Positions 1-64,000 of a stretch of DNA of 64,000 bases are shown here, one piece after another. The notes beneath the pieces are model-generated. The model did not search any database. It had not been told where the DNA came from and worked only from the letters and a program-made list of their open reading frames with translations. The stretch's first letter is position 1. The number at the start of each line of letters is the position of its first letter. The position numbers and the translations under genes were made by a program. This stretch comes from Parcubacteria group bacterium GW2011_GWA2_51_10 (lineage in GTDB: Bacteria; Patescibacteriota; Minisyncoccia; Phycocordibacterales; UBA2100), in assembly GCA_001004265.1 (NCBI GenBank), contig LCQS01000017.1, forward strand, positions 2,530 to 66,529, given 5' to 3'.

Positions 1-248
1 AACGATGACTGAACGACGTTCGCCGATTGTGAAACTATCATAAATACTGAGTGATAAGTTAATAATGTTAGTAAAAGAATGTCTGGGTCGACCCCCTTTC
101 ATGGGCGCTCCTCGGCGCCCCGGCTACACTCGGCTCTCCGAGCGGCCACAAATAATGATAGCACCCATGAGAAAGGCAGACATCGCGAACAACATGACGC
201 GTGTGGATAGCAATAGTACGATTATAGGGCCGATTTGCTATATATTTC

Positions 249-863
249 TCACAAAAGCCGCGCTTTATCCAAAAGAACTTGGTGCGGGTAGTCCAAAGTG
301 TCTCGAATGAGGCGGTCTTCTATGGTGAGCCGATACCGGAATTCGAGCGTTGAAAAAGCGCTGTAGCGGATTTCGCGGCCGAAAAGACGCTCGAGTACGC
401 CGAGCGCGGCTTCGAGGCGACCTTCATTCATATTATCTGCGACGATTATCAGGTCTGCCGGCCGTGTCGGATCTCCCATGAAGCATCCGGAGATGATGAC
501 TGCCGTAAGACGGCCCGAATTCTTGAGGACGCCGACAATATCTGCGTACCGCCCCGGCGATACTTCATGAACGAAAGCGGAAAGTGCCCGCACATGCTTG
601 AAGTCTAGATTCAAAATCCAGCCAGCTTCAACTTTCTCTGGTTTCTTTTTTGAACTTTTCCGTCCGGCCTTCTCGATTTTTTTCTTGATAATTCCTATCT
701 GTTCGAGCCCTTTCAGCTCTTTATGCGCCGCTTTCAGACTTACGCCCGCGCGCTTCGCAGCTTTTGCAGCGGTGAATGCCTGCGTTTGTTCAAAAACAAA
801 AACCCTCAAGAGCTTCCCTCGCGCCGGATTTCCTAAGAACGTACCGAGGAAGTCCTCCTTCAT
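249..863 (-). CDS. putative DNA-binding protein, winged-helix/HTH N-terminus with a C-terminal nucleotidyltransferase-like segment
   Basis: 204-aa ORF. N-terminal LLRVFVFEQ...GVSLKAAHKELKGLEQIGII looks like a wHTH, followed by a basic KK-rich linker. C-terminal ISGCFMGD...ADLIIVAD weakly resembles a minimal NTase motif. Family not certain. Confidence 0.45.
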   Translation of the reverse strand: MKEDFLGTFLGNPARGKLLRVFVFEQTQAFTAAKAAKRAGVSLKAAHKELKGLEQIGIIKKKIEKAGRKSSKKKPEKVEAGWILNLDFKHVRALSAFVHEVSPGRYADIVGVLKNSGRLTAVIISGCFMGDPTRPADLIIVADNMNEGRLEAALGVLERLFGREIRYSAFSTLEFRYRLTIEDRLIRDTLDYPHQVLLDKARLL

Positions 864-905
864 ATGCTGAATAGTACCACTGACCTTTTCCTGTCAAGCA
901 TCAAA

Positions 906-941
906 AAGTAGCGGGGCAGCAAAAACCCCGCAATTGCGGGG
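906..941 (-). terminator. rho-independent terminator downstream of rplL
   Basis: Perfect 16-bp inverted repeat gcagcaaaaaccccgc-aatt-gcggggtttttgctgc. The A-run and T-run make it bidirectional. Confidence 0.7.
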
Positions 942-1022
942 TTTTTGCTGCCTTTGTCCCGAAATTCCACTTCGAGATTACTTTGCCACCAGCCGTCGGA
1001 TCTACTGTCTTGGTAACTTTGA

Positions 1023-1460
1023 TTACTTCAAAGTTACCTTACCGCCGGCTTCTTCGATTTTTTTCTTCCAATTCTCGGCGTCTTCTTTCTTCACGCCTTC
1101 CTTCATCATCGCTGGAGCGCTTTCGACGAGATCTTTTGCCTCCTTGAGGCCAAGCCCGAGAACTTCCTTCACGGCCTTGATCACGGCGATTTTCTGCTCG
1201 CCTGCCGATGTTAGCTCGACGTTGAATTCACTCTTCTCTTCTCCGGCGCCTGCTGCGGCCGCGGCTGCCGGAGCTGCGACTGCCTGCGCCGAAACGCCGA
1301 ATTTTTTCTCGAGAAACTTCACGAGCTCATTCAACTCCAAGACCGTCATTTTCTCGACCTGCTCGACGAGCGCCTTGAATTTCGACGGGGTTTCCAATGT
1401 TTCTGTCTCAGCTGCTACGGATTCTGCCGGAGCTGCCATGTTTTCGTCAACCATAGACAA
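1023..1460 (-). CDS. rplL: 50S ribosomal protein L7/L12
   Basis: 145 aa with an Ala-rich hinge and C-terminal KEAKDLVE...GVKKEDAE...IEEAGGKV, typical of L7/L12. Adjacent to rplJ. Confidence 0.93.
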
Positions 1461-1464
1461 TTAG

Positions 1465-1503
1465 TTCGTAGTACGTAGAACGTAGTACGTAGTACGTAGT
1501 TAA
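1465..1503. repeat. heptamer tandem repeat (ACGTAGT-like x5) in the rplJ-rplL spacer
   Basis: tcgtagt acgtaga acgtagt acgtagt acgtagt. Period 7 places TAG in every frame. Confidence 0.8.
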
Positions 1504-1511
1504 AATTTCTC

Positions 1512-2015
1512 TTACGCCTGTTTCTGGTCCGCGATTGCTTTAAGGGCAATCGCAAGGCCGGCGATAGGACTATTAATTACATTCACGAACATGCCGCGCA
1601 AAATGGGAACTGGAGGAATCGTGGCAATTTCCATCATACCCTCTCTGCCGACGATTTTGCCCTCGAAGATGCCCCCGAGGATCGCGAGCTTGTCGGCTCC
1701 CATTTGCTTTGCAAAATTCCACACACGCCGCGCGGGGCCAGTAGGATCATTCGATTCTTTTGTGTCGAACGCGACCGATACTTCTCCATGAAGCGGCACA
1801 TCTTTGTGCTGAAGACCGAGCGCATCGAGCGCGCGGCGAATGAGCGATTTCTTTGCGACGATGTACGAGATGCCGTCCTGCCGGAATCCGCGCCGCATCG
1901 CCGTTTCCTCCGCGACGTTGATCTTCTCGAAATGCACAAAAACCGCCGATGAGGCGTTTTTGAATGCGTTCTCAAGTTTTGCGACGATTTCTTTTTTTTG
2001 TTCTTTTGATTTCAT
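1512..2015 (-). CDS. rplJ: 50S ribosomal protein L10
   Basis: 167 aa with the L10-like VAKLENAF...VFVHFEKINVAE...ADKLAILGG pattern. Sits upstream of rplL in the conserved order. Confidence 0.9.
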   Translation of the reverse strand: MKSKEQKKEIVAKLENAFKNASSAVFVHFEKINVAEETAMRRGFRQDGISYIVAKKSLIRRALDALGLQHKDVPLHGEVSVAFDTKESNDPTGPARRVWNFAKQMGADKLAILGGIFEGKIVGREGMMEIATIPPVPILRGMFVNVINSPIAGLAIALKAIADQKQA

Positions 2016-2020
2016 ATTCC

Positions 2021-2048
2021 GAAATAAAATGTCCCCTTTAAGGGACCG
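2021..2048 (-). terminator. hairpin plus U-run immediately upstream of the rplJ start (terminator or attenuator)
   Basis: On the minus strand, stem gtccc/gggac with a 6-nt loop is followed by attttatttc and ends 5 nt before the rplJ ATG. Confidence 0.4.
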
Positions 2049-2151
2049 GAAAATACTTCTTCTGAAGCACTTCGACCTGAACAGGGTTTACTCGTATGCG
2101 AAACCCGTCTTCTCCGGTACGCGAGTTAGTTTACTCACAATGCGAGGCGAG

Positions 2152-2373
2152 TCAATCTCCTGCGCCGACAAGCGCACGGATCGCCGCCGCGGCCTGCTCT
2201 TCCGCGCTCTGCGCCATTTCGTATTTTTGGACGCCGTATGTAACGGCGAAGCTCACGCTTATAAATACCAGAAAGCCAACGAGAAATTTGAAGAACGATC
2301 CAGTTGGACTTGGACTCATGATTAGTATTCTACATCTTTTATACGGCGATGCGCTTGTATAATGAACAGGCAT
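2152..2373 (-). CDS. small membrane protein (hypothetical)
   Basis: 73-aa ORF with one hydrophobic segment FFKFLVGFLVFISVSFAV. No homolog recognised. Confidence 0.3.
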   Translation of the reverse strand: MPVHYTSASPYKRCRILIMSPSPTGSFFKFLVGFLVFISVSFAVTYGVQKYEMAQSAEEQAAAAIRALVGAGD

Positions 2374-3202
2374 GAAAAAATATCTTATTTTGGTCTTTAT
2401 TCTCTATATCCTCTTGCAGGCCCCTTCTGTTATCAATGCCGATGAGAAAATCCCGGCCGGGTTTCCTGCGCAGTCTATTTGGACTTCGCAAGCGAGTGCT
2501 GTTGAAGGTGAGACGATAGATGTGTACGCAGCCATCCACAATGGCAGTGCGGAATCCATCAAAGGAAACGTCACATTCTCCGTTGATGGAAAATCTATTG
2601 GTTCGAAATCTTTTGAGATTTCTGCCGGAAAATCCGAACTCGTGTCAATCGCATGGAAGACGGTAGCGGGAACGCACATTATTCGCGCAAACATCGAAAG
2701 CGAATCGGGAGTGAAAAACGATCAGAGCGGCGATCTTTCCATAACGATCTCAAACGCGCCTGCTCCAACGCAGTTGGAGCAGGGCGCGCAAGTTGTTTCT
2801 GAAGCGGCTGCGAAAATTGCTTCCGCATCTGCTCCGGCAGTTGCGTCTGTGGCGCAAAACATTATTCAGGGAGCGGAAGCTTTTCGACAAAGTGGCATCG
2901 CATACGCGCAGAGAAATATGGAATCTGCAGAAAACGAGGGGGTAAAACAAGATGACGCATCGCCTGACACGCCAGCGGGGCAGAAAGAGAGCGTCGCTAC
3001 CAAAGAAGTCCCGGGATCGGTTGCAGGTGCGAAAACGTCAGGAGAAGCCCAGAATTCTGTGTTTGCAAAATTGTCCCAGCTTGCGGCACCGGCGATTCTC
3101 TTCAGTTTCGGAAACCGCGCGATTTTCTACCCGCTTCTCTCCCTACTCGCCCTCGTTATTTTATTCGTACTTGGCAGAATGGTCCGCCGCCCGCAGTTGT
3201 AG
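2372..3202 (+). CDS. secreted or cell-surface protein with CARDB/DUF11-like beta domain and C-terminal membrane anchor
   Basis: 276 aa. N-terminal signal peptide MKKYLILVFILYILLQAPSVINA. GETIDVYAAIHNGSAESIKGNVTFSVDG is CARDB-like. Ala-rich linker and C-terminal hydrophobic segment. Confidence 0.6.
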   Translation: MKKYLILVFILYILLQAPSVINADEKIPAGFPAQSIWTSQASAVEGETIDVYAAIHNGSAESIKGNVTFSVDGKSIGSKSFEISAGKSELVSIAWKTVAGTHIIRANIESESGVKNDQSGDLSITISNAPAPTQLEQGAQVVSEAAAKIASASAPAVASVAQNIIQGAEAFRQSGIAYAQRNMESAENEGVKQDDASPDTPAGQKESVATKEVPGSVAGAKTSGEAQNSVFAKLSQLAAPAILFSFGNRAIFYPLLSLLALVILFVLGRMVRRPQL

Positions 3203-3346
3203 TCCTTGCCGCGCACGCTAGGGCGCGGCGCCGTAAACCCACGGGATAATTCTATAGTTGTCGTGCGGCGGCGTTCCCGTACCAGTTTTGAAATACTCGT
3301 TGGATGCTGGGTGTTTGGTACGATGTTGGAACTTTACTGCGCTAGC

Positions 3347-3868
3347 CTAGCGTCGAAAGTCCGGGTACTTTTTTAGTTTAAATGGGATGGAAACGACGCC
3401 ATCTTTTCTTTCACGAACCGGTGATTCCTTTGCACTGTATTGAAGTACTGTAAATTGAACTTCTGACGTACTTTGTACTTTTATTTTTAGATTGACAACT
3501 TCTTTAGGATTTAACTTCTGAATTCTAAAAAGCCAAACTTTTTTACCAACCTGGTCTTTAGCCATTACTGCCACGTGGTTAGTATTCACATTCATATGCT
3601 CGACGGTTTTACCGATGGGGGTATCATCTGAGATCGTAGTGATATCAAACCCGTCAGCAGAGAGGCCCTCAACGTAGATATCGTAGAGTTCGCTGTTGAG
3701 TCTGTTGGTGATTTTTAAGTCGCGAATTTCTACCCACTCATCAGATGCATCTGACTTCATCCGTCTAGGATTAATCTTGACGGGCGAAATACCATTAAAC
3801 AGATAAACGCCCATTTTTAAGATTGCGTCAAATGTGAGATCAAATATTTTTTCGATAAAAAAGCCCAT
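3347..3868 (-). CDS. hypothetical protein (AT-rich island, 3' gene of a putative 3-gene operon)
   Basis: 173-aa ORF in a low-GC stretch. No recognisable motifs. Co-directional and closely spaced with the nuclease gene. Confidence 0.5.
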   Translation of the reverse strand: MGFFIEKIFDLTFDAILKMGVYLFNGISPVKINPRRMKSDASDEWVEIRDLKITNRLNSELYDIYVEGLSADGFDITTISDDTPIGKTVEHMNVNTNHVAVMAKDQVGKKVWLFRIQKLNPKEVVNLKIKVQSTSEVQFTVLQYSAKESPVRERKDGVVSIPFKLKKYPDFRR

Positions 3869-3920
3869 TGGTTTGTTTGCTTTTAAATGCTAGCAGGCAA
3901 AATATTTTCAGTGCATCTCG

Positions 3921-4571
3921 TTAATTTTGTTCTCTAACTAATTTTTTGTATTTACACCAGGCGCAGTTCGAGGTAGCAGTAGGAAGAACACCGGAAAGAA
4001 GCCCTGAAATTTCTTCAATTAGTCGAAAAAACTGCTGCATATCTTCTTTGACTTCAAAATATTGTGGTTGAGAAGTAAAGACCGCGCGCCCTTCCTTTAT
4101 TTCTACGGATTGTGGAGACAAGGTTACGATGCCCATGTGCTGAACTTTTCTTGGCTCACCTTCTTGCGGATTTTCGAAAGCAAACTTGTAAGCGTGCAGC
4201 TGTGAGCCATATCTTTGCAATATTTTCTCCTGAGTGCTGTCAATGATTTTGAAGTCGATCACCGTGTGTTCTCCACTCGGAGTTCTGCACAAAATATCAA
4301 ACCTTCCGCTGATATAACAATCACTGCTGGGGATGATTGTGGACTTTAACCAGCCTTCTTGTGATTCGACTATGACGTCCGGAAGGTCTGGATGAATATT
4401 CCGCATATTCATCCCAACAATGTGCGATTGAAGAAGAGAATTCATTCGCGCAAAGATACCCGGGAAAGGCATCGACGGCAGAGCCAGCCCCAGTTTAACT
4501 TTAGAGTAGTAGCAGTGTTTGCAGTCACCTAAGAGATAGCCAAAATCAGAGGGACTGAGTTTATAACTCAT
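3921..4571 (-). CDS. Cas4/RecB-family PD-(D/E)XK nuclease with a 4-Cys cluster
   Basis: 216 aa. N-terminal SPSDFGYLLGDCKHCYY resembles the Cas4 N-terminal motif. GRFDIL (motif II), VIDFK ((D/E)xK) and QLHAY (QxxxY). C-terminal CAWC completes a C...C...CxxC cluster. Confidence 0.65.
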   Translation of the reverse strand: MSYKLSPSDFGYLLGDCKHCYYSKVKLGLALPSMPFPGIFARMNSLLQSHIVGMNMRNIHPDLPDVIVESQEGWLKSTIIPSSDCYISGRFDILCRTPSGEHTVIDFKIIDSTQEKILQRYGSQLHAYKFAFENPQEGEPRKVQHMGIVTLSPQSVEIKEGRAVFTSQPQYFEVKEDMQQFFRLIEEISGLLSGVLPTATSNCAWCKYKKLVREQN

Positions 4572-4576
4572 TTTGC

Positions 4577-4744
4577 TTACGGCTCAAATCCTCCAGTTGC
4601 TTCTTTTTTCTCGCACTTGCTACACGTTCGCAACTGCTGATCTTTCCTGTCATTGGGCTCTCCGCAGGATAAACAGCGACCTTCTCTCCACGCCTCGTCT
4701 GCAAGATCTTGACCCTGGTTCGATAAATCATTCTCGTTGCTCAT
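4577..4744 (-). CDS. small zinc-ribbon protein (55 aa), missing from the ORF track
   Basis: Translated by hand: MSNENDLSNQGQDLADEAWREGRCLSCGEPNDRKDQQLRTCSKCEKKEATGGFEP. Carries CxxC...CxxC. Its stop lies 6 nt upstream of the nuclease ATG. Confidence 0.5.
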   Translation of the reverse strand: MSNENDLSNQGQDLADEAWREGRCLSCGEPNDRKDQQLRTCSKCEKKEATGGFEP

Positions 4745-5009
4745 ATAAAATAGTATTTAACCCTAATGGAACCACTGTATAACCTTTAAAATCGAAGTAA
4801 AGCTACCCGTTTTACGTTATATATTCTCGGCATATGCTGCGAGCACCAAAACACCGAGCACAAACCACCAGCGATAGTAGATCGGTCGATTATGTCCTAT
4901 TCCTATGTATCCTGGCCATCTGACTTATCCCCACCGTTGTGAGCACTAAATCCACATACTTATCCTCACCCCTTATCCACTTCACCACCGCTATTACGTT
5001 CCTCAAGAA

Positions 5010-6380
5010 CTACTTGGATTTGAGGAGGAAGGCGCCGAAGGCGCCGGAAACGAGGCTTTGGTTGTAGAGTTCGGGCGAAAATGGATCGGCAAATTTCCGC
5101 TCGGGTTCCTTGCGTGTTTCGTCGCACCAAACGCAGACAGCATCCCACGTTTTGGTCCACCAAGGTTCAGAGTAATCATCGCCAGGTGTAAAAACCTCTA
5201 CGCGCTGATCCCACGGAGTCGGCACGTACTCGCTGTCCTCGATTCTGTATTCCTGTGGCTGTTCAGTAAATGGCAGTTGCTGCTCGACCGATTCGCCCAC
5301 AGCGGGTCCGAATTCATCGTCGTTGTACGCACCGATTGGGACATCTTTATAAACATCGCCTTCGTACTCCTGCCGCGGGTTATAGAGAGGCTCTGGTGCA
5401 TTGAGAGATCCAGGAAAGAACTCATCGTCGCTGTACGCACCGATTGGGACATTTTTGTACGTATCTTCAGAATACTGCTGGTCCTGATTGTAGCGCGGTG
5501 CGACTTCCGCGCTGTCTTGGCTCCAGATATTGTTCCACAGACTGCTCCAGAATCCTTCAGCTGGCGGCTGTGGCATGGAGCCAAGGTCGTCTCCAGAAGA
5601 TGGGAACGGCGAGCTTGAGTCGTCGGTTCCCCACGAGACCGCTCTTTCCGTACCGACTGATGCGCGAGGCGGCTCGCTCCTCGAGGTAGTAAACCAGCTT
5701 GCCACGCGCTGAAAAAAACCACTCGAATCTTCATCCGGCAAGGGTTGGTATGCTTCGCCATCGGCCGGATATGGAGAATCCCAGCGCGGCTCGTCGCTGG
5801 TGACTCGCACATTCCAATTTGGAGTTCTTTCCTCAACCGGAGCTCGCCATTGTGTCTGAAGCGACCCCCACTCTCCCGGCTCGAGACCACCGGTTGCCCT
5901 TACTGTCTCAGCAATCTCACTGTTGCTTGGTCCCTCTACGCATTGGAGGTAGCGATAGTAATCATCTTCGCCAGGGTATCTATCCGCACAGGTAATATCA
6001 ATCGTACCGTATAATTGCCGCTCTACGCGCGGTGCTGCAGGTGCTTCTGCTGTTGAGATTCGATACTTTTCAGGATTATCGATGCAGTCCTTTAGTTCAT
6101 TCCAATCGCCGTTCCTTTGATATAGGTTATTGCACTCAGGATATGAAGGCGAGTTGTAATTAATTCCGGAAACTGATTTCGCAGACGTCTGTGCTCCGCC
6201 AGACGGAGCAGTGGGTACGCGCGCACCTACGCTCGGTGTTTTTTGTAGAGTGCTTGGAGCCGGAGTTGTCGCTATTCTCCGGCTGATACAGTTAGCAACT
6301 AGTGCATCTCCGAGAAGGCTTAGCCTGTTCAATAATTCCGCCGGCCCGCTTGCCAGTACTTGGCGATGCCGCAGACTCAA
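5010..6380 (-). CDS. low-complexity secreted-type protein with internal tandem repeats (possibly the 3' part of a frameshifted gene)
   Basis: 456 aa. Repeats YKNVPIGAYSDDEF / YKDVPIGAYNDDEF. No signal peptide of its own. Overlaps the 3' end of the upstream ORF by about 89 nt. Confidence 0.5.
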   Translation of the reverse strand: MSLRHRQVLASGPAELLNRLSLLGDALVANCISRRIATTPAPSTLQKTPSVGARVPTAPSGGAQTSAKSVSGINYNSPSYPECNNLYQRNGDWNELKDCIDNPEKYRISTAEAPAAPRVERQLYGTIDITCADRYPGEDDYYRYLQCVEGPSNSEIAETVRATGGLEPGEWGSLQTQWRAPVEERTPNWNVRVTSDEPRWDSPYPADGEAYQPLPDEDSSGFFQRVASWFTTSRSEPPRASVGTERAVSWGTDDSSSPFPSSGDDLGSMPQPPAEGFWSSLWNNIWSQDSAEVAPRYNQDQQYSEDTYKNVPIGAYSDDEFFPGSLNAPEPLYNPRQEYEGDVYKDVPIGAYNDDEFGPAVGESVEQQLPFTEQPQEYRIEDSEYVPTPWDQRVEVFTPGDDYSEPWWTKTWDAVCVWCDETRKEPERKFADPFSPELYNQSLVSGAFGAFLLKSK

Positions 6381-7224
6381 AATCTGCTCCTGAATCTAGC
6401 CCGGTGGGAAAGGTTTGCTGGGGCGCAGTGCTTCGCAATGGATTGCCTCCCAAGTATGTCTGATATAAACGATTCAGGCATGAATTATATGCTCTGCTCC
6501 CGATGGGATCTTCTAACGCACACGCTTGTTGAAAACTTTGGTTCGTCGCGTAATCTATATCAGGCTGAGCTGAAGGAACTGCTGGAACTGTTGAAGGTGC
6601 GGCAGGCTTTATCTGAAAACCGCGCGGCAGTGGAGCTGCCGACTTTGGACCTGCCATAACAGCCTTGAACCGGGCGTCGACTTCCGCCTGCGGAAGACCC
6701 GCGTTTACGGCATCTTGATACTCATCTGCGATTTGAAATTTGTCTTTTCCCGCAGAAGGACCGAATAAGCCGCTGCTCGGCGTATTTCGATCCAGAGCAC
6801 GGGAACGCGCCAGCGCTTCATCAACCGGAAAGGAGCTGTAAAGCGATCTATCAAGTGCTCGCGATTCTGCCAGAAATGGATCATTCCCGGGCGTATCTCC
6901 CCCATCTGCCCAGCACGAGTCAAATGCTTGCATATCATTTGGATGTTGGCTAAAACAATACTGTACGCGAGGATATTCAAACGTATCAGCCATTTCTGTT
7001 GTGCACGTACCAAGGTTTTTCCCGAAAGAACCATCGGAAATAAGCCATTGACAGTATGTATCGAGTGCCTGATCCCTTGTAATTTCCTCAGTTTCTTTAG
7101 GGCAGGTGTTCCCATAACCAAGGAAACAAAATGCCTGTGCCTTTGCGGGGATAGAAAAAACAATTACGATAAAAAGCGCAAATGAGATGACGAACAAAAA
7201 TCCCAATCGCGAGGATCGAGTCAT
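6292..7224 (-). CDS. secreted Cys-containing hypothetical protein
   Basis: 310 aa. Signal peptide MTRSSRLGFLFVISFALFIVIVFSIPAKAQA. Paired Cys residues and Pro/Ala-rich segments. Confidence 0.55.
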   Translation of the reverse strand: MTRSSRLGFLFVISFALFIVIVFSIPAKAQAFCFLGYGNTCPKETEEITRDQALDTYCQWLISDGSFGKNLGTCTTEMADTFEYPRVQYCFSQHPNDMQAFDSCWADGGDTPGNDPFLAESRALDRSLYSSFPVDEALARSRALDRNTPSSGLFGPSAGKDKFQIADEYQDAVNAGLPQAEVDARFKAVMAGPKSAAPLPRGFQIKPAAPSTVPAVPSAQPDIDYATNQSFQQACALEDPIGSRAYNSCLNRLYQTYLGGNPLRSTAPQQTFPTGLDSGADFESAASPSTGKRAGGIIEQAKPSRRCTSC

Positions 7225-7323
7225 GCTTCAATAATACTCTGATGTGGATAAATCGGGGAATTTCGTGTGGATAAAGCTGTGCAGAATCGATTTCAATTCG
7301 CAGCGACGAGTTCGAGGAAAATA

Positions 7324-8190
7324 CTACGGATTCGAATTTACGTATGCTCTAGTCTTCGCCCCAAAGTAGCCGGCCACCGGAGTGATTCCTGCTGCTTTCT
7401 GCAATCTAATTACCGCTGCGCGCGTGAAAGCGCCAAATTTGGTCGTCTCGTTTCCAGGAGAGCCGGGGCCACTCGCGGCTATGAGGTAACCATGCGCATT
7501 GAGCCAGACTTGGAGCTGCTTCACATCAGAGCCGGTGGATCCGAGCTGCAAATTGCGCGCGAAGTTTGCGCCGACGGTCGTTTGACCTGTCATTGCCGCC
7601 AACTGTGCCATGAGCGCATTGATCTGCGCGGTGAGCTGCGCAATGAGCGCGGTGCGCTGCTCTGCTGTCAGAGTACCCGTAGCTGCCGGCAGCGTTGCGG
7701 TAGTGGTAGTTGTCACCACAGGCGTAGTTACGACCGCTGTGGTGCCACCGCCGCCTCCCCCGCCACCTCCTCCGCCTCCGCCTCCGCCTCCGCCGCCACT
7801 GCCTGTAGTTGCGGCGCATGAACCGGTGTCAGGTTCGATGGTAATCGTTCTTGAATTGGTAGTTCCCTGAAAGCTTACAGATGAACTGGAGTCCGCCGTG
7901 CACGTCGAGGCGCTTATCGCCTCGGACGGCGCATTGTGCGTGATCTTATATCCATTCCCCTGCTGGATCGTTATGGAGGATCCGGACAACAGCACGAATG
8001 AGAAGTTGCCCGCATTTACCGTTATCGATTCGATTGACGCGCTGCTTCCGGATACGGAGTACGTGATGCCTCCCGCCGTGATGTTCGTATCAGTCGTAAG
8101 CGTGACATCATCTGCAGCCGCGAACGCAAGGATTGGCGCAAGCAGCGCTAGGAGCGTGCCTGTGAGAATTTTTTTCAGATTCATGGCCAT
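7324..8190 (-). CDS. secreted protein with poly-Gly/Thr linker and C-terminal putative peptidoglycan-binding (PG_binding_1-like) domain
   Basis: 288 aa. Signal peptide MAMNLKKILTGTLLALLAPILAFAAA. An 18-residue Gly run and Thr-rich region. C-terminal GSTGSDVKQLQVWLNAHGY...FGAFTRAAVIRLQKAAGI matches the PG-binding fold consensus. Confidence 0.6.
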   Translation of the reverse strand: MAMNLKKILTGTLLALLAPILAFAAADDVTLTTDTNITAGGITYSVSGSSASIESITVNAGNFSFVLLSGSSITIQQGNGYKITHNAPSEAISASTCTADSSSSVSFQGTTNSRTITIEPDTGSCAATTGSGGGGGGGGGGGGGGGGGGTTAVVTTPVVTTTTTATLPAATGTLTAEQRTALIAQLTAQINALMAQLAAMTGQTTVGANFARNLQLGSTGSDVKQLQVWLNAHGYLIAASGPGSPGNETTKFGAFTRAAVIRLQKAAGITPVAGYFGAKTRAYVNSNP

Positions 8191-8221
8191 TTTCGCTTAG
8201 AAGCTAATAATGTGTGCTTCT

Positions 8222-8908
8222 CTAGCGGACAGCCCAGAAGTTCACAGAGGTTCCGTTCAATGTCGTGTTGCCGTTATTGCTGTCCATATCCGTGTTGAGT
8301 ACACGCAGATGGACGGTCCCCGCCGTTGCACTGGACGAAGCTGCCTGAATCACGAAGCTGCTCTCGAATGAGCTTGTCGCCTGAACGAGTACTCTGTAGC
8401 TGTTCGTAAGACCCGTAGCCCCCGTGCAATCCACATATTTCGTCGTGGACGCGGTAAAGCTTGTCACGTCAGCAAACGAACAAAAGCCAAATACCATCCC
8501 ATTAATGGTGCTGACGCGATCGTCTCCGACACGTAGTGCCGTCGTCGAAGCGGCAGTCCCTATGGAGAGCGTGCCATCTATCTCGGCGTCTCCCTCAACA
8601 CCAAGCTCATCTGCGCCGACATCACCAATCTGATCGAATGTAGCGCCAGTGCCGATGCGAAGTTGCGTGAAATACGCGTTCGCGGTTACGCTGTCTGCTA
8701 CAGTGTCTCCAAACGTAAGATCTCCCCATGTCGTAACGGCCCCCGTGACTTGGAGCGTCGTTGATGCATTAATCGCGCCACCAGTAGTTATGCTCGTGCT
8801 GATGGTCGTCGCTCCTTGAACGAACGCCACAACGACAAATACTCCCGCTACGACCGCAATCGTCATGTAGGCAAGACGGCGGTCAAGAACAAACCATGAT
8901 TTCTTCAT
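8222..8908 (-). CDS. membrane-anchored Thr/Gly-rich surface protein (hypothetical, pilin-like composition)
   Basis: 228 aa. N-terminal TM segment YMTIAVVAGVFVVVAFV. Remainder is Thr/Ser/Gly-rich and beta-like. Confidence 0.45.
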   Translation of the reverse strand: MKKSWFVLDRRLAYMTIAVVAGVFVVVAFVQGATTISTSITTGGAINASTTLQVTGAVTTWGDLTFGDTVADSVTANAYFTQLRIGTGATFDQIGDVGADELGVEGDAEIDGTLSIGTAASTTALRVGDDRVSTINGMVFGFCSFADVTSFTASTTKYVDCTGATGLTNSYRVLVQATSSFESSFVIQAASSSATAGTVHLRVLNTDMDSNNGNTTLNGTSVNFWAVR

Positions 8909-9107
8909 AGTATTTTCATGTTTATGATTAAAAAAATGCCCTCGTAATATAGCGTGGCGATCCTGCGGATCTTCCGCACCATTGCTCTGATGCTACACCC
9001 CCTATTGCCCCGTCAAGCTTAGCGGGCCTTTTTTAGTGGATAACTCGCAACCAGTGCGCAGAACCGGACGATATTTAAATATTTCAAAATGACAGGAGGG
9101 ATCCGGC

Positions 9108-9806
9108 CTATTGCGATACGCGAGAAATTTCTAGATCGAGCTGCTGCATGATTTGCGTCTCTTTTATCCCTTTTGCCATATCTCTAGCTTGAGTGTAATA
9201 GGTACGCGCATTCGGTAGATCACCCTTATCTTCGAAATATCTCGCGAGCATCGTCGTAAGGTCAATGCTGCCTCGCACATCAACCTTAGATATTCCCTCT
9301 TTTAAAATCTCGATTGCAGAATCTGTGTCTTGTTTGTAGACATAGCGATACATCTCGTGCAAATCGGAATAGTTCATCGAAAGCGATGGGTTCGCCTCTA
9401 TCGCTTTACGATAGTATCGCTCTGCCGCAGGGTAGTCCTTTTTTGTATGGAAATGGTATTCGGCGATATTGTGGAGCGATATCGCATCGGATGGATTCTT
9501 CGCGACGAGGTACTCCCAAACCTCGAGAGCGCCTTCGTAGTCGTTCACCATCTTGTAGTAGATGGCGAGATCAAGCCATGCTGCGGTATTCTCGGGATTC
9601 GTCTCTATACTCTCTTTAATCTTTGCAAGGTTCTCCGTATATACCGTGCGCGCATTCTCTGCAAAATCAGCCGGGAAAACCGTTGGTCGGTCAAGCGAAG
9701 GCGGCGCATTAGATAGAAGACCCCCCGACCGAGAAAACAAGAAGGCGCCTACGAGTAAAACGATCACAATACCGACTATCACGATAAACTGATTATTTTT
9801 TGTCAT
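9108..9806 (-). CDS. TPR-repeat protein with N-terminal TM anchor
   Basis: Start placed at the internal Met MTKNNQFIVIVGIVIVLLVG. Several TPR-like repeats (AAWLDLAIYYKMVNDYEGALEVWEYLVAKNP...). Confidence 0.6.
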   Translation of the reverse strand: MTKNNQFIVIVGIVIVLLVGAFLFSRSGGLLSNAPPSLDRPTVFPADFAENARTVYTENLAKIKESIETNPENTAAWLDLAIYYKMVNDYEGALEVWEYLVAKNPSDAISLHNIAEYHFHTKKDYPAAERYYRKAIEANPSLSMNYSDLHEMYRYVYKQDTDSAIEILKEGISKVDVRGSIDLTTMLARYFEDKGDLPNARTYYTQARDMAKGIKETQIMQQLDLEISRVSQ

Positions 9807-9835
9807 GTGCGAATTGTACTGGAAAAATATTTCAA

Positions 9836-9870
9836 CGCAAAACCCCCCACTTTCTTTCGAAAGTGGGGGG
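9836..9870 (-). terminator. rho-independent terminator of the giant surface-protein gene
   Basis: ccccccactttc-tttcg-aaagtgggggg, an 11-bp stem with a U-run on the minus strand. Confidence 0.7.
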
Positions 9871-9977
9871 TTCGCATTCTCGTGTTGTCGCCACGAGGGT
9901 CTGCCTACGCCGAGGCCTCGGCAAGGCAAGGAGCGGTTCGGATATCAGCAATATGCTGAACCCGAACGGACCCTAGG

Positions 9978-12900
9978 TTACTTGGACAATGTCCATCCAG
10001 CCGTACCCGTTGATGGGAGGCCCGGGACCCCGTACCCGCTCGCCCAGTCGAGCTTCGCGCGAGCAAGTGCGCTCGTGGATTCGGTGGTCGTAGAGTTCGG
10101 AGACCAGATGAAGTTGTCGCCCGCCGATAGTGCATCGATTGTCGCCTCGTCGCTCATCAAAGTCGAGAGAGACGGGTAATCGCTGTCACCCACGAGCTTC
10201 GCGGTGATGAAGCCCGAGAATGTACCAGTACCGGCTGTGAGCGTAACATCCGCCACTACCTTGAAGTAGTAGGTCGTGCCATTCGGGATATCAAGGACGC
10301 TCGAAAGTTCGAACTCGTTGTCTCCCGTGGGGCCTACACCATCGGTGCCATCATAGATGAGACCGTTCGTGAAGCCAGGCACACCCTGCGACATTCCCGA
10401 ATCAGTGAAGGCGTAGACGTCGAAGTTCTCTACGGTAGTCGTGCCCGAAACCGAGCTTCCTGTTGACGAAGCGGCATTGATCGTGATCTCGCTCAATTGG
10501 ATACCGAGATCAGCTTGACCCATGTTTCCGCTTGCAGTGATGCTGAATCGCAAGAGCTCGATGTTCGTTCCGCCGACAAGTGTCGTCGAAGGCGAGTTGA
10601 GCTGTGCGATCGTCGGATACGAGCGGAACATACGCACGCCAGATACTGCCGTGTCGCTCGTAGTTGTGGAGCAAACCTGCGCACCTGACGATTGGCCGTA
10701 TGCCCTTGTCGAACAGCCGCCCGCAGAAACGGACGATTCCTGATCGTAGTCTACTTGGATTAAGACACCCGAGTCGCCTGGCTGGCCTGTGCCGATGTCG
10801 GCAAGGTCACCCTTGACGGTGAGTGTCTTGAAGCCGTTCGACGGAATGACCACTGTGCTGCCCGACGCGATTGTCGAGGTTGCGTATCGATCCGATCCGG
10901 AAAATGTCGCCGTACCGACCTGCGTCGCGCCATCCCACAGAGTGACCTGTACGAGGTCAGCCGGAGTGGAGCTGGCAGCGACATTGGACATAACGAGTCC
11001 AACGCGATCAAGCCGCATGTCCTCGTTGGTCCCATTAAAGCGAAGAACGCCGAGCGTCACATTGGATGTGCCGCCTGCTGCAATCGTGTAGGACGGACTC
11101 GAAGAGTCTTTCGCTACAGTGAGTGCGCCACCCGACTGAATCGTCATTGTGTTTCCATCAGTCAGAGCAGACGACGGAGTCGTCGGCGTAATCGTCGAGC
11201 CGGAAGCAACGCCAGTACCAGAGAAGGTAGTGTCGCCACTCGACGTGTTGAGATCCCATGCGAAGGCACCAGAGCTGGCGCTTCCTGGGACGTCACAGCG
11301 AATTCCTATGATCTTTGTTGCGCCTTTCGGTACAACGAGGTTCGTGGAGAACGTGAATGTCACGTCTTCATCAGAATCCGTAATTAAGCGGTTCACAGCT
11401 GTATCCGTGAGGCGCGTGGCGCCGTCAAACGCATTACAGTTGGTCGCAGCGCCACCGACGAGGGTCGTTACCTCATCCCAGTAGAACTTCGCCGACGTGA
11501 ATTTCACATCCTCTCCGGATGCTGTCGCGTTGAAGTTGTATTGTGCTACCAGTAAACCTGTCGCACCTGCAACCACGTTTTGCGCGGCCGGAGATGAGTT
11601 GATCGATACCGCTACCGAACCAGCGCGGACCGTCATGGTGTTACCCGTGACAGCCGACGAAAGCGTGGAGAGCGAGATCGTGTCTCCCGTCGTTGCGCCC
11701 TTAACCGTTGTCCAGTCTGTCGACGGAGTCGTCGAAGCCTGGATCGTGTCGGCGTTTGCGAAGTCGGTGCCAAGCTTACCCTTAAGGGTATAGATGTGTC
11801 TGCCGACGGGGAACGTTATAGTATCCGTGAACGTCACCTTTGAATCTGTCGCCGGTGATGCATCGCCGTCAACGGGACCTGCAACTACAACACCGTTTTC
11901 ATCAGTGAGCGTGACGCTCGTAATGTCTGCAGCGTTTGCATTGCCGCCGGTGATGCCGAAGTTGAAGATCGTCTGTTGGACAGTGATTCCTTCACCCTTG
12001 ACGTCAACTACGAATCCGCCTAAAGGCTGACCCGCCGTGTTTTCTGCAACGTTCTGTGCCGGAACTTCAGACGCGCGCGAAATGCTCGTGACTGTTCCCG
12101 TGTCAACGTTGATCACAGTACCACTGAAGAATGGGGTTCCAGAAGTGAACTCGGAGCCGTTGCCTGCAGTGCCGCTTTCGCTCTGTGTAGGCGTGATGCC
12201 GTGACCGTAGACTTCGCCTACGACGTAGAGATCTGCCGCCTTATATAGGTCGAAACGAACTGTTCGGTTCGGACCGCCGACAATGTCAATCTTCACCGTG
12301 AAGTCCTTGGTAGAACCCTTGGTGATTTCGATGCCATTGCCGGGGAATGTCGCCGAGTAGTACTTGCCGTCGGAAGAAACGACCATTGAGTAGTTCGTGC
12401 CGTCAACGACGGTTACTACATTTGCGAGATCGCCTGAAGAAACAGAGCCGCCCTGGTTCCATCGGATTGATTTGACCCAGACGTCCTCTGCGCTACCTCC
12501 TGTCGCGCGGACTTCCGCTGCGATGAAGCCGGTTGTTCCGATCGACTTACCTGACCCGGCTGTCGCAAGCGATGTCGTGTCAGGGTCCGAAGGACCGACG
12601 GCCATCGCGAGCGTACCGATCGTAAGTGTGCTGTTCATCGTGTGAGAAGCACCGACTATCGGAAGTGAGCCCGATACCGTTGCAGTCGTGTTGACTCCGA
12701 TCACAGAGAGTGACCCGACCTGACCCGCGTAAGAGTCGAGGCTAGAGTTCATATCAGCTGCGACAGTGAGCATCTTGGACTGGCCCGGTTGCAGTGTTAC
12801 TGCCGCATCGAGCGTCGCTTGATGATTGGAATTTAACGTCTTGGAACTGCCGATACGCATCGTTCCGTCGAGAAGAATGAGGCCTGAGAAGACTGCATCC

Positions 12901-13568
12901 TGCGCAAGGCCCGCGCGCTCGACTGTTACGCTATTTATCGTAACAGCAGCGGAGCTGTTGTTCGTGAGAGTGACGTTCGTGAACGGAACATTCGCTGCGT
13001 TTTCAGGAGCGAGCGAGTTTGCCGGCTGCATTCCTGCCATAATCGTGACGCTTCCCGTTACGGGAGGCGTTACGGGACCTGGGCCTGGACCTGGACCAGG
13101 ACCAGGAGCTACTGTGCACAAGGCATTCGCCTTTGCGCGAGAGCTCGGACCCCAGAAACCGGTTCCTGCCGAAAGGCCGACCGGCGTCAAGATGTCGGCA
13201 GCGTATTTGTTCTGGAACTTGACGACTGCCGCCCTCGTTAATCCGCCGAAGAACGACGTCTCATTGCCCACAGAACCTGGGCCGCTTACCGCGACCTGCG
13301 TGTCAGCGAACTTGTTTAGGAATTTCTGAACTTCCATGACTTCGCCTCCCGAGTCACTTTGTTTATGATTTCTCGTGAAGGTGAAGCATGAGCTCGAGGA
13401 CGCTCCTCCTTGGAGTGCCGCGAGTTGTGCCATCAGTGAATTGATCTGTGCCTGAAGATCGGAAACGCTCTGCGCTTTTGCCGGAGCGGCAAATGCAAAC
13501 GAGAGACCGATAACGAGGCCGAAGCCAACGAGCACTGTGGCAACATTTGTTGCTAATGCTTTACTCAT
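9978..13568 (-). CDS. giant (about 1200-aa) cell-surface protein with N-terminal signal/TM, PG-binding-like domain, (PG)n linker and Thr/Ser/Gly-rich beta repeats
   Basis: Start placed at MSKALATNVATVLVGFGLVIGLSFAFAAPAKAQ. LQAQINSLMAQLAALQGG plus CFTFTRNHKQSDSGGEVMEVQKFLNKF...FGGLTRAAVVKFQNKY is PG_binding_1-like. PGPGPGPGPGP linker. Paralogous to 7324..8190. Confidence 0.7.
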   Translation of the reverse strand: MSKALATNVATVLVGFGLVIGLSFAFAAPAKAQSVSDLQAQINSLMAQLAALQGGASSSSCFTFTRNHKQSDSGGEVMEVQKFLNKFADTQVAVSGPGSVGNETSFFGGLTRAAVVKFQNKYAADILTPVGLSAGTGFWGPSSRAKANALCTVAPGPGPGPGPGPVTPPVTGSVTIMAGMQPANSLAPENAANVPFTNVTLTNNSSAAVTINSVTVERAGLAQDAVFSGLILLDGTMRIGSSKTLNSNHQATLDAAVTLQPGQSKMLTVAADMNSSLDSYAGQVGSLSVIGVNTTATVSGSLPIVGASHTMNSTLTIGTLAMAVGPSDPDTTSLATAGSGKSIGTTGFIAAEVRATGGSAEDVWVKSIRWNQGGSVSSGDLANVVTVVDGTNYSMVVSSDGKYYSATFPGNGIEITKGSTKDFTVKIDIVGGPNRTVRFDLYKAADLYVVGEVYGHGITPTQSESGTAGNGSEFTSGTPFFSGTVINVDTGTVTSISRASEVPAQNVAENTAGQPLGGFVVDVKGEGITVQQTIFNFGITGGNANAADITSVTLTDENGVVVAGPVDGDASPATDSKVTFTDTITFPVGRHIYTLKGKLGTDFANADTIQASTTPSTDWTTVKGATTGDTISLSTLSSAVTGNTMTVRAGSVAVSINSSPAAQNVVAGATGLLVAQYNFNATASGEDVKFTSAKFYWDEVTTLVGGAATNCNAFDGATRLTDTAVNRLITDSDEDVTFTFSTNLVVPKGATKIIGIRCDVPGSASSGAFAWDLNTSSGDTTFSGTGVASGSTITPTTPSSALTDGNTMTIQSGGALTVAKDSSSPSYTIAAGGTSNVTLGVLRFNGTNEDMRLDRVGLVMSNVAASSTPADLVQVTLWDGATQVGTATFSGSDRYATSTIASGSTVVIPSNGFKTLTVKGDLADIGTGQPGDSGVLIQVDYDQESSVSAGGCSTRAYGQSSGAQVCSTTTSDTAVSGVRMFRSYPTIAQLNSPSTTLVGGTNIELLRFSITASGNMGQADLGIQLSEITINAASSTGSSVSGTTTVENFDVYAFTDSGMSQGVPGFTNGLIYDGTDGVGPTGDNEFELSSVLDIPNGTTYYFKVVADVTLTAGTGTFSGFITAKLVGDSDYPSLSTLMSDEATIDALSAGDNFIWSPNSTTTESTSALARAKLDWASGYGVPGLPSTGTAGWTLSK

Positions 13569-14135
13569 AGTTTTTATATTGACCTTTGTATCCCTTACCA
13601 CTTTCGGATATCCAATGGATGCGAAATTGCAACCTGTTGAAAATCCTAAAGTGGTAAGGGACCGCACACGCATTCTTTCGACGAGAATGCACGTGCGTTG
13701 TGTGTCTTCTAATAATTACACCTAATAACCGAAGACAAACTAATAATTCATACTGACACGAGCGAATCTTTTTTATTCGTGCGCCAGTAATTTGCTAGCC
13801 CCTGTTACTCGCCTTAGGCAGTACAGCGGATTAGCACCAGTAAGGAATTTTGTCATGCTGTCATTCAGCCGATGCGGGACAATATACTGAAAAATTTCTG
13901 TATCGAAGATGAAGCAAGATGAAGATAAATAGTCGTGCGGACAAAAAGCCGCATTTTTTCGTTGCACTATTCAATTATCAAAGAGCTGAAAGAGTACACA
14001 CTGCACGACGCGCATGGCTGCGGCATCTTACAGAACGCCCTTCCTTTGCCGAAAGGGCATCGCCGCAATTATATACCAGCAGCGTCTATGCTGCTTCAAT
14101 TCGCCCTCCCCCACTTTGGGGATAACTCATGAGAA

Positions 14136-14166
14136 GAAAAAACGCCCAGACTGGGCTCTTTTTTCG
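14136..14166. terminator. bidirectional rho-independent terminator
   Basis: A-run, then gcccag-act-ctgggc-like hairpin, then T-run. Lies downstream of minus-strand gene 14309..15100. Confidence 0.55.
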
Positions 14167-14308
14167 ACTCTAAGTTACCCCGAGAGAATACGCCACCGCG
14201 ACATGGCAGTCAACCCCGTCAGAATCAGGCACATTTTGGGTCTCCTCGGCAAAAGTGCCGCCTTATTGAGCCACATTGCTGGCGTCCATTGCATGCACAA
14301 TAAACGCT

Positions 14309-15100
14309 CTAGGCGAGCGAGTATTTGCTCCAACGCTTTCGACCTGTCTTCACCACGCGGCTTTTTGCAGCAAGATCGACAAGTTCCCGCTGAATCATTT
14401 TCTCGCTGTATTCGGGCAGATTTGAAGCAATATCTCTAATTCCAAATTGACCTCCGAGGCGCAATACATCTAATACTGCCCTCGCTCGCGGACTAAACTG
14501 CTCTCCCGATTCCCCTTTCAATTGGACGCCCGACTTGTCCTTTACAGTAACACTGTCCGATATGCTCCTGTCCTTTATGTCCGATATGGATTTAAGGCCT
14601 ACGCTTGCTGATCTATCAGAATGGACAATTTGTCCTTCGACAGGCATAAGGTCGTCTTTTGAAATGGTAATTCTGTCCGCGAAGCCGGACCGCTGGGAGA
14701 CATTCAAGAAATTCCCCAAATCATCGAGGGCCTCAACGATCACCTCCGCATTTTGTAATGAAACGTAACCTGCGATGGTAAATGTTCTCACTAAAGAAAT
14801 GAGGTGCCGGAGTGTCGCATGAGCTCGTCGAATTCTCGTTGATCCAGAAATGCGCATGCCATCCCTGAGGAGCAATATGTCCGACAAAAGGCGGAGTGCA
14901 ACGGCTCGGGCCATTTCTCGAACTGGTTCCCCCTGAGGAACGTGATTAGATATGAGGTGTATCGCCCCTACGATTCTTTCAGCTCTTCTATAGGCTTTCT
15001 CGCCCGAGGTATTCCGGCCAAAAGGATTCGTACGGACAACGTGAGTATCGAGAAATCGCGCTATTTCATCATGCATTTTCGTGTCTCTTACGTTGTCCAT
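14309..15100 (-). CDS. hypothetical protein with C-terminal winged-helix DNA-binding domain
   Basis: 263 aa. C-terminal SPRARAVLDVLRLGGQFGIRDIASNLPEYSEKMIQRELVDLAAKSRVVKTGRKRWSKYSL resembles wHTH regulators. The N-terminal alpha domain is unknown. Confidence 0.5.
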   Translation of the reverse strand: MDNVRDTKMHDEIARFLDTHVVRTNPFGRNTSGEKAYRRAERIVGAIHLISNHVPQGEPVREMARAVALRLLSDILLLRDGMRISGSTRIRRAHATLRHLISLVRTFTIAGYVSLQNAEVIVEALDDLGNFLNVSQRSGFADRITISKDDLMPVEGQIVHSDRSASVGLKSISDIKDRSISDSVTVKDKSGVQLKGESGEQFSPRARAVLDVLRLGGQFGIRDIASNLPEYSEKMIQRELVDLAAKSRVVKTGRKRWSKYSLA

Positions 15101-15266
15101 GATGTCTGTATGAATCGATGTCCATTGGAGGTCTTAACGGACAAGATATGTACATTTGAGATTATATATCGGTCAGGAAGCGACGCAACGACCTCGACTG
15201 CGTTTCTGACTTCGCCTTCTGTGACCCTTCAAAAGGTAAGAAGAGCGCACATGGTATGATGTTCGA

Positions 15267-17525
15267 GTGAAGAAAAAAAATCGCAGTAAAAAAACGAGTG
15301 GAGCAGAAAATGATGACGAGATAGCGCACGAACGTCGAGTCAGTGGTGAAGCGCTCCGTGGAGTTTCGGCAGTTTTTTTTGTAGCAACAGCGACTTTCCT
15401 CATTCTCGCGCCGTTTGATATAGCAGGAAAGGCCGGATCGCTTCTCTACACGTACCTTTCATGGTTATTGGGCGTTGGTTATTTTCTTCTACCGCTTTCG
15501 CTCGTGCTGCTTGCGGTTTTGATATTCAAATCATTTGAAAAAAGTTTTGGAGTTATACAGCTCGCGAGTATGTTCGTTTTTTTGCTCTCCGGTTTAGGTA
15601 TGATAAATCTCGCTTTTCCGGGAGACGGAGGCGTCTTGGGCGCAGCAGTTACGAAACCTATGGTCGCGACAATCGATACGGCGGCCACCGTCATCTTTCT
15701 CGTCGCATTTACGATCGCATCGCTCGTCCTTGCGTTTGACATCCATCTCGGAGCGGTCCTTGTCTCTCTCCAAGAGCGATTGCGCGGCATTCGGAAGACC
15801 GGGGATGTTTCTGACGATATCTCACTCGCCCCAGTCATCGGATTGCCTGAAGGAATTGGGATCACAGAGGATGAAAGTCTGCGCGATCAATCAGGAGAGA
15901 GCGCCGCACCATCACCCGATACAAAGGCATTGGGCACGGACAAGTTGTGGCCCAAAAAAGATAGCGGGGATGGTTTTTCTGTTATTCTCGCGACGGGAAG
16001 CGCGTACACGCCGCCGCCCCTTTCGATCTTGAGTAAGAACAGGGGGAAGCCGGAGGTAGGTGACGTGAAGGCGAACATGAATATTATCAAGCGCACGCTC
16101 CAAAATTTCGGCATCCAAGTTGAGATGGATGAGGCATCGATTGGGCCGACGGTAACGCGCTATGCCATGAAGCCTGCAGAAGGTGTTCGACTTTCGAAAA
16201 TAGTCGCACTCCAAAGCAATTTGGAGCTCGCGCTCGCCGCTTCCCCGCTGCGTATCGAGGCGCCAATACCCGGAAAATCTCTCGTGGGAGTCGAGGTGCC
16301 GAACATATCACGGACAACGCTTGGGCTTGCACCGCTCCTGTCTGATACTGCGTTCGTGCAATCGGACAAACCTCTCCTCCTATCTCTTGGGCGTTCAATT
16401 ACAGGAATGCCTCATTTTGCGGATCTCGCGCGAATGCCACACATTCTGGTGGCGGGCGCCACGGGCGCGGGTAAGTCGGTGACGATACATAATTTTATTG
16501 TCTCAATGCTCTATCGCTGCGGACCGGAGCGTTTGCGCTTCATTATGATTGATCCGAAGAGGGTTGAGCTCACCGTATATAATTCTATACCTCATCTCTT
16601 AACGCCAGTCATCACTGACGCCAAGAAAGCAATACTCGCAATCAAATGGCTCGCAAAGGAAATGGAACGCCGCTACAACATCCTCGAGACTGAAGCAGTG
16701 CGTGACATCGCTTCGTATCATCAAAACGTCGTCGCACCGGCGCTTGAGAAAGCTGCGAAAAAAGGGAGCGAGCAAGCCCTGCCGGAGGCGATGCCGTATA
16801 TCGTGGTCATTATTGACGAACTTGCCGACATGATGTCGGCATATCCGCGCGAGCTTGAAAGCGGCGTCGTGCGCCTCGCACAGATGAGCCGCGCAGTGGG
16901 CATACATCTAATACTTTCCACACAAAGGCCGTCGGTCAAGGTCATCACCGGGCTTATCAAAGCGAACATTCCGGCTCGTGTGGCGCTCCAGGTTGCCTCC
17001 CAAATCGACTCCCGCACTATTCTCGATACGGGAGGCGCCGAAAAGCTGCTCGGGGCGGGAGACACGCTCTTCCTCTCTGGAGAGATGTCGAAGCCAAGAC
17101 GCATCCAGGCACCGTTTACATCAGAGGCAGAAGTCAAGCGTGTCGTTGCTCATATCGCTGCGGGAAGCGAGGGCATTTTGCCGAGCGAAATAGATTTCAG
17201 CGAAACAAGAAACGACACGGACTCATTATTCTCTTCGATGATAGAGAGCGATGGTGACGACGATGCACTATATGGGGAAGCAAAGCAAGCCGTCGTGGAA
17301 GCGGGCAAAGCGTCAACGTCGTACTTGCAGAGAAAATTGCGTGTCGGCTACGCACGGGCTGCGCGCCTCATCGACCTTTTGGAGGAGCGCGGCGTCATCG
17401 GTCCTGGCGATGGCGCACGACCACGCGAAATAATCGGCCTGCCTGCCGGCAGGCAGGCGCTGGACAACGCGGATGAACTTGTCGCTACCGCCGAAAAAGA
17501 AGACGGGTTTGACGAGCGATTATGA
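15267..17525 (+). CDS. ftsK: DNA translocase FtsK/SpoIIIE
   Basis: 752 aa. N-terminal TM helices. Walker A GATGAGKSVTIHNFIVSML, IMIDPKRVEL, and the FtsK motor motifs. GTG start. Confidence 0.9.
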   Translation: MKKKNRSKKTSGAENDDEIAHERRVSGEALRGVSAVFFVATATFLILAPFDIAGKAGSLLYTYLSWLLGVGYFLLPLSLVLLAVLIFKSFEKSFGVIQLASMFVFLLSGLGMINLAFPGDGGVLGAAVTKPMVATIDTAATVIFLVAFTIASLVLAFDIHLGAVLVSLQERLRGIRKTGDVSDDISLAPVIGLPEGIGITEDESLRDQSGESAAPSPDTKALGTDKLWPKKDSGDGFSVILATGSAYTPPPLSILSKNRGKPEVGDVKANMNIIKRTLQNFGIQVEMDEASIGPTVTRYAMKPAEGVRLSKIVALQSNLELALAASPLRIEAPIPGKSLVGVEVPNISRTTLGLAPLLSDTAFVQSDKPLLLSLGRSITGMPHFADLARMPHILVAGATGAGKSVTIHNFIVSMLYRCGPERLRFIMIDPKRVELTVYNSIPHLLTPVITDAKKAILAIKWLAKEMERRYNILETEAVRDIASYHQNVVAPALEKAAKKGSEQALPEAMPYIVVIIDELADMMSAYPRELESGVVRLAQMSRAVGIHLILSTQRPSVKVITGLIKANIPARVALQVASQIDSRTILDTGGAEKLLGAGDTLFLSGEMSKPRRIQAPFTSEAEVKRVVAHIAAGSEGILPSEIDFSETRNDTDSLFSSMIESDGDDDALYGEAKQAVVEAGKASTSYLQRKLRVGYARAARLIDLLEERGVIGPGDGARPREIIGLPAGRQALDNADELVATAEKEDGFDERL

Positions 17526-17737
17526 GTTTCACTGTATTCTATTCTTATCCCGGCAGCACTTTTGCAAAACGTGTTCAGATCGTATCAACGTACGCAAATT
17601 CGCAGGCAGCCGAGGCAGCGCGCTTCGCCCAGCAAGGTATGGCCTATTCGGCCACGCGCGCTGCATGTGATATAGCGGCAAAAGTGCAGCGGGATGTAAG
17701 ACTTTCTAAGCTCATTACATTCGCTAACAAAATCTAA
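17522..17737 (+). CDS. small hypothetical protein (overlaps the ftsK stop by 4 nt)
   Basis: 71-aa ORF in an ATGA overlap. No motifs. Confidence 0.25.
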   Translation: MSFTVFYSYPGSTFAKRVQIVSTYANSQAAEAARFAQQGMAYSATRAACDIAAKVQRDVRLSKLITFANKI

Positions 17738-17738
17738 C

Positions 17739-18137
17739 ATGTTACCCTACCGAGACAGCACGTTCGCGCGAATCGCATTTGGGATCTTCTTTCTCGTTGT
17801 TATTTTGTACGCATACTTCGAAGCGCGCGGATTGGTCTATGGGCCGAGAATTACAGTGCCGTCGGAGACAATGATTGTCCAGGACCCTTTTATAGAGATC
17901 ACTGGGAAAGCGGAGCGCATCGCAACGCTCGCGATGAACGGGAAAATTATCCCGGTGACGGAAGAAGGAGTCTTCGCAGAGGCCTATCTGCTCGCGCCCG
18001 GCTACAATCGTATCGCGCTTCGCGCGGAAGATAAGTATGGCAGATCGAAAGAGCGTTTCATTGAGATATTGTATGTGCCTGCCCCAATCCCAGAAGAGCT
18101 CGCCACCACAACAACTGCCGCAGTAGCGCCTGAATAG
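17739..18137 (+). CDS. hypothetical membrane-anchored protein
   Basis: 132 aa with an N-terminal TM segment [16 protein letters not shown]. Confidence 0.45.
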
Positions 18138-18163
18138 TCCTTGGGTATACTGAAGCGAAAGAT

Positions 18164-19246
18164 ATGGTCCTGACAAAAAAAGAGAAAGCTCCGCCGAAAA
18201 CGACAGGCACGGGCAGCGATAAAGATATTGAACGGGCTATTTCAAACATCAAAACAAAGTTCGGCGACGAAGCCATCATGAAATTGGGCGATCAGCCCAA
18301 GGTGGATGTGAATGCGATTCCGACTGGTTCTGTGGGCGTTGACTGGGCGCTCGGTATCGGCGGTCTTCCGCGCGGCCGCATCATCGAGATTTTCGGTCCG
18401 GAGAGCAGCGGGAAAACCACATTGAGCCTGCATGTGATCGCGGAGGCACAGAAAAAGGGTGGAATTTGCGCTTTCATCGACGCAGAGCACGCGGTGGACC
18501 CTGAATATGCAAAAAAGATCGGTGTCGACATCGCCTCCCTTCTCATATCGCAGCCGGATACCGGAGAGCAGGCGCTGGAAATCGTCGAATCGCTCGTCAG
18601 GAGCGGGAAAATAGATGTCATCGTCATTGACTCGGTCGCCGCGCTTACGCCAAAAGATGAGATCGAAGGAGACATGGGCGCACAGCATGTCGGCAAGCAG
18701 GCGCGGCTCATGTCGCAAGCCCTCCGGAAGCTGACTGCAATAGTGTCAAAAACAAAAACGGTTGTCATTTTCATCAATCAGATACGCATGCAAATCGGCG
18801 TGATGTTCGGAAATCCGGAAACAACAACTGGAGGCAAAGCCCTTAAGTTTTACACATCTGTGCGCATCGACATACGCCGCATCGCGCAGATTAAAAAGGG
18901 CGATGAAACGATGGGCGGCCGGCATCGCGTGAAGATCGTCAAAAACAAAGTCGCCGCACCATTTCGCGCCGTCGAATTCGATCTCATGTACAACGAGGGC
19001 ATCTCAAAAGAGGGAGAAGCGCTCGCGCTCGGTGAGAAGCTCGGCCTCGTAGAGAAATCTTCCGGCGGCTCGTATTCGTACACGCCGAAAGGCGGCGAGG
19101 AAGTAAAGCTCGGCCGCGGCTATGACGCAGCGCGCACATATTTGCGCGATAACAAGAAAGTCGCAAACGAGATTTTCAAAGAAATCCGCAAGTCGCTCGC
19201 GAGCGGCGGTATTTCGGCGAAACCCGCTGCGGAAAATACAGAATAA
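18164..19246 (+). CDS. recA: recombinase RecA
   Basis: 360 aa. [19 protein letters not shown] Walker A and [17 protein letters not shown], canonical RecA. Confidence 0.95.
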
Positions 19247-19263
19247 ATAACTCAATCAATCCG

Positions 19264-19584
19264 ATGGAAAGCCCGACATCAAGCGAGCAATTGCCAGATA
19301 CGGTTGACCTATCTGAAGACTTTCTCAGTCTTACAAATGAAGATTTCCATGTCTGCCTCCGAAAATGGCGCAAAGTGCCACTTCTCACAATTCGCATTGA
19401 TTTATCCGATATTCAAGAGCCGAAAAAATTCGTGCATCAGGCGCAACGGCTAAAAGCGTTCCTTGAGTATAAACCAGAACAGCAGCGGCGCAGCGCAACA
19501 ATCGTCGGCCGACCAGAACAGAAGCGCTGGGAAGAAAACGCCCTCGGTTCAGGCGTGACATTTGAGCCGAAAACTGCCGAGTAA
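19264..19584 (+). CDS. hypothetical protein downstream of recA
   Basis: 106-aa ORF. Not clearly RecX-like. Confidence 0.35.
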   Translation: MESPTSSEQLPDTVDLSEDFLSLTNEDFHVCLRKWRKVPLLTIRIDLSDIQEPKKFVHQAQRLKAFLEYKPEQQRRSATIVGRPEQKRWEENALGSGVTFEPKTAE

Positions 19585-19628
19585 TCTATTTCGTTCGAAC
19601 GTTAAATGTTCTACAATACGACTCCTCT

Positions 19629-20006
19629 ATGAAAATCCGCAAAGCGGCCATCAAGGATTGGCCGGCGATAAAGAAACTTCTGTGCGAATTCCCTGATAAG
19701 TTGATGCAGAAGCATTTGCCAAAACCTTCTGCTTTTTTTGTAGCGATTGTAGATGGAAAAATCGTCGGTTGCTGCGCGCTCGACGTATATTCGAAGCGCC
19801 TCGCTGAACTCCGCAGCCTTGCTGTGACAAAGAAATCCCAGGGCCAAGGCATAGCGTCAAAGCTGGTAGCGGTATGCGTGGCTGCCGCGAGAAAAAAGAA
19901 GATCTACGAAGTCCTGGCAATATCCGGTTCAGAAAAATTTTTCGCAAAACACAGCTTCCATACATTCCATCAAGAAAAATACGCCCTCCTCAACATTTTG
20001 GGCTAA
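19629..20006 (+). CDS. GNAT family N-acetyltransferase
   Basis: 125 aa. ELRSLAVTKKSQGQGIASKLV is the acetyl-CoA binding Q/RxxGxG/A motif. Confidence 0.7.
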   Translation: MKIRKAAIKDWPAIKKLLCEFPDKLMQKHLPKPSAFFVAIVDGKIVGCCALDVYSKRLAELRSLAVTKKSQGQGIASKLVAVCVAAARKKKIYEVLAISGSEKFFAKHSFHTFHQEKYALLNILG

Positions 20007-21304
20007 TTGCTCGAACAAAGGCAGCGTGCTTTAATGCCGCCCGGAACCCCCACGTTTTGTGGGCACAAGGAGACAACAGTGATAACAAACTACCTGGCAC
20101 AAGAAACGCGCACAACATTCCGATGTATCGGATGCGGCAAAGACACCAGTCTGTTCGCTGAACGGTCCTTCAAATGTGCTGCCTGTGGAAACCTTCTGCA
20201 AGTTCATCATGAATTCCCGCGGCTGTTGCAGGGCGACATTAGTGAGCTGAAAGACGTCTTCGATCAACGCGCGGCGCCGAGACTCGATACTTTCGAAGAA
20301 CCCGACCGCATATCCGGCGTTTGGCGTTTCCGCGAGCTGGTTATGCCCTCGCTCCCGGACGAGCACGTTGTCACGCTCGGCGAAGGGATCGTGCCAATAG
20401 TCTGGGCCGGCCTTCACTTGCGGGACTGGGTGGGAGGCGACCTCGAGCTCTCGCTCATTCTCGAAGGGCAGGGACCTACAGGCTCGTTCAAGGATTTCGG
20501 CGGCACTGTCATGGTGAGCAACGCGAAAGCCGCTGGCAACCGGCGGCATATGGTGCTCGCGTCATCACAGTGCCTGGCGATTTCGACGCCTGCATGCACT
20601 TCCTGAAAGAGCTAGTCGAGAAATGGGGCGTCTATCCCGCCAACAGTATCAATCCGACACGCATCGCGGGCCATCAAGCAACAGTTTTTCTGATTGCCCA
20701 GGCCCGCGGATGGATACTGCCAGACTGGATTGCCGTGCCAGTAGGAAATGGCAGCAACAGTTCGTCGGTCGGAAAGGCGATGCGCACACTGAAAAGACTC
20801 GGCTTCGTCGAACACACGTCGCGCATTCTGGGATGCCAGGCAAGTGCAGCGGCGCCGCTTCACTCGTCGTGGACAAAGATGCTGCTTGCGAACGAGGGTA
20901 CGCCTGATCTTGACCTGTGGTGCAACACCTATCGAGCGGTAGCCGCGCGCGACACAATCGCGAACGCGATTCGAATCGGCGACCCTGTTTCTCGCGAGAA
21001 AGTCATGCGAGAAATCATCTGGTCGATGGGCGCAATGGAAGTGTCGAGCGAGGTCGACCTCATCGCAGGTATGCACGCATGCGCTCGAGACGGCTATCTG
21101 GTGTGCCCGCAGACCGGCGTGGCTCTCGCAGGCATACGGAATGCAGTTCGCAGTGGGGTGATCAAGCCCGGCGCGAATGTTGCCGTCGTTTCGACCGCTA
21201 CAGGACTCAAATTCGCCGGAGCCTACGAAAGCTGTGTGCTTGATCGTACTGAACGCGCAACGTGCGCGAGCGCAGAAGCGGTTGCTGAAGTTCTCTCCCT
21301 CTGA
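20007..21304 (+). pseudogene. thrC: threonine synthase (thrC) disrupted by an internal deletion plus frame change
   Basis: The 20007 frame encodes an N-terminal zinc-ribbon, GVWRFRELVMP...VTLGEGIVPI and the PLP-lysine motif GSFKDFGG. It then terminates. The ThrC C-terminal body (YGARVITVPGDFDAC...VSTATGLKF) continues in the +2 frame from about 20540. About 40 aa of the expected sequence after FKDFGG are missing. Confidence 0.7.
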
Positions 21305-21319
21305 TCCGCAACGGATCTT

Positions 21320-21351
21320 CGAGCGCGGCCGCGATGCTGCGCTCGTTTTTG
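21320..21351 (+). terminator. rho-independent terminator after thrC
   Basis: cgagcgc-loop-gcgctcg followed by tttttg. Confidence 0.55.
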
Positions 21352-21388
21352 TTGGACAGAGGGCATTTTTTGAATACAATGCTGCCTT

Positions 21389-21955
21389 ATGTCCATGTTG
21401 TCATATAACGAAGTTCTGCCGAAAAGAATTATCATTCTCGACGGAGAACCGTATGAGGTTCTCTCTTCATGGGTGTTTCGCAAGCAGCAAAGGAAACCGG
21501 TGAATCAGACGAAGCTTCGCAATTTGAAAACCGGCGGCATGGCGGAACACACCTTCCACGTGTCGGATAAAGCGGAGGAAGCAGAAATCGACGCATCCAC
21601 TGCGAAATTTATCTATGAAAAAAACGGCGAATGGTTCTTCCACGATTCGAAAGATAAATCGAAAAGATTCACGCTCGACAATGATCATGTCGGGGATGCG
21701 GGAAAGTACCTCAAGAGCGACACGGAGGTAGAGGTACGATGGTTCGACGAAAAACCGATACAGGTGAAGATCCCCGTCAAAATGGACCTTACGGTAAAGG
21801 AGGCACCTCCGAATACACGCGGCAACACGGCGCAGGGTGGCAACAAGGTTGTCACGCTCGAAACCGGAGCAACGCTGACTGTGCCGATGTTCGTCGAAGC
21901 CGGCGATACCGTGCGCATCAACACCGAAACGGGAGAATATGTCGAGCGTGTTTAA
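21389..21955 (+). CDS. efp: elongation factor P
   Basis: 188 aa. The N-terminal KOW-like region contains KTGGMAEHTF. Three-domain EF-P layout. Confidence 0.8.
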   Translation: MSMLSYNEVLPKRIIILDGEPYEVLSSWVFRKQQRKPVNQTKLRNLKTGGMAEHTFHVSDKAEEAEIDASTAKFIYEKNGEWFFHDSKDKSKRFTLDNDHVGDAGKYLKSDTEVEVRWFDEKPIQVKIPVKMDLTVKEAPPNTRGNTAQGGNKVVTLETGATLTVPMFVEAGDTVRINTETGEYVERV

Positions 21956-21981
21956 TTCCTTCAGCCAAGTGAAGAAATTTC

Positions 21982-22091
21982 TCCTCGCGGAGTCTCTGGA
22001 AGCGCGCGAGATTGGTTCCGCCGAAGGCGGATCGCGCGCTGAAGCTTAAGGACAAATTCCGCTGGAGAATTTGTCCGGGCTCCGCGAGGAG
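21982..22091. repeat. structured repeat element, copy A (second copy at 40798..40905)
   Basis: Outer inverted repeat ctcctcgcggag / ctccgcgaggag. Inner stem gcgcgcga...tcgcgcgc enclosing a hairpin. Perfect 10-bp stem ggacaaattc-cgctgga-gaatttgtcc. Confidence 0.7.
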
Positions 22092-22110
22092 AAATTTTCG
22101 AACGCCTTTT

Positions 22111-22311
22111 CTATTTTTGAATGTACGGAAGCAATCCCATAAACCGCGCACGCTTAATAGCCGCCTCGACTCCTCGCTGCTGCTTTGCGGTGAGTCCTGT
22201 TTTCTTGCGGCTGACAATGCGGCCATGCGGGTTCATGAACTGCCGGAGCAAGTCGACATCTTTATAATCGACGAACTGAATATCATTTTGTGTCAAAATA
22301 TTACTACTCAT
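22111..22311 (-). CDS. rpsR: 30S ribosomal protein S18
   Basis: 66 aa with DYKDVDLLRQFMNPHGRIVSRKKTGLTAKQQR, canonical S18. Confidence 0.92.
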   Translation of the reverse strand: MSSNILTQNDIQFVDYKDVDLLRQFMNPHGRIVSRKKTGLTAKQQRGVEAAIKRARFMGLLPYIQK

Positions 22312-22347
22312 ACTTGTGTCTACTTACTACTAACTACTTTCTACTAA
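22312..22347. repeat. heptamer tandem repeat (CTACTNA-like) in the ssb-rpsR spacer
   Basis: ctactta ctactaa ctacttt ctactaa ctag. Confidence 0.7.
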
Positions 22348-22797
22348 CTAGAATGGGATATCGTCCGGATTGATATCCTCTTTCGGATACTCGATCCCCC
22401 CTCCTTGAGCTTCTGCAGGTTCAGCCTCTCCGGGGCGGCGGCCGCCTGGGCCTCCGCTTGTCGAAGGGCCTCCTCCTTGCGGCCCGAACTGAACACGATC
22501 CGCAACGACTTCCGTGCGGTAATGTTTCTGCCCGTCTTTTTCCCAATTGCGCGTCTGGAGGCGGCCCTCAACCAATACCGATCTCCCTTTTTTCATATAC
22601 TGCGCGACAGTATCCGCCTGACGTCCAAAAACAACAATATTGTGGAATTCCGTCTGTTCCTGCTTTTTGCCGTCGCGATCTCGGAACACCCGATTCGTCG
22701 CAATCGAAAAGTTCACGACATTCATGCCGGACGGAAGCGCCTTTAATTCCGGGTCACGCGTGAGATTGCCGAAGAGAATGACTTTGTTGATGTACAT
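22348..22797 (-). CDS. ssb: single-stranded DNA-binding protein
   Basis: 149 aa. OB-fold, Gly-rich tail and acidic C-terminus DDIPF. Confidence 0.92.
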   Translation of the reverse strand: MYINKVILFGNLTRDPELKALPSGMNVVNFSIATNRVFRDRDGKKQEQTEFHNIVVFGRQADTVAQYMKKGRSVLVEGRLQTRNWEKDGQKHYRTEVVADRVQFGPQGGGPSTSGGPGGRRPGEAEPAEAQGGGIEYPKEDINPDDIPF

Positions 22798-22799
22798 AA

Positions 22800-22848
22800 C
22801 AGATAGCTTGTAGCTCTCAGCTTATAGTTTGTAGTTGAAAAGGCAAAG
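22800..22848. repeat. heptamer tandem repeat (AGCTTGT/AGTTTGT-like) in the rpsF-ssb spacer
   Basis: agcttgt agctctc agcttat agtttgt agttgaa. Confidence 0.6.
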
Positions 22849-22851
22849 TCT

Positions 22852-23430
22852 TTATTCTTCCGTAATTTCTTGAATGGCCTTTTCAAGATCGGCCTCTGAA
22901 ACAGGTGCTGTTGACTCCTCGGAAGGAGCCCGTCGCACTGACGATTTAATCGTATCGGTGCGCTTCACCTCGCGCAGCGTCGGCGCCTTCATACGAGCCC
23001 TCGTGTCTTCCCGCACAGTCTTCCAAATGATAAAACGCATATAGTTCGGATTCTGCTTCAGGCTTTCAGTGAGTGCCCGAACTATTGCTCGTCTTCCTTC
23101 GAATTTGATCCAGCCGAAATAGGCGCGGTCATAATCTACATTCCGCTCGCCTTCGCGCACAGAAATCGAGTATGCGAGCTTCGTCAAGGACGGCGCGCCT
23201 TCCGTGATGAACGAACCCCCTTCCTTTTCAATGACAGCGCGCAGAGCACCCACGATCTTCTCCAGATCCTCCTCTTTTACAGCCGGTGCGATATGATAGC
23301 CGATCTCGTAGATTTGTAGAGTATCATCACTTTCGTTTTTTGATGGAGCAACGTCGAGAAGCGCATCTGCACCTCCCGATACTTCAATCTCCTTTTCTTC
23401 AGATGATGTTTCGTTGGAAACTACTTGCAT
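22852..23430 (-). CDS. rpsF: 30S ribosomal protein S6 with N- and C-terminal extensions
   Basis: The core YEIGYHIAP...LAYSI... is S6-like. The conserved rpsF-ssb-rpsR order supports the call. Confidence 0.7.
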   Translation of the reverse strand: MQVVSNETSSEEKEIEVSGGADALLDVAPSKNESDDTLQIYEIGYHIAPAVKEEDLEKIVGALRAVIEKEGGSFITEGAPSLTKLAYSISVREGERNVDYDRAYFGWIKFEGRRAIVRALTESLKQNPNYMRFIIWKTVREDTRARMKAPTLREVKRTDTIKSSVRRAPSEESTAPVSEADLEKAIQEITEE

Positions 23431-23484
23431 ATGATTTGTGTAGCGAGCACTTTAACACGCCGCACAGACGCTCGCAAATTCCAG

Positions 23485-24348
23485 CTATATGCCGAACATG
23501 CGCTGGGCATTCGCAAAAATTCGTTCTGCTATTACATCGACGTCTGCCTTTCGAATCCTCGCGATTGCTCGCACAACTTCCGTGACATATAACGGTTCGT
23601 TTCGCTTCCCCCGATGCGGCACGGGAGCGACATATGGCGCATCAGTTTCTGTAAGAAGCATGTCCAAAGGTGTGTTTTGTACGACCTCATCGTAATCATG
23701 CGTGAACGTAAGAACTCCGGTAAATGAGAGTGCGAATCCCAAATCGAGAAATTGCTTTGCAATGTTCCAGTCTCCCGCAAAAAAGTGTACATCTCCCCTT
23801 ACTTTCGCATGTGACATTATTATTTCGAGCGCATCTTCGTATGCATTTCCGCCGCGGCTTATGCTTTGGCGGGCAGACCTGATATGGAGCATGAGCGGCT
23901 TGCTCACTTTGTTGGCTAGCTCAATATGCTGAATGAAAACTTCTCTTTGCACCTTTTGAGACTCCGGCTCCAATCGATAGTAATCGAGCCCGCATTCGCC
24001 TATCGCTATTGTTTTTGGCGAGCGCGCTAATTTTTCATACAGCGCCATGTCAAACACCTCGCCTCGCGATGTAAATCCGCCGGCTGGCGGACTTCCGCTC
24101 TCCCCCAATTCCTGCACGTCATGGTGCGAGCGGCTCGTATGAATCGGGTGCAGGCCGATAGTCGCGTACGCGCCGTCGAACTTTTCCGCGAGCGCTACCG
24201 CCGCCGCCGACGTATCCTTTTGCGTCCCTACGATGTTCATGATGACGCCCGCTTTTCGTGCGCGCTCCATCGTCTCGACACGGTCTCCGTCAAACGCTGC
24301 GAAATTCACATGCGTATGAGCGTCAAAGTATTTCATATAGCTCATCAT
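23485..24348 (-). CDS. tatD: TatD-family metal-dependent hydrolase/DNase
   Basis: 287 aa. FDAHTHVNF and GLHP motifs, characteristic of TatD. Confidence 0.85.
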   Translation of the reverse strand: MMSYMKYFDAHTHVNFAAFDGDRVETMERARKAGVIMNIVGTQKDTSAAAVALAEKFDGAYATIGLHPIHTSRSHHDVQELGESGSPPAGGFTSRGEVFDMALYEKLARSPKTIAIGECGLDYYRLEPESQKVQREVFIQHIELANKVSKPLMLHIRSARQSISRGGNAYEDALEIIMSHAKVRGDVHFFAGDWNIAKQFLDLGFALSFTGVLTFTHDYDEVVQNTPLDMLLTETDAPYVAPVPHRGKRNEPLYVTEVVRAIARIRKADVDVIAERIFANAQRMFGI

Positions 24349-24390
24349 AATTAAATATCTTTATCCTAATGTTCTTAAGAACATTGGAAC

Positions 24391-25851
24391 TTATTCTTTA
24401 CGGGGAAAAAGAGTCTCGGGTTTCTTATTCGCTTTTATCGCTGCCCTGATCTTACCTGCAGTTTCAGGCATGATCGGTTCGACCATGTTGCATATAGCTG
24501 AAAGCTCATTTACGTAAAGCGCTATCATGGCTTTACCGATAACCGGGTCTGTTTTGACTACGTTAAACGCCTTCTCCTCAGCTAGCTTTCGGTCCAATCG
24601 CTGAACTGCGCTCGAGATAAAATTTGTAGCTTCATGGAATTCGAACGCGTCGAGAGCACGTGCAAAGTAATCAGGAAGCTGCGTGGCGCGATTAGGACTT
24701 GTAACTGTGATACTTACAGCGGAATTAGTTTCAGAAAGCTGCATGATCCGCGATGTTAAATTCCCGAGACCGTTTGCGAGATCGGCATTATAGGCCTCCT
24801 TAAATCGCTCCATAGTGAAATCTGAATCCTCGAAAGGATGGATGTGCCGCGCGAGGAAGTAGCGCACTGCGTCAGCGCCATAATCACCCACGAGTGCAAT
24901 AGGATCGATGACGTTGCCGAGCGATTTGCTCATCTTCTGTCCTCCGACAGTAATGAAGCCGTGGATGACTATCTGCTTTGTTGGAGGAAGACCTGCGGAG
25001 AAAAGCATCGCCTGCCACATGGCCGCCTGCTGGCGTATCTGATCTTTTCCCGCGAGCTGAAGCGCAATTGGATTCTCCACCGTTCCCCAAAACTTCCTAA
25101 AATTTGGCTCGTCGTCTGGCCATCCGAGTGTTGATATGTAATTCACCAAGGCATCAAACCAGACGAACATCACATGCGAGGGATCATCGGGTACGGGGAC
25201 TCCCCAGGGCATCTTCTCTGCGAGACGCGAGATGCTGAAATCTTCCAAACCCCGCTCGACGAATTTTTTTATCTCATTAAACCGAAATGCGGGAACGACA
25301 AAATCTGGCCTATTTTTGTACATTTCCAAAAGTTGCTCGCGATATTTTGAAAAGCGGAAAAAATAATTCTCCTCGTCAATGAGTTCAAGCTCGAGATTCG
25401 GATGCAGAGGACATCTGCCGTTCACCAATTCCGAATCGGTTTTCTCGAGTTCGCAGCCAACGCAGTACTTTATCGTGTAATTCTTTTTATAGATGTCGCC
25501 ATTTGCAAGACATCGTCGCCAGAATTCCTGCGCCGCAGCTTTGTGATGCGGATCAGTTGTCCTTATAAAAACAAGGTTCGGGAACAAGTTCAGAGCTTCT
25601 TTGAGCGCGCGGTATTTGTCCGCGCACTCATCGACATACCGTTGCGTCTCCTTCCCTTCTTCGAGAGCTTTCCGATAAATCTTGAGTCCATGCTCGTCGG
25701 TTCCCGTATTGAAGAAAACTTCATCACCCATCAAAGCTCTGTATCGCGCAAGAATATCCGCTTGAACGATTTCAAGCGCGAATCCGATGTGCGGATCCGC
25801 ATTCACATACGGCAGAGTCGTCGTGATGTAGTACGCTTTCGGCTTCTGCAT
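24391..25851 (-). CDS. metG: methionyl-tRNA synthetase
   Basis: 486 aa. LPYVNADPHIGF (HIGH region), the Zn-knuckle region, and KMSKSLGNVIDP. Confidence 0.93.
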   Translation of the reverse strand: MQKPKAYYITTTLPYVNADPHIGFALEIVQADILARYRALMGDEVFFNTGTDEHGLKIYRKALEEGKETQRYVDECADKYRALKEALNLFPNLVFIRTTDPHHKAAAQEFWRRCLANGDIYKKNYTIKYCVGCELEKTDSELVNGRCPLHPNLELELIDEENYFFRFSKYREQLLEMYKNRPDFVVPAFRFNEIKKFVERGLEDFSISRLAEKMPWGVPVPDDPSHVMFVWFDALVNYISTLGWPDDEPNFRKFWGTVENPIALQLAGKDQIRQQAAMWQAMLFSAGLPPTKQIVIHGFITVGGQKMSKSLGNVIDPIALVGDYGADAVRYFLARHIHPFEDSDFTMERFKEAYNADLANGLGNLTSRIMQLSETNSAVSITVTSPNRATQLPDYFARALDAFEFHEATNFISSAVQRLDRKLAEEKAFNVVKTDPVIGKAMIALYVNELSAICNMVEPIMPETAGKIRAAIKANKKPETLFPRKE

Positions 25852-25856
25852 GGAGG

Positions 25857-27017
25857 CTAGGTCTTGCCGTTCTTTTCAAACGCGCGCCTTTTTTGGAAAT
25901 CTTTTACGAGCTCCTGGATAGTGCCTGCCGCCGGAACAGACAGAAGCACGCCCAAAAATCCGGCGAGCTTTGCCCCGATGATAAGTGCGAGAATCACCAA
26001 AAGCGGCGGAACGCCGACGACACGCGTGACAACCAGCGGGTAGATAAGATGGTTCTCGAATTGCTGCACAATAATGTAGAGCGCGACAGTGAGAAGTCCG
26101 AGCGTCACGCCTCCGTCCACGAGCGCGATCATGACGGCCGGCACCGCCGCGAGTATGGGACCAAATACCGGAATAATTTCGAATACCGCTGCGATAACTG
26201 CCAACGTGAGTGCGTGCTTCACGCCTAAAACCGTGAGACCCAGATACACCAGAACGCCAACGATGACAGCGAGAAGCAGTTGACCCTGCATCCATAGTCC
26301 GATCTTGCGCTGCGAGCGGCGCCACAGATCGAGTGCATATTCTTGATATTTCAGCGGCGTAACAACGCGCAAAAAATCGTCAACCCCTGTTTCAACAAGA
26401 GCGAAATAAAACGAAAAGACCACGATGAGAATGAACGAGAAGACACCGCCGAAAATAGCGCTTGCCGCCTGGAACGCTCCGCCGAATGCGCCGCCGAATC
26501 CGAGCGCACTGCGAATACTCTCCATAATGGTGCTCGCGGAAATATCATTCGGGATCGGCGCTCCCACGATGCGCGCATATTCACTAAATGCGCCAAGCGA
26601 ATTTATCGCATCGAGATATGCCGGCAAAGAAGAGACGAACGTCGACAAATCTTCCAGCACCGACGGCAGAAAGAAATAGAAAATACTGAAAAACGCGGCG
26701 AACATTATAAGGTACACGAGAATCACGGAAATAAGCCGTGGGAGTTTGCGGCGCATGAGCGAACGCACTGCTGGCTCGATTGCGGAGGCGATAACAACGG
26801 CCGTTATCACAATCAAGAGAATGTCGCGAAGGTAAAAAAGAAACCACACGGCAAGCACAAGGAGGATCGTCTTTATGATCGTGCCGAAGGTTATGGAGAT
26901 AGTCTGGGGGCGGTCGTCCATAGCGACAATCGTAGCATAGTACCAATGTGAGAGCGAAAATAAGCAATAAGCAAAAGGTCCCGCGTGGGGACCTTTTCTG
27001 GGCACGAGGGCGTTCAC
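25857..27017 (-). CDS. AI-2E family transporter (PerM/UPF0118-type permease)
   Basis: 386 aa, multi-TM with the typical AI-2E arrangement. The true start may be the internal MDDRPQ. Confidence 0.7.
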   Translation of the reverse strand: MNALVPRKGPHAGPFAYCLFSLSHWYYATIVAMDDRPQTISITFGTIIKTILLVLAVWFLFYLRDILLIVITAVVIASAIEPAVRSLMRRKLPRLISVILVYLIMFAAFFSIFYFFLPSVLEDLSTFVSSLPAYLDAINSLGAFSEYARIVGAPIPNDISASTIMESIRSALGFGGAFGGAFQAASAIFGGVFSFILIVVFSFYFALVETGVDDFLRVVTPLKYQEYALDLWRRSQRKIGLWMQGQLLLAVIVGVLVYLGLTVLGVKHALTLAVIAAVFEIIPVFGPILAAVPAVMIALVDGGVTLGLLTVALYIIVQQFENHLIYPLVVTRVVGVPPLLVILALIIGAKLAGFLGVLLSVPAAGTIQELVKDFQKRRAFEKNGKT

Positions 27018-27550
27018 TTTTCGAGCGTGACGAAATAATCACGCCCGTTAAGTCTGTCATTCAACGTCCTGAAAGCCGAGCACCATGAGGCACCGTCGGG
27101 ATACATGAACCGTATCCAGGTTCTCCCATGGGAATCCGCCCACGTAACGTCCGGGAAGTACAGGTTACGCCGCGAGCCGCCGCGCTCCGACTTCTCTCTA
27201 CCCCAGCTCGTTTCGAGACAGATCTCATCGCACGCAATAAGAGCGTCAATCATGTTCGGATGCCCCAATGCGAACGATCGTATCGAACTCAGTGCGGTTA
27301 GCCCGCCCACTCCGCCGCGAGTTATTTGACGCCGGTCGCGATGACGGCGAGCACGCAAATCACCGACAAACATTTCAGCACCGCGCTTTTCGATAATAAC
27401 GTGACCACTTATCGTTTCCGCGTTTGGATTTATCGTCCAGCTCTCATCGAACTGCAGGAGTGGTGCGTCGAGATCGACTTCGACGCAATTACGGCCGAGT
27501 ATGCGTATGCGGCCTAATGCCACAAGCGCAAATTTGTCCATTGTCGCCAT
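27014..27550 (-). CDS. hypothetical protein
   Basis: 178-aa ORF in a 4-nt overlap with the downstream permease gene. No recognisable motif. Confidence 0.4.
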   Translation of the reverse strand: MATMDKFALVALGRIRILGRNCVEVDLDAPLLQFDESWTINPNAETISGHVIIEKRGAEMFVGDLRARRHRDRRQITRGGVGGLTALSSIRSFALGHPNMIDALIACDEICLETSWGREKSERGGSRRNLYFPDVTWADSHGRTWIRFMYPDGASWCSAFRTLNDRLNGRDYFVTLEK

Positions 27551-27619
27551 TGCTATCTCCTTGTGCCTCGATGTGCAATCCGAGGATTGGTTTAAGACCC
27601 AACGGCCGCGAATTATAGA

Positions 27620-28894
27620 TTATGCGAATCGTGTTGCCAAATCTGCTATCAAAACTCGTTCCTGCTTCCCCGTATCCCGATCTCGCACAGTGACCGTGTC
27701 ATCTTCGAGCGTCTGGAAGTCGATCGTGATACACGCGGGAGTGCCGATCTCGTCCTGCCGACGATAACGCTTTCCGATGTTGCCGTTGTCGTCCCACATG
27801 ATTTGCGGCACCTCTCTTTTGAGAGAAACGTAGACCTCCCGCGCTTTTGAAACGAGTTCCGGCTTGTTCTTGAGAAGCGGGAAAACCGCAGCAGAAACCG
27901 GCGCTATCTTCGGATTCAATTTCAAGTATACGCGTTTCTCGCCGCCGAGCTCGTCTTCCACGTAGGCAGCGGTAAGAATGGCAAGCACAAGGCGATCAAC
28001 ACCGTAGGACGGTTCAATCACGTGAGGACAGAACTTCTCTCCGCTCTCATCGTTCTGATACGATAGCTCGACGCCTGATTCTTTTGAATGTGCAGAGAGG
28101 TCGAAATCTGTGCGGTATGCAAGGCCAGCAAGCTCTTTGCGTCCAAATGGGAAATCAAATTCGAAATCAATGGTTCGCCGGGAGTAGTGAGCCCGCTCAT
28201 TTTCGGGGACCTCAAGCTCATGAACCAACTCTCTTGGTATGCCTAGCATAGCAATGTATCGATATGTTTCTTGCCTCCATTGCTCAAAATTACTTTCCCA
28301 CTCTTCTGGGCGCACGAAGTATTCCACCTCCATCTGTTCGAATTCGCGCGTGCGAAAGAGAAAATCGCGCGGAGCGATTTCATTTCTAAATGCTTTCCCT
28401 GTCTGGGCAATTCCAAAAGGCAGTCTCGGGTGGAATGAGTCCATTATGTTTTTGAAATTAACGAACATTCCGCCTGCCGTCTCTGGTCGCAAATACACAA
28501 TGGAGGATTCATCCCCTGTCGCACCAATGTGCGTCTTGAACATCATATTAAACTGCCGGAGGGGCCCGAACTCGCCGCCACACTCAGGGCACTTTTTCTC
28601 CACTTGATCGGGACGGTAGCGCCGCTTGCATTTCTTACATTCAACGAGAGGATCGGAAAACCCGCTCACATGCCCGCTCGCTTCCCACACTCTCGGGTTC
28701 ATTAAAATTGCCGCGTCGACGCCATACATATCATCACGCTCTTGTACGAAGAGGCGCCACCAGAGATTCTTGATGTTGTTTTTAAGTTCGATTCCGAGGG
28801 GCCCGTAATCCCACGTACCCGCGAGTCCTCCATAGATTTCACTGCCGGGATAAATAAACCCCCGACGCTTTGCCAGCGACACAATTTTCTCCAT
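27620..28894 (-). CDS. glyS: glycyl-tRNA synthetase (dimeric class II type)
   Basis: Starts MEKIVSLAKRRGFIYPGSEIYGG. Class II motifs. GDE, not alpha2beta2, type. Confidence 0.9.
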   Translation of the reverse strand: MEKIVSLAKRRGFIYPGSEIYGGLAGTWDYGPLGIELKNNIKNLWWRLFVQERDDMYGVDAAILMNPRVWEASGHVSGFSDPLVECKKCKRRYRPDQVEKKCPECGGEFGPLRQFNMMFKTHIGATGDESSIVYLRPETAGGMFVNFKNIMDSFHPRLPFGIAQTGKAFRNEIAPRDFLFRTREFEQMEVEYFVRPEEWESNFEQWRQETYRYIAMLGIPRELVHELEVPENERAHYSRRTIDFEFDFPFGRKELAGLAYRTDFDLSAHSKESGVELSYQNDESGEKFCPHVIEPSYGVDRLVLAILTAAYVEDELGGEKRVYLKLNPKIAPVSAAVFPLLKNKPELVSKAREVYVSLKREVPQIMWDDNGNIGKRYRRQDEIGTPACITIDFQTLEDDTVTVRDRDTGKQERVLIADLATRFA

Positions 28895-28924
28895 TGTTAC
28901 ACCGCTTTCACTCTGCATTGTTTG

Positions 28925-28964
28925 AGTGTACTACGTTCTACGTACTACGTTCTACTTTCTAGTT
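28925..28964. repeat. heptamer tandem repeat (TACTACG/TTCTACG-like) upstream of glyS
   Basis: tactacg ttctacg tactacg ttctact ttctagt tctacc. Confidence 0.7.
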
Positions 28965-30821
28965 CTACCTCACAACAGTAGCTTCCAAGGGCGAGAATCC
29001 CCTATCGCCGATAATGTTCGTCGTAACATCCCGCACTGCTTTTGTAACGACCGCGCCCGTGGCCGAATCAATGCCAGTGAGGGTAATTCCCTGTAAGAGC
29101 ACGGGCTCTTCGCCTATTTGACTCGTCGACGGCGTAAAACCAACCGCGATTTCCGCCCATCGGATCGGGGAGCTAATGCCAACACCGGATGCTATGTCGC
29201 CTATTCTCCACGTCAGACTGCCGTCACTTACGTTAAAGGAAATATCTTCTCCCGCTTCCGGCTTGTACATTCCGAGCGAACGCACGTAGGGCGGCATCTG
29301 TGCCGTGAGCCGGGCGTTCTGTATCGCATTCGTCGTATTGGTCACTGTAAAAAGAATCGCATACGTAGTTTCCTGATTCGCTCTCGGCGGCAGTGGCCCC
29401 GTACTGACAAAAGGGTTCTCATAATAGAGACCCTGCGCCGCAACTTCCAACTCGCTCGCGAGTTTTAATGTTTTGCTCGCTGTTGCCCGAAGATTTCCCG
29501 GCACCCCCGTTTCCGAAAGACGTTTACCGGCGGCGTTGGTGCTGATAACGATGCTCGGATTCTGAATTCCGAAGGGCAGAGGCTGCGGAACCTGGAATGA
29601 AAAGCCAACGGTGCCGCTTCCTCCCGCGGGGAGGGAGGAGAGAGAACCGCCTGTTGTGGTTTTGTCCCACAGAATTGCGCTGTCGGAAGAGCGATAGTAA
29701 CCGTCGGTCGAACGGACGCTCGCCCCGTCAATTTCGATTCCAGAAAGACGCGCGACAATTACCGCGTCGGTTATTGCCGTCGACAGATTGTTTTTCCATT
29801 CAATGGAAACATTCACCGATTCTCCGGGAGCAACGATAGTCGCCGCCTCGCGGCCTTGGGGGTTTCCGCTAAAAGACTCTCCGGGGCTTCCGCTCCCTTC
29901 TTCTTTCTGCACTGTGATAGAGAGGCTGAGGAAAGCCTGCGAAATAACCATGCGGTGCGAATAATCCGCGACTACTGTTTCCAGAATGGCGCCCCCCTTG
30001 TCCTTGCGCGTCCCGACTGATGTGCGGAATATGCGCTCGTCGCCTTCTTCTCCGGTGAGCGTGCCGCGGAGCGTCACTGACACGCGCTCCCCCGGATTTA
30101 TATTCCCCAACGCCCAGAGCCCTGGCCGCTCGGGGCGAGGATCACCCGAGCTAAATGCGAAGCCAAATGGGTAGTCAATCTTGAGAAGCACGTCATTGAC
30201 AGGTGCAGGCGCGTTCGATGCAACCGTCACTGTAAGGAGCACCTGCTGCCCAGAGACAGTCTCAGTATTGCTCTCGACGGATATCGAAAGCGACGACGAG
30301 CTAAAAACTAATTCATAATCCAAAGACGTTCCTATCGCAACTCTCCGTTCCGGTTCGTCCGTTGTCCCTGGAGCGTGCGTGCCCAAAGGAAACGTAATGA
30401 CGAGATCGGCAAGATCGAGTGCCGCACGATTGTTGTTGGTTATTACGATCTGCAATTTTGTCGGCTCGCCGCCCGCTATGCGCGTCGGCGCAGAAATAGA
30501 AATGGCAGGAGGGGTCGGCTGGGAGCCGGCGCCGATTGTAAAATAGTAGGCGAGAAACGCGACGGCGCCGATAAGAAATGCGAAGCCCGTTATGAGGAGC
30601 CAGCGTCCAATAGTACTCATCACCTTTCCGCCTACGGCTACTGCCGCCGTCGCAGGATGCGGCGGCGGCATCTCTTTGCGCCACTCTTCAGAGACGGGGA
30701 GTGACTCTTCATCCATCTCGCGCCGAGGGCGATCCTTCAGACGCGACGAAAGCGAGCGCGAATACATCGCGCGACGCAGGCGATCTATCTTTTCTTCGTC
30801 CTGTGGCGAGTTCTCCATCAC
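28965..30821 (-). CDS. membrane-anchored extracellular multi-domain (CARDB/DUF11-like) protein
   Basis: 618 aa. Cytoplasmic N-terminus, one TM (WLLITGFAFLIGAVAFLAYYF), then repeated beta domains. Confidence 0.55.
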   Translation of the reverse strand: MMENSPQDEEKIDRLRRAMYSRSLSSRLKDRPRREMDEESLPVSEEWRKEMPPPHPATAAVAVGGKVMSTIGRWLLITGFAFLIGAVAFLAYYFTIGAGSQPTPPAISISAPTRIAGGEPTKLQIVITNNNRAALDLADLVITFPLGTHAPGTTDEPERRVAIGTSLDYELVFSSSSLSISVESNTETVSGQQVLLTVTVASNAPAPVNDVLLKIDYPFGFAFSSGDPRPERPGLWALGNINPGERVSVTLRGTLTGEEGDERIFRTSVGTRKDKGGAILETVVADYSHRMVISQAFLSLSITVQKEEGSGSPGESFSGNPQGREAATIVAPGESVNVSIEWKNNLSTAITDAVIVARLSGIEIDGASVRSTDGYYRSSDSAILWDKTTTGGSLSSLPAGGSGTVGFSFQVPQPLPFGIQNPSIVISTNAAGKRLSETGVPGNLRATASKTLKLASELEVAAQGLYYENPFVSTGPLPPRANQETTYAILFTVTNTTNAIQNARLTAQMPPYVRSLGMYKPEAGEDISFNVSDGSLTWRIGDIASGVGISSPIRWAEIAVGFTPSTSQIGEEPVLLQGITLTGIDSATGAVVTKAVRDVTTNIIGDRGFSPLEATVVR

Positions 30822-30859
30822 TCAATGATACCAGAATTCTTAACTGAACCGTCGTCGTA

Positions 30860-31438
30860 TTATAAATGAGTCTCGGTGATCGCTCGATTAATCGACGCGA
30901 TAAGTGCCGGCTCCAATGCTTTTGCTTCACGCAAATGCGGCTCCGTATATGCCGTGTGCGCAAAGAGAGCGGTCCCTAAGGCTTCGGAAGAAATGTATCC
31001 GAGCGCAAAAAGAGTGCGGGCCACACACAAGAGCTCTATCGGCGCGGTAGCTGCGCGCGAAGTATTCTCCATGAGTGCAGCATGCGCGTGAGATAGAACT
31101 TCAAAAAGGTATTCGTTTGATTCCTCGCCCGCTACAAGGCGCGTAACAAGTTCTGCGATCCGCGCGAATGCGGCAATAGAGCGTGGATCCGCGCCCTCCG
31201 AACCAGAGAGGGCCCGTGCGCCGGCAAGCCGCCAACCGCCCGACCCACGCACAAGCGATACGGATGCGCGCGAATAATTTTGCACGGCGTAGCGCATTTT
31301 TGATTTTTCCGCCCGCACAGCTCGCGCTCGCGCGCGAATAAGCCCAAACTCTTTCGTGTAGAGCGCAATCGTACGATCGGCTTCTCCGCTCACACGATTT
31401 CCGAGGACAAGTGCTTCAGTGTGATATTTTTGGTACAT
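30860..31438 (-). CDS. recO: DNA repair protein RecO-like (short form, no zinc finger)
   Basis: 192 aa. N-terminal OB-fold TEALVLGNRVSGEADRTIALYTKEFGLIRARARAVR matches the RecO N-domain. Lacks the Cys4 motif. Confidence 0.5.
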   Translation of the reverse strand: MYQKYHTEALVLGNRVSGEADRTIALYTKEFGLIRARARAVRAEKSKMRYAVQNYSRASVSLVRGSGGWRLAGARALSGSEGADPRSIAAFARIAELVTRLVAGEESNEYLFEVLSHAHAALMENTSRAATAPIELLCVARTLFALGYISSEALGTALFAHTAYTEPHLREAKALEPALIASINRAITETHL

Positions 31439-31447
31439 GAGAAAACA

Positions 31448-31477
31448 GCTTCTAGCTTCTAGCTTGTAGCTTGTAGG
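31448..31477. repeat. heptamer tandem repeat (CTTCTAG x2, CTTGTAG x2) overlapping the 3' end of ileS
   Basis: The repeat encodes the last residues (...YKLQARS) of ORF 31452..32078. Confidence 0.7.
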
Positions 31478-32078
31478 ATACTTTTCCCTGATCGATCAAA
31501 AACTCATCCGGCAATGGTTCTTTGCTGAACCCGACGTTATGAACATTAACAGATGTGCAGATATCCGTTTTGTGTTTTTCAATTATAGTGCGCACATTTT
31601 CAGATACATGCAAAGATAGGTCAACTACATCTCGCGGATTGAGTCCCGCCTCTTTGCGCGCACTCTGAACTGCACGGATAAATTCGCGGACGAAGCCTTC
31701 CTCACGCAGTGCGTCCGTGAGGATCGTATCCAATTGTACTTCATCATCATTAAGATTGGGATCGAGCACGACTTCTTTTACATTCACTTCTTCAGCAATT
31801 ATTGAAAGAAGCGTATCGCGATCGCGGGAAGGCGGCAAGGCTTTGAGGGGTACCGTCAGCTTAGAAAGCGGTTGGCGCACGCGGATTTTCGCCGCGCTTC
31901 GCGCCTCGAGTGCATTCGAAACGATGCGCCGCGCTGCCGCCATTTTCGGGAGCGTCGATTCTTTGCCGAACAGCCTCGCAAAAAATGCGCGGCGGCGCGG
32001 CAAAGGCCAATCCTCCAGATGAACGCTTTCCTTCGCGCCTCCGATACCTCGATATATGCTCTCTGCAAGAAAGGGCAT
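31452..32078 (-). CDS. ileS: isoleucyl-tRNA synthetase, C-terminal tRNA-binding domain, on a separate frame
   Basis: 208 aa. MPFLAESIY...ESVHLEDWP is the IleRS C-terminal junction motif. It is in a different frame from, and 11 nt beyond, the stop of the main ileS ORF. Confidence 0.7.
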   Translation of the reverse strand: MPFLAESIYRGIGGAKESVHLEDWPLPRRRAFFARLFGKESTLPKMAAARRIVSNALEARSAAKIRVRQPLSKLTVPLKALPPSRDRDTLLSIIAEEVNVKEVVLDPNLNDDEVQLDTILTDALREEGFVREFIRAVQSARKEAGLNPRDVVDLSLHVSENVRTIIEKHKTDICTSVNVHNVGFSKEPLPDEFLIDQGKVSYKLQARS

Positions 32079-32089
32079 GAAAGGCGCTA

Positions 32090-34825
32090 TTAGTCTCGAA
32101 ACACCGAGTAGAACTTCTTTCTGCGTTGCGAGTGCGTACTGTTTGTCAGAAGCGCATCCGTCACATCAGTGATTACTTGGTCGAGACGCTCGAAGACCCA
32201 CCGATCGAGGAGATGCTCACTTTTTCTTCCTTCTGTCGTTCCATCGTATTCGGATTTATAGAGCTCGAAGAATTTATATGTGTTCCACAGAATTCCGATG
32301 ACGCGGTTGTGCGCATCGCGTACATCCTCGTCGCGAAAATTTAGATCTTCCGCCTGCATGACGACGCTTCCTAAGAGGTGGAAGCGGAATGCGTCAGCGC
32401 CGTATTGGTCGAGAAGAACTAACGGATCCGTGTAATTCCCTTTCGATTTCGACATTTTAGAGCCGTCGGCTGCGAGAATCGTTCCCGTCGAAACCACGTT
32501 GCGAAATGTGAGCCGATTGAAAAGAAGCACCCCCATCGCGTGCATATAGTAGAACCATGTGCGCGTTTGAGCTATATATTCAGCGATAAAATCGCCAGGT
32601 GCTCTTTTTTCAAATTCTTTTTGATTTTCGAATGGGTAGTGATATTCGGCAAAAGGCATCGAAGCCGATTCGACCCAGCAGTCGACCACTTCCGAAATGC
32701 GCTCATACTCCCGCCCCTCGTCGTCGGCGAGAACAAGATTATCCGTATATGGGCGATGTAGATCGAGTTCGTAATCGCGATTGACAGGTATAGGCACAAA
32801 AGGAAGCTCCTTCATTTCTCCCACCTTCGGGTATTCGCGCATTCGCCGAGCGAGAGCCTCCGCTTTTGAGTCACCTTCCGATGCGGCAACGAGCATCCAC
32901 AGCGGCGTGCCATGAGACACAATTAAAATATTTTTATTCTTGTGAGTTCTCTCGAGCTCCCACAACATCTCGCCCATTCTTCGCTTAACGTCAGTGTAGG
33001 TCTCGCCCCCTTTCGGGCCTCGCGTGAAGTGCTCGAGCCGCTCGGGAAATGCCGCCCGATATTCTGAGCGGAGCCTTCCCTCAAAAACACCAAATGCATT
33101 CTCAACAAGACGATCGTCAAAAAATACATTCTCCTCCGGAACATTAAACCTCTCCGCCGCGAGAACTGCCGTTTCTTTCGTGCGCTGGAGCGGCGATGAG
33201 TAGATTATGCTGATTTCCGCATTGAAATCCGCGAGTGATTTTCTAATCCTGTCTCTGCCGTCCGCGGTGAGGTGTATATCTGCGTCGGGATTCGAACTCA
33301 CGATATCTCGCGCATTCGAATCGGACTCCCCATGCCGCATGATGAAGTATCGATTGCCACTTTTTTTGACTCTCGCTTTTAGTTCATTAAGAGAGCCGAT
33401 GACCATAACCCTCTTGCCTCCCTTCTCTTTCCAGATCGGTAATGGAGAGGCCCAGAAGCGATTGCGCGAAATCGTCCAATCGGGAGCAGTTTCAACGATG
33501 TTCTTGAATCGTCCATGCTTCAGATGCCCTGGGATCCAGTTCACTTTCTCATTCTCCCCGAGCATTCGTTCTTTAACCTTCTGGATCTTGATGAACCACG
33601 AGGAGACGGCATTGTAAATGAGCGGTGTGCCGCATCGGTAACAGTGCGGATATGAGTGTGTGTAATTTTTCTTTTCAAAAAGAAGGCCGCGCGCTTCGAG
33701 ATCGTGTTTAATGTCACGCTCCGCGTCCTTCACATACTTTCCTCGCAAGAACGCAGGCACCTGCTCGTTATAATTCCCACTCGCGTCCAAAAGCTGCACC
33801 ATCGGAAGTCCAATTTTCTGGCCGAGCGCGAAGTCATCTTCCCCGTACATGACGGCCGTATGCACGATCCCCGTGCCCTCTTCCGTCGAAACAAAATCCG
33901 CTGCATACACTCTGAATGACTTTGGGGATCGGAGCGCAGGAATTTCAAAAAGCGGCTCATATTCGACACCGATCAATTCATCACCTTTCATTTCCTCAAT
34001 GATCTCATCGCTCTCCTCGAGAATATTTTTTGCAGCAACGAAATACCCTCCAGCTCTTTTAAAAAGCGCGTACCCGATGTCTTTCCCGATCGCAAGTGCG
34101 AGGTTTCCCGGGAGCGTCCACGGCGTTGTCGTCCATGCAAGCAGATACGTGTCTTCTGCCCATTTATAATCTTCGGGGTTGCGCATCTTGAATTTCACGG
34201 TGACTGCCTCTTCCGTGATGTCCTTGTACGTTTGATCCATCGCTATCTCCGCTTTCGCGAGCGGCGTTTCGCAATGGGTGCAGTACATGAGAACCTTGCG
34301 ACCTTCATACAAAAAAGCTCGCTCATATAATTTCTTGAGCGCCCACCAGACGCTTTCGATGTAGCTGTTATCCATCGTCTTGTAGGAATTCTTGAAGTCA
34401 ACCCAGCGGCCGACGCGCTCAACATAGCGCTCCCACTCATGCTCGAATTCCAAAACAGAGGCGCGCGCCGCTTCGTTAAACACATCAACACCAATTTTCT
34501 CGATGTCTTTTTTTGTCTTTAGATTGAGGCGTTTTTCTATCAAACTTTCTATTGGAAGACCATGGCAATCCCACCCCCACCGGCGACGCACGAAATATCC
34601 CCGCATCGTTTTGTAGCGCGGGATAACGTCCTTTATGACCGATGAGAGGAGCGAGCCAGAATGAGGAAGGCCAGTTGCAAACGGAGGCCCGTCGTAAAAT
34701 ACGAACTCGCCTTTAGGAGCGTCCTTTTTTAGAGATTTCTCAAAAACGCCGCTTTCATTCCAGAATTTCAGTACTTCTTCCTCTCGGAGCGCCGCTCCCG
34801 ATTTCTTCGAGGATTCATCCATCAT
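32090..34825 (-). CDS. ileS: isoleucyl-tRNA synthetase (type 2-like) with an inserted histidine-phosphatase-like domain
   Basis: 911 aa. GPPFATGLPHSGS (HIGH-region variant), the CP1/editing motif TTTPWTLPGN, and KMSKSKGNY. Residues about 471-685 (RHGESDSN...SPLQRTKETA...SHG) match the PGM/His-phosphatase signature. Confidence 0.85.
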   Translation of the reverse strand: MMDESSKKSGAALREEEVLKFWNESGVFEKSLKKDAPKGEFVFYDGPPFATGLPHSGSLLSSVIKDVIPRYKTMRGYFVRRRWGWDCHGLPIESLIEKRLNLKTKKDIEKIGVDVFNEAARASVLEFEHEWERYVERVGRWVDFKNSYKTMDNSYIESVWWALKKLYERAFLYEGRKVLMYCTHCETPLAKAEIAMDQTYKDITEEAVTVKFKMRNPEDYKWAEDTYLLAWTTTPWTLPGNLALAIGKDIGYALFKRAGGYFVAAKNILEESDEIIEEMKGDELIGVEYEPLFEIPALRSPKSFRVYAADFVSTEEGTGIVHTAVMYGEDDFALGQKIGLPMVQLLDASGNYNEQVPAFLRGKYVKDAERDIKHDLEARGLLFEKKNYTHSYPHCYRCGTPLIYNAVSSWFIKIQKVKERMLGENEKVNWIPGHLKHGRFKNIVETAPDWTISRNRFWASPLPIWKEKGGKRVMVIGSLNELKARVKKSGNRYFIMRHGESDSNARDIVSSNPDADIHLTADGRDRIRKSLADFNAEISIIYSSPLQRTKETAVLAAERFNVPEENVFFDDRLVENAFGVFEGRLRSEYRAAFPERLEHFTRGPKGGETYTDVKRRMGEMLWELERTHKNKNILIVSHGTPLWMLVAASEGDSKAEALARRMREYPKVGEMKELPFVPIPVNRDYELDLHRPYTDNLVLADDEGREYERISEVVDCWVESASMPFAEYHYPFENQKEFEKRAPGDFIAEYIAQTRTWFYYMHAMGVLLFNRLTFRNVVSTGTILAADGSKMSKSKGNYTDPLVLLDQYGADAFRFHLLGSVVMQAEDLNFRDEDVRDAHNRVIGILWNTYKFFELYKSEYDGTTEGRKSEHLLDRWVFERLDQVITDVTDALLTNSTHSQRRKKFYSVFRD

Positions 34826-34861
34826 CCTATCGTATCAAAAAGAGCACGAGGCGGACACTGC

Positions 34862-36523
34862 TTACATTTTTTCGGGAGCTGGAATGCCAAGCAGCCACAA
34901 TCCATTTTTCAAGGTCGAGCGGACTGCCGCCGTGAGCGCAACTTTGTGCGGTGAGCTTGTCGAACCGTCAAGGATTTGCTCCGCTGCATACCAGTGATTG
35001 AAACTAGAGGCGAACTGCAGGAGGAAGTTCGTCAAAAAATGCGGCTCGCGCGCGTCAGATGCCGCGGCGACAGCGTCGGGAAAGCGAATAAGCAGGCGTG
35101 CGACTTCATTCAGCGCTGCTTTTTCATCAATTTTCGGAGCGACTCCGGCTTCGACCGCTTTCTCTAGGATCGCACTCGCGCGCGCATGCGCGTACTGCAG
35201 GTATGGACCCGAATCGCCTTCAAGCGAGAGAGCACGCTCCTTCTCAAAAATAATATTCCGGCCTGATGCTTGTTTCAGTACCTGGTATTTGATCGCGGCA
35301 ACCGCGATATCGCGCGCGAGCTCGTCAGGATTCGCTGCCCGCGATTCCTTTGCGCGTTCCCGTGCGCGCTCCACCAACTCTTCGAGGAGCGACTCGCCTG
35401 TGATGATTTTCCCCGTGCGTGAAGACATCTTGCCTTCCGGCAGACGCATCATGCCATGTGTAAGATGCTCGATCTTGCGTGCAATATCCGGCATCAATTC
35501 TTTCATAGCCGCGAGAACAACTGCGAAATACTCCTTTTGTTCGTTCCCGGTTACCGTTATCGAAATATCGAACGGCCATGCTTCTGCCTTCATCACTGCA
35601 AGTCCGATATCTTTCGCCTCATACGTCGGGAGCCCACTGCCGGTAATGAATACGCGCGTATGTAGGCCCACCTTTTCCCCGCGAAATATCGTCGCACCGT
35701 CACTTTTTTCAAAGATTTCCGGATTCTCTCTTACGATCTCTGTCCCACGCGGCCCCGTCTCACTCTCAAAAAAATAGAAATCGAATTTTGTTCCGAGCAT
35801 TTCATACAGACGTTCGAAATGCTCCAGCGAAACCCTTCGGCCTTCTTCATAGATTTTTTGGATTGCCGCATCGGATTTCTCGTATATTTTCTTATTGAGC
35901 TCGTCTATCTCCCCTTTTGCCTGCGGATCTTCCTCATACGCAGCATTGCCTTTTGCATATGCGAGAGAGAGCGCGGGAAGATCAATTTTCTGAACATTGT
36001 CCTTTACGAGCTGCCAGATCGCTTTTGCTACATGCGGTCCTACATCACCCTGATAGTTCGCGCGCTTCAAAACCGCTCCGCTCCCTTCCAAAAGGCGCGA
36101 TACTGATTCGCCGATAGCGTTGCTCATGAGATGTCCGATGTGGAATTCCTTGAAAGGATTCGGGTCCGTGTATTCAACGAGGATGCGTCTTCCCGCAAGT
36201 AGGGAGCTCCTTCCCCATTGTTCCGCATTGGCATTTGCCTCCTTGATTGTCGCGGCAAAAAATTGAGGCGAGAGATAAAAATTGATAAATCCGGGTCCTG
36301 CTATCTCTATTCTTTCAACACCCGAAATTTCGCCGAGAGCTCCGACGATTTTCTCCGCGAGTTCACGAGGCGGCGCTCCGGCATCTTTTGCATGGGTGAG
36401 CGCGGCGTTCGTCGCATAATCGCCGCGCGCTAGATCGGCCGGATATTCTATGACAGCTTGCCCCGGCTCGAGACCAATTTTATTCAACGCATCGGCAAGG
36501 CTCCGCTCTAGAATTTCTCGCAT
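34862..36523 (-). CDS. argS: arginyl-tRNA synthetase
   Basis: 553 aa. N-terminal Arg-tRNA add-on domain, HIGH-like FHIGHL, KMSSRTG (KMSKS variant), and the DALR anticodon-binding C-terminus. Confidence 0.9.
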   Translation of the reverse strand: MREILERSLADALNKIGLEPGQAVIEYPADLARGDYATNAALTHAKDAGAPPRELAEKIVGALGEISGVERIEIAGPGFINFYLSPQFFAATIKEANANAEQWGRSSLLAGRRILVEYTDPNPFKEFHIGHLMSNAIGESVSRLLEGSGAVLKRANYQGDVGPHVAKAIWQLVKDNVQKIDLPALSLAYAKGNAAYEEDPQAKGEIDELNKKIYEKSDAAIQKIYEEGRRVSLEHFERLYEMLGTKFDFYFFESETGPRGTEIVRENPEIFEKSDGATIFRGEKVGLHTRVFITGSGLPTYEAKDIGLAVMKAEAWPFDISITVTGNEQKEYFAVVLAAMKELMPDIARKIEHLTHGMMRLPEGKMSSRTGKIITGESLLEELVERARERAKESRAANPDELARDIAVAAIKYQVLKQASGRNIIFEKERALSLEGDSGPYLQYAHARASAILEKAVEAGVAPKIDEKAALNEVARLLIRFPDAVAAASDAREPHFLTNFLLQFASSFNHWYAAEQILDGSTSSPHKVALTAAVRSTLKNGLWLLGIPAPEKM

Positions 36524-36535
36524 AAAACCATTGTA

Positions 36536-37162
36536 TTACGTCTTGCGAACCGCGTCCCACACGCGCGCGAAAACCGCTTCTGGTGCATCGTTTCGTGCAA
36601 CACGAATTATCTTCCAACCCTTTTGCCGTGCCATCGCGCGATACACACCAGCAACTTTTTTCTGATAGCTGGCATCTCTTTCGTGCCTATCTTTCTTTTT
36701 CCGGACAATATGCTTCTGCGCCTCCTCCACCGATATATCGAGATACAAAATCAAGCTCGGCTTTGGAATTGATAAATCTTTGAACTCCAACGATTCAACA
36801 AATCTAAAAAGTTTCTCGCGAGATCTGCCTGCCAGTTTCGCGCCCTGATATGCCACACTGCTCGTGTAACGATTCGAAATAACAATGCCTCTCTTCCGCG
36901 CAGCGCGAATTTTATCGGCAGCTAACGCGCGATCGAGCGAATAAAGAATAGATACGAGGTATGGAGACATCGCGAGGGGATCACCATATCGACCGCGCAG
37001 CATCGCCCCTATGATTTTTCCTACTTCTGATGAATAATCCGGAAAATCAAAAACCGTCACAGTGTGCCCTTCTTTCCGAAGCCGCTTTGCGAGCAGTTTG
37101 ACCTGTGTCGCCTTCCCAGCCCCATCGATGCCTTCAAAGACTATAAGATTGCCTTGCCACAT
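36536..37162 (-). CDS. tmk: thymidylate kinase
   Basis: Start placed at MWQGNLIVFEGIDGAGKATQ (P-loop). Also has the DRY-like motif and lid region. Confidence 0.88.
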   Translation of the reverse strand: MWQGNLIVFEGIDGAGKATQVKLLAKRLRKEGHTVTVFDFPDYSSEVGKIIGAMLRGRYGDPLAMSPYLVSILYSLDRALAADKIRAARKRGIVISNRYTSSVAYQGAKLAGRSREKLFRFVESLEFKDLSIPKPSLILYLDISVEEAQKHIVRKKKDRHERDASYQKKVAGVYRAMARQKGWKIIRVARNDAPEAVFARVWDAVRKT

Positions 37163-37250
37163 AGCGAGATTATCGGCTAATAGCGCTGCGTCGTCGATGG
37201 CGATAAACAAAAGGCTGCTTCCCAGCAGCCTTCTTCCGCAATGCTTCTTG

Positions 37251-38175
37251 TCATGCTGGCGCAAGCGGACACAGTGCCTTCGCATCGGCGATCATCGTTT
37301 TGGCGGTCGGGACAGGGCCCGCGCCCACGCCGAGCACCAAGATCGGATCACCCTCCTGATCGATGCGCACGGCATTGCCCGGGCCATGGTCAGGAACCCA
37401 GCGATCCATCGCCGTACCCGCCGGAATGTGGCAAAAACCGCCGCTGATACTCGTCGCTGAGCGGCTGCATCTCAATATCCTCTGGCCGAACCGTCTGACC
37501 GGACATCGCATGCAAAGAGGGCACATCATTAAGAATGATCGCCAACTTCTTGCGGATGTCGGAGAGCTCGCCCTGGAAAACATCGAGTGGACTCATCTCT
37601 TCACCGTCTGCTGGAGGTTCAGCGTACTTAAGGTGAATTGCCTCCCAGATTGCGGCTTCGACCGAGGATCCTTTCCAGATATCGCTCATCACCTTGCTCA
37701 GTGTCCCGTTCACCACAAGGTCGACGACGAACGGCACCGTTGGGTCGAGCCGCTCTTTCAGCTCCGGCAGGATGCGCGTACCGCCACCGACGGTCGCCGT
37801 ACGTCCGATCGTATCAAGATGCGGCCGCAGTACGTCGTAAAAGCTCGCGAACGCGGATTTGCCAGACGTCACGACTGCAATGCCCACGCCCGTTAGAGAC
37901 AAGATGTAGCGCGTCTCTGTGGACCCGTCACCACTACTTGGAATCGTAAGAAGCGCGAGCTTCACGCCATGTTTGAGACAGAACGGCCCGACAGTCATCA
38001 TGATTTCGGCTGCATCTCCGCGACGATCAAAAGTAACGGCCGCGCCAGCAAGTGGAATAAAAGCCCTGCTGGAAACTTGTGCCACTACATCGTAGCCCAC
38101 GCCGCGTGATTGCCGCGCTACTTCGAGTCCGACGTTTCCGGCACCGATAACGATTACTTTCAGTTTCTGCGTCAT
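37251..38175 (-). pseudogene. hom: homoserine dehydrogenase (hom), interrupted by a frameshift
   Basis: N-terminal part in the 37390..38175 frame carries KVIVIGAGNVG, ATVGGGTRILPEL and NGTLSKVM...KYAEP. The C-terminal NAVRIDQEGDPILVLGVGAGPVPTAKTMIADAKAL is in the 37251..37583 frame. Confidence 0.6.
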
Positions 38176-38274
38176 GATCACCCCTTCGTGTTGGAAGTGC
38201 CATTGAACAAAAATACTTACATAAGCCCGCGACACTATCCGATATTTCCTCAATCTGGTCAAGGTAGCCCGTAT

Positions 38275-38925
38275 TTAGGAAGTAATATGCTTAATAATCG
38301 AAAATGCGCGATCGATGTCCGAGTCTTTCAGAATAACGCTAAATTCAGTGCGCACCGAAAAGATCTCGACGACGCTGATGCCGTCTTGCGCTAGACCCTT
38401 CAAAATTGGATGGTATATCCCCGGAACGTTCAAGCTCTCCTCCGGCAGGCGCATCGTGATTGCCGAAAGCTTCTCCACTTTGGCTATTTTTGTTTTGCTC
38501 GCTAGAGGGCCGCGCGCAAGGAGAGCGATGTCTGCGCTCACGATCAACATTGATTCATCGAGGCCGCGGGAAAAATTGAAAAAAACGTCGCGATGCGACT
38601 TCGCGGCTTGCGAGAGCTTTTCAAGCGCTGCCGATACATCCGCAGAATTCGGAAAGGCAAATTTCACGAGGTTGGAACGAACAGTGATTCCCGTTATGTA
38701 TTTAAGCAGTTTCGATCCATATTGCGTCTGTCGCACTTTCTTCGAGAGACGGTGCAACGCCATTGATACGGCAGCGTTGGTAACTGGTTCGTACAATCTC
38801 TTTTCGACATCTGGTTTTATCGTGCGGGCTATTTCTGCATTATTCGCAAGGCCCTCCGCAATGATTTCAGAATAGAATGGCGAGTGCTGAATGATTTCTT
38901 CAACGACTTGGCTAACTGTTCTCAT
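38275..38925 (-). CDS. ACT-domain-containing protein (aspartokinase-regulatory-domain-like)
   Basis: 216 aa. C-terminal LNVPGIYHPILKGLAQDGISVVEIFSVRTEFSVILKDSDIDRAFSIIKH resembles ACT repeats. Confidence 0.4.
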   Translation of the reverse strand: MRTVSQVVEEIIQHSPFYSEIIAEGLANNAEIARTIKPDVEKRLYEPVTNAAVSMALHRLSKKVRQTQYGSKLLKYITGITVRSNLVKFAFPNSADVSAALEKLSQAAKSHRDVFFNFSRGLDESMLIVSADIALLARGPLASKTKIAKVEKLSAITMRLPEESLNVPGIYHPILKGLAQDGISVVEIFSVRTEFSVILKDSDIDRAFSIIKHITS

Positions 38926-39056
38926 TAGTTATAAAAATAACATTTTGTAATAAATCTGCAAGATTATCACAAAAACTGGCTTCGGCGGGCGCCCGATGGT
39001 ATGTTCGCAGCAGCAACAGATCCGCGCTTAAGCCCTAACGCGAAGGAGAGATAACC

Positions 39057-39272
39057 GTGGTTATACGTAAAGGAATATCGTGGGACCCAACTCCTAATCC
39101 GCCCGAGAGCGGTGAGAGTCGTTCTCGGCAGCCAGCACAAAATCCCGCGATGCAGGATGCAGTTAGGCGTGCATTCAGGAAGCCGGAATTTAAGTTCCAT
39201 TACAAGCCGTTCACCGAGGAAGAGATCGCACGCCTCGAATCGATCGGCAGGGAACTTTACCCCAACCGCTAG
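39057..39272 (+). CDS. small hypothetical protein
   Basis: 71 aa. GTG start 7 nt after a strong SD gaaggagag. Followed by a terminator. Confidence 0.5.
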   Translation: MVIRKGISWDPTPNPPESGESRSRQPAQNPAMQDAVRRAFRKPEFKFHYKPFTEEEIARLESIGRELYPNR

Positions 39273-39289
39273 GCACAATCGTGCACTAG

Positions 39290-39318
39290 AAAACCCCTGC
39301 TCGCGCGGGGGTTTTTTT
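39290..39318. terminator. bidirectional rho-independent terminator (after rplK and after 39057..39272)
   Basis: aaaac-ccccTgc-tcgc-gcggggg-ttttttt. Confidence 0.7.
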
Positions 39319-39736
39319 ATTCAGTCGAGATTCCCATCGATCGTGCGGTGCCGGCGATAATCCTCTTTGCCTGATCAATGTTGTTTGCGTTAAGGTCCTC
39401 CATTTTTTCTTTCGCAATATCTTCAAGCTGTTGCTTCGAGAGCTTCCCTACCTTCGTCTGCGGCTTGCCCGAGCCTTTTTCAAGGCCGGTTGCTTTCAGA
39501 ATAAGACGAGATGCAGGCGGCTTTTTGACGATAAAGTCGAAACTTCGATCACTGTAGACCTTCATGACAACAGGCAGAATGCTGCCAGCCATCGCTTTCG
39601 TTTTCGTATTGAATTGATTGACGAACTCGCCGATATTAACGCCTGCCGGACCAAGCGCCGTACCCACGGGCGGCGCGGGTGTCGCTGCCCCCGCAGGAAT
39701 CTGCAATTTGATGAGTTTTACTACTTGCTTGGCCAT
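39317..39736 (-). CDS. rplK: 50S ribosomal protein L11
   Basis: Start placed at [35 protein letters not shown], canonical L11. Confidence 0.92.
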
Positions 39737-39782
39737 AAAGGAGAATGGAGTATAGCGTATGACGTATAGCTGGTAAATATGA

Positions 39783-40328
39783 CTATACCCGTTGGACTTG
39801 ATCAGCTTCGAGCTCAACTGGAGTTTCGCGGCCGAACATCGGAACAAGAACCTTCACTTTCCCGCGCTCTTCGTCAATCTCGCCCACTTTTCCTTCGAGA
39901 TCCTTAAATGGCCCGTCGATGATAATGACGGCATCGTCGAGCGCAAGATCGATCGCATGCCGCACCGTCTCGCCCTCGGCGCGTTTCAGAATTTTATCAA
40001 CCTCATCTTGCGAAAGCGGCACTGCCTGATTCGCCGTTCCCACGAAGCCCGTTACTTGCGGCGTGTTACGCACAACGCTCCATGCGTCGTCCGTTGCCAC
40101 CATGTCAACGAGAACGTAGCCGGGAAATACTTTTTCGCGCACCTCGCTCTTGCGCCCACCTTTTATTTTTATTTTTTTCTCGGTCGGGACGACAACTTTG
40201 AAAATCTTGTCCTTCATCCCGAATGATTCTATGCGCTGCTTTAAGTTCCGCGCGACGGCGTCCTCATATCCCGAATAGGTATGAATCGCATACCACTGCC
40301 TTTCTGATCCGTGCGTTTGTTTACTCAT
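39783..40328 (-). CDS. nusG: transcription antitermination factor NusG
   Basis: Start placed at [22 protein letters not shown] (NGN domain). C-terminal [29 protein letters not shown]. Confidence 0.9.
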
Positions 40329-40356
40329 GGTTAGCAAAAAGTAGTTAGCGGAAAAT

Positions 40357-40665
40357 TTACTCGCTATCTCCCGCTGGAGCCGGTGCGACTCCATTTGCTC
40401 CTCCCGATATATCGAACGGAATCGAAGGGACTATTTCAATGGGCGACGTCGAGAGCGCAGGCGGCGGCGCGCTACCTTCAGGCAAAACCTCGAGTGCATT
40501 GCGCAGACCGCTCGTGAACAGATAATCGAACAGGCCGAGGTAGGCAGCCACAAGCAGGGAAAGCACTATTACAAGAATCGTATAGACGATGGTTTGAAAT
40601 CGCGTAGGCCATGCGACGTGCCGAAGTTCGCCGCGCGTGTCTTTCACATATTGGATGAGGCCCAT
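40357..40665 (-). CDS. secE: preprotein translocase subunit SecE (with C-terminal extension)
   Basis: 102 aa. Single TM TIVYTILVIVLSLLVAAYLGLFDYLF. Position upstream of nusG-rplK. Confidence 0.75.
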   Translation of the reverse strand: MGLIQYVKDTRGELRHVAWPTRFQTIVYTILVIVLSLLVAAYLGLFDYLFTSGLRNALEVLPEGSAPPPALSTSPIEIVPSIPFDISGGANGVAPAPAGDSE

Positions 40666-40667
40666 AG

Positions 40668-40696
40668 AAATAGTATGAAGTATAGGGTATGGGGTA
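40668..40696. repeat. heptamer tandem repeat (GGTATGG-like) upstream of secE
   Basis: agtatga agtatag ggtatgg ggtatgg ggtaaaa. Confidence 0.55.
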
Positions 40697-40797
40697 TGGG
40701 GTAAAATGCAAACGCCAATCTAAAAACCCCTCGCGGGGTTTCGTAAACTATACTCCCGCTTTGTGCAAAGTCAACTCCATATTAGCGAGGAGCGTAT

Positions 40798-40905
40798 GTT
40801 CTGCGGAACCTCTGGAAGCGCGCGAGGTTGGCCGGTGTGCAGCGCCGTCGCGCGCTGAAGCTAAGGACGAATTCCGCTGGAGAATTCGCCCGGGTTTCGT
40901 GGAAC
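40798..40905. repeat. structured repeat element, copy B (see copy A at 21982..22091)
   Basis: The core tctggaagcgcgcgag...cgcgcgctgaagc-aaggacgaattc-cgctgga-gaattcgccc is shared with copy A. A compensatory A-T to G-C change preserves one stem pair. Confidence 0.7.
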
Positions 40906-40924
40906 ATGCACTCCGGAGCGTCTT

Positions 40925-41746
40925 TTATTTAATTTCGTACGTCACCGTCACATTTGAGACGATTTTGTTTTCGCCGACAGGGACGTCGGGAGCTGGCGCT
41001 TTCATAGGAGCGGCAAGGGCCCGCTCGTCGCCACCCATTCCGTATGCGTAGTACGGCATGGGACCTTCACTTTCGTAGAACCCGACGACGCGCACGAGCG
41101 AGACACCGAGCGAGCGCGCCAAAACTTCCGCTTTTTCCTGCGCCTTTTTGATCGCCTTATCGCGCGCTTCCGCTTTGAGTGCATCTTCATCGTCTATTGT
41201 GAACGAGAGGCCTGAAACTTCGGACGCGCCGCGCGAACCAACACCGGAGAGAAGATCGCCGGCTTTCTTCGTGTCGCGCACTTTCACCGAAAGCGTTTGC
41301 GAGACTTGGAAGCCAGTCAAAACTTGTTTGCCCGGTGGACAAAATTCGCTTCCCGCAGGGCACACGCTTCGACTCCATTCATACTGCGGCTGAACGCTGT
41401 AGTCGGTCGTTTTAATATCCTTCTCGGGAACGCCTGCCTGCTTCAAATATGCAATGATGTCGTTCCCCTTTTTCGTCGCCACGTCTTGCGCGTCTTTTAC
41501 TTCCTTAGCGGTCTCGCGCACCGCAACGCTGAAAGTCGCTGTGTCTGGCACCGCAAAAACCTCTCCGTCGCCACTTACAGTGATCGTGTTTGTCGCAGGA
41601 ACGCCGCTTCCAATAAAACGCAGCGCCTTCAATTCGCCAACTGTAGAAACTAGGAGAAATAGCGCTAGGACGCCGAGTGCCGTCGCGGCCATCGTTCGCG
41701 GCCAATGTGTTGCCTTGATAATCTCGCGGACAGATTGTTCTTCCAT
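40925..41746 (-). CDS. SIMPL domain (DUF541) periplasmic protein
   Basis: 273 aa. N-terminal TM, then the SIMPL-like ITVSGDGEVFAVPDTATFSVAV...KAIKKAQEKAEVLA pattern. Confidence 0.65.
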   Translation of the reverse strand: MEEQSVREIIKATHWPRTMAATALGVLALFLLVSTVGELKALRFIGSGVPATNTITVSGDGEVFAVPDTATFSVAVRETAKEVKDAQDVATKKGNDIIAYLKQAGVPEKDIKTTDYSVQPQYEWSRSVCPAGSEFCPPGKQVLTGFQVSQTLSVKVRDTKKAGDLLSGVGSRGASEVSGLSFTIDDEDALKAEARDKAIKKAQEKAEVLARSLGVSLVRVVGFYESEGPMPYYAYGMGGDERALAAPMKAPAPDVPVGENKIVSNVTVTYEIK

Positions 41747-41762
41747 ATGATAATTAGCTTCT

Positions 41763-41797
41763 ACGGACTAGCTGCTAGCTTCTAGCAACTATTTCTA
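41763..41797. repeat. heptamer tandem repeat (TAGCTNC x5)
   Basis: tagcttc tacggac tagctgc tagcttc tagcaac. Confidence 0.75.
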
Positions 41798-41856
41798 ATA
41801 AATATTACAGAGCATTATACTCCTTATACTGAACGGACGATGAACTGACCACATTC

Positions 41857-42057
41857 TTACAGTCCTTCTAAAGCGCTATATGAGGATAGAAAACTCGGGA
41901 TCGCAAAAAAGAGACCGATGACTGGAAGAGCGACAGCCGCAACTGTGATGATGACGATAACCAAAATATACTTCCTCGTTTTCTCGGCCGATTCATAAAC
42001 AGCGATAATTCTTTGCTCAAGAGCAGTTAGTTTGTCTCGAAGTTCCTGATCCTCCAT
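41857..42057 (-). CDS. small membrane protein
   Basis: 66 aa. N-terminal coiled segment, then TM ILVIVIITVAAVALPVIGLFFAI. Confidence 0.45.
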   Translation of the reverse strand: MEDQELRDKLTALEQRIIAVYESAEKTRKYILVIVIITVAAVALPVIGLFFAIPSFLSSYSALEGL

Positions 42058-42090
42058 AGAATAGTTGGTTGTTAGTAGAAAGTAGTTAGT
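42057..42090. repeat. heptamer tandem repeat (TAGTTNG/TAGAAAG)
   Basis: tagttgg ttgttag tagaaag tagttag tagcatg. Confidence 0.65.
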
Positions 42091-42107
42091 AGCATGAATA
42101 ATAGCAG

Positions 42108-42539
42108 TTATCGAAGGCGATTCTTGTATAACTCTAGAAACGCCGGGAATTGCGAGTGGAGCGGCGCGGGCAGATTATTGACAGAAAACCACTCAAGCGC
42201 ATCAAATTTCTCCGGCTCACCATTCCTAACGTGAGACGGATCTATGAGAACTTTGAAATCCAGCGCGATCCAGTGCGTCGGCCGACCATCATTCGTGCGG
42301 TGCACGTCGCGATAGCCAAGAAATTCATAATCGAGAACGCGGGCGCCATACTCTTCCAAAATTTCTCTGCGCAATGTGTCCTCGATCGTGTGTCCGAATT
42401 CTAATCTTCCAGCTCCCGGATCCCACGTGCCATGTTCATCGCGGCACTTTTCACTCCGCTTGCTCAATAAAACATTGCCCTTCCCGTCATGACAGAAAAA
42501 AATAACGCTTACACCTGTGTAATCTTCTCCAACATTCAT
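42108..42539 (-). CDS. NUDIX hydrolase
   Basis: 143 aa. Nudix box GAGRLEFGHTIEDTLRREILEEYG. Confidence 0.85.
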   Translation of the reverse strand: MNVGEDYTGVSVIFFCHDGKGNVLLSKRSEKCRDEHGTWDPGAGRLEFGHTIEDTLRREILEEYGARVLDYEFLGYRDVHRTNDGRPTHWIALDFKVLIDPSHVRNGEPEKFDALEWFSVNNLPAPLHSQFPAFLELYKNRLR

Positions 42540-43237
42540 GTCGTCTCTTTGGCCGTTTCTGACTCGAAAAGCGCGCGATCTTTTTTAAAGAGCGTTTTTG
42601 CGATGTGAAAGATTGAGTACGTTATGAAATACGCTGCAACCACATCAATCGTGTAATGATAATGTCCGAGGAGTGCGGTCGTTGCGAATACTATCGAGCT
42701 TCCGATGAAGATATACCGCAGCCGCTTCTTCCTCCAAAAAAGGAGCGCGAGAAGATACGGCGCGCCCACATGACCGGAGAAAAATAGCCCGCCTCCGAAA
42801 ACCATGCGGCTCGTAACAGTCCATACCTCCACGGGCGGCGGCACGGGAAGTCCGAGATGAGTCAGCGAAATAAAAAAGGCACGAATGAGAAAATAGAGCG
42901 TGAAGCTGTGGAGCGTAAACGGGATACGTTTGGGATTCGTGATGAGAAGACTCGCCGCGAAAATGAGAAGCGCAAGCGCGCCCCATATATAAAACCAATC
43001 GACGTCGAATATCGCTATTTTATCCAATACAATGTCGCCAACAGCGTTCGTCGCTTTTTCAGTGGCATAGATCTCGGCGAAATATGCGATCGCCATGCTC
43101 GCAGCAAAAAGAATGAGCGAGAAAATCGTCGCGGATCGCGACTCCGAATGCATCCAATGATCTCGATGCCGCCGGAAAAACTCGATATGCGGCCGCGGGC
43201 GCGTGATCGGAGCTTCTACGGCTCGAATCTCATCCAT
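42536..43237 (-). CDS. PAP2-superfamily membrane phosphatase-like protein
   Basis: 233 aa, multi-TM. FSGHVGAPYL (PSGH-like) and HYHYTIDVVAAY (SRx5Hx3D-like). Confidence 0.6.
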   Translation of the reverse strand: MDEIRAVEAPITRPRPHIEFFRRHRDHWMHSESRSATIFSLILFAASMAIAYFAEIYATEKATNAVGDIVLDKIAIFDVDWFYIWGALALLIFAASLLITNPKRIPFTLHSFTLYFLIRAFFISLTHLGLPVPPPVEVWTVTSRMVFGGGLFFSGHVGAPYLLALLFWRKKRLRYIFIGSSIVFATTALLGHYHYTIDVVAAYFITYSIFHIAKTLFKKDRALFESETAKETT

Positions 43238-43260
43238 TGTGAAAAGTATATACTACCCGT

Positions 43261-43743
43261 ATGGACATAGCATTCGTGACACAACTTATCTTGCAGTATA
43301 AATACGCGCTTTTGCTACCAGCCGCCGTGATTGAGGGCCCGATCCTCACGATGATCTGTGGCCTTCTTGTCAGAACGGAATACTTGGTACTTGTCCCTAC
43401 TTTTGAGAACATCGAGCTCGTCCGCCGCATCTTCCAGCGATACGATGTCCAGATTCTCCTTTTCTCGAAGGTAACGATGGGCGTGGGATTCCCCGGAGCA
43501 ACACTGTTTACCGCCGGGCTTGCGCACGTCCCTTTTTGGCGATTCATGCAGCTTAATGCGATGGGACAAGTCGTCTGGACGGGAATGCTCATCGCGATCG
43601 GATACTTCCTCGGCAATTTCTATGTAAAGGTGAACGACATCATCGGCCTTATTTCCGCATTTGCTATTATGCTTCTCGTGCTCGTTGCATTCTGGGGCTT
43701 CGGCCGCTACGTGCGCGCGCGGCTCGTGAAAAAAATCTCATGA
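43261..43743 (+). CDS. DedA/VTT-domain-like membrane protein
   Basis: 160 aa, 3-4 TM. Conserved Gly and hydrophobic pattern reminiscent of the SNARE-associated family. Confidence 0.4.
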   Translation: MDIAFVTQLILQYKYALLLPAAVIEGPILTMICGLLVRTEYLVLVPTFENIELVRRIFQRYDVQILLFSKVTMGVGFPGATLFTAGLAHVPFWRFMQLNAMGQVVWTGMLIAIGYFLGNFYVKVNDIIGLISAFAIMLLVLVAFWGFGRYVRARLVKKIS

Positions 43744-44456
43744 TATCAATCATCATCCCCGCGCTCGAAGAAGAAAAATACATCGAAGATACCGTGCGGC
43801 AGTTCGAAAAGCTCTCATTTCCACACGAGGTCATCGTCTCCGACGGCCACAGCCACGACCGCACTGTTGAGATCTCCCGAGCATGCGCCGACAAAGTCGT
43901 CGTATTTCAGGGCGCAAGGCACAATCCTTCGATCGGCCGCAATGACGGCGCGAAAGCCGCATCGGGCGATATTTTGGTGTTTGTGGACGGGAGTGTCATC
44001 GTGCCGGATCCAGATGCTTTTTTCCGCCGGGCGCTCTCGTATTTTGAGAATGACGCTTCGTTTGTTTCCCTCTCTGTCCCGCAATGGGTCTACCCTGAAA
44101 AAGAAACGATGACGGACAAGATAATGCTCACCATCACGAACTGGGTGCTCCGCATTCAGAACAACGTTTTCAGGCGAGGTGTCGGGTCGGGAAAATTCAT
44201 GATGCTCCGCCGCAGAGCCTTCGAAAAAATCGGCGGATTCCGTGAAGACTTGGCAACGCGCGAAGATGGAGACCTTGGGCTGCGGATCTCAAAAGTTGGC
44301 CGCGCGTACTTTGATCCGAAACTTTGTATCTACTATTCGGGTCGGCGCGAGCATGCGATGGGCTGGGCGCGACTCCTGTGGATGTGGATGACAAATTCCC
44401 TCGCCGTTGCTCTGTTTGATAAATCAGTAACAGAAGAGTGGAAACCGATTCGCTAA
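43740..44456 (+). CDS. glycosyltransferase family 2
   Basis: 238 aa. ISIIIPALEEEKYIEDTV, DGHSHD, and DxD-like VFVDGSV motifs. Confidence 0.8.
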   Translation: MISIIIPALEEEKYIEDTVRQFEKLSFPHEVIVSDGHSHDRTVEISRACADKVVVFQGARHNPSIGRNDGAKAASGDILVFVDGSVIVPDPDAFFRRALSYFENDASFVSLSVPQWVYPEKETMTDKIMLTITNWVLRIQNNVFRRGVGSGKFMMLRRRAFEKIGGFREDLATREDGDLGLRISKVGRAYFDPKLCIYYSGRREHAMGWARLLWMWMTNSLAVALFDKSVTEEWKPIR

Positions 44457-44547
44457 CAGGTTTTTTTGAAAAAAAACTTGCGTGATTATATAGATTATTG
44501 TCTAATACCGCGTAGGCACTAACGCCTGAAACCCATGGAGGCGCAGA

Positions 44548-45150
44548 ATGGCGCGTCCCGTCCTTGTAATCGGGTTGTTTCTCGTAGCCCTTCAGTACAT
44601 GTTGGCCTGGCAATTCGGCTGGCTGACGACAGCGCAGATGCAAGTGCAGTTTCCTCAAGGGCCCGTGCTCCCGCTCGCGTGGCACTTCGGAATACACTCC
44701 GACTTCGTCCTGACATTCGTGCTCGCGTACATCGTCGCGAAACACGGAAGTGAATGGACAATGGAGCATTGGGCGATCGCACTCTTCGTTGCGGCGGTCG
44801 TCAGCGTAGCGCTGCATGTGTTTGTGTATGCGGCTGGGACGATACCGGAAGCGCACGTGCAGGGTGGCCGCGTGACCAGTGTCGGATGGGTACATGCGCT
44901 CTATGCGGTAGGTGCGTTTGCGATTCTGGCGTTGTTTTATATAGCCGCGACACATCCGACAAAATGGGAGCTCATCGGCATAAGTACGTACCTCGTTGTG
45001 CACGTCTGGTTGAGCTGCCATTTTATCCCAGCGCTTTTCCTCAAGGATTACACGAGGGAGGCACTAACGAGCAGCTTCGGATGGCTCGCACTCGCCGGAA
45101 CCGCCGCGCTCGTCACGCTTCTATCGTGGTGGCGCTGGCCAGCCGAGTGA
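44548..45150 (+). CDS. hypothetical integral membrane protein
   Basis: 200 aa with about 6 hydrophobic segments. Confidence 0.5.
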   Translation: MARPVLVIGLFLVALQYMLAWQFGWLTTAQMQVQFPQGPVLPLAWHFGIHSDFVLTFVLAYIVAKHGSEWTMEHWAIALFVAAVVSVALHVFVYAAGTIPEAHVQGGRVTSVGWVHALYAVGAFAILALFYIAATHPTKWELIGISTYLVVHVWLSCHFIPALFLKDYTREALTSSFGWLALAGTAALVTLLSWWRWPAE

Positions 45151-45197
45151 CAGCAACAGATGGACAAACGTCGGGACTCCGTGTGCCCGGCGTTTTT

Positions 45198-45920
45198 TTA
45201 TAACCGCGCGTCTGTGTAGCGGGCTGTGAGCGGCTTGCGGCGCGCGACGACAGAGATGTAATTCGCCATGTATGTAAAAAGCGTGCGCACAATGCCGTCT
45301 GCCAGCAGGCGTCGTGCGGATGTGAAAATAAAAAAATCATTTCGGAATAAGCAGACCCCGTGTTTTGATAGTCGCCGTCCGAGATCCGCATCCTCTCCAT
45401 AAAACGATATCGCTCGGTCGAATCCACCAATTGCGGCAATAGCGTCTCTTCGCGCAATGAAATTACCACCTAATATCAGAAACCCTGTCGTAACTGAAGT
45501 GGCAGGTAAAATTATGAACTGGACGATTTCAATAACGCGACGAAGCGCGTGTGGACCATCGTGATATTTCACGGGACCACTCAACGCGATAGCCTCGGGA
45601 CGCTTTGATATGTGGCCGAGCGCGGCCGAAAGCCAGTTTGAATGAATCAAGCAGTCTGCATCAATGTATGCAACCCATTCTGAATTTGAAGCTTCAAGCC
45701 CTGCCTGCCTTGCGTGGGTTAGGCCCTTTCTATCTTCGCGCACGACACGCACGCCACGGCCCTCATACTCTCGTGCGATAGCTCCCGTGCGATCGACAGA
45801 TGCATTGTCCACGACGATTATTTCCTTGAATCGCCCGCGTGAATGTGTGAGCGCGGCGTCAAGACACGCTCCAATGTATTTTTCCTCGTTATATGCGGGA
45901 ATAATTAAACTGATGTCCAT
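45198..45920 (-). CDS. glycosyltransferase family 2
   Basis: Start placed at MDISLIIPAYNEEKYIGACLDAAL. Also VVDNASVDRT and YIDADC (DxD). Confidence 0.8.
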   Translation of the reverse strand: MDISLIIPAYNEEKYIGACLDAALTHSRGRFKEIIVVDNASVDRTGAIAREYEGRGVRVVREDRKGLTHARQAGLEASNSEWVAYIDADCLIHSNWLSAALGHISKRPEAIALSGPVKYHDGPHALRRVIEIVQFIILPATSVTTGFLILGGNFIARRDAIAAIGGFDRAISFYGEDADLGRRLSKHGVCLFRNDFFIFTSARRLLADGIVRTLFTYMANYISVVARRKPLTARYTDARL

Positions 45921-46059
45921 AGCAGGGCGATCGCAGGGAATTGAACCCTGATCGAGAGCTCCACAAGCTCCAGTGTTAACCATTACACCACGATCGCCAT
46001 TAAACACTCCCTTTATATCAAATGTCGAAGGTTGGTGCGAGAAAAATATATCTATGAGA

Positions 46060-47151
46060 TTACAAGAGCTTCTCCACTCTCTCCACCGGCTCGGGAGTAG
46101 CGACAATGGTAAACGAAACGCGGCCGATAATGCGCCCGTCTTCGGTTCTCACGTTGACGCGCCATTTGCCCGGCGCAATGCTCTGTCTAAACGTGTACAC
46201 ACGGTATCCACCCGAGCGACCGCCCGTTATTGGAAAGCTGTAGCTGCCACTCTCGATCCATTCGCCTGCCTCCTTATCATGATATTCCCACTGATGGAAA
46301 ATTTGTGCGGAAAAATCAGCAGGAAGATACACGGCGGTGAACACATAGACACGCTCGCCGGGCGCCTTATGGAATGCTTTGTGATAGCGCAAATAGAACT
46401 CATACCATCTGCGTGGCTCCTCTTCTAAGACATACGTATCGCCCTTTTTTTGAATGCTGTGATACACGCCCGCCTCCTTCAGAGCAAGCGGGAACGGTGG
46501 AATGGCATTCGTGAAATAGAGGACATTGACGAGCAGAAAAATGGAGCCGATGACGCTAAGCACCGTACGGCGATTCTCCCGCACGAGCGCGGGAATGAAG
46601 TATTCGATGAGCCGCACATATAGCGCTATTATAAAAATGCTTAATACTCCGCCAACCACGAATGTATCCGTTTGAATTCTTGTAAGGAGAACGGGGAGAG
46701 AGAACGTTAGGAACGAAAACAGACCGAAAAAAAGAATCCCGATCTGAAACGCAAACCGGCCGTACAACTTTCGGAATCGCTCGTTGCTGATCAGCAGGAG
46801 CGCGAGTGCGACGACGAATATCCAACTGACAGCGAGCGCCGCGCTCTGACTGTAGAGAATGACAAATCCGCTAAAGAGACCGCCGAAAGCAAACTGAATC
46901 ACAACCGGCAAAAACGGTGCGGCAGCATTCCATACGCGCCCCAGAAGCGCGCCTGCGAGAATAAGATTGAGAAGTAAAATACCGCTGCCCGCGATCACCA
47001 GGTATCCGAAAAGAAAAAAAGCCGACCCGAGCAAATCCACATTGCGAACGATGAATGCATCGAGCGAGAACCCAATAATGAGGGTGACAGGAGAGACATA
47101 GCGCTCATACCACGTGAGCAATTCTTCGGTACTTTTTGGCAGATACCTCAT
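46060..47151 (-). CDS. polytopic membrane protein with C-terminal extracytoplasmic domain (glycosylation cluster)
   Basis: Start placed at MRYLPKSTEELLTWYERYVSPVTLIIGF. At least 9 TM segments, then a soluble C-terminal domain. Confidence 0.55.
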   Translation of the reverse strand: MRYLPKSTEELLTWYERYVSPVTLIIGFSLDAFIVRNVDLLGSAFFLFGYLVIAGSGILLLNLILAGALLGRVWNAAAPFLPVVIQFAFGGLFSGFVILYSQSAALAVSWIFVVALALLLISNERFRKLYGRFAFQIGILFFGLFSFLTFSLPVLLTRIQTDTFVVGGVLSIFIIALYVRLIEYFIPALVRENRRTVLSVIGSIFLLVNVLYFTNAIPPFPLALKEAGVYHSIQKKGDTYVLEEEPRRWYEFYLRYHKAFHKAPGERVYVFTAVYLPADFSAQIFHQWEYHDKEAGEWIESGSYSFPITGGRSGGYRVYTFRQSIAPGKWRVNVRTEDGRIIGRVSFTIVATPEPVERVEKLL

Positions 47152-47158
47152 GATTTTG

Positions 47159-47722
47159 TTATTTGTAATTCGGTGGCTGCTCGTCCACCCCAGCAGCGCG
47201 ATTCGCGAGACGTGTAAGAGCGTAAAAAAGCGAGGAGAGCCGGTTCGCATATGCGCGGCTCGACTCACTAACAATTCGATCGCCCGATTCATGGAGCGCG
47301 ACAAGACGTCGCTCGGCTCTTCGGGAGACAGCACGCGTGATATCGAGCCGCGCTGAAAGCTCCGTGCCGCCAGGAACAAGGAAACTCTTCACTTCAGGCA
47401 AAGATTTCTCAATACGCGTTATCAGTTCGCCGAGCGCCTCGACGCTCGATTGCGGCACTGATTTCTCCGCTCCTGCGACTTCCGCTTGAACGGTGAATAA
47501 ATGATCCTGCACCTCGCGTAACACTTTTACGATATCGACATCGAGCAAGCTTTCGATAGGATGATTTTGCGCCTCGGTCTTGCACCAGCCAGTCAGGGTA
47601 TTCAACTCATCGAGCATTCCAAGACACTCAAAAATCGGCGACGTCTTAGAAGCCCGCTGCCCCGGCGGGCTGTCAAATAATTTCGTTGTTCCTTTATCGC
47701 CTTTGCCCGTGAAAAAAGCCAT
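47159..47722 (-). CDS. ATP:cob(I)alamin adenosyltransferase, PduO/MMAB type
   Basis: 187 aa. MAFFTGKGDKGTTKLF...IFECLGMLDELN, hallmark of PduO-type ACA. Confidence 0.8.
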   Translation of the reverse strand: MAFFTGKGDKGTTKLFDSPPGQRASKTSPIFECLGMLDELNTLTGWCKTEAQNHPIESLLDVDIVKVLREVQDHLFTVQAEVAGAEKSVPQSSVEALGELITRIEKSLPEVKSFLVPGGTELSARLDITRAVSRRAERRLVALHESGDRIVSESSRAYANRLSSLFYALTRLANRAAGVDEQPPNYK

Positions 47723-47887
47723 AAGTCAGGAAAAATCTCTCTGCCTATACAAAGAAACATAATGCACGTCTTGCCCCGTAGCCAAGTCCGAAGGATTTGT
47801 GGTACTGGGGTCCTTTCCCGGTAAAGAATGCCATGCGGCAATCATAACAAAAGGGCTGCCCGCAGCGATCAAAAAAGGAGATTGCAA

Positions 47888-48391
47888 CTATCGTATAGAT
47901 TCCGGAAGCGGGCTCATCCAAATCAGATGTTCCTCGCCGAGATATCCTCCCAAAATTGATGTCCACTGCCCGTCGAGAACCTCGCTCGAGGTAACTACGT
48001 ATGAGACTGCGCCAGCATCGCCGATCTGATCTTCAGTAATATCTATGTATCCCACACTTAAAATATTGCCATTCAAAATACCGACACCTCGCTGAATCTG
48101 GCTCTCTGCAATATGCCATTCAAGATCATATATAGAGCCGCTTCGTGCGATATATACTTCCCCCTCGTACGTCGCATCGCTCACCGGTCCCTTGCCGACG
48201 AGACGATAGACGCCTTCTCGTATTTCGCTCGCGGCAGATGCGTTTCCAAAGAACCCCGCCGGGTTTTGCATCATTCCTGAATTGAGGAACGGGGAGCGCA
48301 GAAACCATCCCACGCCAAATGCAAGAAGGACGAGAATTATTGCCGTGGGCAAAATAAGAGAACGCTCGACATGCGTATTGCTCGGCTCCAT
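47888..48391 (-). CDS. membrane-anchored hypothetical protein
   Basis: 167 aa with N-terminal TM LILPTAIILVLLAFGVGWFL. Confidence 0.45.
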   Translation of the reverse strand: MEPSNTHVERSLILPTAIILVLLAFGVGWFLRSPFLNSGMMQNPAGFFGNASAASEIREGVYRLVGKGPVSDATYEGEVYIARSGSIYDLEWHIAESQIQRGVGILNGNILSVGYIDITEDQIGDAGAVSYVVTSSEVLDGQWTSILGGYLGEEHLIWMSPLPESIR

Positions 48392-48469
48392 GATGCATTA
48401 ACTGTACATCAAATATGCCAAAGATATTTTACGAGCTGTGTATATTCTTCAACCGCTTCTATCTACGAG

Positions 48470-48553
48470 TGCGCGGGACAGGATTTGCACCTGCACGCCC
48501 TTAACGGGCACAAGCCCCTCAAGCTTGCGAGTCTGCTGTTTCTCCACCCGCGC
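48470..48553 (-). tRNA. tRNA-Leu (anticodon GAG), type II with long variable arm
   Basis: Manual fold: acceptor gcgcggg/cccgcgc, 3-bp D-stem, anticodon stem caagc/gcttg with loop ttGAGgg, 16-nt variable arm (gccc-gttaa-gggc), T-arm gcagg-tgcaaat-cctgt, discriminator A. Confidence 0.7.
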
Positions 48554-48619
48554 ATCGAAGCTTTACAGCTTCTGGCCAACTGTATCCAAAATTCTTTCGA
48601 CTTTCAATCTTTTTCTCGT

Positions 48620-49060
48620 TTATTCCGTCTGTGCTACCGCTTCAGCTTCAACTTTTTCGGGCTCGGGTTTTTCCGCCTTTTCCGCGTTCTCTATCTTCCC
48701 CTGCATAGTCATAAGACGCGTGCGGCGCAGTTGGCGGCGCGCTTCGCGCGCTACTTTCTCGCGGATGTAGTAGAGCTTCGCGCGGCGCACGCGACTCCGC
48801 TTCACGATCTCAACACGGTCTATCATTGGCGCATAGAGCGGAAATATTTTCTCCACTCCCACTCCGCTCGCGACGCGACGGACGGTGAATGTTCCCCCAG
48901 CTTCCGTACCGTGCTTGCGTGCAAGCACGAGTCCTTCAAATGCCTGAAGACGAACCTTCCCTTTTTCTTCGATCTTCTGCCAGACGCGAACAGTATCCCC
49001 CGGCCGAATGTCGAGATTTTTGCGCTCTTCAATATTTACCGACGAAATGTTTATTGACAT
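48620..49060 (-). CDS. rplS: 50S ribosomal protein L19 with C-terminal Lys/Glu-rich tail
   Basis: 146 aa. [45 protein letters not shown], canonical L19. Confidence 0.9.
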
Positions 49061-49104
49061 ACTTGAACCGGCCTGCCTGCAGACAGGCAGGCACTATAGC
49101 ATTC

Positions 49105-49383
49105 TCAATACACTATCTCAAAATCTTCGAATACTCTCGACAGATCGCGCCATTCCACTTCCACATCTGATACATGTGAGCCGAACGGGCCTTTGCGCAA
49201 ATACTCGATAAATTTTTCCAAATGGTCGGGAAAACCTTGCGCAACTATTTCGACCGTAAAATCCTGCATATTCCGCACGTAACCAACTAGTGCGAGGTGC
49301 TTGGCATGCTTCTCGGCAAAATTGCGGTACGTCACTCCCTGCACCCTGCCGCGCACGCGGCAAAGAATTTCAGCTTTCTCCAT
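49105..49383 (-). CDS. acyP: acylphosphatase
   Basis: 92 aa. VRGRVQGVTYRNF and GYVRNMQDFTVE signatures. Confidence 0.85.
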   Translation of the reverse strand: MEKAEILCRVRGRVQGVTYRNFAEKHAKHLALVGYVRNMQDFTVEIVAQGFPDHLEKFIEYLRKGPFGSHVSDVEVEWRDLSRVFEDFEIVY

Positions 49384-49384
49384 G

Positions 49385-49456
49385 TGCGCGCTGAGGGATT
49401 CGAACCCCCGACCTTTCGCGTGTAAAGCGATTGCTCTACCACTGAGCTAAGCGCGC
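49385..49456 (-). tRNA. tRNA-Val (anticodon TAC)
   Basis: Cloverleaf: gcgcgct acceptor, D-arm gctcagtggtagagc, anticodon loop tTACac, T-loop ggttcgaatcc. Confidence 0.85.
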
Positions 49457-49458
49457 GC

Positions 49459-49530
49459 TCCCCTCGGTAGGAATCGAACCTACATATCCGACTTAGAAGA
49501 TCGGAGTTCTATCCATTGAACTACGAGGGG
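49459..49530 (-). tRNA. tRNA-Arg (anticodon TCT)
   Basis: Cloverleaf: acceptor cccctcg/cgagggg (C1-G72), D-arm gttcaatggatagaac, anticodon arm ccgat-ctTCTaa-gtcgg, T-arm gtagg-ttcgatt-cctac. Confidence 0.8.
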
Positions 49531-49534
49531 TATC

Positions 49535-49612
49535 CCCTCAATCTACCATTTTGAATCCCGACGATTTTGTCGGGACCCCGACCACTTTGTGCGTCGGGGC
49601 TACGAGGGGTAT
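49535..49612 (-). other. tRNA-Arg 5' segment duplication interrupted by twin 7-bp hairpins (tRNA-like remnant)
   Basis: atacccctcgtag is repeated at 49600..49612 and 49521..49533. ttcaaaatggtaga resembles the D-region. Hairpins ccccgac...gtcgggg and tcccgac...gtcggga lie between. No T-arm, so not a canonical tRNA. Confidence 0.5.
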
Positions 49613-49674
49613 GCACATTCTATATAAATAGAGGTTTTATCCAAAGCAAAGAGCATTCATGATTGAGTCTACCT

Positions 49675-50010
49675 TCAGCGTGACGGGTCGACAACGGTTG
49701 GCGCAGATTTTTTGAGCGATTCGAATTGCGCCTCACGCGCGTTGAGGGAGTCGAGTACAGCCTGCAACCGCGAGCGATTGAATGTGCGCTCCGGTCGTGC
49801 GGGTGCCTGTTCGCTTGCCGCATCAATCGCAGTGTCGTTCGCAACGCGCATGAATTCCAGTGAACCATAGAGCGCAAAAAGGACCACGAGGAGCAACGCC
49901 ACGAGCAGAAGAGTTCGCCAATAAAAATCCGCAATCACGTGCATAGACTCTGGTTCGTGCCGAGATTCATATGCCTCACGTATGTTCGTCTGCATGTGGA
50001 ACTTTTTCAT
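49675..50010 (-). CDS. small TM protein at the end of the pilus assembly operon (PilP-like position)
   Basis: 111 aa with one TM TLLLVALLLVVLFALYG. Overlaps pilO by 4 nt. Confidence 0.4.
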   Translation of the reverse strand: MKKFHMQTNIREAYESRHEPESMHVIADFYWRTLLLVALLLVVLFALYGSLEFMRVANDTAIDAASEQAPARPERTFNRSRLQAVLDSLNAREAQFESLKKSAPTVVDPSR

Positions 50011-50573
50011 GATGGTATTTCAGACGACGTGAATACGGAGATGCGCGCGGTCAAGCGCCACAGTGCGACAGTTTTGCCAGCAGATTCATTCAACGACAAT
50101 GCTCGCTCAAGCTCGAGATTCTGAACAGAGGATGGCAGGGGCAGCGTCTCGAAAAGTTCCGCGGTACGCATAAGCGCCGCAAAGGATCCCTCTGCCTCCA
50201 CGAGAAAGCTCACTGCCCTCAACTCCGCATCCTCGGATTCTTCCCCATCGACAGGCTCGAGTGACGCCGCATTGATTTTTATTGCAACTCCGGCTGCGTC
50301 GCCAACACTTTCTATAAGCCCCGCTGCGTCGAGAACGTCGACGCGGGTCATGTCATCGAGCTGTTTGCGTAAATCCTTCGTATCCCGCGCAAGTGCCTGA
50401 AATACCATCGAGCTTTCTTCGGTCACAGTTTCCGCTTGCGCTCTTTCGAGCGCTTCGCTGCGCGCAGCATGCTGCACGCGGGTATAGAACGCAAAGAGAA
50501 CAACTGCCGCGAGAGCTCCCACAGCGCAAGAAACAGCAATCCATGAGCTCATTGTGGCCACGCGAGTACGCAT
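50007..50573 (-). CDS. pilO: type IV pilus assembly protein PilO-like
   Basis: 188 aa. N-terminal TM, coiled-coil, then periplasmic domain. Position after pilN. Confidence 0.5.
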   Translation of the reverse strand: MRTRVATMSSWIAVSCAVGALAAVVLFAFYTRVQHAARSEALERAQAETVTEESSMVFQALARDTKDLRKQLDDMTRVDVLDAAGLIESVGDAAGVAIKINAASLEPVDGEESEDAELRAVSFLVEAEGSFAALMRTAELFETLPLPSSVQNLELERALSLNESAGKTVALWRLTARISVFTSSEIPS

Positions 50574-50574
50574 A

Positions 50575-51093
50575 TCATTTCACTTGAACGCTAATCGTAA
50601 ATTTGCCTCCTTCGACTCCCAGGAGTGCGCCGACGGGAACAGAAACGCCCGTAAAGTCGCTGCTTGCCGAGAGCGCCTCGCGATATGCGCTAACTCCTTC
50701 GCGCGCAGCTTGGCCCGTAAGTAGGAGCAGCCCATCTTTAGAAGCAAAAGACAACGATTCGATCCGAACGCTGTTTGGCCGCAGTGCGAGCGCTCTCTGT
50801 ATCACCTTTGCTGGCGAAGTAGTCGCCGCCGCAACTGGCTCGATGCGCAGCAATATATTTTCCGCACGCTTGATTTCGTCGCGCACGCCGGTTTCCGGAG
50901 AATTCGGCTCGGAAGAAGCCACCTGCGATTGCGAATCAGAATATCCTGCCCACAACTCAACGTACGCCGGCACAAGCGACAGCAGAGCGAGTGCAGCAGC
51001 GCCGGTCGCAACGAGAGAACCCACCAGCATAAACCGGGCGCGATAGCTCCTCGATACGGACCGCTTTGATTCTTCCGGAAGCAGATTTGTCAT
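50575..51093 (-). CDS. pilN: type IV pilus assembly protein PilN-like
   Basis: 172 aa. N-terminal NLLPEE motif plus TM LVGSLVATGAAALALLSLV. Follows pilM. Confidence 0.55.
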   Translation of the reverse strand: MTNLLPEESKRSVSRSYRARFMLVGSLVATGAAALALLSLVPAYVELWAGYSDSQSQVASSEPNSPETGVRDEIKRAENILLRIEPVAAATTSPAKVIQRALALRPNSVRIESLSFASKDGLLLLTGQAAREGVSAYREALSASSDFTGVSVPVGALLGVEGGKFTISVQVK

Positions 51094-51101
51094 ACGTTAT
51101 T

Positions 51102-52238
51102 TTACGACCGCAGAGCAAGTCCAATGGCAGTTGCGAATTGGAAAGATGTCGGCCTGTCTATGGGTGGGATATATTCATCAAACGAGCATACGTTCCGCCA
51201 TACGTTGGGGCGATCACACGGTGCCTGCACTCGCAAGGAAATATAGTCAGCGAGCCCCTTCAGGTTAGAGCTCCCTCCCAGAAGCAGCACGCGCTCGACG
51301 GGCGTCATGCGTTCGCCCATCTCATTTCGCCTTGTATCCCAATAGTGATAATGTTTTGCCACTTCATCGGCGAGCGCTCCCGCCGCGGCAGCGAGCACCT
51401 CCCCCTTCCCTGATTTGGCGCCTCGCGTTAGGGCTAGGAGCCCCTCATTGTCTTTGAATTTCTCCGCCTCCTCGAGCGACATGGACATCTTTTCTATGAG
51501 AGTGTTCGTCATCTTCTCGCCGCCGACTGCGACAGTCGAAGTAAAAATGGGAATGCCACTCTTGAGAACGGCAAAACCTGTACGCGAACGGCCAAAATCG
51601 ACAGAGAGCGAAATCGAGTCGCCGCCCTCGGGCGAGTTAATCGCGCGCGCGATGGAACGCGCATCTAATTCAAGCGACAGCAATCCGATGCCCGCCATAT
51701 CAAATGCGGCGGCGTAGCTTTCTGCAATTTCCCGTGGAACGACCACGACGCCAATTTCCTTCGAGCCCCTCCCGTCACGCTCAGTAATCACACTAAAATC
51801 ATAAATGGCGTCATTAGGAGCAATAGGCACGCGCGTATTCAACTCGAACTCGATCATGCTCAGCACTTGGTCTCGCGGCGTTTTTTCTGGAACAGACATG
51901 CTGAAGACGAACGCACTTTCTTCAGGAAGAGAGGCATGTGCGTGCTCAATATTGCCGAGGTGCCGCTTCGCCGTGTGCAGCACTTCAGCAAGCGCCGCTT
52001 CATCATGTACGACACCTTCAACGACGACACCTTCAGCAAGCGGCTCTCGCCCGTAAGACACGACTCGACTGCCGCTCTTAAATGGCTCAAGCGCAAGCCA
52101 TTTAATCGATGCGTCGGAAATGTCTATGCCGGCCGCGCGCGGGGCTAAAAGCTTGGGCGTAGGAAACCAACGCGCGAGAGTGCGCGAAATGGTATTTGAA
52201 CCGTGAGAAGAATTTCCGGCGAGCGGAAGGAGGTGCAT
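51102..52238 (-). CDS. pilM: type IV pilus assembly ATPase-fold protein PilM
   Basis: 378 aa. Actin-like fold with GIDISDASIKWLAL and a C-terminal GGSSNLKGLADYIS motif. Confidence 0.7.
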   Translation of the reverse strand: MHLLPLAGNSSHGSNTISRTLARWFPTPKLLAPRAAGIDISDASIKWLALEPFKSGSRVVSYGREPLAEGVVVEGVVHDEAALAEVLHTAKRHLGNIEHAHASLPEESAFVFSMSVPEKTPRDQVLSMIEFELNTRVPIAPNDAIYDFSVITERDGRGSKEIGVVVVPREIAESYAAAFDMAGIGLLSLELDARSIARAINSPEGGDSISLSVDFGRSRTGFAVLKSGIPIFTSTVAVGGEKMTNTLIEKMSMSLEEAEKFKDNEGLLALTRGAKSGKGEVLAAAAGALADEVAKHYHYWDTRRNEMGERMTPVERVLLLGGSSNLKGLADYISLRVQAPCDRPNVWRNVCSFDEYIPPIDRPTSFQFATAIGLALRS

Positions 52239-52263
52239 TCGTTAATTATACAAGCCTTTCGTG

Positions 52264-52602
52264 TTATTTGATGCGCGTGCCAGGCTCCACAGAGGAATCA
52301 GGGTGCAGGAGAGCTATGCCATTTTCGTGCCCGGCGGCAAGAAGCATTCCTTCGCTCACGATCCCGCGCAACTCGCGAGGCGCAAGATTGACTACATAGG
52401 GACACTGCTTCCCAATGAGATCTTCCGGGGCTCGCCACTGCGCAATGCCAGAAACAATGACCCGACGGCCCATTGCTCCGAAATCTATCGTGCACTGAAT
52501 CAGTTTATCGGTATCAGGAACCCGCGTTGCTTCAATAATTGTCCCAACGCGGATATCTAATTTTGAGAAATCCTCATATGAAATATGCTCGTCCATATCC
52601 AT
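52264..52602 (-). CDS. tRNA-binding protein (CsaA/MetRS C-terminal-domain-like, OB fold)
   Basis: 112 aa. LDIRVGTIIEATRVPDTDKLIQCTIDFG...VSEGMLLA, typical of the tRNA_bind domain. Confidence 0.75.
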   Translation of the reverse strand: MDMDEHISYEDFSKLDIRVGTIIEATRVPDTDKLIQCTIDFGAMGRRVIVSGIAQWRAPEDLIGKQCPYVVNLAPRELRGIVSEGMLLAAGHENGIALLHPDSSVEPGTRIK

Positions 52603-52607
52603 GTATT

Positions 52608-52997
52608 TTACTTCGCTTGTCGCATATCTAAATACCTCTGCAAAATAAAAGCCGCAGCAGCAGCGTCATTGTGAGAGTCGTTTCCAGACGCATGGCGGGA
52701 CGCTTCAATCGAGCTCCACGCTTCAAACACGGGCTCGACCGGAAGTTTCGTGCGCTCTCGCAATTCCTCGGCAAATTTTTCGGCTTCGCCGGTGATGGGA
52801 TTTTCGGCGCCGCCAGTGGAGCGCGTGTCTCCCATGATGATTTTCCGCACGTTTTTTCCCGCGACTAATTTCTTTATTTGCCCTATGGTTCTTTCGTCAT
52901 TAGCAATTGTGCTTTCAGGGAAAGCGATTGATCCACTCTCATCGGAAAGCGCGATCCCAATGCGCTTCGATCCGTAATCAATGCCCATGTGTTTCAT
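52608..52997 (-). CDS. ruvX: Holliday junction resolvase-like nuclease RuvX/YqgF
   Basis: Start placed at MKHMGIDYGSKRIGIALSD (RNase H-like fold, Asp motif). C-terminal AAAFILQRYL. Confidence 0.85.
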   Translation of the reverse strand: MKHMGIDYGSKRIGIALSDESGSIAFPESTIANDERTIGQIKKLVAGKNVRKIIMGDTRSTGGAENPITGEAEKFAEELRERTKLPVEPVFEAWSSIEASRHASGNDSHNDAAAAAFILQRYLDMRQAK

Positions 52998-53020
52998 GAG
53001 CGTATAGCGTATAGCGTATA
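52992..53020. repeat. heptamer tandem repeat (CGTATAG x4) upstream of ruvX
   Basis: gcgtatagcgtatagcgtatagcgtatagc. Confidence 0.8.
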
Positions 53021-53068
53021 GCGTATAGCGCAACCAGACGGTACACGATACTGTTTTTCGATTTAGGA

Positions 53069-53479
53069 CTAGCTCGCGAGGCGGGAGGTTTTGAATTCTC
53101 CGGGCTTGAATGGCTGAAGTCGAATTATTTTCGGCGAGAGTCCTGCATCGTGTAGTTTTTTTTCGAGCCCCTCCACATACTCGCCTCTCTGATCATATCC
53201 GAGCGCGATGATTGCAGGCGCGAGTTCTGCAATGTGCGATATGTAGTCGGATTCTGCCCCAAGAACAACGGCACCCACGCTGTCTTCTTTGCGCACCATT
53301 TCAATCCGTTCTTCTTCCGAGTTTCGTGGCGGTTTTCCTTTTATTTTTTCAACAATCCTATCGCGTGCGACTGAAACGATAAGATATGGGTCAGGAGCAA
53401 GAGCGCGCGCCTGCCTAAAAAAGTCACGATGACCGTCGTGAACGATGTCAAAAGTGCCAAATACCAATATTCGCGTCAT
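53069..53479 (-). CDS. cytidylyltransferase-fold nucleotidyltransferase, archaeal RibL-like putative FAD synthetase
   Basis: 136 aa. ILVFGTFDIVHDGH (HxGH motif) and a C-terminal Rossmann-like half resembling TagD/RibL. The ATGA overlap with the riboflavin kinase gene suggests translational coupling. Confidence 0.55.
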   Translation of the reverse strand: MTRILVFGTFDIVHDGHRDFFRQARALAPDPYLIVSVARDRIVEKIKGKPPRNSEEERIEMVRKEDSVGAVVLGAESDYISHIAELAPAIIALGYDQRGEYVEGLEKKLHDAGLSPKIIRLQPFKPGEFKTSRLAS

Positions 53480-53817
53480 GCATTCATATGCGTGCGCACC
53501 GCAGCAACATCGCGCGCAAGAGCTTGCCGCATATCGGTTTCGTTTTTGAATATCTCCCGCTCCCTGATTTTTTTCAGAAGATGTATCGTGATTGTTTTAC
53601 CATACAGATTGCCGCCGTAATCGAGAAGATGCGCCTCGAGAAGTTTTTGCTCCTGATCTGCAAATGCCGCGGCGAAAAAAGATTCTTCTCTTATTTCGAC
53701 TCGCGCGGCGTAGACGCCGGTGAGTGCTGTGTCACGTAGCGGAATATTTGCTGTCGGAAAACCTAATTGCGTTCCGCGGCCCGTGCCTTTCCCCACAATT
53801 CCGGTAAATGAAAGCAT
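53476..53817 (-). CDS. riboflavin kinase (stand-alone RibF C-terminal-domain type)
   Basis: 113 aa. GIVGKGTGRGTQLGFPTANI and LLEAHLLDYGGNLYG match the bacterial flavokinase domain. Confidence 0.8.
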   Translation of the reverse strand: MLSFTGIVGKGTGRGTQLGFPTANIPLRDTALTGVYAARVEIREESFFAAAFADQEQKLLEAHLLDYGGNLYGKTITIHLLKKIREREIFKNETDMRQALARDVAAVRTHMNA

Positions 53818-53984
53818 TGTTTTTATTTAGACAAGTGACAATGGAGCGATCGCGGTGATCTCATTTGCATATTTCAAAATGTAAACTGTGTACATAATTC
53901 TTACTCAGCCACCCCTCCATCACAATTCAATCCTACTCTAACCGCAATGTATCCTCAATGCATCGGCGATATAATAGTTTGCAT

Positions 53985-54098
53985 ATGCATCGTCAGCAGC
54001 AGCATAGTGCGGGATTCGCACGATTTGAAATTCTCATTATCATTGCGACCGGTGGACTTATCGCGCTCATAATAATCGCCTCTCTTTCTGCCGCATAG
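53985..54098 (+). CDS. 37-aa hydrophobic peptide (candidate small membrane/toxin-like protein), missing from the ORF track
   Basis: Translated by hand: MHRQQQHSAGFARFEILIIIATGGLIALIIIASLSAA. A tataat box sits about 10 nt upstream of the ATG. A terminator follows immediately. Confidence 0.4.
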   Translation: MHRQQQHSAGFARFEILIIIATGGLIALIIIASLSAA

Positions 54099-54101
54099 AA
54101 T

Positions 54102-54140
54102 AAAATACCTCGCAGCAAGCTGACGAGGCATTTTATTTTT
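54102..54140 (+). terminator. rho-independent terminator after the small peptide ORF
   Basis: aaaatacctcg-cagcaagctga-cgaggcatttt followed by ttttatttttg. Confidence 0.6.
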
Positions 54141-54333
54141 GAGAACCGTCGGTTCTCAACGCTCGCTTCGCTCGCTGCTCTCCTCCACGGAGAACCGGAT
54201 GCGGTTCCCCGACCCCCTCCGCCCCTTGCGCTTTCACCCCGAAGCAGAGCTTCGGGCAACTCTGCGCATAGGATAAGGGAACGAATACTCTCTATTTCAC
54301 ATCAGCGGCTCTTTCGGAGAGCCGCGGTAATAG

Positions 54334-54834
54334 ATGATGATACAATTTGTATTGAGCGTTATGCCCGAAAATATTCCCATGATCTTGCGCTGGAGTGCGT
54401 ACGAGCACGAGCACATCGAACGCGGCAGTGATTGGTTCTGGGCTCTTGGCATCGTCGCGGTATGCGTCGCGATAACGAGCATATTGTTCGGGAACATTCT
54501 CTTCGCAATCCTCATCATCGTGGCAGCAATCACGATTGCAATCGTCGCCCGCACGCCGCCCGAACTCGTGCAATTTGAAATTTCAGATCGAGGCGTTCGC
54601 GTGGGAGGCAGACTGCATCGCTGGGATGAAATCATCTCCTTCTGGGTGGAGGACGAGCACGGCGGAGAGCCATTTCTTTTAGTCGACACCATTAAATTCA
54701 TGTCGCCGAATCTCATTATCCCTCTCCAAGATATCGATCCCGACCTCGTTCGCGCTTATCTTTCGGAGCGCGTCAACGAAGTTCCCATGAAAGAACCGAT
54801 CTCGCACAAGATTCTCGAATTCTTCGGAATTTAG
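54334..54834 (+). CDS. hypothetical 4-TM membrane protein
   Basis: 166 aa with two hydrophobic hairpins near the N-terminus. The leader contains a stable hairpin cggctct-ttcg-gagagccg just upstream of the ATG. Confidence 0.5.
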   Translation: MMIQFVLSVMPENIPMILRWSAYEHEHIERGSDWFWALGIVAVCVAITSILFGNILFAILIIVAAITIAIVARTPPELVQFEISDRGVRVGGRLHRWDEIISFWVEDEHGGEPFLLVDTIKFMSPNLIIPLQDIDPDLVRAYLSERVNEVPMKEPISHKILEFFGI

Positions 54835-54885
54835 GACCGAAAATTAGTGCCTGCACTTGGCAAATATGATACATTGCCGTGACGA

Positions 54886-54957
54886 GCCCCCGTAGTTTAA
54901 TGGATAGAATGCGAGCTTGCGGAGTTCGTGATCCAGGTCCGATTCCTGGCGGGGGCA
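54886..54957 (+). tRNA. tRNA-Arg (anticodon GCG by manual fold)
   Basis: Acceptor gcccccg/cgggggc, D-arm gttt-aatggata-gaat, anticodon arm cgagc-ttGCGga-gttcg, T-arm ccagg-tccgatt-cctgg, discriminator A. Confidence 0.7.
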
Positions 54958-55035
54958 CAAGACAAGAAAGTTTGTGTACTAATAATGGGTTAGAATAGAA
55001 AAGTCGATTTATCATTTCATTACTATTATAAAAAT

Positions 55036-55251
55036 ATGGACAGAAAACATCTCAAGTGCTTGCTATGGAAAGCGCTCTGGGGAATCAGCGTACTTTCTCT
55101 CATTGCAGCGTGGCTTTCGGTGCAAAATACCGTTTTTGGATTTAACGCGCAATTTTGGTTCTGGAACGCGCTTCTCTTTGGCATGCTGGCAATTCCGATA
55201 AAGCTCGACTGCCATTCGTGCGAAGTGTGCCAAATAGCCCCGAGAGTTTGA
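55036..55251 (+). CDS. small 2-TM membrane protein with C-terminal CxxC...C
   Basis: 71-aa ORF just downstream of tRNA-Arg and an AT-rich stretch. Confidence 0.4.
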   Translation: MDRKHLKCLLWKALWGISVLSLIAAWLSVQNTVFGFNAQFWFWNALLFGMLAIPIKLDCHSCEVCQIAPRV

Positions 55252-55385
55252 TGATAAATGGATCCTGAATATTCACAGACAGGACCGCACTCGGAGTTTA
55301 CAAAAAATTGCTTCCTGTTACTTTGATAACTGCTCCGATCTTTTCAACCTGTTGAGATCGGCTAACAATCGCAAGGAGAAAACTG

Positions 55386-55613
55386 GTGAGAACAGACGAC
55401 AAAGCGATACAGGCTGTGCGACAGGCTCGCGCAGCCTCTTGCTTGAAGGAGCTGGGCAAGAAGCGTGATGAACTCGCCCCGCTGGCGAACAAGATATCTG
55501 CCGGCGAGTTGTGCGCGAAGCAGGTAGATTGCGATATGTGCACACGCTTGGCGTCGTCGTTCAGGCGTCTGTTCGAGCGTGTTATGTCAATGGTGTCCGT
55601 AAAGAACCATTGA
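55386..55613 (+). CDS. small hypothetical protein
   Basis: 75 aa. GTG start 7 nt after SD aaggaga. Ends at a strong terminator. Confidence 0.5.
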   Translation: MRTDDKAIQAVRQARAASCLKELGKKRDELAPLANKISAGELCAKQVDCDMCTRLASSFRRLFERVMSMVSVKNH

Positions 55614-55639
55614 TATTGATCAGTCCAAGCGACTCTCTC

Positions 55640-55672
55640 AAAAACCCCCCGACGGCGGACGGGGGGTTTTTA
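55640..55672. terminator. bidirectional rho-independent terminator (rpsT and 55386..55613)
   Basis: aaaaa-cccccc-gacggcggac-gggggg-ttttt. Confidence 0.75.
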
Positions 55673-55691
55673 TTGAGTATTGGCGGAACAG

Positions 55692-55958
55692 CTACGCTCC
55701 AGTACTTCGAAGCCGTCTCGAGATACGCGATTTCATTCGCGCCGCTGTATTCTTTTTTATAACCCCCTTCTTTGAGGCCTTATCAATCGCCTTATATGTC
55801 TTTGGGAGGAGGCCTGCCGCCTCGGACATTTTTTTATCGTTTAGTAGTCCGGCAATTTCCTTCACAATATCTTTCATCGCCTTTTGTCGGCGTACATTAA
55901 AAACGTGCCTGCGAGTTGCTACACGCGCTGCCTTTTTCGCCGATTTCGTCTTTGCCAT
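55692..55958 (-). CDS. rpsT: 30S ribosomal protein S20
   Basis: Start placed at MAKTKSAKKAARVATRRHVFNVRRQKAMKD, canonical S20. Confidence 0.9.
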   Translation of the reverse strand: MAKTKSAKKAARVATRRHVFNVRRQKAMKDIVKEIAGLLNDKKMSEAAGLLPKTYKAIDKASKKGVIKKNTAARMKSRISRRLRSTGA

Positions 55959-56113
55959 ATTAGATTTTATTAACGAATGAAATGAGTTCAGCAAATCTTA
56001 TACCCAGCACCTTTCGCGAAAGGTGCTGGGTTCCCTCCCATATGCAGCCTTTGCAAAAGTAGCGGCATCGTACCTTACGTGCAGCGTTAATGCAATCGCG
56101 ATATCATTCGGGA

Positions 56114-56686
56114 ATGATCGGCTTCCTCGAAGGCACGGTAAAGAAAACATCGAGCGGCTATGCAATTGTGAGCGCAGGCGGCGTGGGATACAAAATCGCC
56201 GGCACGCGCGAGGCGCTCGCCACGCTTCGCGTCGGTGAGCGCGCTTCACTCTGGACGCATCTTGCGGTGCGCGAAAACGCCCTTGATCTCTATGGATTTC
56301 AGAGCGAGGAAGAGCTTCGCATATTCGAGCTTCTCCTTACGGTTTCCGGCATCGGGCCCAAATCAGCCCTCGCGGTCCTTGATGTTGCGACCGTCGGCTC
56401 ACTGCGCTCCGCAATATCTCAAGGCAACGCAAACTACCTCACCAACGTTTCCGGCATTGGCAAGAAAACCGCCGAAAAAATTATTCTCGAACTGAAAGAT
56501 AAAATTGGCGTCGGAGCCGAGGGGACCGTCGAATCGCTGCAGGGAGACGAAGAGGCGCTCGCCGCAATGCGCGCGCTCGGTTACTCGCAAAGCGAAGCGC
56601 GCGATGTGCTTCGCAAAGTTCCGCAGTCTACACAAGGCACAAACGAGCGCCTGCGCGAAGCGCTAAAACTCTTAGGAAGAAAGTAA
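56114..56686 (+). CDS. ruvA: Holliday junction DNA helicase subunit RuvA
   Basis: MIGFLEGTV...GYKI (OB domain I), two HhH motifs (VSGIGPKSALAVL and VSGIGKKTAEKIILEL), and C-terminal domain III. Confidence 0.9.
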   Translation: MIGFLEGTVKKTSSGYAIVSAGGVGYKIAGTREALATLRVGERASLWTHLAVRENALDLYGFQSEEELRIFELLLTVSGIGPKSALAVLDVATVGSLRSAISQGNANYLTNVSGIGKKTAEKIILELKDKIGVGAEGTVESLQGDEEALAAMRALGYSQSEARDVLRKVPQSTQGTNERLREALKLLGRK

Positions 56687-56687
56687 C

Positions 56688-57953
56688 ATGCGCTCTCTGA
56701 AGCAACTCATTGCTCGCCTGGCGCCATCATTTGTGCTCTCCCTCTACCATGTTCTCCTTGCGTTCCTCGGCGCGCTTCTCTATGGCTTTCCTTCCGAAAA
56801 ACTCACGGTCATCGCTGTGACAGGGACGAAGGGAAAATCGAGCACTATTGAATTTTTAAACGCGATACTTGAGGAAGCCGGATACAAAACAGCTCTCGTG
56901 AGTTCGATCCGCATCAAGCTCGGTGATACAAGTGAACCGAATACCCTGGGCCGCTCCATGCCAGGCCGCTTCTTTCTACAGCGATTTCTCTCGCGCGCAC
57001 TCCGCGCCGACTGCAGTGTGGCTATCCTCGAAATGACATCTGAGGGCGCGCGCCAGCACCGCCATCGATGTATCGAGCTCGATGCTTTGATATTCACGAA
57101 CCTCGCCCCCGAGCATATCGAATCGCACGGCTCATATGAAAACTATGCCAATGCGAAATTTGAAATAGCGCGCCAGCTCGTGCGTTCAAACAAGCGCTCG
57201 CGCATACTTGTTGCAAATGGCGAAGATCCCGCTGGCTTACGTTACCTTGCGCTCCCCGTCGAGCGAGCGCTTCCATTCTCGCTCTCTCTCGTTGCCCCCT
57301 TCCATGCTGATGAAAAAGGCGGGAGCTTCACGCTCGAAGGTCTCGGAATGCACATCGCGCTTCCCGGAGAATTCAGCCTCAAGAACGCGCTCGCCGCGGC
57401 CGTGCTTGCACGCACTATAGGTGTTTCTCCCGGCACCATACAGTCAGGTCTGCAAAAAGTGGAAGTGATCCCTGGAAGAGTCGAGGAGATCCGCGCGGGC
57501 CAGGATTTCTTGGTCGTCGTTGATTACGCACACACGCCGGATTCACTGCAGGCGCTCCTTACGAGCTATGGAGCTCGCAGGAAAATCTGCGTGTTTGGCT
57601 CTGCCGGTGGCGGACGCGATAGCTGGAAGCGGCCTGTCATGGGAAAAATCGCGGAAAAGTACTGCGCACGTATCATTCTGACCACAGATGACCCGTATGA
57701 TGAGAATCCGGGAAAAATAATCACAGAAATCGCATCCGGCATGAAAAACAAACCGGAAATGATCGAGGACAGGCGACTCGCCATCCGAGAAGCGCTCTTG
57801 GGCGCTCGAGTGCAGGACGCCGTTTTGATCGTCGGCAAAGGAATCGACCCGATTCACGGACCCCGCGGCGCTACATTGCCGTGGAATGACGTCGAAGTGG
57901 CACGCGAGGAGCTCACGGCACTGTTGAAGCGGCGCAGTGCACCTGGGTTATAA
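56688..57953 (+). CDS. Mur ligase family protein (MurE/MurF-like, short form with N-terminal TM)
   Basis: 421 aa. IAVTGTKGKSST (P-loop), DALIFTNLAPEHIESHGSYENYANAK (Mur ligase middle-domain motif), and C-terminal domain. Confidence 0.6.
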   Translation: MRSLKQLIARLAPSFVLSLYHVLLAFLGALLYGFPSEKLTVIAVTGTKGKSSTIEFLNAILEEAGYKTALVSSIRIKLGDTSEPNTLGRSMPGRFFLQRFLSRALRADCSVAILEMTSEGARQHRHRCIELDALIFTNLAPEHIESHGSYENYANAKFEIARQLVRSNKRSRILVANGEDPAGLRYLALPVERALPFSLSLVAPFHADEKGGSFTLEGLGMHIALPGEFSLKNALAAAVLARTIGVSPGTIQSGLQKVEVIPGRVEEIRAGQDFLVVVDYAHTPDSLQALLTSYGARRKICVFGSAGGGRDSWKRPVMGKIAEKYCARIILTTDDPYDENPGKIITEIASGMKNKPEMIEDRRLAIREALLGARVQDAVLIVGKGIDPIHGPRGATLPWNDVEVAREELTALLKRRSAPGL

Positions 57954-57967
57954 TTTTGTAAATCGGC

Positions 57968-58957
57968 ATGATTAAAAAAACTCTCTTGTTAATTCTCGCC
58001 TTTCTCATTGTTATCTTTATCTTTTTGTGGATATGGACAGGCGGCCTTTCGAAAACGTGGCAGGCGGCGCAAACTTTTCCCGGCCTCTTTAATTTTCTTC
58101 GCGGGGCAACCTCGACGATAACAGGCTTTCAACTTCCATGGCAGATGCAGTTCCCCACGGGCGCATCCATCAGTCCTGCGGGCGACGGGAACGCATCTGT
58201 CGAGCGGGATACGGAATCGTTCGAAGGTGACTACGAGAACCTGCGATCGGAGATAACAGAAGCGCAAAATTTTGGCACGCCTTCTCCCTTCCGCGGTCGC
58301 ATTCTCATCGTGGGCGCAGGCGCGACGCGCGAAAGCGATCCTGCGCGTGAATACATCGAGATCGCCGCGAGGGCAGATGTAACCGCACCAGTTGCTATTT
58401 CAGGCTGGTCTCTGCAGAGCGCCTACACGGGCGTGCGCGCATACATTCCGCGCGCAGTGCGCATCTTCGCCATGGGCGTCGTAAACCGCGATGAGCCGAT
58501 CCAACTTGATCCCGGCTCGCATGCAATAGTGAATTCCGGCGTATCCCCTGTCGGTGTTTCTCTGCGCGAGAATATATGCACCGGCTACTTGGAACAGTTC
58601 CAGGGCTTTGCGCCGCCGCTTCCAAATTCCTGCCCTATTCCGGGGACGCTCCTATCGATGACCGCAGGAAATCTTCGCACGTATGGGGAATCGTGCTTTG
58701 ATTTTCTGGAGTCTGTCCCGCAATGTACATCTCCCCTTTCGAACATTCCGCCGGATCTCTCCCCAAATTGCCGCGCATTCGTACTCAACAACCTTTCGTA
58801 CAATGGCTGCGTTAACATGAATCAATCGCGTGCAGTCTTTCTCTCCGACACATGGCGCGTCTATCTCGGCGGGAGCGCAGAGCTCTGGAGCAATCGGCAC
58901 GATGTGATCCGACTATTGGATGCGGAAGGACGAACGGTCGATGCGATAACGTACTAG
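57968..58957 (+). CDS. membrane-anchored secreted hypothetical protein
   Basis: 329 aa. N-terminal TM LLLILAFLIVIFIFLWIW and several Cys. Confidence 0.5.
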   Translation: MIKKTLLLILAFLIVIFIFLWIWTGGLSKTWQAAQTFPGLFNFLRGATSTITGFQLPWQMQFPTGASISPAGDGNASVERDTESFEGDYENLRSEITEAQNFGTPSPFRGRILIVGAGATRESDPAREYIEIAARADVTAPVAISGWSLQSAYTGVRAYIPRAVRIFAMGVVNRDEPIQLDPGSHAIVNSGVSPVGVSLRENICTGYLEQFQGFAPPLPNSCPIPGTLLSMTAGNLRTYGESCFDFLESVPQCTSPLSNIPPDLSPNCRAFVLNNLSYNGCVNMNQSRAVFLSDTWRVYLGGSAELWSNRHDVIRLLDAEGRTVDAITY

Positions 58958-58979
58958 GTAGCTTCTAGCTTCTAGGAAA
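58958..58979. repeat. heptamer tandem repeat (CTAGCTT-like) between convergent genes
   Basis: tag gtagctt ctagctt ctaggaa. Confidence 0.6.
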
Positions 58980-59432
58980 TGAGAAGAGGATGATGCCGGC
59001 GGCGACTGAAACATTCAGTGATTCCTTGTCGCCGCGCATTGGAATTTCAATGAGTTCAGCGCACTGCTCGCGCAATAACGGTGAGAGCCCTCGCACTTCA
59101 TTTCCAAAAACGAACAACGTGTTCTCGCGGACCTTGAATTTCCGATAATCAATCGAGCGCTCGTCCTGTTCCACCCCGACTATGTGCCAGCCTTCGCTTC
59201 GGAGTTTCTTGATAATCGGAGCAGGACGTTTTGAATATTCCCACGGCACAAAAGTCGTGGCGCCGAGCGCTGTCTTTGCGATTTCCTTTTGGGCGCGTCC
59301 AAATCTGTCGACGGGAAGAGGCGCGTAGCCTGAAAGATACAATTTGGAAACGCCGGCGGCATCGGCTGTCCGAAAAATCGAGCCGACATTGTGTGCACTC
59401 CGCACGTTATGCAATAAAACCGCAATCCTCAT
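58965..59432 (-). CDS. SpoU/TrmH-class RNA 2'-O-methyltransferase (TrmL-like)
   Basis: 155 aa. NVGSIFRTADAAG (motif I), LVFGNEVRGL (motif II), and LNVSVAAGIILF (motif III) of the SPOUT family. Confidence 0.85.
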   Translation of the reverse strand: MRIAVLLHNVRSAHNVGSIFRTADAAGVSKLYLSGYAPLPVDRFGRAQKEIAKTALGATTFVPWEYSKRPAPIIKKLRSEGWHIVGVEQDERSIDYRKFKVRENTLFVFGNEVRGLSPLLREQCAELIEIPMRGDKESLNVSVAAGIILFSFPRS

Positions 59433-59469
59433 AGTAAGAGACTATAGCCGCTAGTCTCCGCAAGCAATG

Positions 59470-59515
59470 GCATTGAACTTTTTGCTACAAGCTGTACGCT
59501 ACAAGCTACACGTTA
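59470..59515. repeat. heptamer tandem repeat (CTACAAG/CTACACG-like x6) upstream of the methyltransferase gene
   Basis: ctacaag ctgtacg ctacaag ctacacg ttacaag ctacgg. Confidence 0.75.
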
Positions 59516-59826
59516 CAAGCTACGGAGAAACGGCAACGATCCGCATACTCGCCGCTGCGGAAGCGGCAATCGCGATGGCGCTTTTTTTGGGCTCATGGAC
59601 TCAAATTACTGCCATTGCCGCCGCAGTTGTCGTTGCACGCTGGCTCGTCTCTCCTGCGACACGCCCTTTGCCGCGAAGCACGTCCCTCCTTGCGCTCGTT
59701 ATGTGCCTTTCGCTTTTGGTAACGGGCGCCGGCGCCCTCGCCTTTGATTTGCCCCTATAAATAATCCCCTCCGGGCTGTGCGTAATTGTCCCTTGCCGGA
59801 CGCAGTGCTCCTGCCATAATGTCCCC

Positions 59827-60990
59827 ATGAAACTCGAAAAACTGTATCGACGCGGCCCTGATGCCCACGCTGAACAGGCTAAAAAAGCCCTTCTCGATCC
59901 GATAACAGATGAACCAATCGAACTCGGCGAGCATGACCGTAAGATGTCCGACATCCTGGATAACGGCTCCGAAGAAGATCGGTTTCTGCAGTATCTAGGT
60001 TCCTTCAAAAGCGCAGGGGCTGCCAAGCTCGCACATGCACTTATGGAACGCGCTACGTTATCGACAACTGACAAGGCACTTCTTGACGGCGTCCTCTTGA
60101 AGTACAACCCAGACCGAGCGCGGATCGAAAAGGTACAAGACGCAATTGATGACGACGAGATGTTCGAGGAAATATTGCGGCTCAGTCCGCGGATTAGACA
60201 AGTAACAAGACAAGCGGATAAAGAACAGATCGTTGAAATTTTCAAGGCAGAAATAGAGCGCCTTGGGCTAAAGAACCAACAGCCTTTTGCGAAACTCGTA
60301 AAGCAGTTGAAGACAGTGCACCAAACCCTTGAGAGACCAGACGTAGCCTCAATCAACGACAGCATCGCTGACGCGCTCGCAAAATCGGGAGTTGCTGCCG
60401 ACAAATACGACGAGATCCTGACGAGCGGAGTCACGGCATCTACGCGAGCAGAATTTACGAAAGCAGCAGCGGAGCAGATGACAACATGGGAGAGTATGAC
60501 CAATTTCTTTTTTAAGTATGCAGACAAACGCGGGTCCGCACTATATGGAACAGCCTTGGAGAAAGAGCGACTTACCGCAGAGTGTGATCGATATATAAAG
60601 ATGGTCGCGAATACGCTGGCAAGAACCATAACTCCAGAAATCCAGCAGAAAATCGATCGTTATGAAATATATGGCGAAGAGATAAAGTTGGATAACCGAA
60701 ATGTAAAAACACTTCGTGACATGAAAAACACGCAGACGCAGGTAAGTAGTCGTAGAGAACAGCAGGCTCGAGAAAGTCGCTACCGACAGTATCGTGCAGA
60801 GGAAGCCCGCAAAATTGGAAAGGCTGCGAATGCCTTAGATCCTGGGGAAATAGACACGATCAGGAACGGGTTTGCCGCACAAGAGTCAGAGGAGCTGAAC
60901 AAGCGACATCGCGGCAGCGGAATTCTCGCCGCGCTTCTCTCTCTTCTGTTCGAGCCCGCCGATATTAGAAAGACGATTGAACATATATGA
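59827..60990 (+). CDS. all-alpha hypothetical protein
   Basis: 387 aa, charged/helical with no TM. The antisense 342-aa ORF is Ser-rich and rejected. Confidence 0.55.
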   Translation: MKLEKLYRRGPDAHAEQAKKALLDPITDEPIELGEHDRKMSDILDNGSEEDRFLQYLGSFKSAGAAKLAHALMERATLSTTDKALLDGVLLKYNPDRARIEKVQDAIDDDEMFEEILRLSPRIRQVTRQADKEQIVEIFKAEIERLGLKNQQPFAKLVKQLKTVHQTLERPDVASINDSIADALAKSGVAADKYDEILTSGVTASTRAEFTKAAAEQMTTWESMTNFFFKYADKRGSALYGTALEKERLTAECDRYIKMVANTLARTITPEIQQKIDRYEIYGEEIKLDNRNVKTLRDMKNTQTQVSSRREQQARESRYRQYRAEEARKIGKAANALDPGEIDTIRNGFAAQESEELNKRHRGSGILAALLSLLFEPADIRKTIEHI

Positions 60991-61232
60991 TCCCAGAAAC
61001 ACTAAGAAAAGAGCTCGATCTTTTGATTGACGCAGGAGATTTGAATGCCGTTGAAGACTTTATGGTGGAACACTTTAAAGAGATGCCGAGAGAGATGCAG
61101 GGCAGACTGCTGACTAATTGGTTTTCTGAGTCAGTTGAGCGAGAGCAAAACAAGCGAAAGCTGCAAGAAGAAGGTCTCGTCGCATTGGAAAAACTTCTCA
61201 AGATAAAGGAAGAGCTTTCAAAATCTGAATAG
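60987..61232 (+). CDS. small helical hypothetical protein (translationally coupled to the upstream gene)
   Basis: 81 aa in an ATGA overlap. Confidence 0.45.
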   Translation: MIPETLRKELDLLIDAGDLNAVEDFMVEHFKEMPREMQGRLLTNWFSESVEREQNKRKLQEEGLVALEKLLKIKEELSKSE

Positions 61233-61268
61233 AATTCGTACCTCTGTTTGGGTATAATCTAAAAGCAG

Positions 61269-61339
61269 CCCCCCATAGCTTAGTGGTAAAGCAGCTCCCT
61301 TTTAAGGAGTTGATCGAGGTCCGATTCCTCGTGGGGGGA
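61269..61339 (+). tRNA. tRNA-Lys (anticodon TTT)
   Basis: Acceptor cccccca/tgggggg, D-arm gctt-agtggta-aagc, anticodon arm gctcc-ctTTTaa-ggagt, T-arm cgagg-tccgatt-cctcg. Confidence 0.75.
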
Positions 61340-61515
61340 CTTGAACATAGTTCAAGCCCCCGCGAGGATGGGAAAGGGTCGGGAAACGGGAGTTTCCCGC
61401 GGCGGGAGGCAGCTCGCTAAGCGAACGTTGGAAAACCGAGGGTTTCCAAGGACTCTAGGAGGGACTAGCGATCCGCCTAATGGCGGACGAAATTTAAAAA
61501 TTGAAATATCACAAG

Positions 61516-62850
61516 TTAAATTCCGACAGTGACGCGGACGTAATCAGTTGCGGGAATGCCTTCGGGCGTGAGACACGAGAGAGAAAAAATTGTGTCGCCC
61601 GTAAGGGGCACTGTGGAGGCGCCTTTGAGATTCGTCGAGCCAGTCTGACTGAAACTGCCATCGGGACTCGTTACGGCGCACGTTGCGACATTTCGCCCGT
61701 ACCAGAATATTGACGTGCGTGAACCGATTGAGACAGATGCCGGCACTGCCCAGATGTCGATGGACGGCGGGAGAGATGGCGTTGTGGTCGCGGGCGTCGC
61801 AGTTTTGGGTGCAGGCGTCACAGATTTGGGTGTAGTGGCCGCTGGGCGCGCCGTCGCCTGCTGCACGGGCGCAGCAGAAGCCGCTATACCCACGCGAAAC
61901 CCTCGCGCGGAACAGAGCCCATCAAAAAGAGCGGGCGCAATCAAAGAAGTGAGAGTCGGCGTCATCCACGCGCGCACGATACACATGCGCTCGACAAGTG
62001 TTTGCGTGGAACCCGCACTGGTATTTGCCCCAAAAAATCCCGAAACCTCGACGTTGCGCGCGCCTTCGCGAACTCCCGCCTCAATCGTCGCGGCATTTCC
62101 AGAGATCCTGACGTCAGCTTTACTCCCTGCGGGAATTGTCACAACGGGAGGCACGACCGGGCCGGGCGTCGCTTGGCCCGCACTTTGATTCGCGTTCTGC
62201 AGAGTATTTAAAAGAAAATCGCTCACGTTTGGCGCGGGTGCCCGTGTTCCGCTTATGTTTGTCGGCGTACTCTGCGTCGGAGTGCGCAGCGAATTTAGAA
62301 GCTGATCTGCGGTGCTTAATCCAGTCGTACTCGAACTCGGCACGTAGACGGCACACGGATCGCTCGTCGGCGTTGATACGCGATAGTAGGAGCGACATCC
62401 GCTCTGCGAAATTTGCGTGCCCCCGCTACTTTGACTCCCTTGAAACGCAGCAGAGATGCCCCTATTTACGATTTGCCCGAGAGCGCCAGATATGACACCA
62501 CCCATGAGGCCCGTGACCCATGTCGCCTGACAAAGATTCGGACCTACGCAAATTCCTCCAGAAGGAAATCCCAAAACGGTCGCCATGCATGGCCGTCCTG
62601 CCGCCGCAGGATAAGGATTGCACTGCAGGTTGGCGGGTGATGATATTTGCGAACCGATGGCAGCACCGCCCGCGCCGCCCGAGGCCGAGCCGGCGGCACT
62701 AGGAACGAACAACCATTCGTTATTTGTCTGTTGAACCCACGTACCGCCAGGCCGCGGCAAGGGCTGAGCAGCCACAATACTCGGAATTAGCACTGCGGCC
62801 AATAACAATACGGCGACTTTCTTAATAAAAACGGATTGCATGCGTACCAA
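61516..62850 (-). CDS. secreted Ser/Thr/Pro-rich protein with C-terminal Ig-like segment
   Basis: 444 aa. Signal peptide MVRMQSVFIKKVAVLLLAAVLIPSIVAAQ. Confidence 0.55.
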   Translation of the reverse strand: MVRMQSVFIKKVAVLLLAAVLIPSIVAAQPLPRPGGTWVQQTNNEWLFVPSAAGSASGGAGGAAIGSQISSPANLQCNPYPAAAGRPCMATVLGFPSGGICVGPNLCQATWVTGLMGGVISGALGQIVNRGISAAFQGSQSSGGTQISQSGCRSYYRVSTPTSDPCAVYVPSSSTTGLSTADQLLNSLRTPTQSTPTNISGTRAPAPNVSDFLLNTLQNANQSAGQATPGPVVPPVVTIPAGSKADVRISGNAATIEAGVREGARNVEVSGFFGANTSAGSTQTLVERMCIVRAWMTPTLTSLIAPALFDGLCSARGFRVGIAASAAPVQQATARPAATTPKSVTPAPKTATPATTTPSLPPSIDIWAVPASVSIGSRTSIFWYGRNVATCAVTSPDGSFSQTGSTNLKGASTVPLTGDTIFSLSCLTPEGIPATDYVRVTVGI

Positions 62851-62865
62851 AATTATATCACTGGG

Positions 62866-63513
62866 TCACGCCACAGAAAGAGCGAATCTCAAAAGCGCAT
62901 AGTCGAGAGGAAAGTTCTGCCGCCTCGATTCGTGCGGAAGCTCGGCAAGCTCTGCGAGGAGCCGCTCGCCCCGCACTCTCTCGCGGCTGCCGACTGCGCT
63001 CGATAGAACCATTTGCTTTGCGCCCCAAAACAGGACGCCATGGAGCGCTTCGGGTTTGCCCCCGCGCGAGAGTTCCCGCTCAAGAGAAATCCACAGCGCT
63101 TTCTTATCGCCTTTCTTGAGAGCGTTCGCGAGTGCGAATACGGTTGTTTGCTCCTTTCGTTTTGCGGCATCGAATTTTTTGTATGAATGCGCATGTTTTT
63201 GAATCGTCTCTCGCGTTGCCGCATCCGTTCTTTCTTCAAACATAAAAAAATGCTCTCCTGATTGCGCGATGAACGGAAAGGCCGCAAGTAGTGGGGCGCG
63301 CATCTCCTCATTCTCGAGAACCCCATCGAAAATAACGACTCGCGCTTCGCCGAACATTCCTCTCCCGCGCAGAGCCGCCTCCAGATCGGTGAGACCGCTC
63401 GCATCCGTCACGCGCATTATCCGCGCTCCGGCTTTCCGCGACACGGCCTCCGCCGCCTCGTTCATTTCGTCGCGAGCTTTCAACCGATCAGTCCCTACGT
63501 ATACGAAAAGCAT
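62866..63513 (-). CDS. DNA polymerase III delta-subunit-like protein (HolA-like), tentative
   Basis: Start placed at MLFVYVGTDRLKARDE. The alpha-helical pattern resembles delta-subunit N/C domains. Adjacent to polA. Confidence 0.35.
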   Translation of the reverse strand: MLFVYVGTDRLKARDEMNEAAEAVSRKAGARIMRVTDASGLTDLEAALRGRGMFGEARVVIFDGVLENEEMRAPLLAAFPFIAQSGEHFFMFEERTDAATRETIQKHAHSYKKFDAAKRKEQTTVFALANALKKGDKKALWISLERELSRGGKPEALHGVLFWGAKQMVLSSAVGSRERVRGERLLAELAELPHESRRQNFPLDYALLRFALSVA

Positions 63514-63644
63514 ATTTTCTATTTTCCCACAACGCCGCGCTTGCGCCATCTGTGCGTTTGAGGGTGTCTCGCAGACCGGCGGGCCGAGAGTCAGCGCTGC
63601 GCCAGCAGCGCTAGAGCGGCGACCCGAAAACGTACAGAAGGTAC

Positions 63645-64000
63645 TTAGCGCGGCAACCGCTCCATTTTGCCCCAATCCTCGCCAATGGCGGCTTCTGCAA
63701 CGATGGGAACTCCACTCAACTCCTTTTTCGAGACGACCGTCTCCATGATATGGCGGAGCTCGTGCGCAAGGCCCTCGGCGCGGCTCTTTTCTATTTCGTA
63801 CACAAGTTCGTCGTGCACGGTGAGCACGAGTCGCGCGCTCTTCCGCAAGTTTTCTTTTTCGAAAAAAGTATCGGCGCGCACCATCGCGAGCTTGATGATA
63901 TCTGCCTGTGTTCCTTGGAGAGGCGCGTTAACCGCCATCCGCTCCGCCTGCGAACGCAGATTTGGAAGCGCCGACTTGAAGCCCGGAAAGTAACGCCTTC
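63645..64000 (-). CDS. polA: DNA polymerase I, C-terminal fragment (gene continues beyond the window end)
   Basis: NAPLQGTQADIIKLAMV...RLVLTVHDELVYEI...VPIVAEAAIGEDWG is the Pol I motif C / C-terminus. Confidence 0.85.
   Translation of the reverse strand, partial: RRYFPGFKSALPNLRSQAERMAVNAPLQGTQADIIKLAMVRADTFFEKENLRKSARLVLTVHDELVYEIEKSRAEGLAHELRHIMETVVSKKELSGVPIVAEAAIGEDWGKMERLPR

What the first reader, a model, noticed from the sequence alone, without database searches (positions are those of the whole stretch)
32771..33415. Histidine-phosphatase (PGM-family) domain inserted inside isoleucyl-tRNA synthetase
The 911-aa IleRS ORF is continuous and carries all IleRS hallmarks (HIGH-region variant PHSGS, the editing-domain motif, KMSKS). 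Residues about 471-685 form an extra domain with the branch-1 histidine-phosphatase signature. The signature elements are FIMRHGESDSN (the RHG catalytic His motif), SPLQRTKETA and IVSHGTPL (second His). The IleRS backbone resumes at DLHRPYTD...VVDCWVESASMPFA. Nucleotides 33329-33337 encode R-H-G directly (checked by hand). A phosphatase-fold insertion in an aaRS catalytic core is not a standard feature. It could be a moonlighting or regulatory module.
Basis: partly seen in the sequence, partly recalled or inferred. Interest (0 to 1): 0.7.

Follow-up and report, generated by a model that had tools for sequence, protein, structure and literature searches.

The report
Histidine phosphatase nested inside IleRS
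The isoleucyl-tRNA synthetase of this groundwater Parcubacteria genome has a complete, apparently active histidine-phosphatase enzyme nested in a surface loop of its catalytic core, an undescribed layout shared by about a hundred related uncultivated species.

Summary
Residues ~489-675 of the 911-aa IleRS ORF (window 32801-33361, minus strand) are a full branch-1 histidine-phosphatase domain (Pfam His_Phos_1, E 8e-34; AlphaFold pLDDT 95; Foldseek hits PspA, PhoE, GpgP, TIGAR). It replaces a 5-residue linker in the CP3 subdomain of a type-2 IleRS.

It is not an assembly artefact. At least 98 species-representative Patescibacteria genomes carry it at the same site. In 67 of the 80 loci kept it lies in one uninterrupted ~1085-1290-aa ORF, mostly in the same ArgRS-IleRS-RecO neighbourhood. 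The catalytic set (R497, H498, R548, E575, H638) is invariant or nearly so.

The same phosphatase subfamily also occurs free-standing, fused to TsaC, and nested in ValRS, in up to four copies. A close relative's IleRS lacks the insert.

My best reading is a bifunctional polypeptide carrying an autonomous phosphomonoesterase, one case of a lineage habit of loading small enzymes onto essential translation genes. Coupling to aminoacylation is not excluded. The substrate is unknown.

Caveat: the window's own gene is broken. An out-of-frame ~110-nt deletion near 32150 removes a conserved anticodon-domain helix. I found no paper describing this architecture. Interest is moderate to high.

The parts
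32090..34825 (-). 911-aa ORF: type-2 IleRS with nested phosphatase. The last 19 residues are out of frame.
   Evidence: TIGR00392 728 bits; 1ile E 9e-180.
34652..34663 (-). HIGH signature in the variant form H-S-G-S (aa 55-58).
   Evidence: HSGS/HAGS/HHGS occurs in 7 of 68 insert-bearing IleRS.
33362..33451 (-). N-terminal part of CP3 (aa ~459-488, ...PIWKEKGGKRVMVIGSLNELKARVKK). It lacks the Zn-knuckle cysteines.
   Evidence: alignment to T. thermophilus IleRS up to residue 482. CP3 limits from PMC7955072 and PMC7191050; 4-Cys knuckle kept in 20 of 68.
32801..33361 (-). Nested His_Phos_1 module (aa ~489-675, from SGNRYF to KELP).
   Evidence: pLDDT 95.4, pTM 0.92; Foldseek 4ij5, 1h2e, 4pz9, 3dcy.
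33329..33337 (-). R497-H498-G499. His498 is the predicted phospho-accepting nucleophile.
   Evidence: translation. R and H are 68/68 conserved.
33182..33184 (-). R548 (SPLQRT), second phosphate-pocket arginine.
   Evidence: 68/68 conserved.
33101..33103 (-). E575 (LVENAFG), predicted general acid/base.
   Evidence: 67/68 E and 1 D.
32912..32914 (-). H638 (VSHG), second catalytic histidine.
   Evidence: 68/68 conserved.
32681..32800 (-). Conserved return tether F-x-P-[LI]-P-H/V-N-x-x-Y-E-L-D, then the CP3 C-terminal part DLHRPYTD...ISEVVDCW.
   Evidence: P680 65/68, N682 57/68, HRPY 68/68. IleRS alignment resumes at aa 687, equivalent to 1ile residue 488.
32444..32458 (-). KMSKS loop (aa 790-794).
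32093..32152 (-). Break point: about 37 codons (~110 nt, not a multiple of 3) are missing after VTDAL. The downstream 19 codons of the ORF are out of frame.
   Evidence: alignment with 67 intact relatives; pLDDT <50 for aa 900-911.
31452..32165 (-). Remaining IleRS C-terminus in the other frame (SDKQYALATQ...; Anticodon_1 C-terminal part plus DUF5915). The called ORF is 31452..32078.
   Evidence: (PF08264, PF19302).

Best explanation
The gene encodes the housekeeping, eukaryote-like (type-2) IleRS of a Parcubacteria/Paceibacteria bacterium. A complete ~185-residue branch-1 histidine phosphatase is nested in its CP3 subdomain.

Shown:
- The domain has the family's fold and its full catalytic set.
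- The insertion site, both junction motifs and the gene neighbourhood are conserved across about a hundred species-level lineages.
- The IleRS scaffold around the insert is unperturbed.

Inferred:
- The domain is an active phosphomonoesterase using the canonical two-step mechanism. His498 attacks the substrate phosphate, which is held by Arg497, Arg548, Asn504 and His638. Glu575 protonates the leaving group and then activates water to hydrolyse the phospho-histidine.
- It works autonomously on a small-molecule phosphoester. Its closest relatives are the PspA, PhoE, GpgP and CobC-type phosphatases.
- It is therefore a passenger enzyme hosted in a permissive surface loop of an essential gene, not a new step of aminoacylation. 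This fits a lineage-wide habit of loading small housekeeping enzymes onto translation genes.

The substrate is unknown. In this particular assembly the host gene is disrupted near its 3' end, either by a real deletion or by an assembly error.
For: Domain identity:
- Pfam E 8e-34.
- AlphaFold of the insert gives pLDDT 95.4 and pTM 0.92.
- Foldseek probability 1.0 to 4ij5, 1h2e, 4pz9, 6s2q, 3dcy, 9mmh and 6nru.

Selection on catalysis:
- R497, H498, R548 and H638 are 68/68 conserved, E575 67/68 and N504 65/68, although the insert is only 36% identical on average.
- The signature R-H-G/A-N-R-E/D-H is intact in almost all of 247 domain copies.

Real and vertically inherited:
- At least 98 GTDB species representatives carry it.
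- Of the 80 loci kept, 67 have one uninterrupted ORF.
- ArgRS-IleRS-RecO-DUF11 synteny holds in 48-62 of 81 loci.
- There is no GC anomaly.

Peripheral site:
- The insert falls between 1ile residues 482 and 488, inside CP3.
- CP3 is structurally variable and surface-exposed (PMC7191050, PMC13439101).
- The full-length model has pLDDT 90.8 and pTM 0.88 and superposes on type-2 IleRS.

Autonomy:
- A close relative's IleRS (P0036) lacks the insert. It is 56% identical after the site, closer than several insert-bearing relatives.
- The same subfamily exists free-standing and fused to TsaC, at up to 49% identity to nested copies.
- Patescibacteria TsaC is fused to many unrelated small enzymes: Ogt, TruB, 2H, MPG, GNAT, NUDIX.
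- IleRS relatives also host alpha/beta-hydrolase, GNAT and Y1-transposase domains.
- The insert is acidic (median pI 5.6), which is unlike an RNA-binding module.
Against: - No activity or substrate is known. None of the NCBIfam equivalogs (dPGM, CobC, PspA, GpmB, SixA) reaches its cut-off.
- IleRS is by far the dominant context of this subfamily: 96 of the top 150 cluster representatives.
- His_Phos has been inserted repeatedly, at several sites and in up to four intact copies, into two paralogous editing synthetases, IleRS and ValRS. That is more than a casual passenger model predicts.
- Both junctions are conserved (N491 68/68; P-x-P-H-N...Y-E-L-D), and AlphaFold gives a confident global model. 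This suggests a fixed geometry relative to the synthetase.
- CP3 adjoins the CP2-3 linker that lines the tRNA CCA-end pocket (PMC7955072).
- I could not inspect model coordinates.
- I could not check whole genomes for a second IleRS or for complementary gene loss.
Confidence: 0.55

Rival explanations
1. The nested phosphatase is functionally coupled to the synthetase. It would be a third active site acting on something generated or needed at a class-Ia or adenylate-forming enzyme. Candidates are hydrolysis of PPi or AMP to pull activation, destruction of a phosphorylated by-product or inhibitor, or removal of a 2'/3'-phosphate from a damaged tRNA 3' end before charging.
For: - Its hosts are IleRS, ValRS and TsaC, all ATP-to-acyl-adenylate-plus-PPi enzymes of tRNA biology.
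- Insertions into equivalent loops of IleRS and ValRS are repeated and independent, with every copy catalytically intact.
- The junctions are conserved and the global model is confident.
- CP3 adjoins the linker that lines the CCA-end pocket (PMC7955072).
- The best NCBIfam match is the phosphatase half of the bifunctional RNase H/acid phosphatase, another fusion to a nucleic-acid enzyme.
- Some TsaC relatives are fused to 2H cyclic-phosphodiesterase-like domains.
Against: - TsaC in these bacteria is fused to many functionally unrelated enzymes, so fusion carries little functional information here.
- A close relative's IleRS lacks the insert.
- Free-standing copies are as close as nested ones.
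- The domain is acidic.
- Branch-1 histidine phosphatases bind terminal phosphomonoesters, not diesters or adenylates (established knowledge).
- No known member is a pyrophosphatase (from memory).
Confidence: 0.25
2. The domain is a regulatory module. It could be a sensor of a phosphometabolite, or a phospho-protein (pHis/pSer/pThr) phosphatase like SixA, PGAM5 or Sts-1, that tunes IleRS or a partner.
For: - The superfamily includes protein phosphatases.
- The cap region is small (~30 aa), which leaves an open active site.
- In human IARS1, CP3 is a protein-protein interface (PMC13439101).
Against: - The closest sequence and structure matches are small-molecule phosphatases.
- SixA scores weakly: 30.7 bits against a cut-off of 74.5.
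- No kinase or partner is conserved in the neighbourhood.
- Multi-copy variants are hard to explain as sensors.
Confidence: 0.1
3. This particular gene copy is a decaying pseudogene, or a dispensable second IleRS, so the architecture has no function in this organism.
For: - An out-of-frame ~110-nt deletion removes the conserved WYxRRSRxR helix.
- The same truncated product is the deposited GenBank protein.
Against: - 67 relatives have intact ORFs in the same conserved aaRS-rich neighbourhood.
- The rest of the gene has no further stops or frameshifts and models at pLDDT ~91.
- No second IleRS lies in the 64-kb window.
- Tiny CPR genomes rarely keep duplicate synthetases (established knowledge).
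- A local misassembly of a 2015 short-read MAG is at least as likely.
Confidence: 0.07
4. The feature is an artefact: a chimeric assembly, or an ordinary IleRS insertion with only chance similarity to phosphatases.
For: None found.
Against: - The junctions are in frame on both sides.
- The identical architecture appears in at least 98 independently assembled genomes. For the two-domain variant, the same protein appears on 8 contigs from different runs.
- Pfam E is 8e-34 and the fold is confirmed.
Confidence: 0.01

Closest known systems
Type-2 (eukaryote/archaeon-like) isoleucyl-tRNA synthetase, e.g. T. thermophilus IleRS (1ILE), P. megaterium IleRS2 (8C8V), yeast and Candida IleRS
   Same: - The full class-Ia architecture is present: Rossmann fold, CP core, CP1 editing domain with WTTTPWT and GTGIVH motifs, CP2, CP3, KMSKS.
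- phmmer against 1ile gives E 9e-180.
- Foldseek TMt is 0.79 to 1ile.
- The C-terminal DUF5915 is as in type-2 enzymes.
   Different: - A ~185-aa enzyme domain replaces the 5-residue CP3 linker (1ile residues 483-487).
- The CP3 Zn knuckle is lost.
- The HIGH motif reads HSGS.
- The anticodon-binding domain is interrupted in this assembly.
Small branch-1 histidine phosphatases: metal-independent phosphoserine phosphatase PspA (4IJ5), PhoE/YhfR (1H2E), glucosyl-3-phosphoglycerate phosphatase (4PZ9), CobC (6NRU), TIGAR
   Same: - The fold matches (TM 0.65-0.70, probability 1.0).
- It has the RHG...R...E...H catalytic set and a small cap.
- Sequence E is 8e-13 to 4ij5.
   Different: - Identity is only 22-27%.
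- It is below every NCBIfam equivalog cut-off.
- It forms its own subfamily with an invariant SGN-x-Y/F lead-in.
- It is nested inside another enzyme instead of free-standing.
Bifunctional RNase H / acid phosphatase (Rv2228c type, NCBIfam NF005567)
   Same: - A His_Phos_1 domain is joined to a nucleic-acid enzyme in one polypeptide.
- It is the best NCBIfam match for the insert: 86.7 bits to the phosphatase half.
   Different: - It is an end-to-end fusion, not a nested insertion.
- The score is far below the cut-off of 326.
- The partner enzyme is different.
IleRS carrying another enzyme domain: NCBIfam NF040702 'isoleucine--tRNA ligase, N-acetyltransferase domain-containing'
   Same: It is a precedent for an IleRS that carries an extra catalytic domain. 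GNAT-bearing relatives were also seen here: P0243 has GNAT at the site after HFPFEN.
   Different: - The domain family is different.
- The window protein scores 293 against a cut-off of 1999.
- No curated model exists for the phosphatase-bearing form.
6-phosphofructo-2-kinase/fructose-2,6-bisphosphatase
   Same: It is a classic bifunctional protein in which a His_Phos_1 domain shares a chain with an unrelated catalytic domain (PDB hits 1bif, 3bif).
   Different: - It is a tandem fusion with opposing activities on one metabolite.
- Here the domain is nested in a loop and no shared metabolite is evident.

Membership tests
Histidine phosphatase superfamily, branch 1 (Pfam PF00300) | Profile match above the gathering threshold | tested here: met
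   117.5 bits against 21.7; E 7.9e-34.
Histidine phosphatase superfamily, branch 1 (Pfam PF00300) | N-terminal RHG motif with the nucleophilic His, plus the second Arg, the Glu acid/base and the C-terminal His | tested here: met
   R497-H498-G499, R548, E575 and H638 are present and 67-68/68 conserved in relatives. The set is intact in almost all of 247 copies.
Histidine phosphatase superfamily, branch 1 (Pfam PF00300) | Alpha/beta/alpha PGM-like fold | tested here: met
   AlphaFold pLDDT 95.4. Foldseek probability 1.0, TM 0.65-0.70 to 4ij5, 1h2e, 4pz9 and 3dcy.
Histidine phosphatase superfamily, branch 1 (Pfam PF00300) | Phosphatase or mutase activity through a phospho-histidine intermediate | not testable with these tools
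   Requires an enzyme assay.
Isoleucyl-tRNA synthetase (NCBIfam TIGR00392 ileS) | Equivalog score above the cut-off | tested here: met
   728.3 against 621.4, even for the truncated ORF.
Isoleucyl-tRNA synthetase (NCBIfam TIGR00392 ileS) | Class-I signature motifs HIGH and KMSKS | tested here: inconclusive
   KMSKS is present. HIGH reads HSGS, with the fourth His replaced by Ser. This variant is shared by 7 of 68 relatives and its effect is unknown.
Isoleucyl-tRNA synthetase (NCBIfam TIGR00392 ileS) | Intact anticodon-binding and C-terminal domains in one reading frame | tested here: not met
   About 37 codons are deleted out of frame at ~32150 and the remainder lies in ORF 31452..32078. The feature is met in 67 relatives.
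Cofactor-dependent phosphoglycerate mutase (NF038349, TIGR01258 and others) | Equivalog score above the cut-off | tested here: not met
   72.4 against 225, and 25.5 against 81.7.
Phosphoserine phosphatase PspA (NF045917) / alpha-ribazole phosphatase CobC (TIGR03162) / SixA (TIGR00249) | Equivalog score above the cut-off | tested here: not met
   66.7 against 350, 72.2 against 162.9, and 30.7 against 74.5.
Intein (self-splicing protein insertion) | N-terminal Cys/Ser nucleophile, and a C-terminal His-Asn followed by Cys/Ser/Thr | tested here: not met
   The insert begins ...KKSGNRYF and ends ...PVNRDYELD. In relatives, H-N is followed by D/E/K and then Y, not by a nucleophile. Pfam finds no Hint domain.
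Mupirocin-resistant IleRS MupA/MupB (NF000257/NF000258); IleRS with GNAT (NF040702) | Exception-model score above the cut-off | tested here: not met
   585 and 570 against 1900; 293 against 1999.

The most novel reading that the evidence does not exclude
This histidine-phosphatase subfamily may be a dedicated accessory catalytic module of class-Ia and adenylate-forming tRNA enzymes in Patescibacteria. It would form a third active site, besides synthesis and editing, placed next to the acceptor-end entrance. Possible roles are removing a phosphate from a product, an inhibitor or a damaged tRNA 3' end, or hydrolysing PPi in cells with minimal metabolism. That would explain why it has been inserted repeatedly into equivalent loops of IleRS and ValRS, in up to four intact copies, and fused to TsaC.
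Probability: 0.22. Interest if true: 0.85.

Novelty: new variant of a known kind. Interest (0 to 1): 0.62.

Why it matters
- Aminoacyl-tRNA synthetases are among the best-studied enzymes. Accreted domains are well known in eukaryotes, but a complete second enzyme nested inside the catalytic core of a bacterial housekeeping synthetase, and conserved across a large uncultivated clade, has not been described in the literature I could search.
- If the phosphatase is autonomous, metabolic reconstructions of Patescibacteria are missing enzymes hidden inside genes annotated only as 'isoleucine-tRNA ligase'. A PspA, PGM or PhoE-like activity would be one example. The result would also document a distinctive mode of genome economy, in which small enzymes are loaded onto essential translation genes.
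- If the phosphatase is coupled to charging, it would be a new kind of synthetase accessory activity.
- CP3, and the loop after HYPFEN, emerge as natural permissive sites for engineering domain insertions into class-Ia synthetases.

Tried and rejected
- Chimeric assembly or chance similarity: rejected.
- Intein or other self-splicing element: rejected. There are no splice-junction residues and no Hint domain.
- Membership in dPGM, CobC, PspA, GpmB or SixA: all below cut-off.
- RNA-binding appendage: unlikely, because the insert is acidic.
- Recent horizontal acquisition: no GC anomaly, and synteny and site are conserved.
- Guilt by association from the TsaC-His_Phos fusion (the PPi/adenylate idea): much weakened when TsaC proved to be fused to many unrelated enzymes in the same lineage.
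- Exact look-up of the 911-aa product found nothing, because the deposited call starts at the second Met. The 910-aa version was found later.
- The search for homologous proteins listed only proteins under 600 aa, so its hits were mostly fragments or frameshift pieces. Full-length genes came from genome loci instead.
- Eight literature searches found no description of a phosphatase-bearing IleRS.
- The correlation of insert and core pairwise identities was weak (Pearson 0.37). It neither proves nor excludes strict co-divergence.
- I could not read model coordinates, so the distance from His498 to the synthetic site or to A76 is not known.
Full report
**1. The observation**

The minus-strand ORF 32090..34825 encodes 911 aa. 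Pfam finds tRNA-synt_1 on both sides of a His_Phos_1 match at aa 494-655 (E 7.9e-34, 117.5 bits against a gathering score of 21.7). Nucleotides 33329-33337 translate to R-H-G. NCBIfam's ileS equivalog is passed (728 against 621 bits).

The window comes from Parcubacteria group bacterium GW2011_GWA2_51_10. The protein is GenBank KKW19263.1, annotated only as 'Isoleucine-tRNA ligase'.

**2.

- Alignment with 67 intact relatives shows that ~37 codons are missing after ...VTDAL (aa 892, ~nt 32150). The missing stretch is YD...F..D.S.WY.RRSR.R.K..., and the reading frame shifts. The text resumes in the other frame as SDKQYALATQKEVLLGVSRLIAPFMPFLAE.
- Residues 893-911 of the '911-aa IleRS' are therefore frameshift junk. 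AlphaFold gives them pLDDT <50 while the rest of the chain averages ~91.
- I cannot tell whether this is a true deletion or a misassembly of a 2015 short-read MAG.

**3. It is a real histidine phosphatase**

- AlphaFold2 of aa 480-700 with 46 homologues gives pLDDT 95.4 and pTM 0.92.
- Foldseek against the PDB returns only branch-1 histidine phosphatases at probability 1.0 and TM 0.65-0.70. They are metal-independent phosphoserine phosphatase 4ij5, TIGAR, glucosyl-3-phosphoglycerate phosphatase, the riboflavin-pathway HFP 9mmh, PhoE and CobC.
- phmmer against PDB sequences agrees (4ij5 E 8e-13).
- No NCBIfam equivalog cut-off is reached. The best match is the phosphatase half of the bifunctional RNase H/acid phosphatase. 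The domain therefore belongs to the superfamily but to no characterised subfamily.

**4. Where it sits**

- Against T. thermophilus IleRS (1ile) the alignment stops at residue 482 (...ELKARATK) and resumes at 488 (FDPHRPYVD). About 198 residues thus replace a 5-residue linker.
- This is inside CP3: yeast 459-526 (PMC7955072) and Candida 473-534 (PMC7191050).
- CP3 has a different topology in every solved IleRS (PMC7191050). In human IARS1 it is a surface used for protein-protein contact (PMC13439101).
- The preceding CP2-3 linker helps form the tRNA CCA-end pocket (PMC7955072).
- Insert-free relatives read ...GSVSELKEKTG-GAPDDLHRPYID... (P0036) at this point.
- The full-length model (pLDDT 90.8, pTM 0.88) superposes on type-2 IleRS structures, with TMt 0.79 to 1ile.

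**5. It is conserved, not an artefact**

All 80 loci kept are Patescibacteria MAGs, labelled Adler-, Zambryski-, Nomura-, Taylor-, Yanofsky-, Colwell-, Wolfe- and Wildermuthbacteria, Paceibacterota and others.
- In 67 of them the gene is a single uninterrupted ORF of ~1085-1290 aa with the insert at the same site.
- ArgRS, RecO and the DUF11 protein flank it in 62, 56 and 48 of 81 loci respectively. This is the housekeeping gene in a stable neighbourhood.
- The insert evolves faster than the host (mean pairwise identity 36% against 50%). Even so, R497, H498, R548 and H638 are 68/68 conserved, E575 67/68 and N504 65/68.
- Both junctions are conserved: N491 is 68/68, and the return tether is F-x-P-L-P-H-N-x-x-Y-E-L-D before HRPY.

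**6. The wider family**

An exhaustive phmmer search of the insert against 1.84 billion cluster representatives gave 856 hits at E<=1e-10. Of the best 150:

- 96 are IleRS or IleRS fragments.
- 44 are apparently free-standing ~190-260-aa proteins.
- Two are TsaC/Sua5 with a C-terminal copy (P0202, P0255).
- One is a copy followed by a weak AlkB-like match (P0240).
- One is a ValRS-like protein with four copies.

Other variants:

- IleRS with two copies (P0252). The identical protein P0266 from the same 90% cluster was found on 8 contigs from different runs.
- IleRS with copies at three different sites (P0260).
- IleRS with His_Phos plus an alpha/beta-hydrolase (P0039).
- IleRS with an in-frame IS200-like Y1 transposase domain, His_Phos and GNAT (P0243).

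A further search confirmed ValRS with His_Phos nested at the CP3-equivalent loop (P0386, P0387, P0391). It also found one nested at the loop before ETG.DILFFW (P0390), which is equivalent to a second IleRS site.

Every copy, even in multi-copy proteins, keeps the catalytic signature. It is intact in almost all of 247 copies. Free-standing and TsaC-fused copies are up to 49% identical to nested ones, which is closer than many nested copies are to each other. This is one subfamily that has moved between contexts.

**7. Mechanism: what is shown and what is inferred**

Shown: fold, catalytic residues under purifying selection, insertion site, conservation.

Inferred from the established chemistry of the superfamily: the domain is a phosphomonoesterase (less likely a mutase). 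It would work through phospho-His498, with Arg497, Arg548, Asn504 and His638 holding the phosphate and Glu575 acting as acid/base.

The open question is whether it serves the synthetase.

For autonomy:
- A close relative's IleRS lacks the insert. It is 56% identical after the site, closer than insert-bearing L013, L002 and L004.
- Free-standing siblings exist.
- The domain is acidic (median pI 5.6).
- Patescibacteria TsaC is fused to a whole series of unrelated small enzymes: Ogt, TruB, 2H phosphoesterase, MPG glycosylase, GNAT, NUDIX and His_Phos.
- IleRS itself hosts GNAT and hydrolase domains.
- Loading small housekeeping enzymes onto essential translation genes therefore looks like a lineage habit.

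For coupling:
- IleRS is the dominant context of the subfamily.
- Insertions into equivalent loops of two editing synthetases are repeated.
- Multi-copy forms are intact.
- The tethers are conserved and the global model is confident.
- CP3 lies next to the acceptor-end pocket.

I put about 0.55 on the autonomous-passenger reading and 0.25 on functional coupling. Regulation gets 0.1 and a dead gene copy here 0.07.

**8. Novelty**

Eight full-text searches found no paper describing a phosphatase-bearing IleRS. The library lacks most subscription journals, so this is not proof of absence. NCBI curates an exception model for IleRS with a GNAT domain (NF040702) but none for this form. Database records call these proteins 'isoleucine-tRNA ligase' or 'class I tRNA ligase family protein'.

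The components are known kinds. The nested arrangement, its breadth, and the multi-site, multi-copy variants in IleRS and ValRS are a new variant.

**9. Limits**

- I could not read model coordinates.
- I could not scan whole genomes for a second ileS or for complementary gene loss.
- I could not test activity.
- The fraction of Patescibacteria IleRS that carry the insert was not measured without bias.

Noticed in passing
window 32093-32165 (-): The IleRS gene is interrupted. About 37 codons, including the conserved WYxRRSRxR helix of the anticodon-binding domain, are missing out of frame. The C-terminal ~230 aa continue in another frame (ORF 31452..32078). The truncated product is the deposited GenBank protein KKW19263.1.
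   Followed up: yes
window 34652-34663 (-): The class-I HIGH signature reads H-S-G-S. Among 68 insert-bearing IleRS, 7 have HxGS. About 25 have GxHH or AxHH, the swapped motif reported (from memory: Brkic et al. 2023; PDB 8c8w) for mupirocin-hyper-resistant IleRS2. The rest have HYGH.
   Followed up: partly
window 24391-37285 (-): This is a synthetase-rich block: MetRS (24391-25851), a class-II aaRS (27620-28918), a DUF11 surface-type protein (28965-30821), RecO (30860-31438), IleRS, ArgRS (34862-36523) and thymidylate kinase (36536-37285). The ArgRS-IleRS-RecO-DUF11 order is kept in most of the 81 related loci.
   Followed up: partly
window 9978-13673 (-), 5010-6380 (-), 61516-62850 (-): Large ORFs of 1231, 456 and 444 aa have no Pfam match at E<=1e-5.
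   Followed up: no
P0169 (ENA metagenome protein, 1161 aa, partial); also P0386, P0387, P0388, P0390, P0391: ValRS proteins carry nested His_Phos_1 domains. P0169 has four catalytically intact copies, one in the CP2 region and three after WGHRIPVWY. P0386 has one at the CP3-equivalent loop with both ValRS flanks in frame. P0390 has one between DTWFSSGLW and ETGYDILFFW.
   Followed up: partly
P0243 (JGI metagenome protein, 1066 aa): This IleRS has an in-frame IS200-like Y1 transposase domain inside the CP1 editing domain (aa 340-461), His_Phos_1 at the CP3 site, and a GNAT acetyltransferase after HFPFEN.
   Followed up: no
P0039 (528 aa fragment); P0252/P0266 (L082 6001-10407); P0260: The IleRS CP3 hairpin has a second insertion site, between DLHRPxID and RIPEVLDxW. 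It holds an alpha/beta-hydrolase (P0039) or a second His_Phos (P0252; the identical P0266 of the same cluster is on 8 contigs). P0260 adds copies after HYPFAN and inside the anticodon-binding domain.
   Followed up: partly
hits (P0268-P0384): In Patescibacteria/Minisyncoccia the t6A enzyme TsaC (PF01300) is fused to many unrelated small enzymes. Ogt-type methyltransferase (PF01035) is by far the most common. Others are TruB, 2H/LigT phosphoesterase, methylpurine glycosylase, GNAT, NUDIX and His_Phos_1.
   Followed up: partly
L001 (ENA ERZ25039480 contig_72802): This syntenic relative has ArgRS, IleRS and a class-II aaRS each split into several short ORFs. It looks like an indel-rich (long-read?) assembly rather than biology. 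It explains why many database hits are fragments.
   Followed up: no
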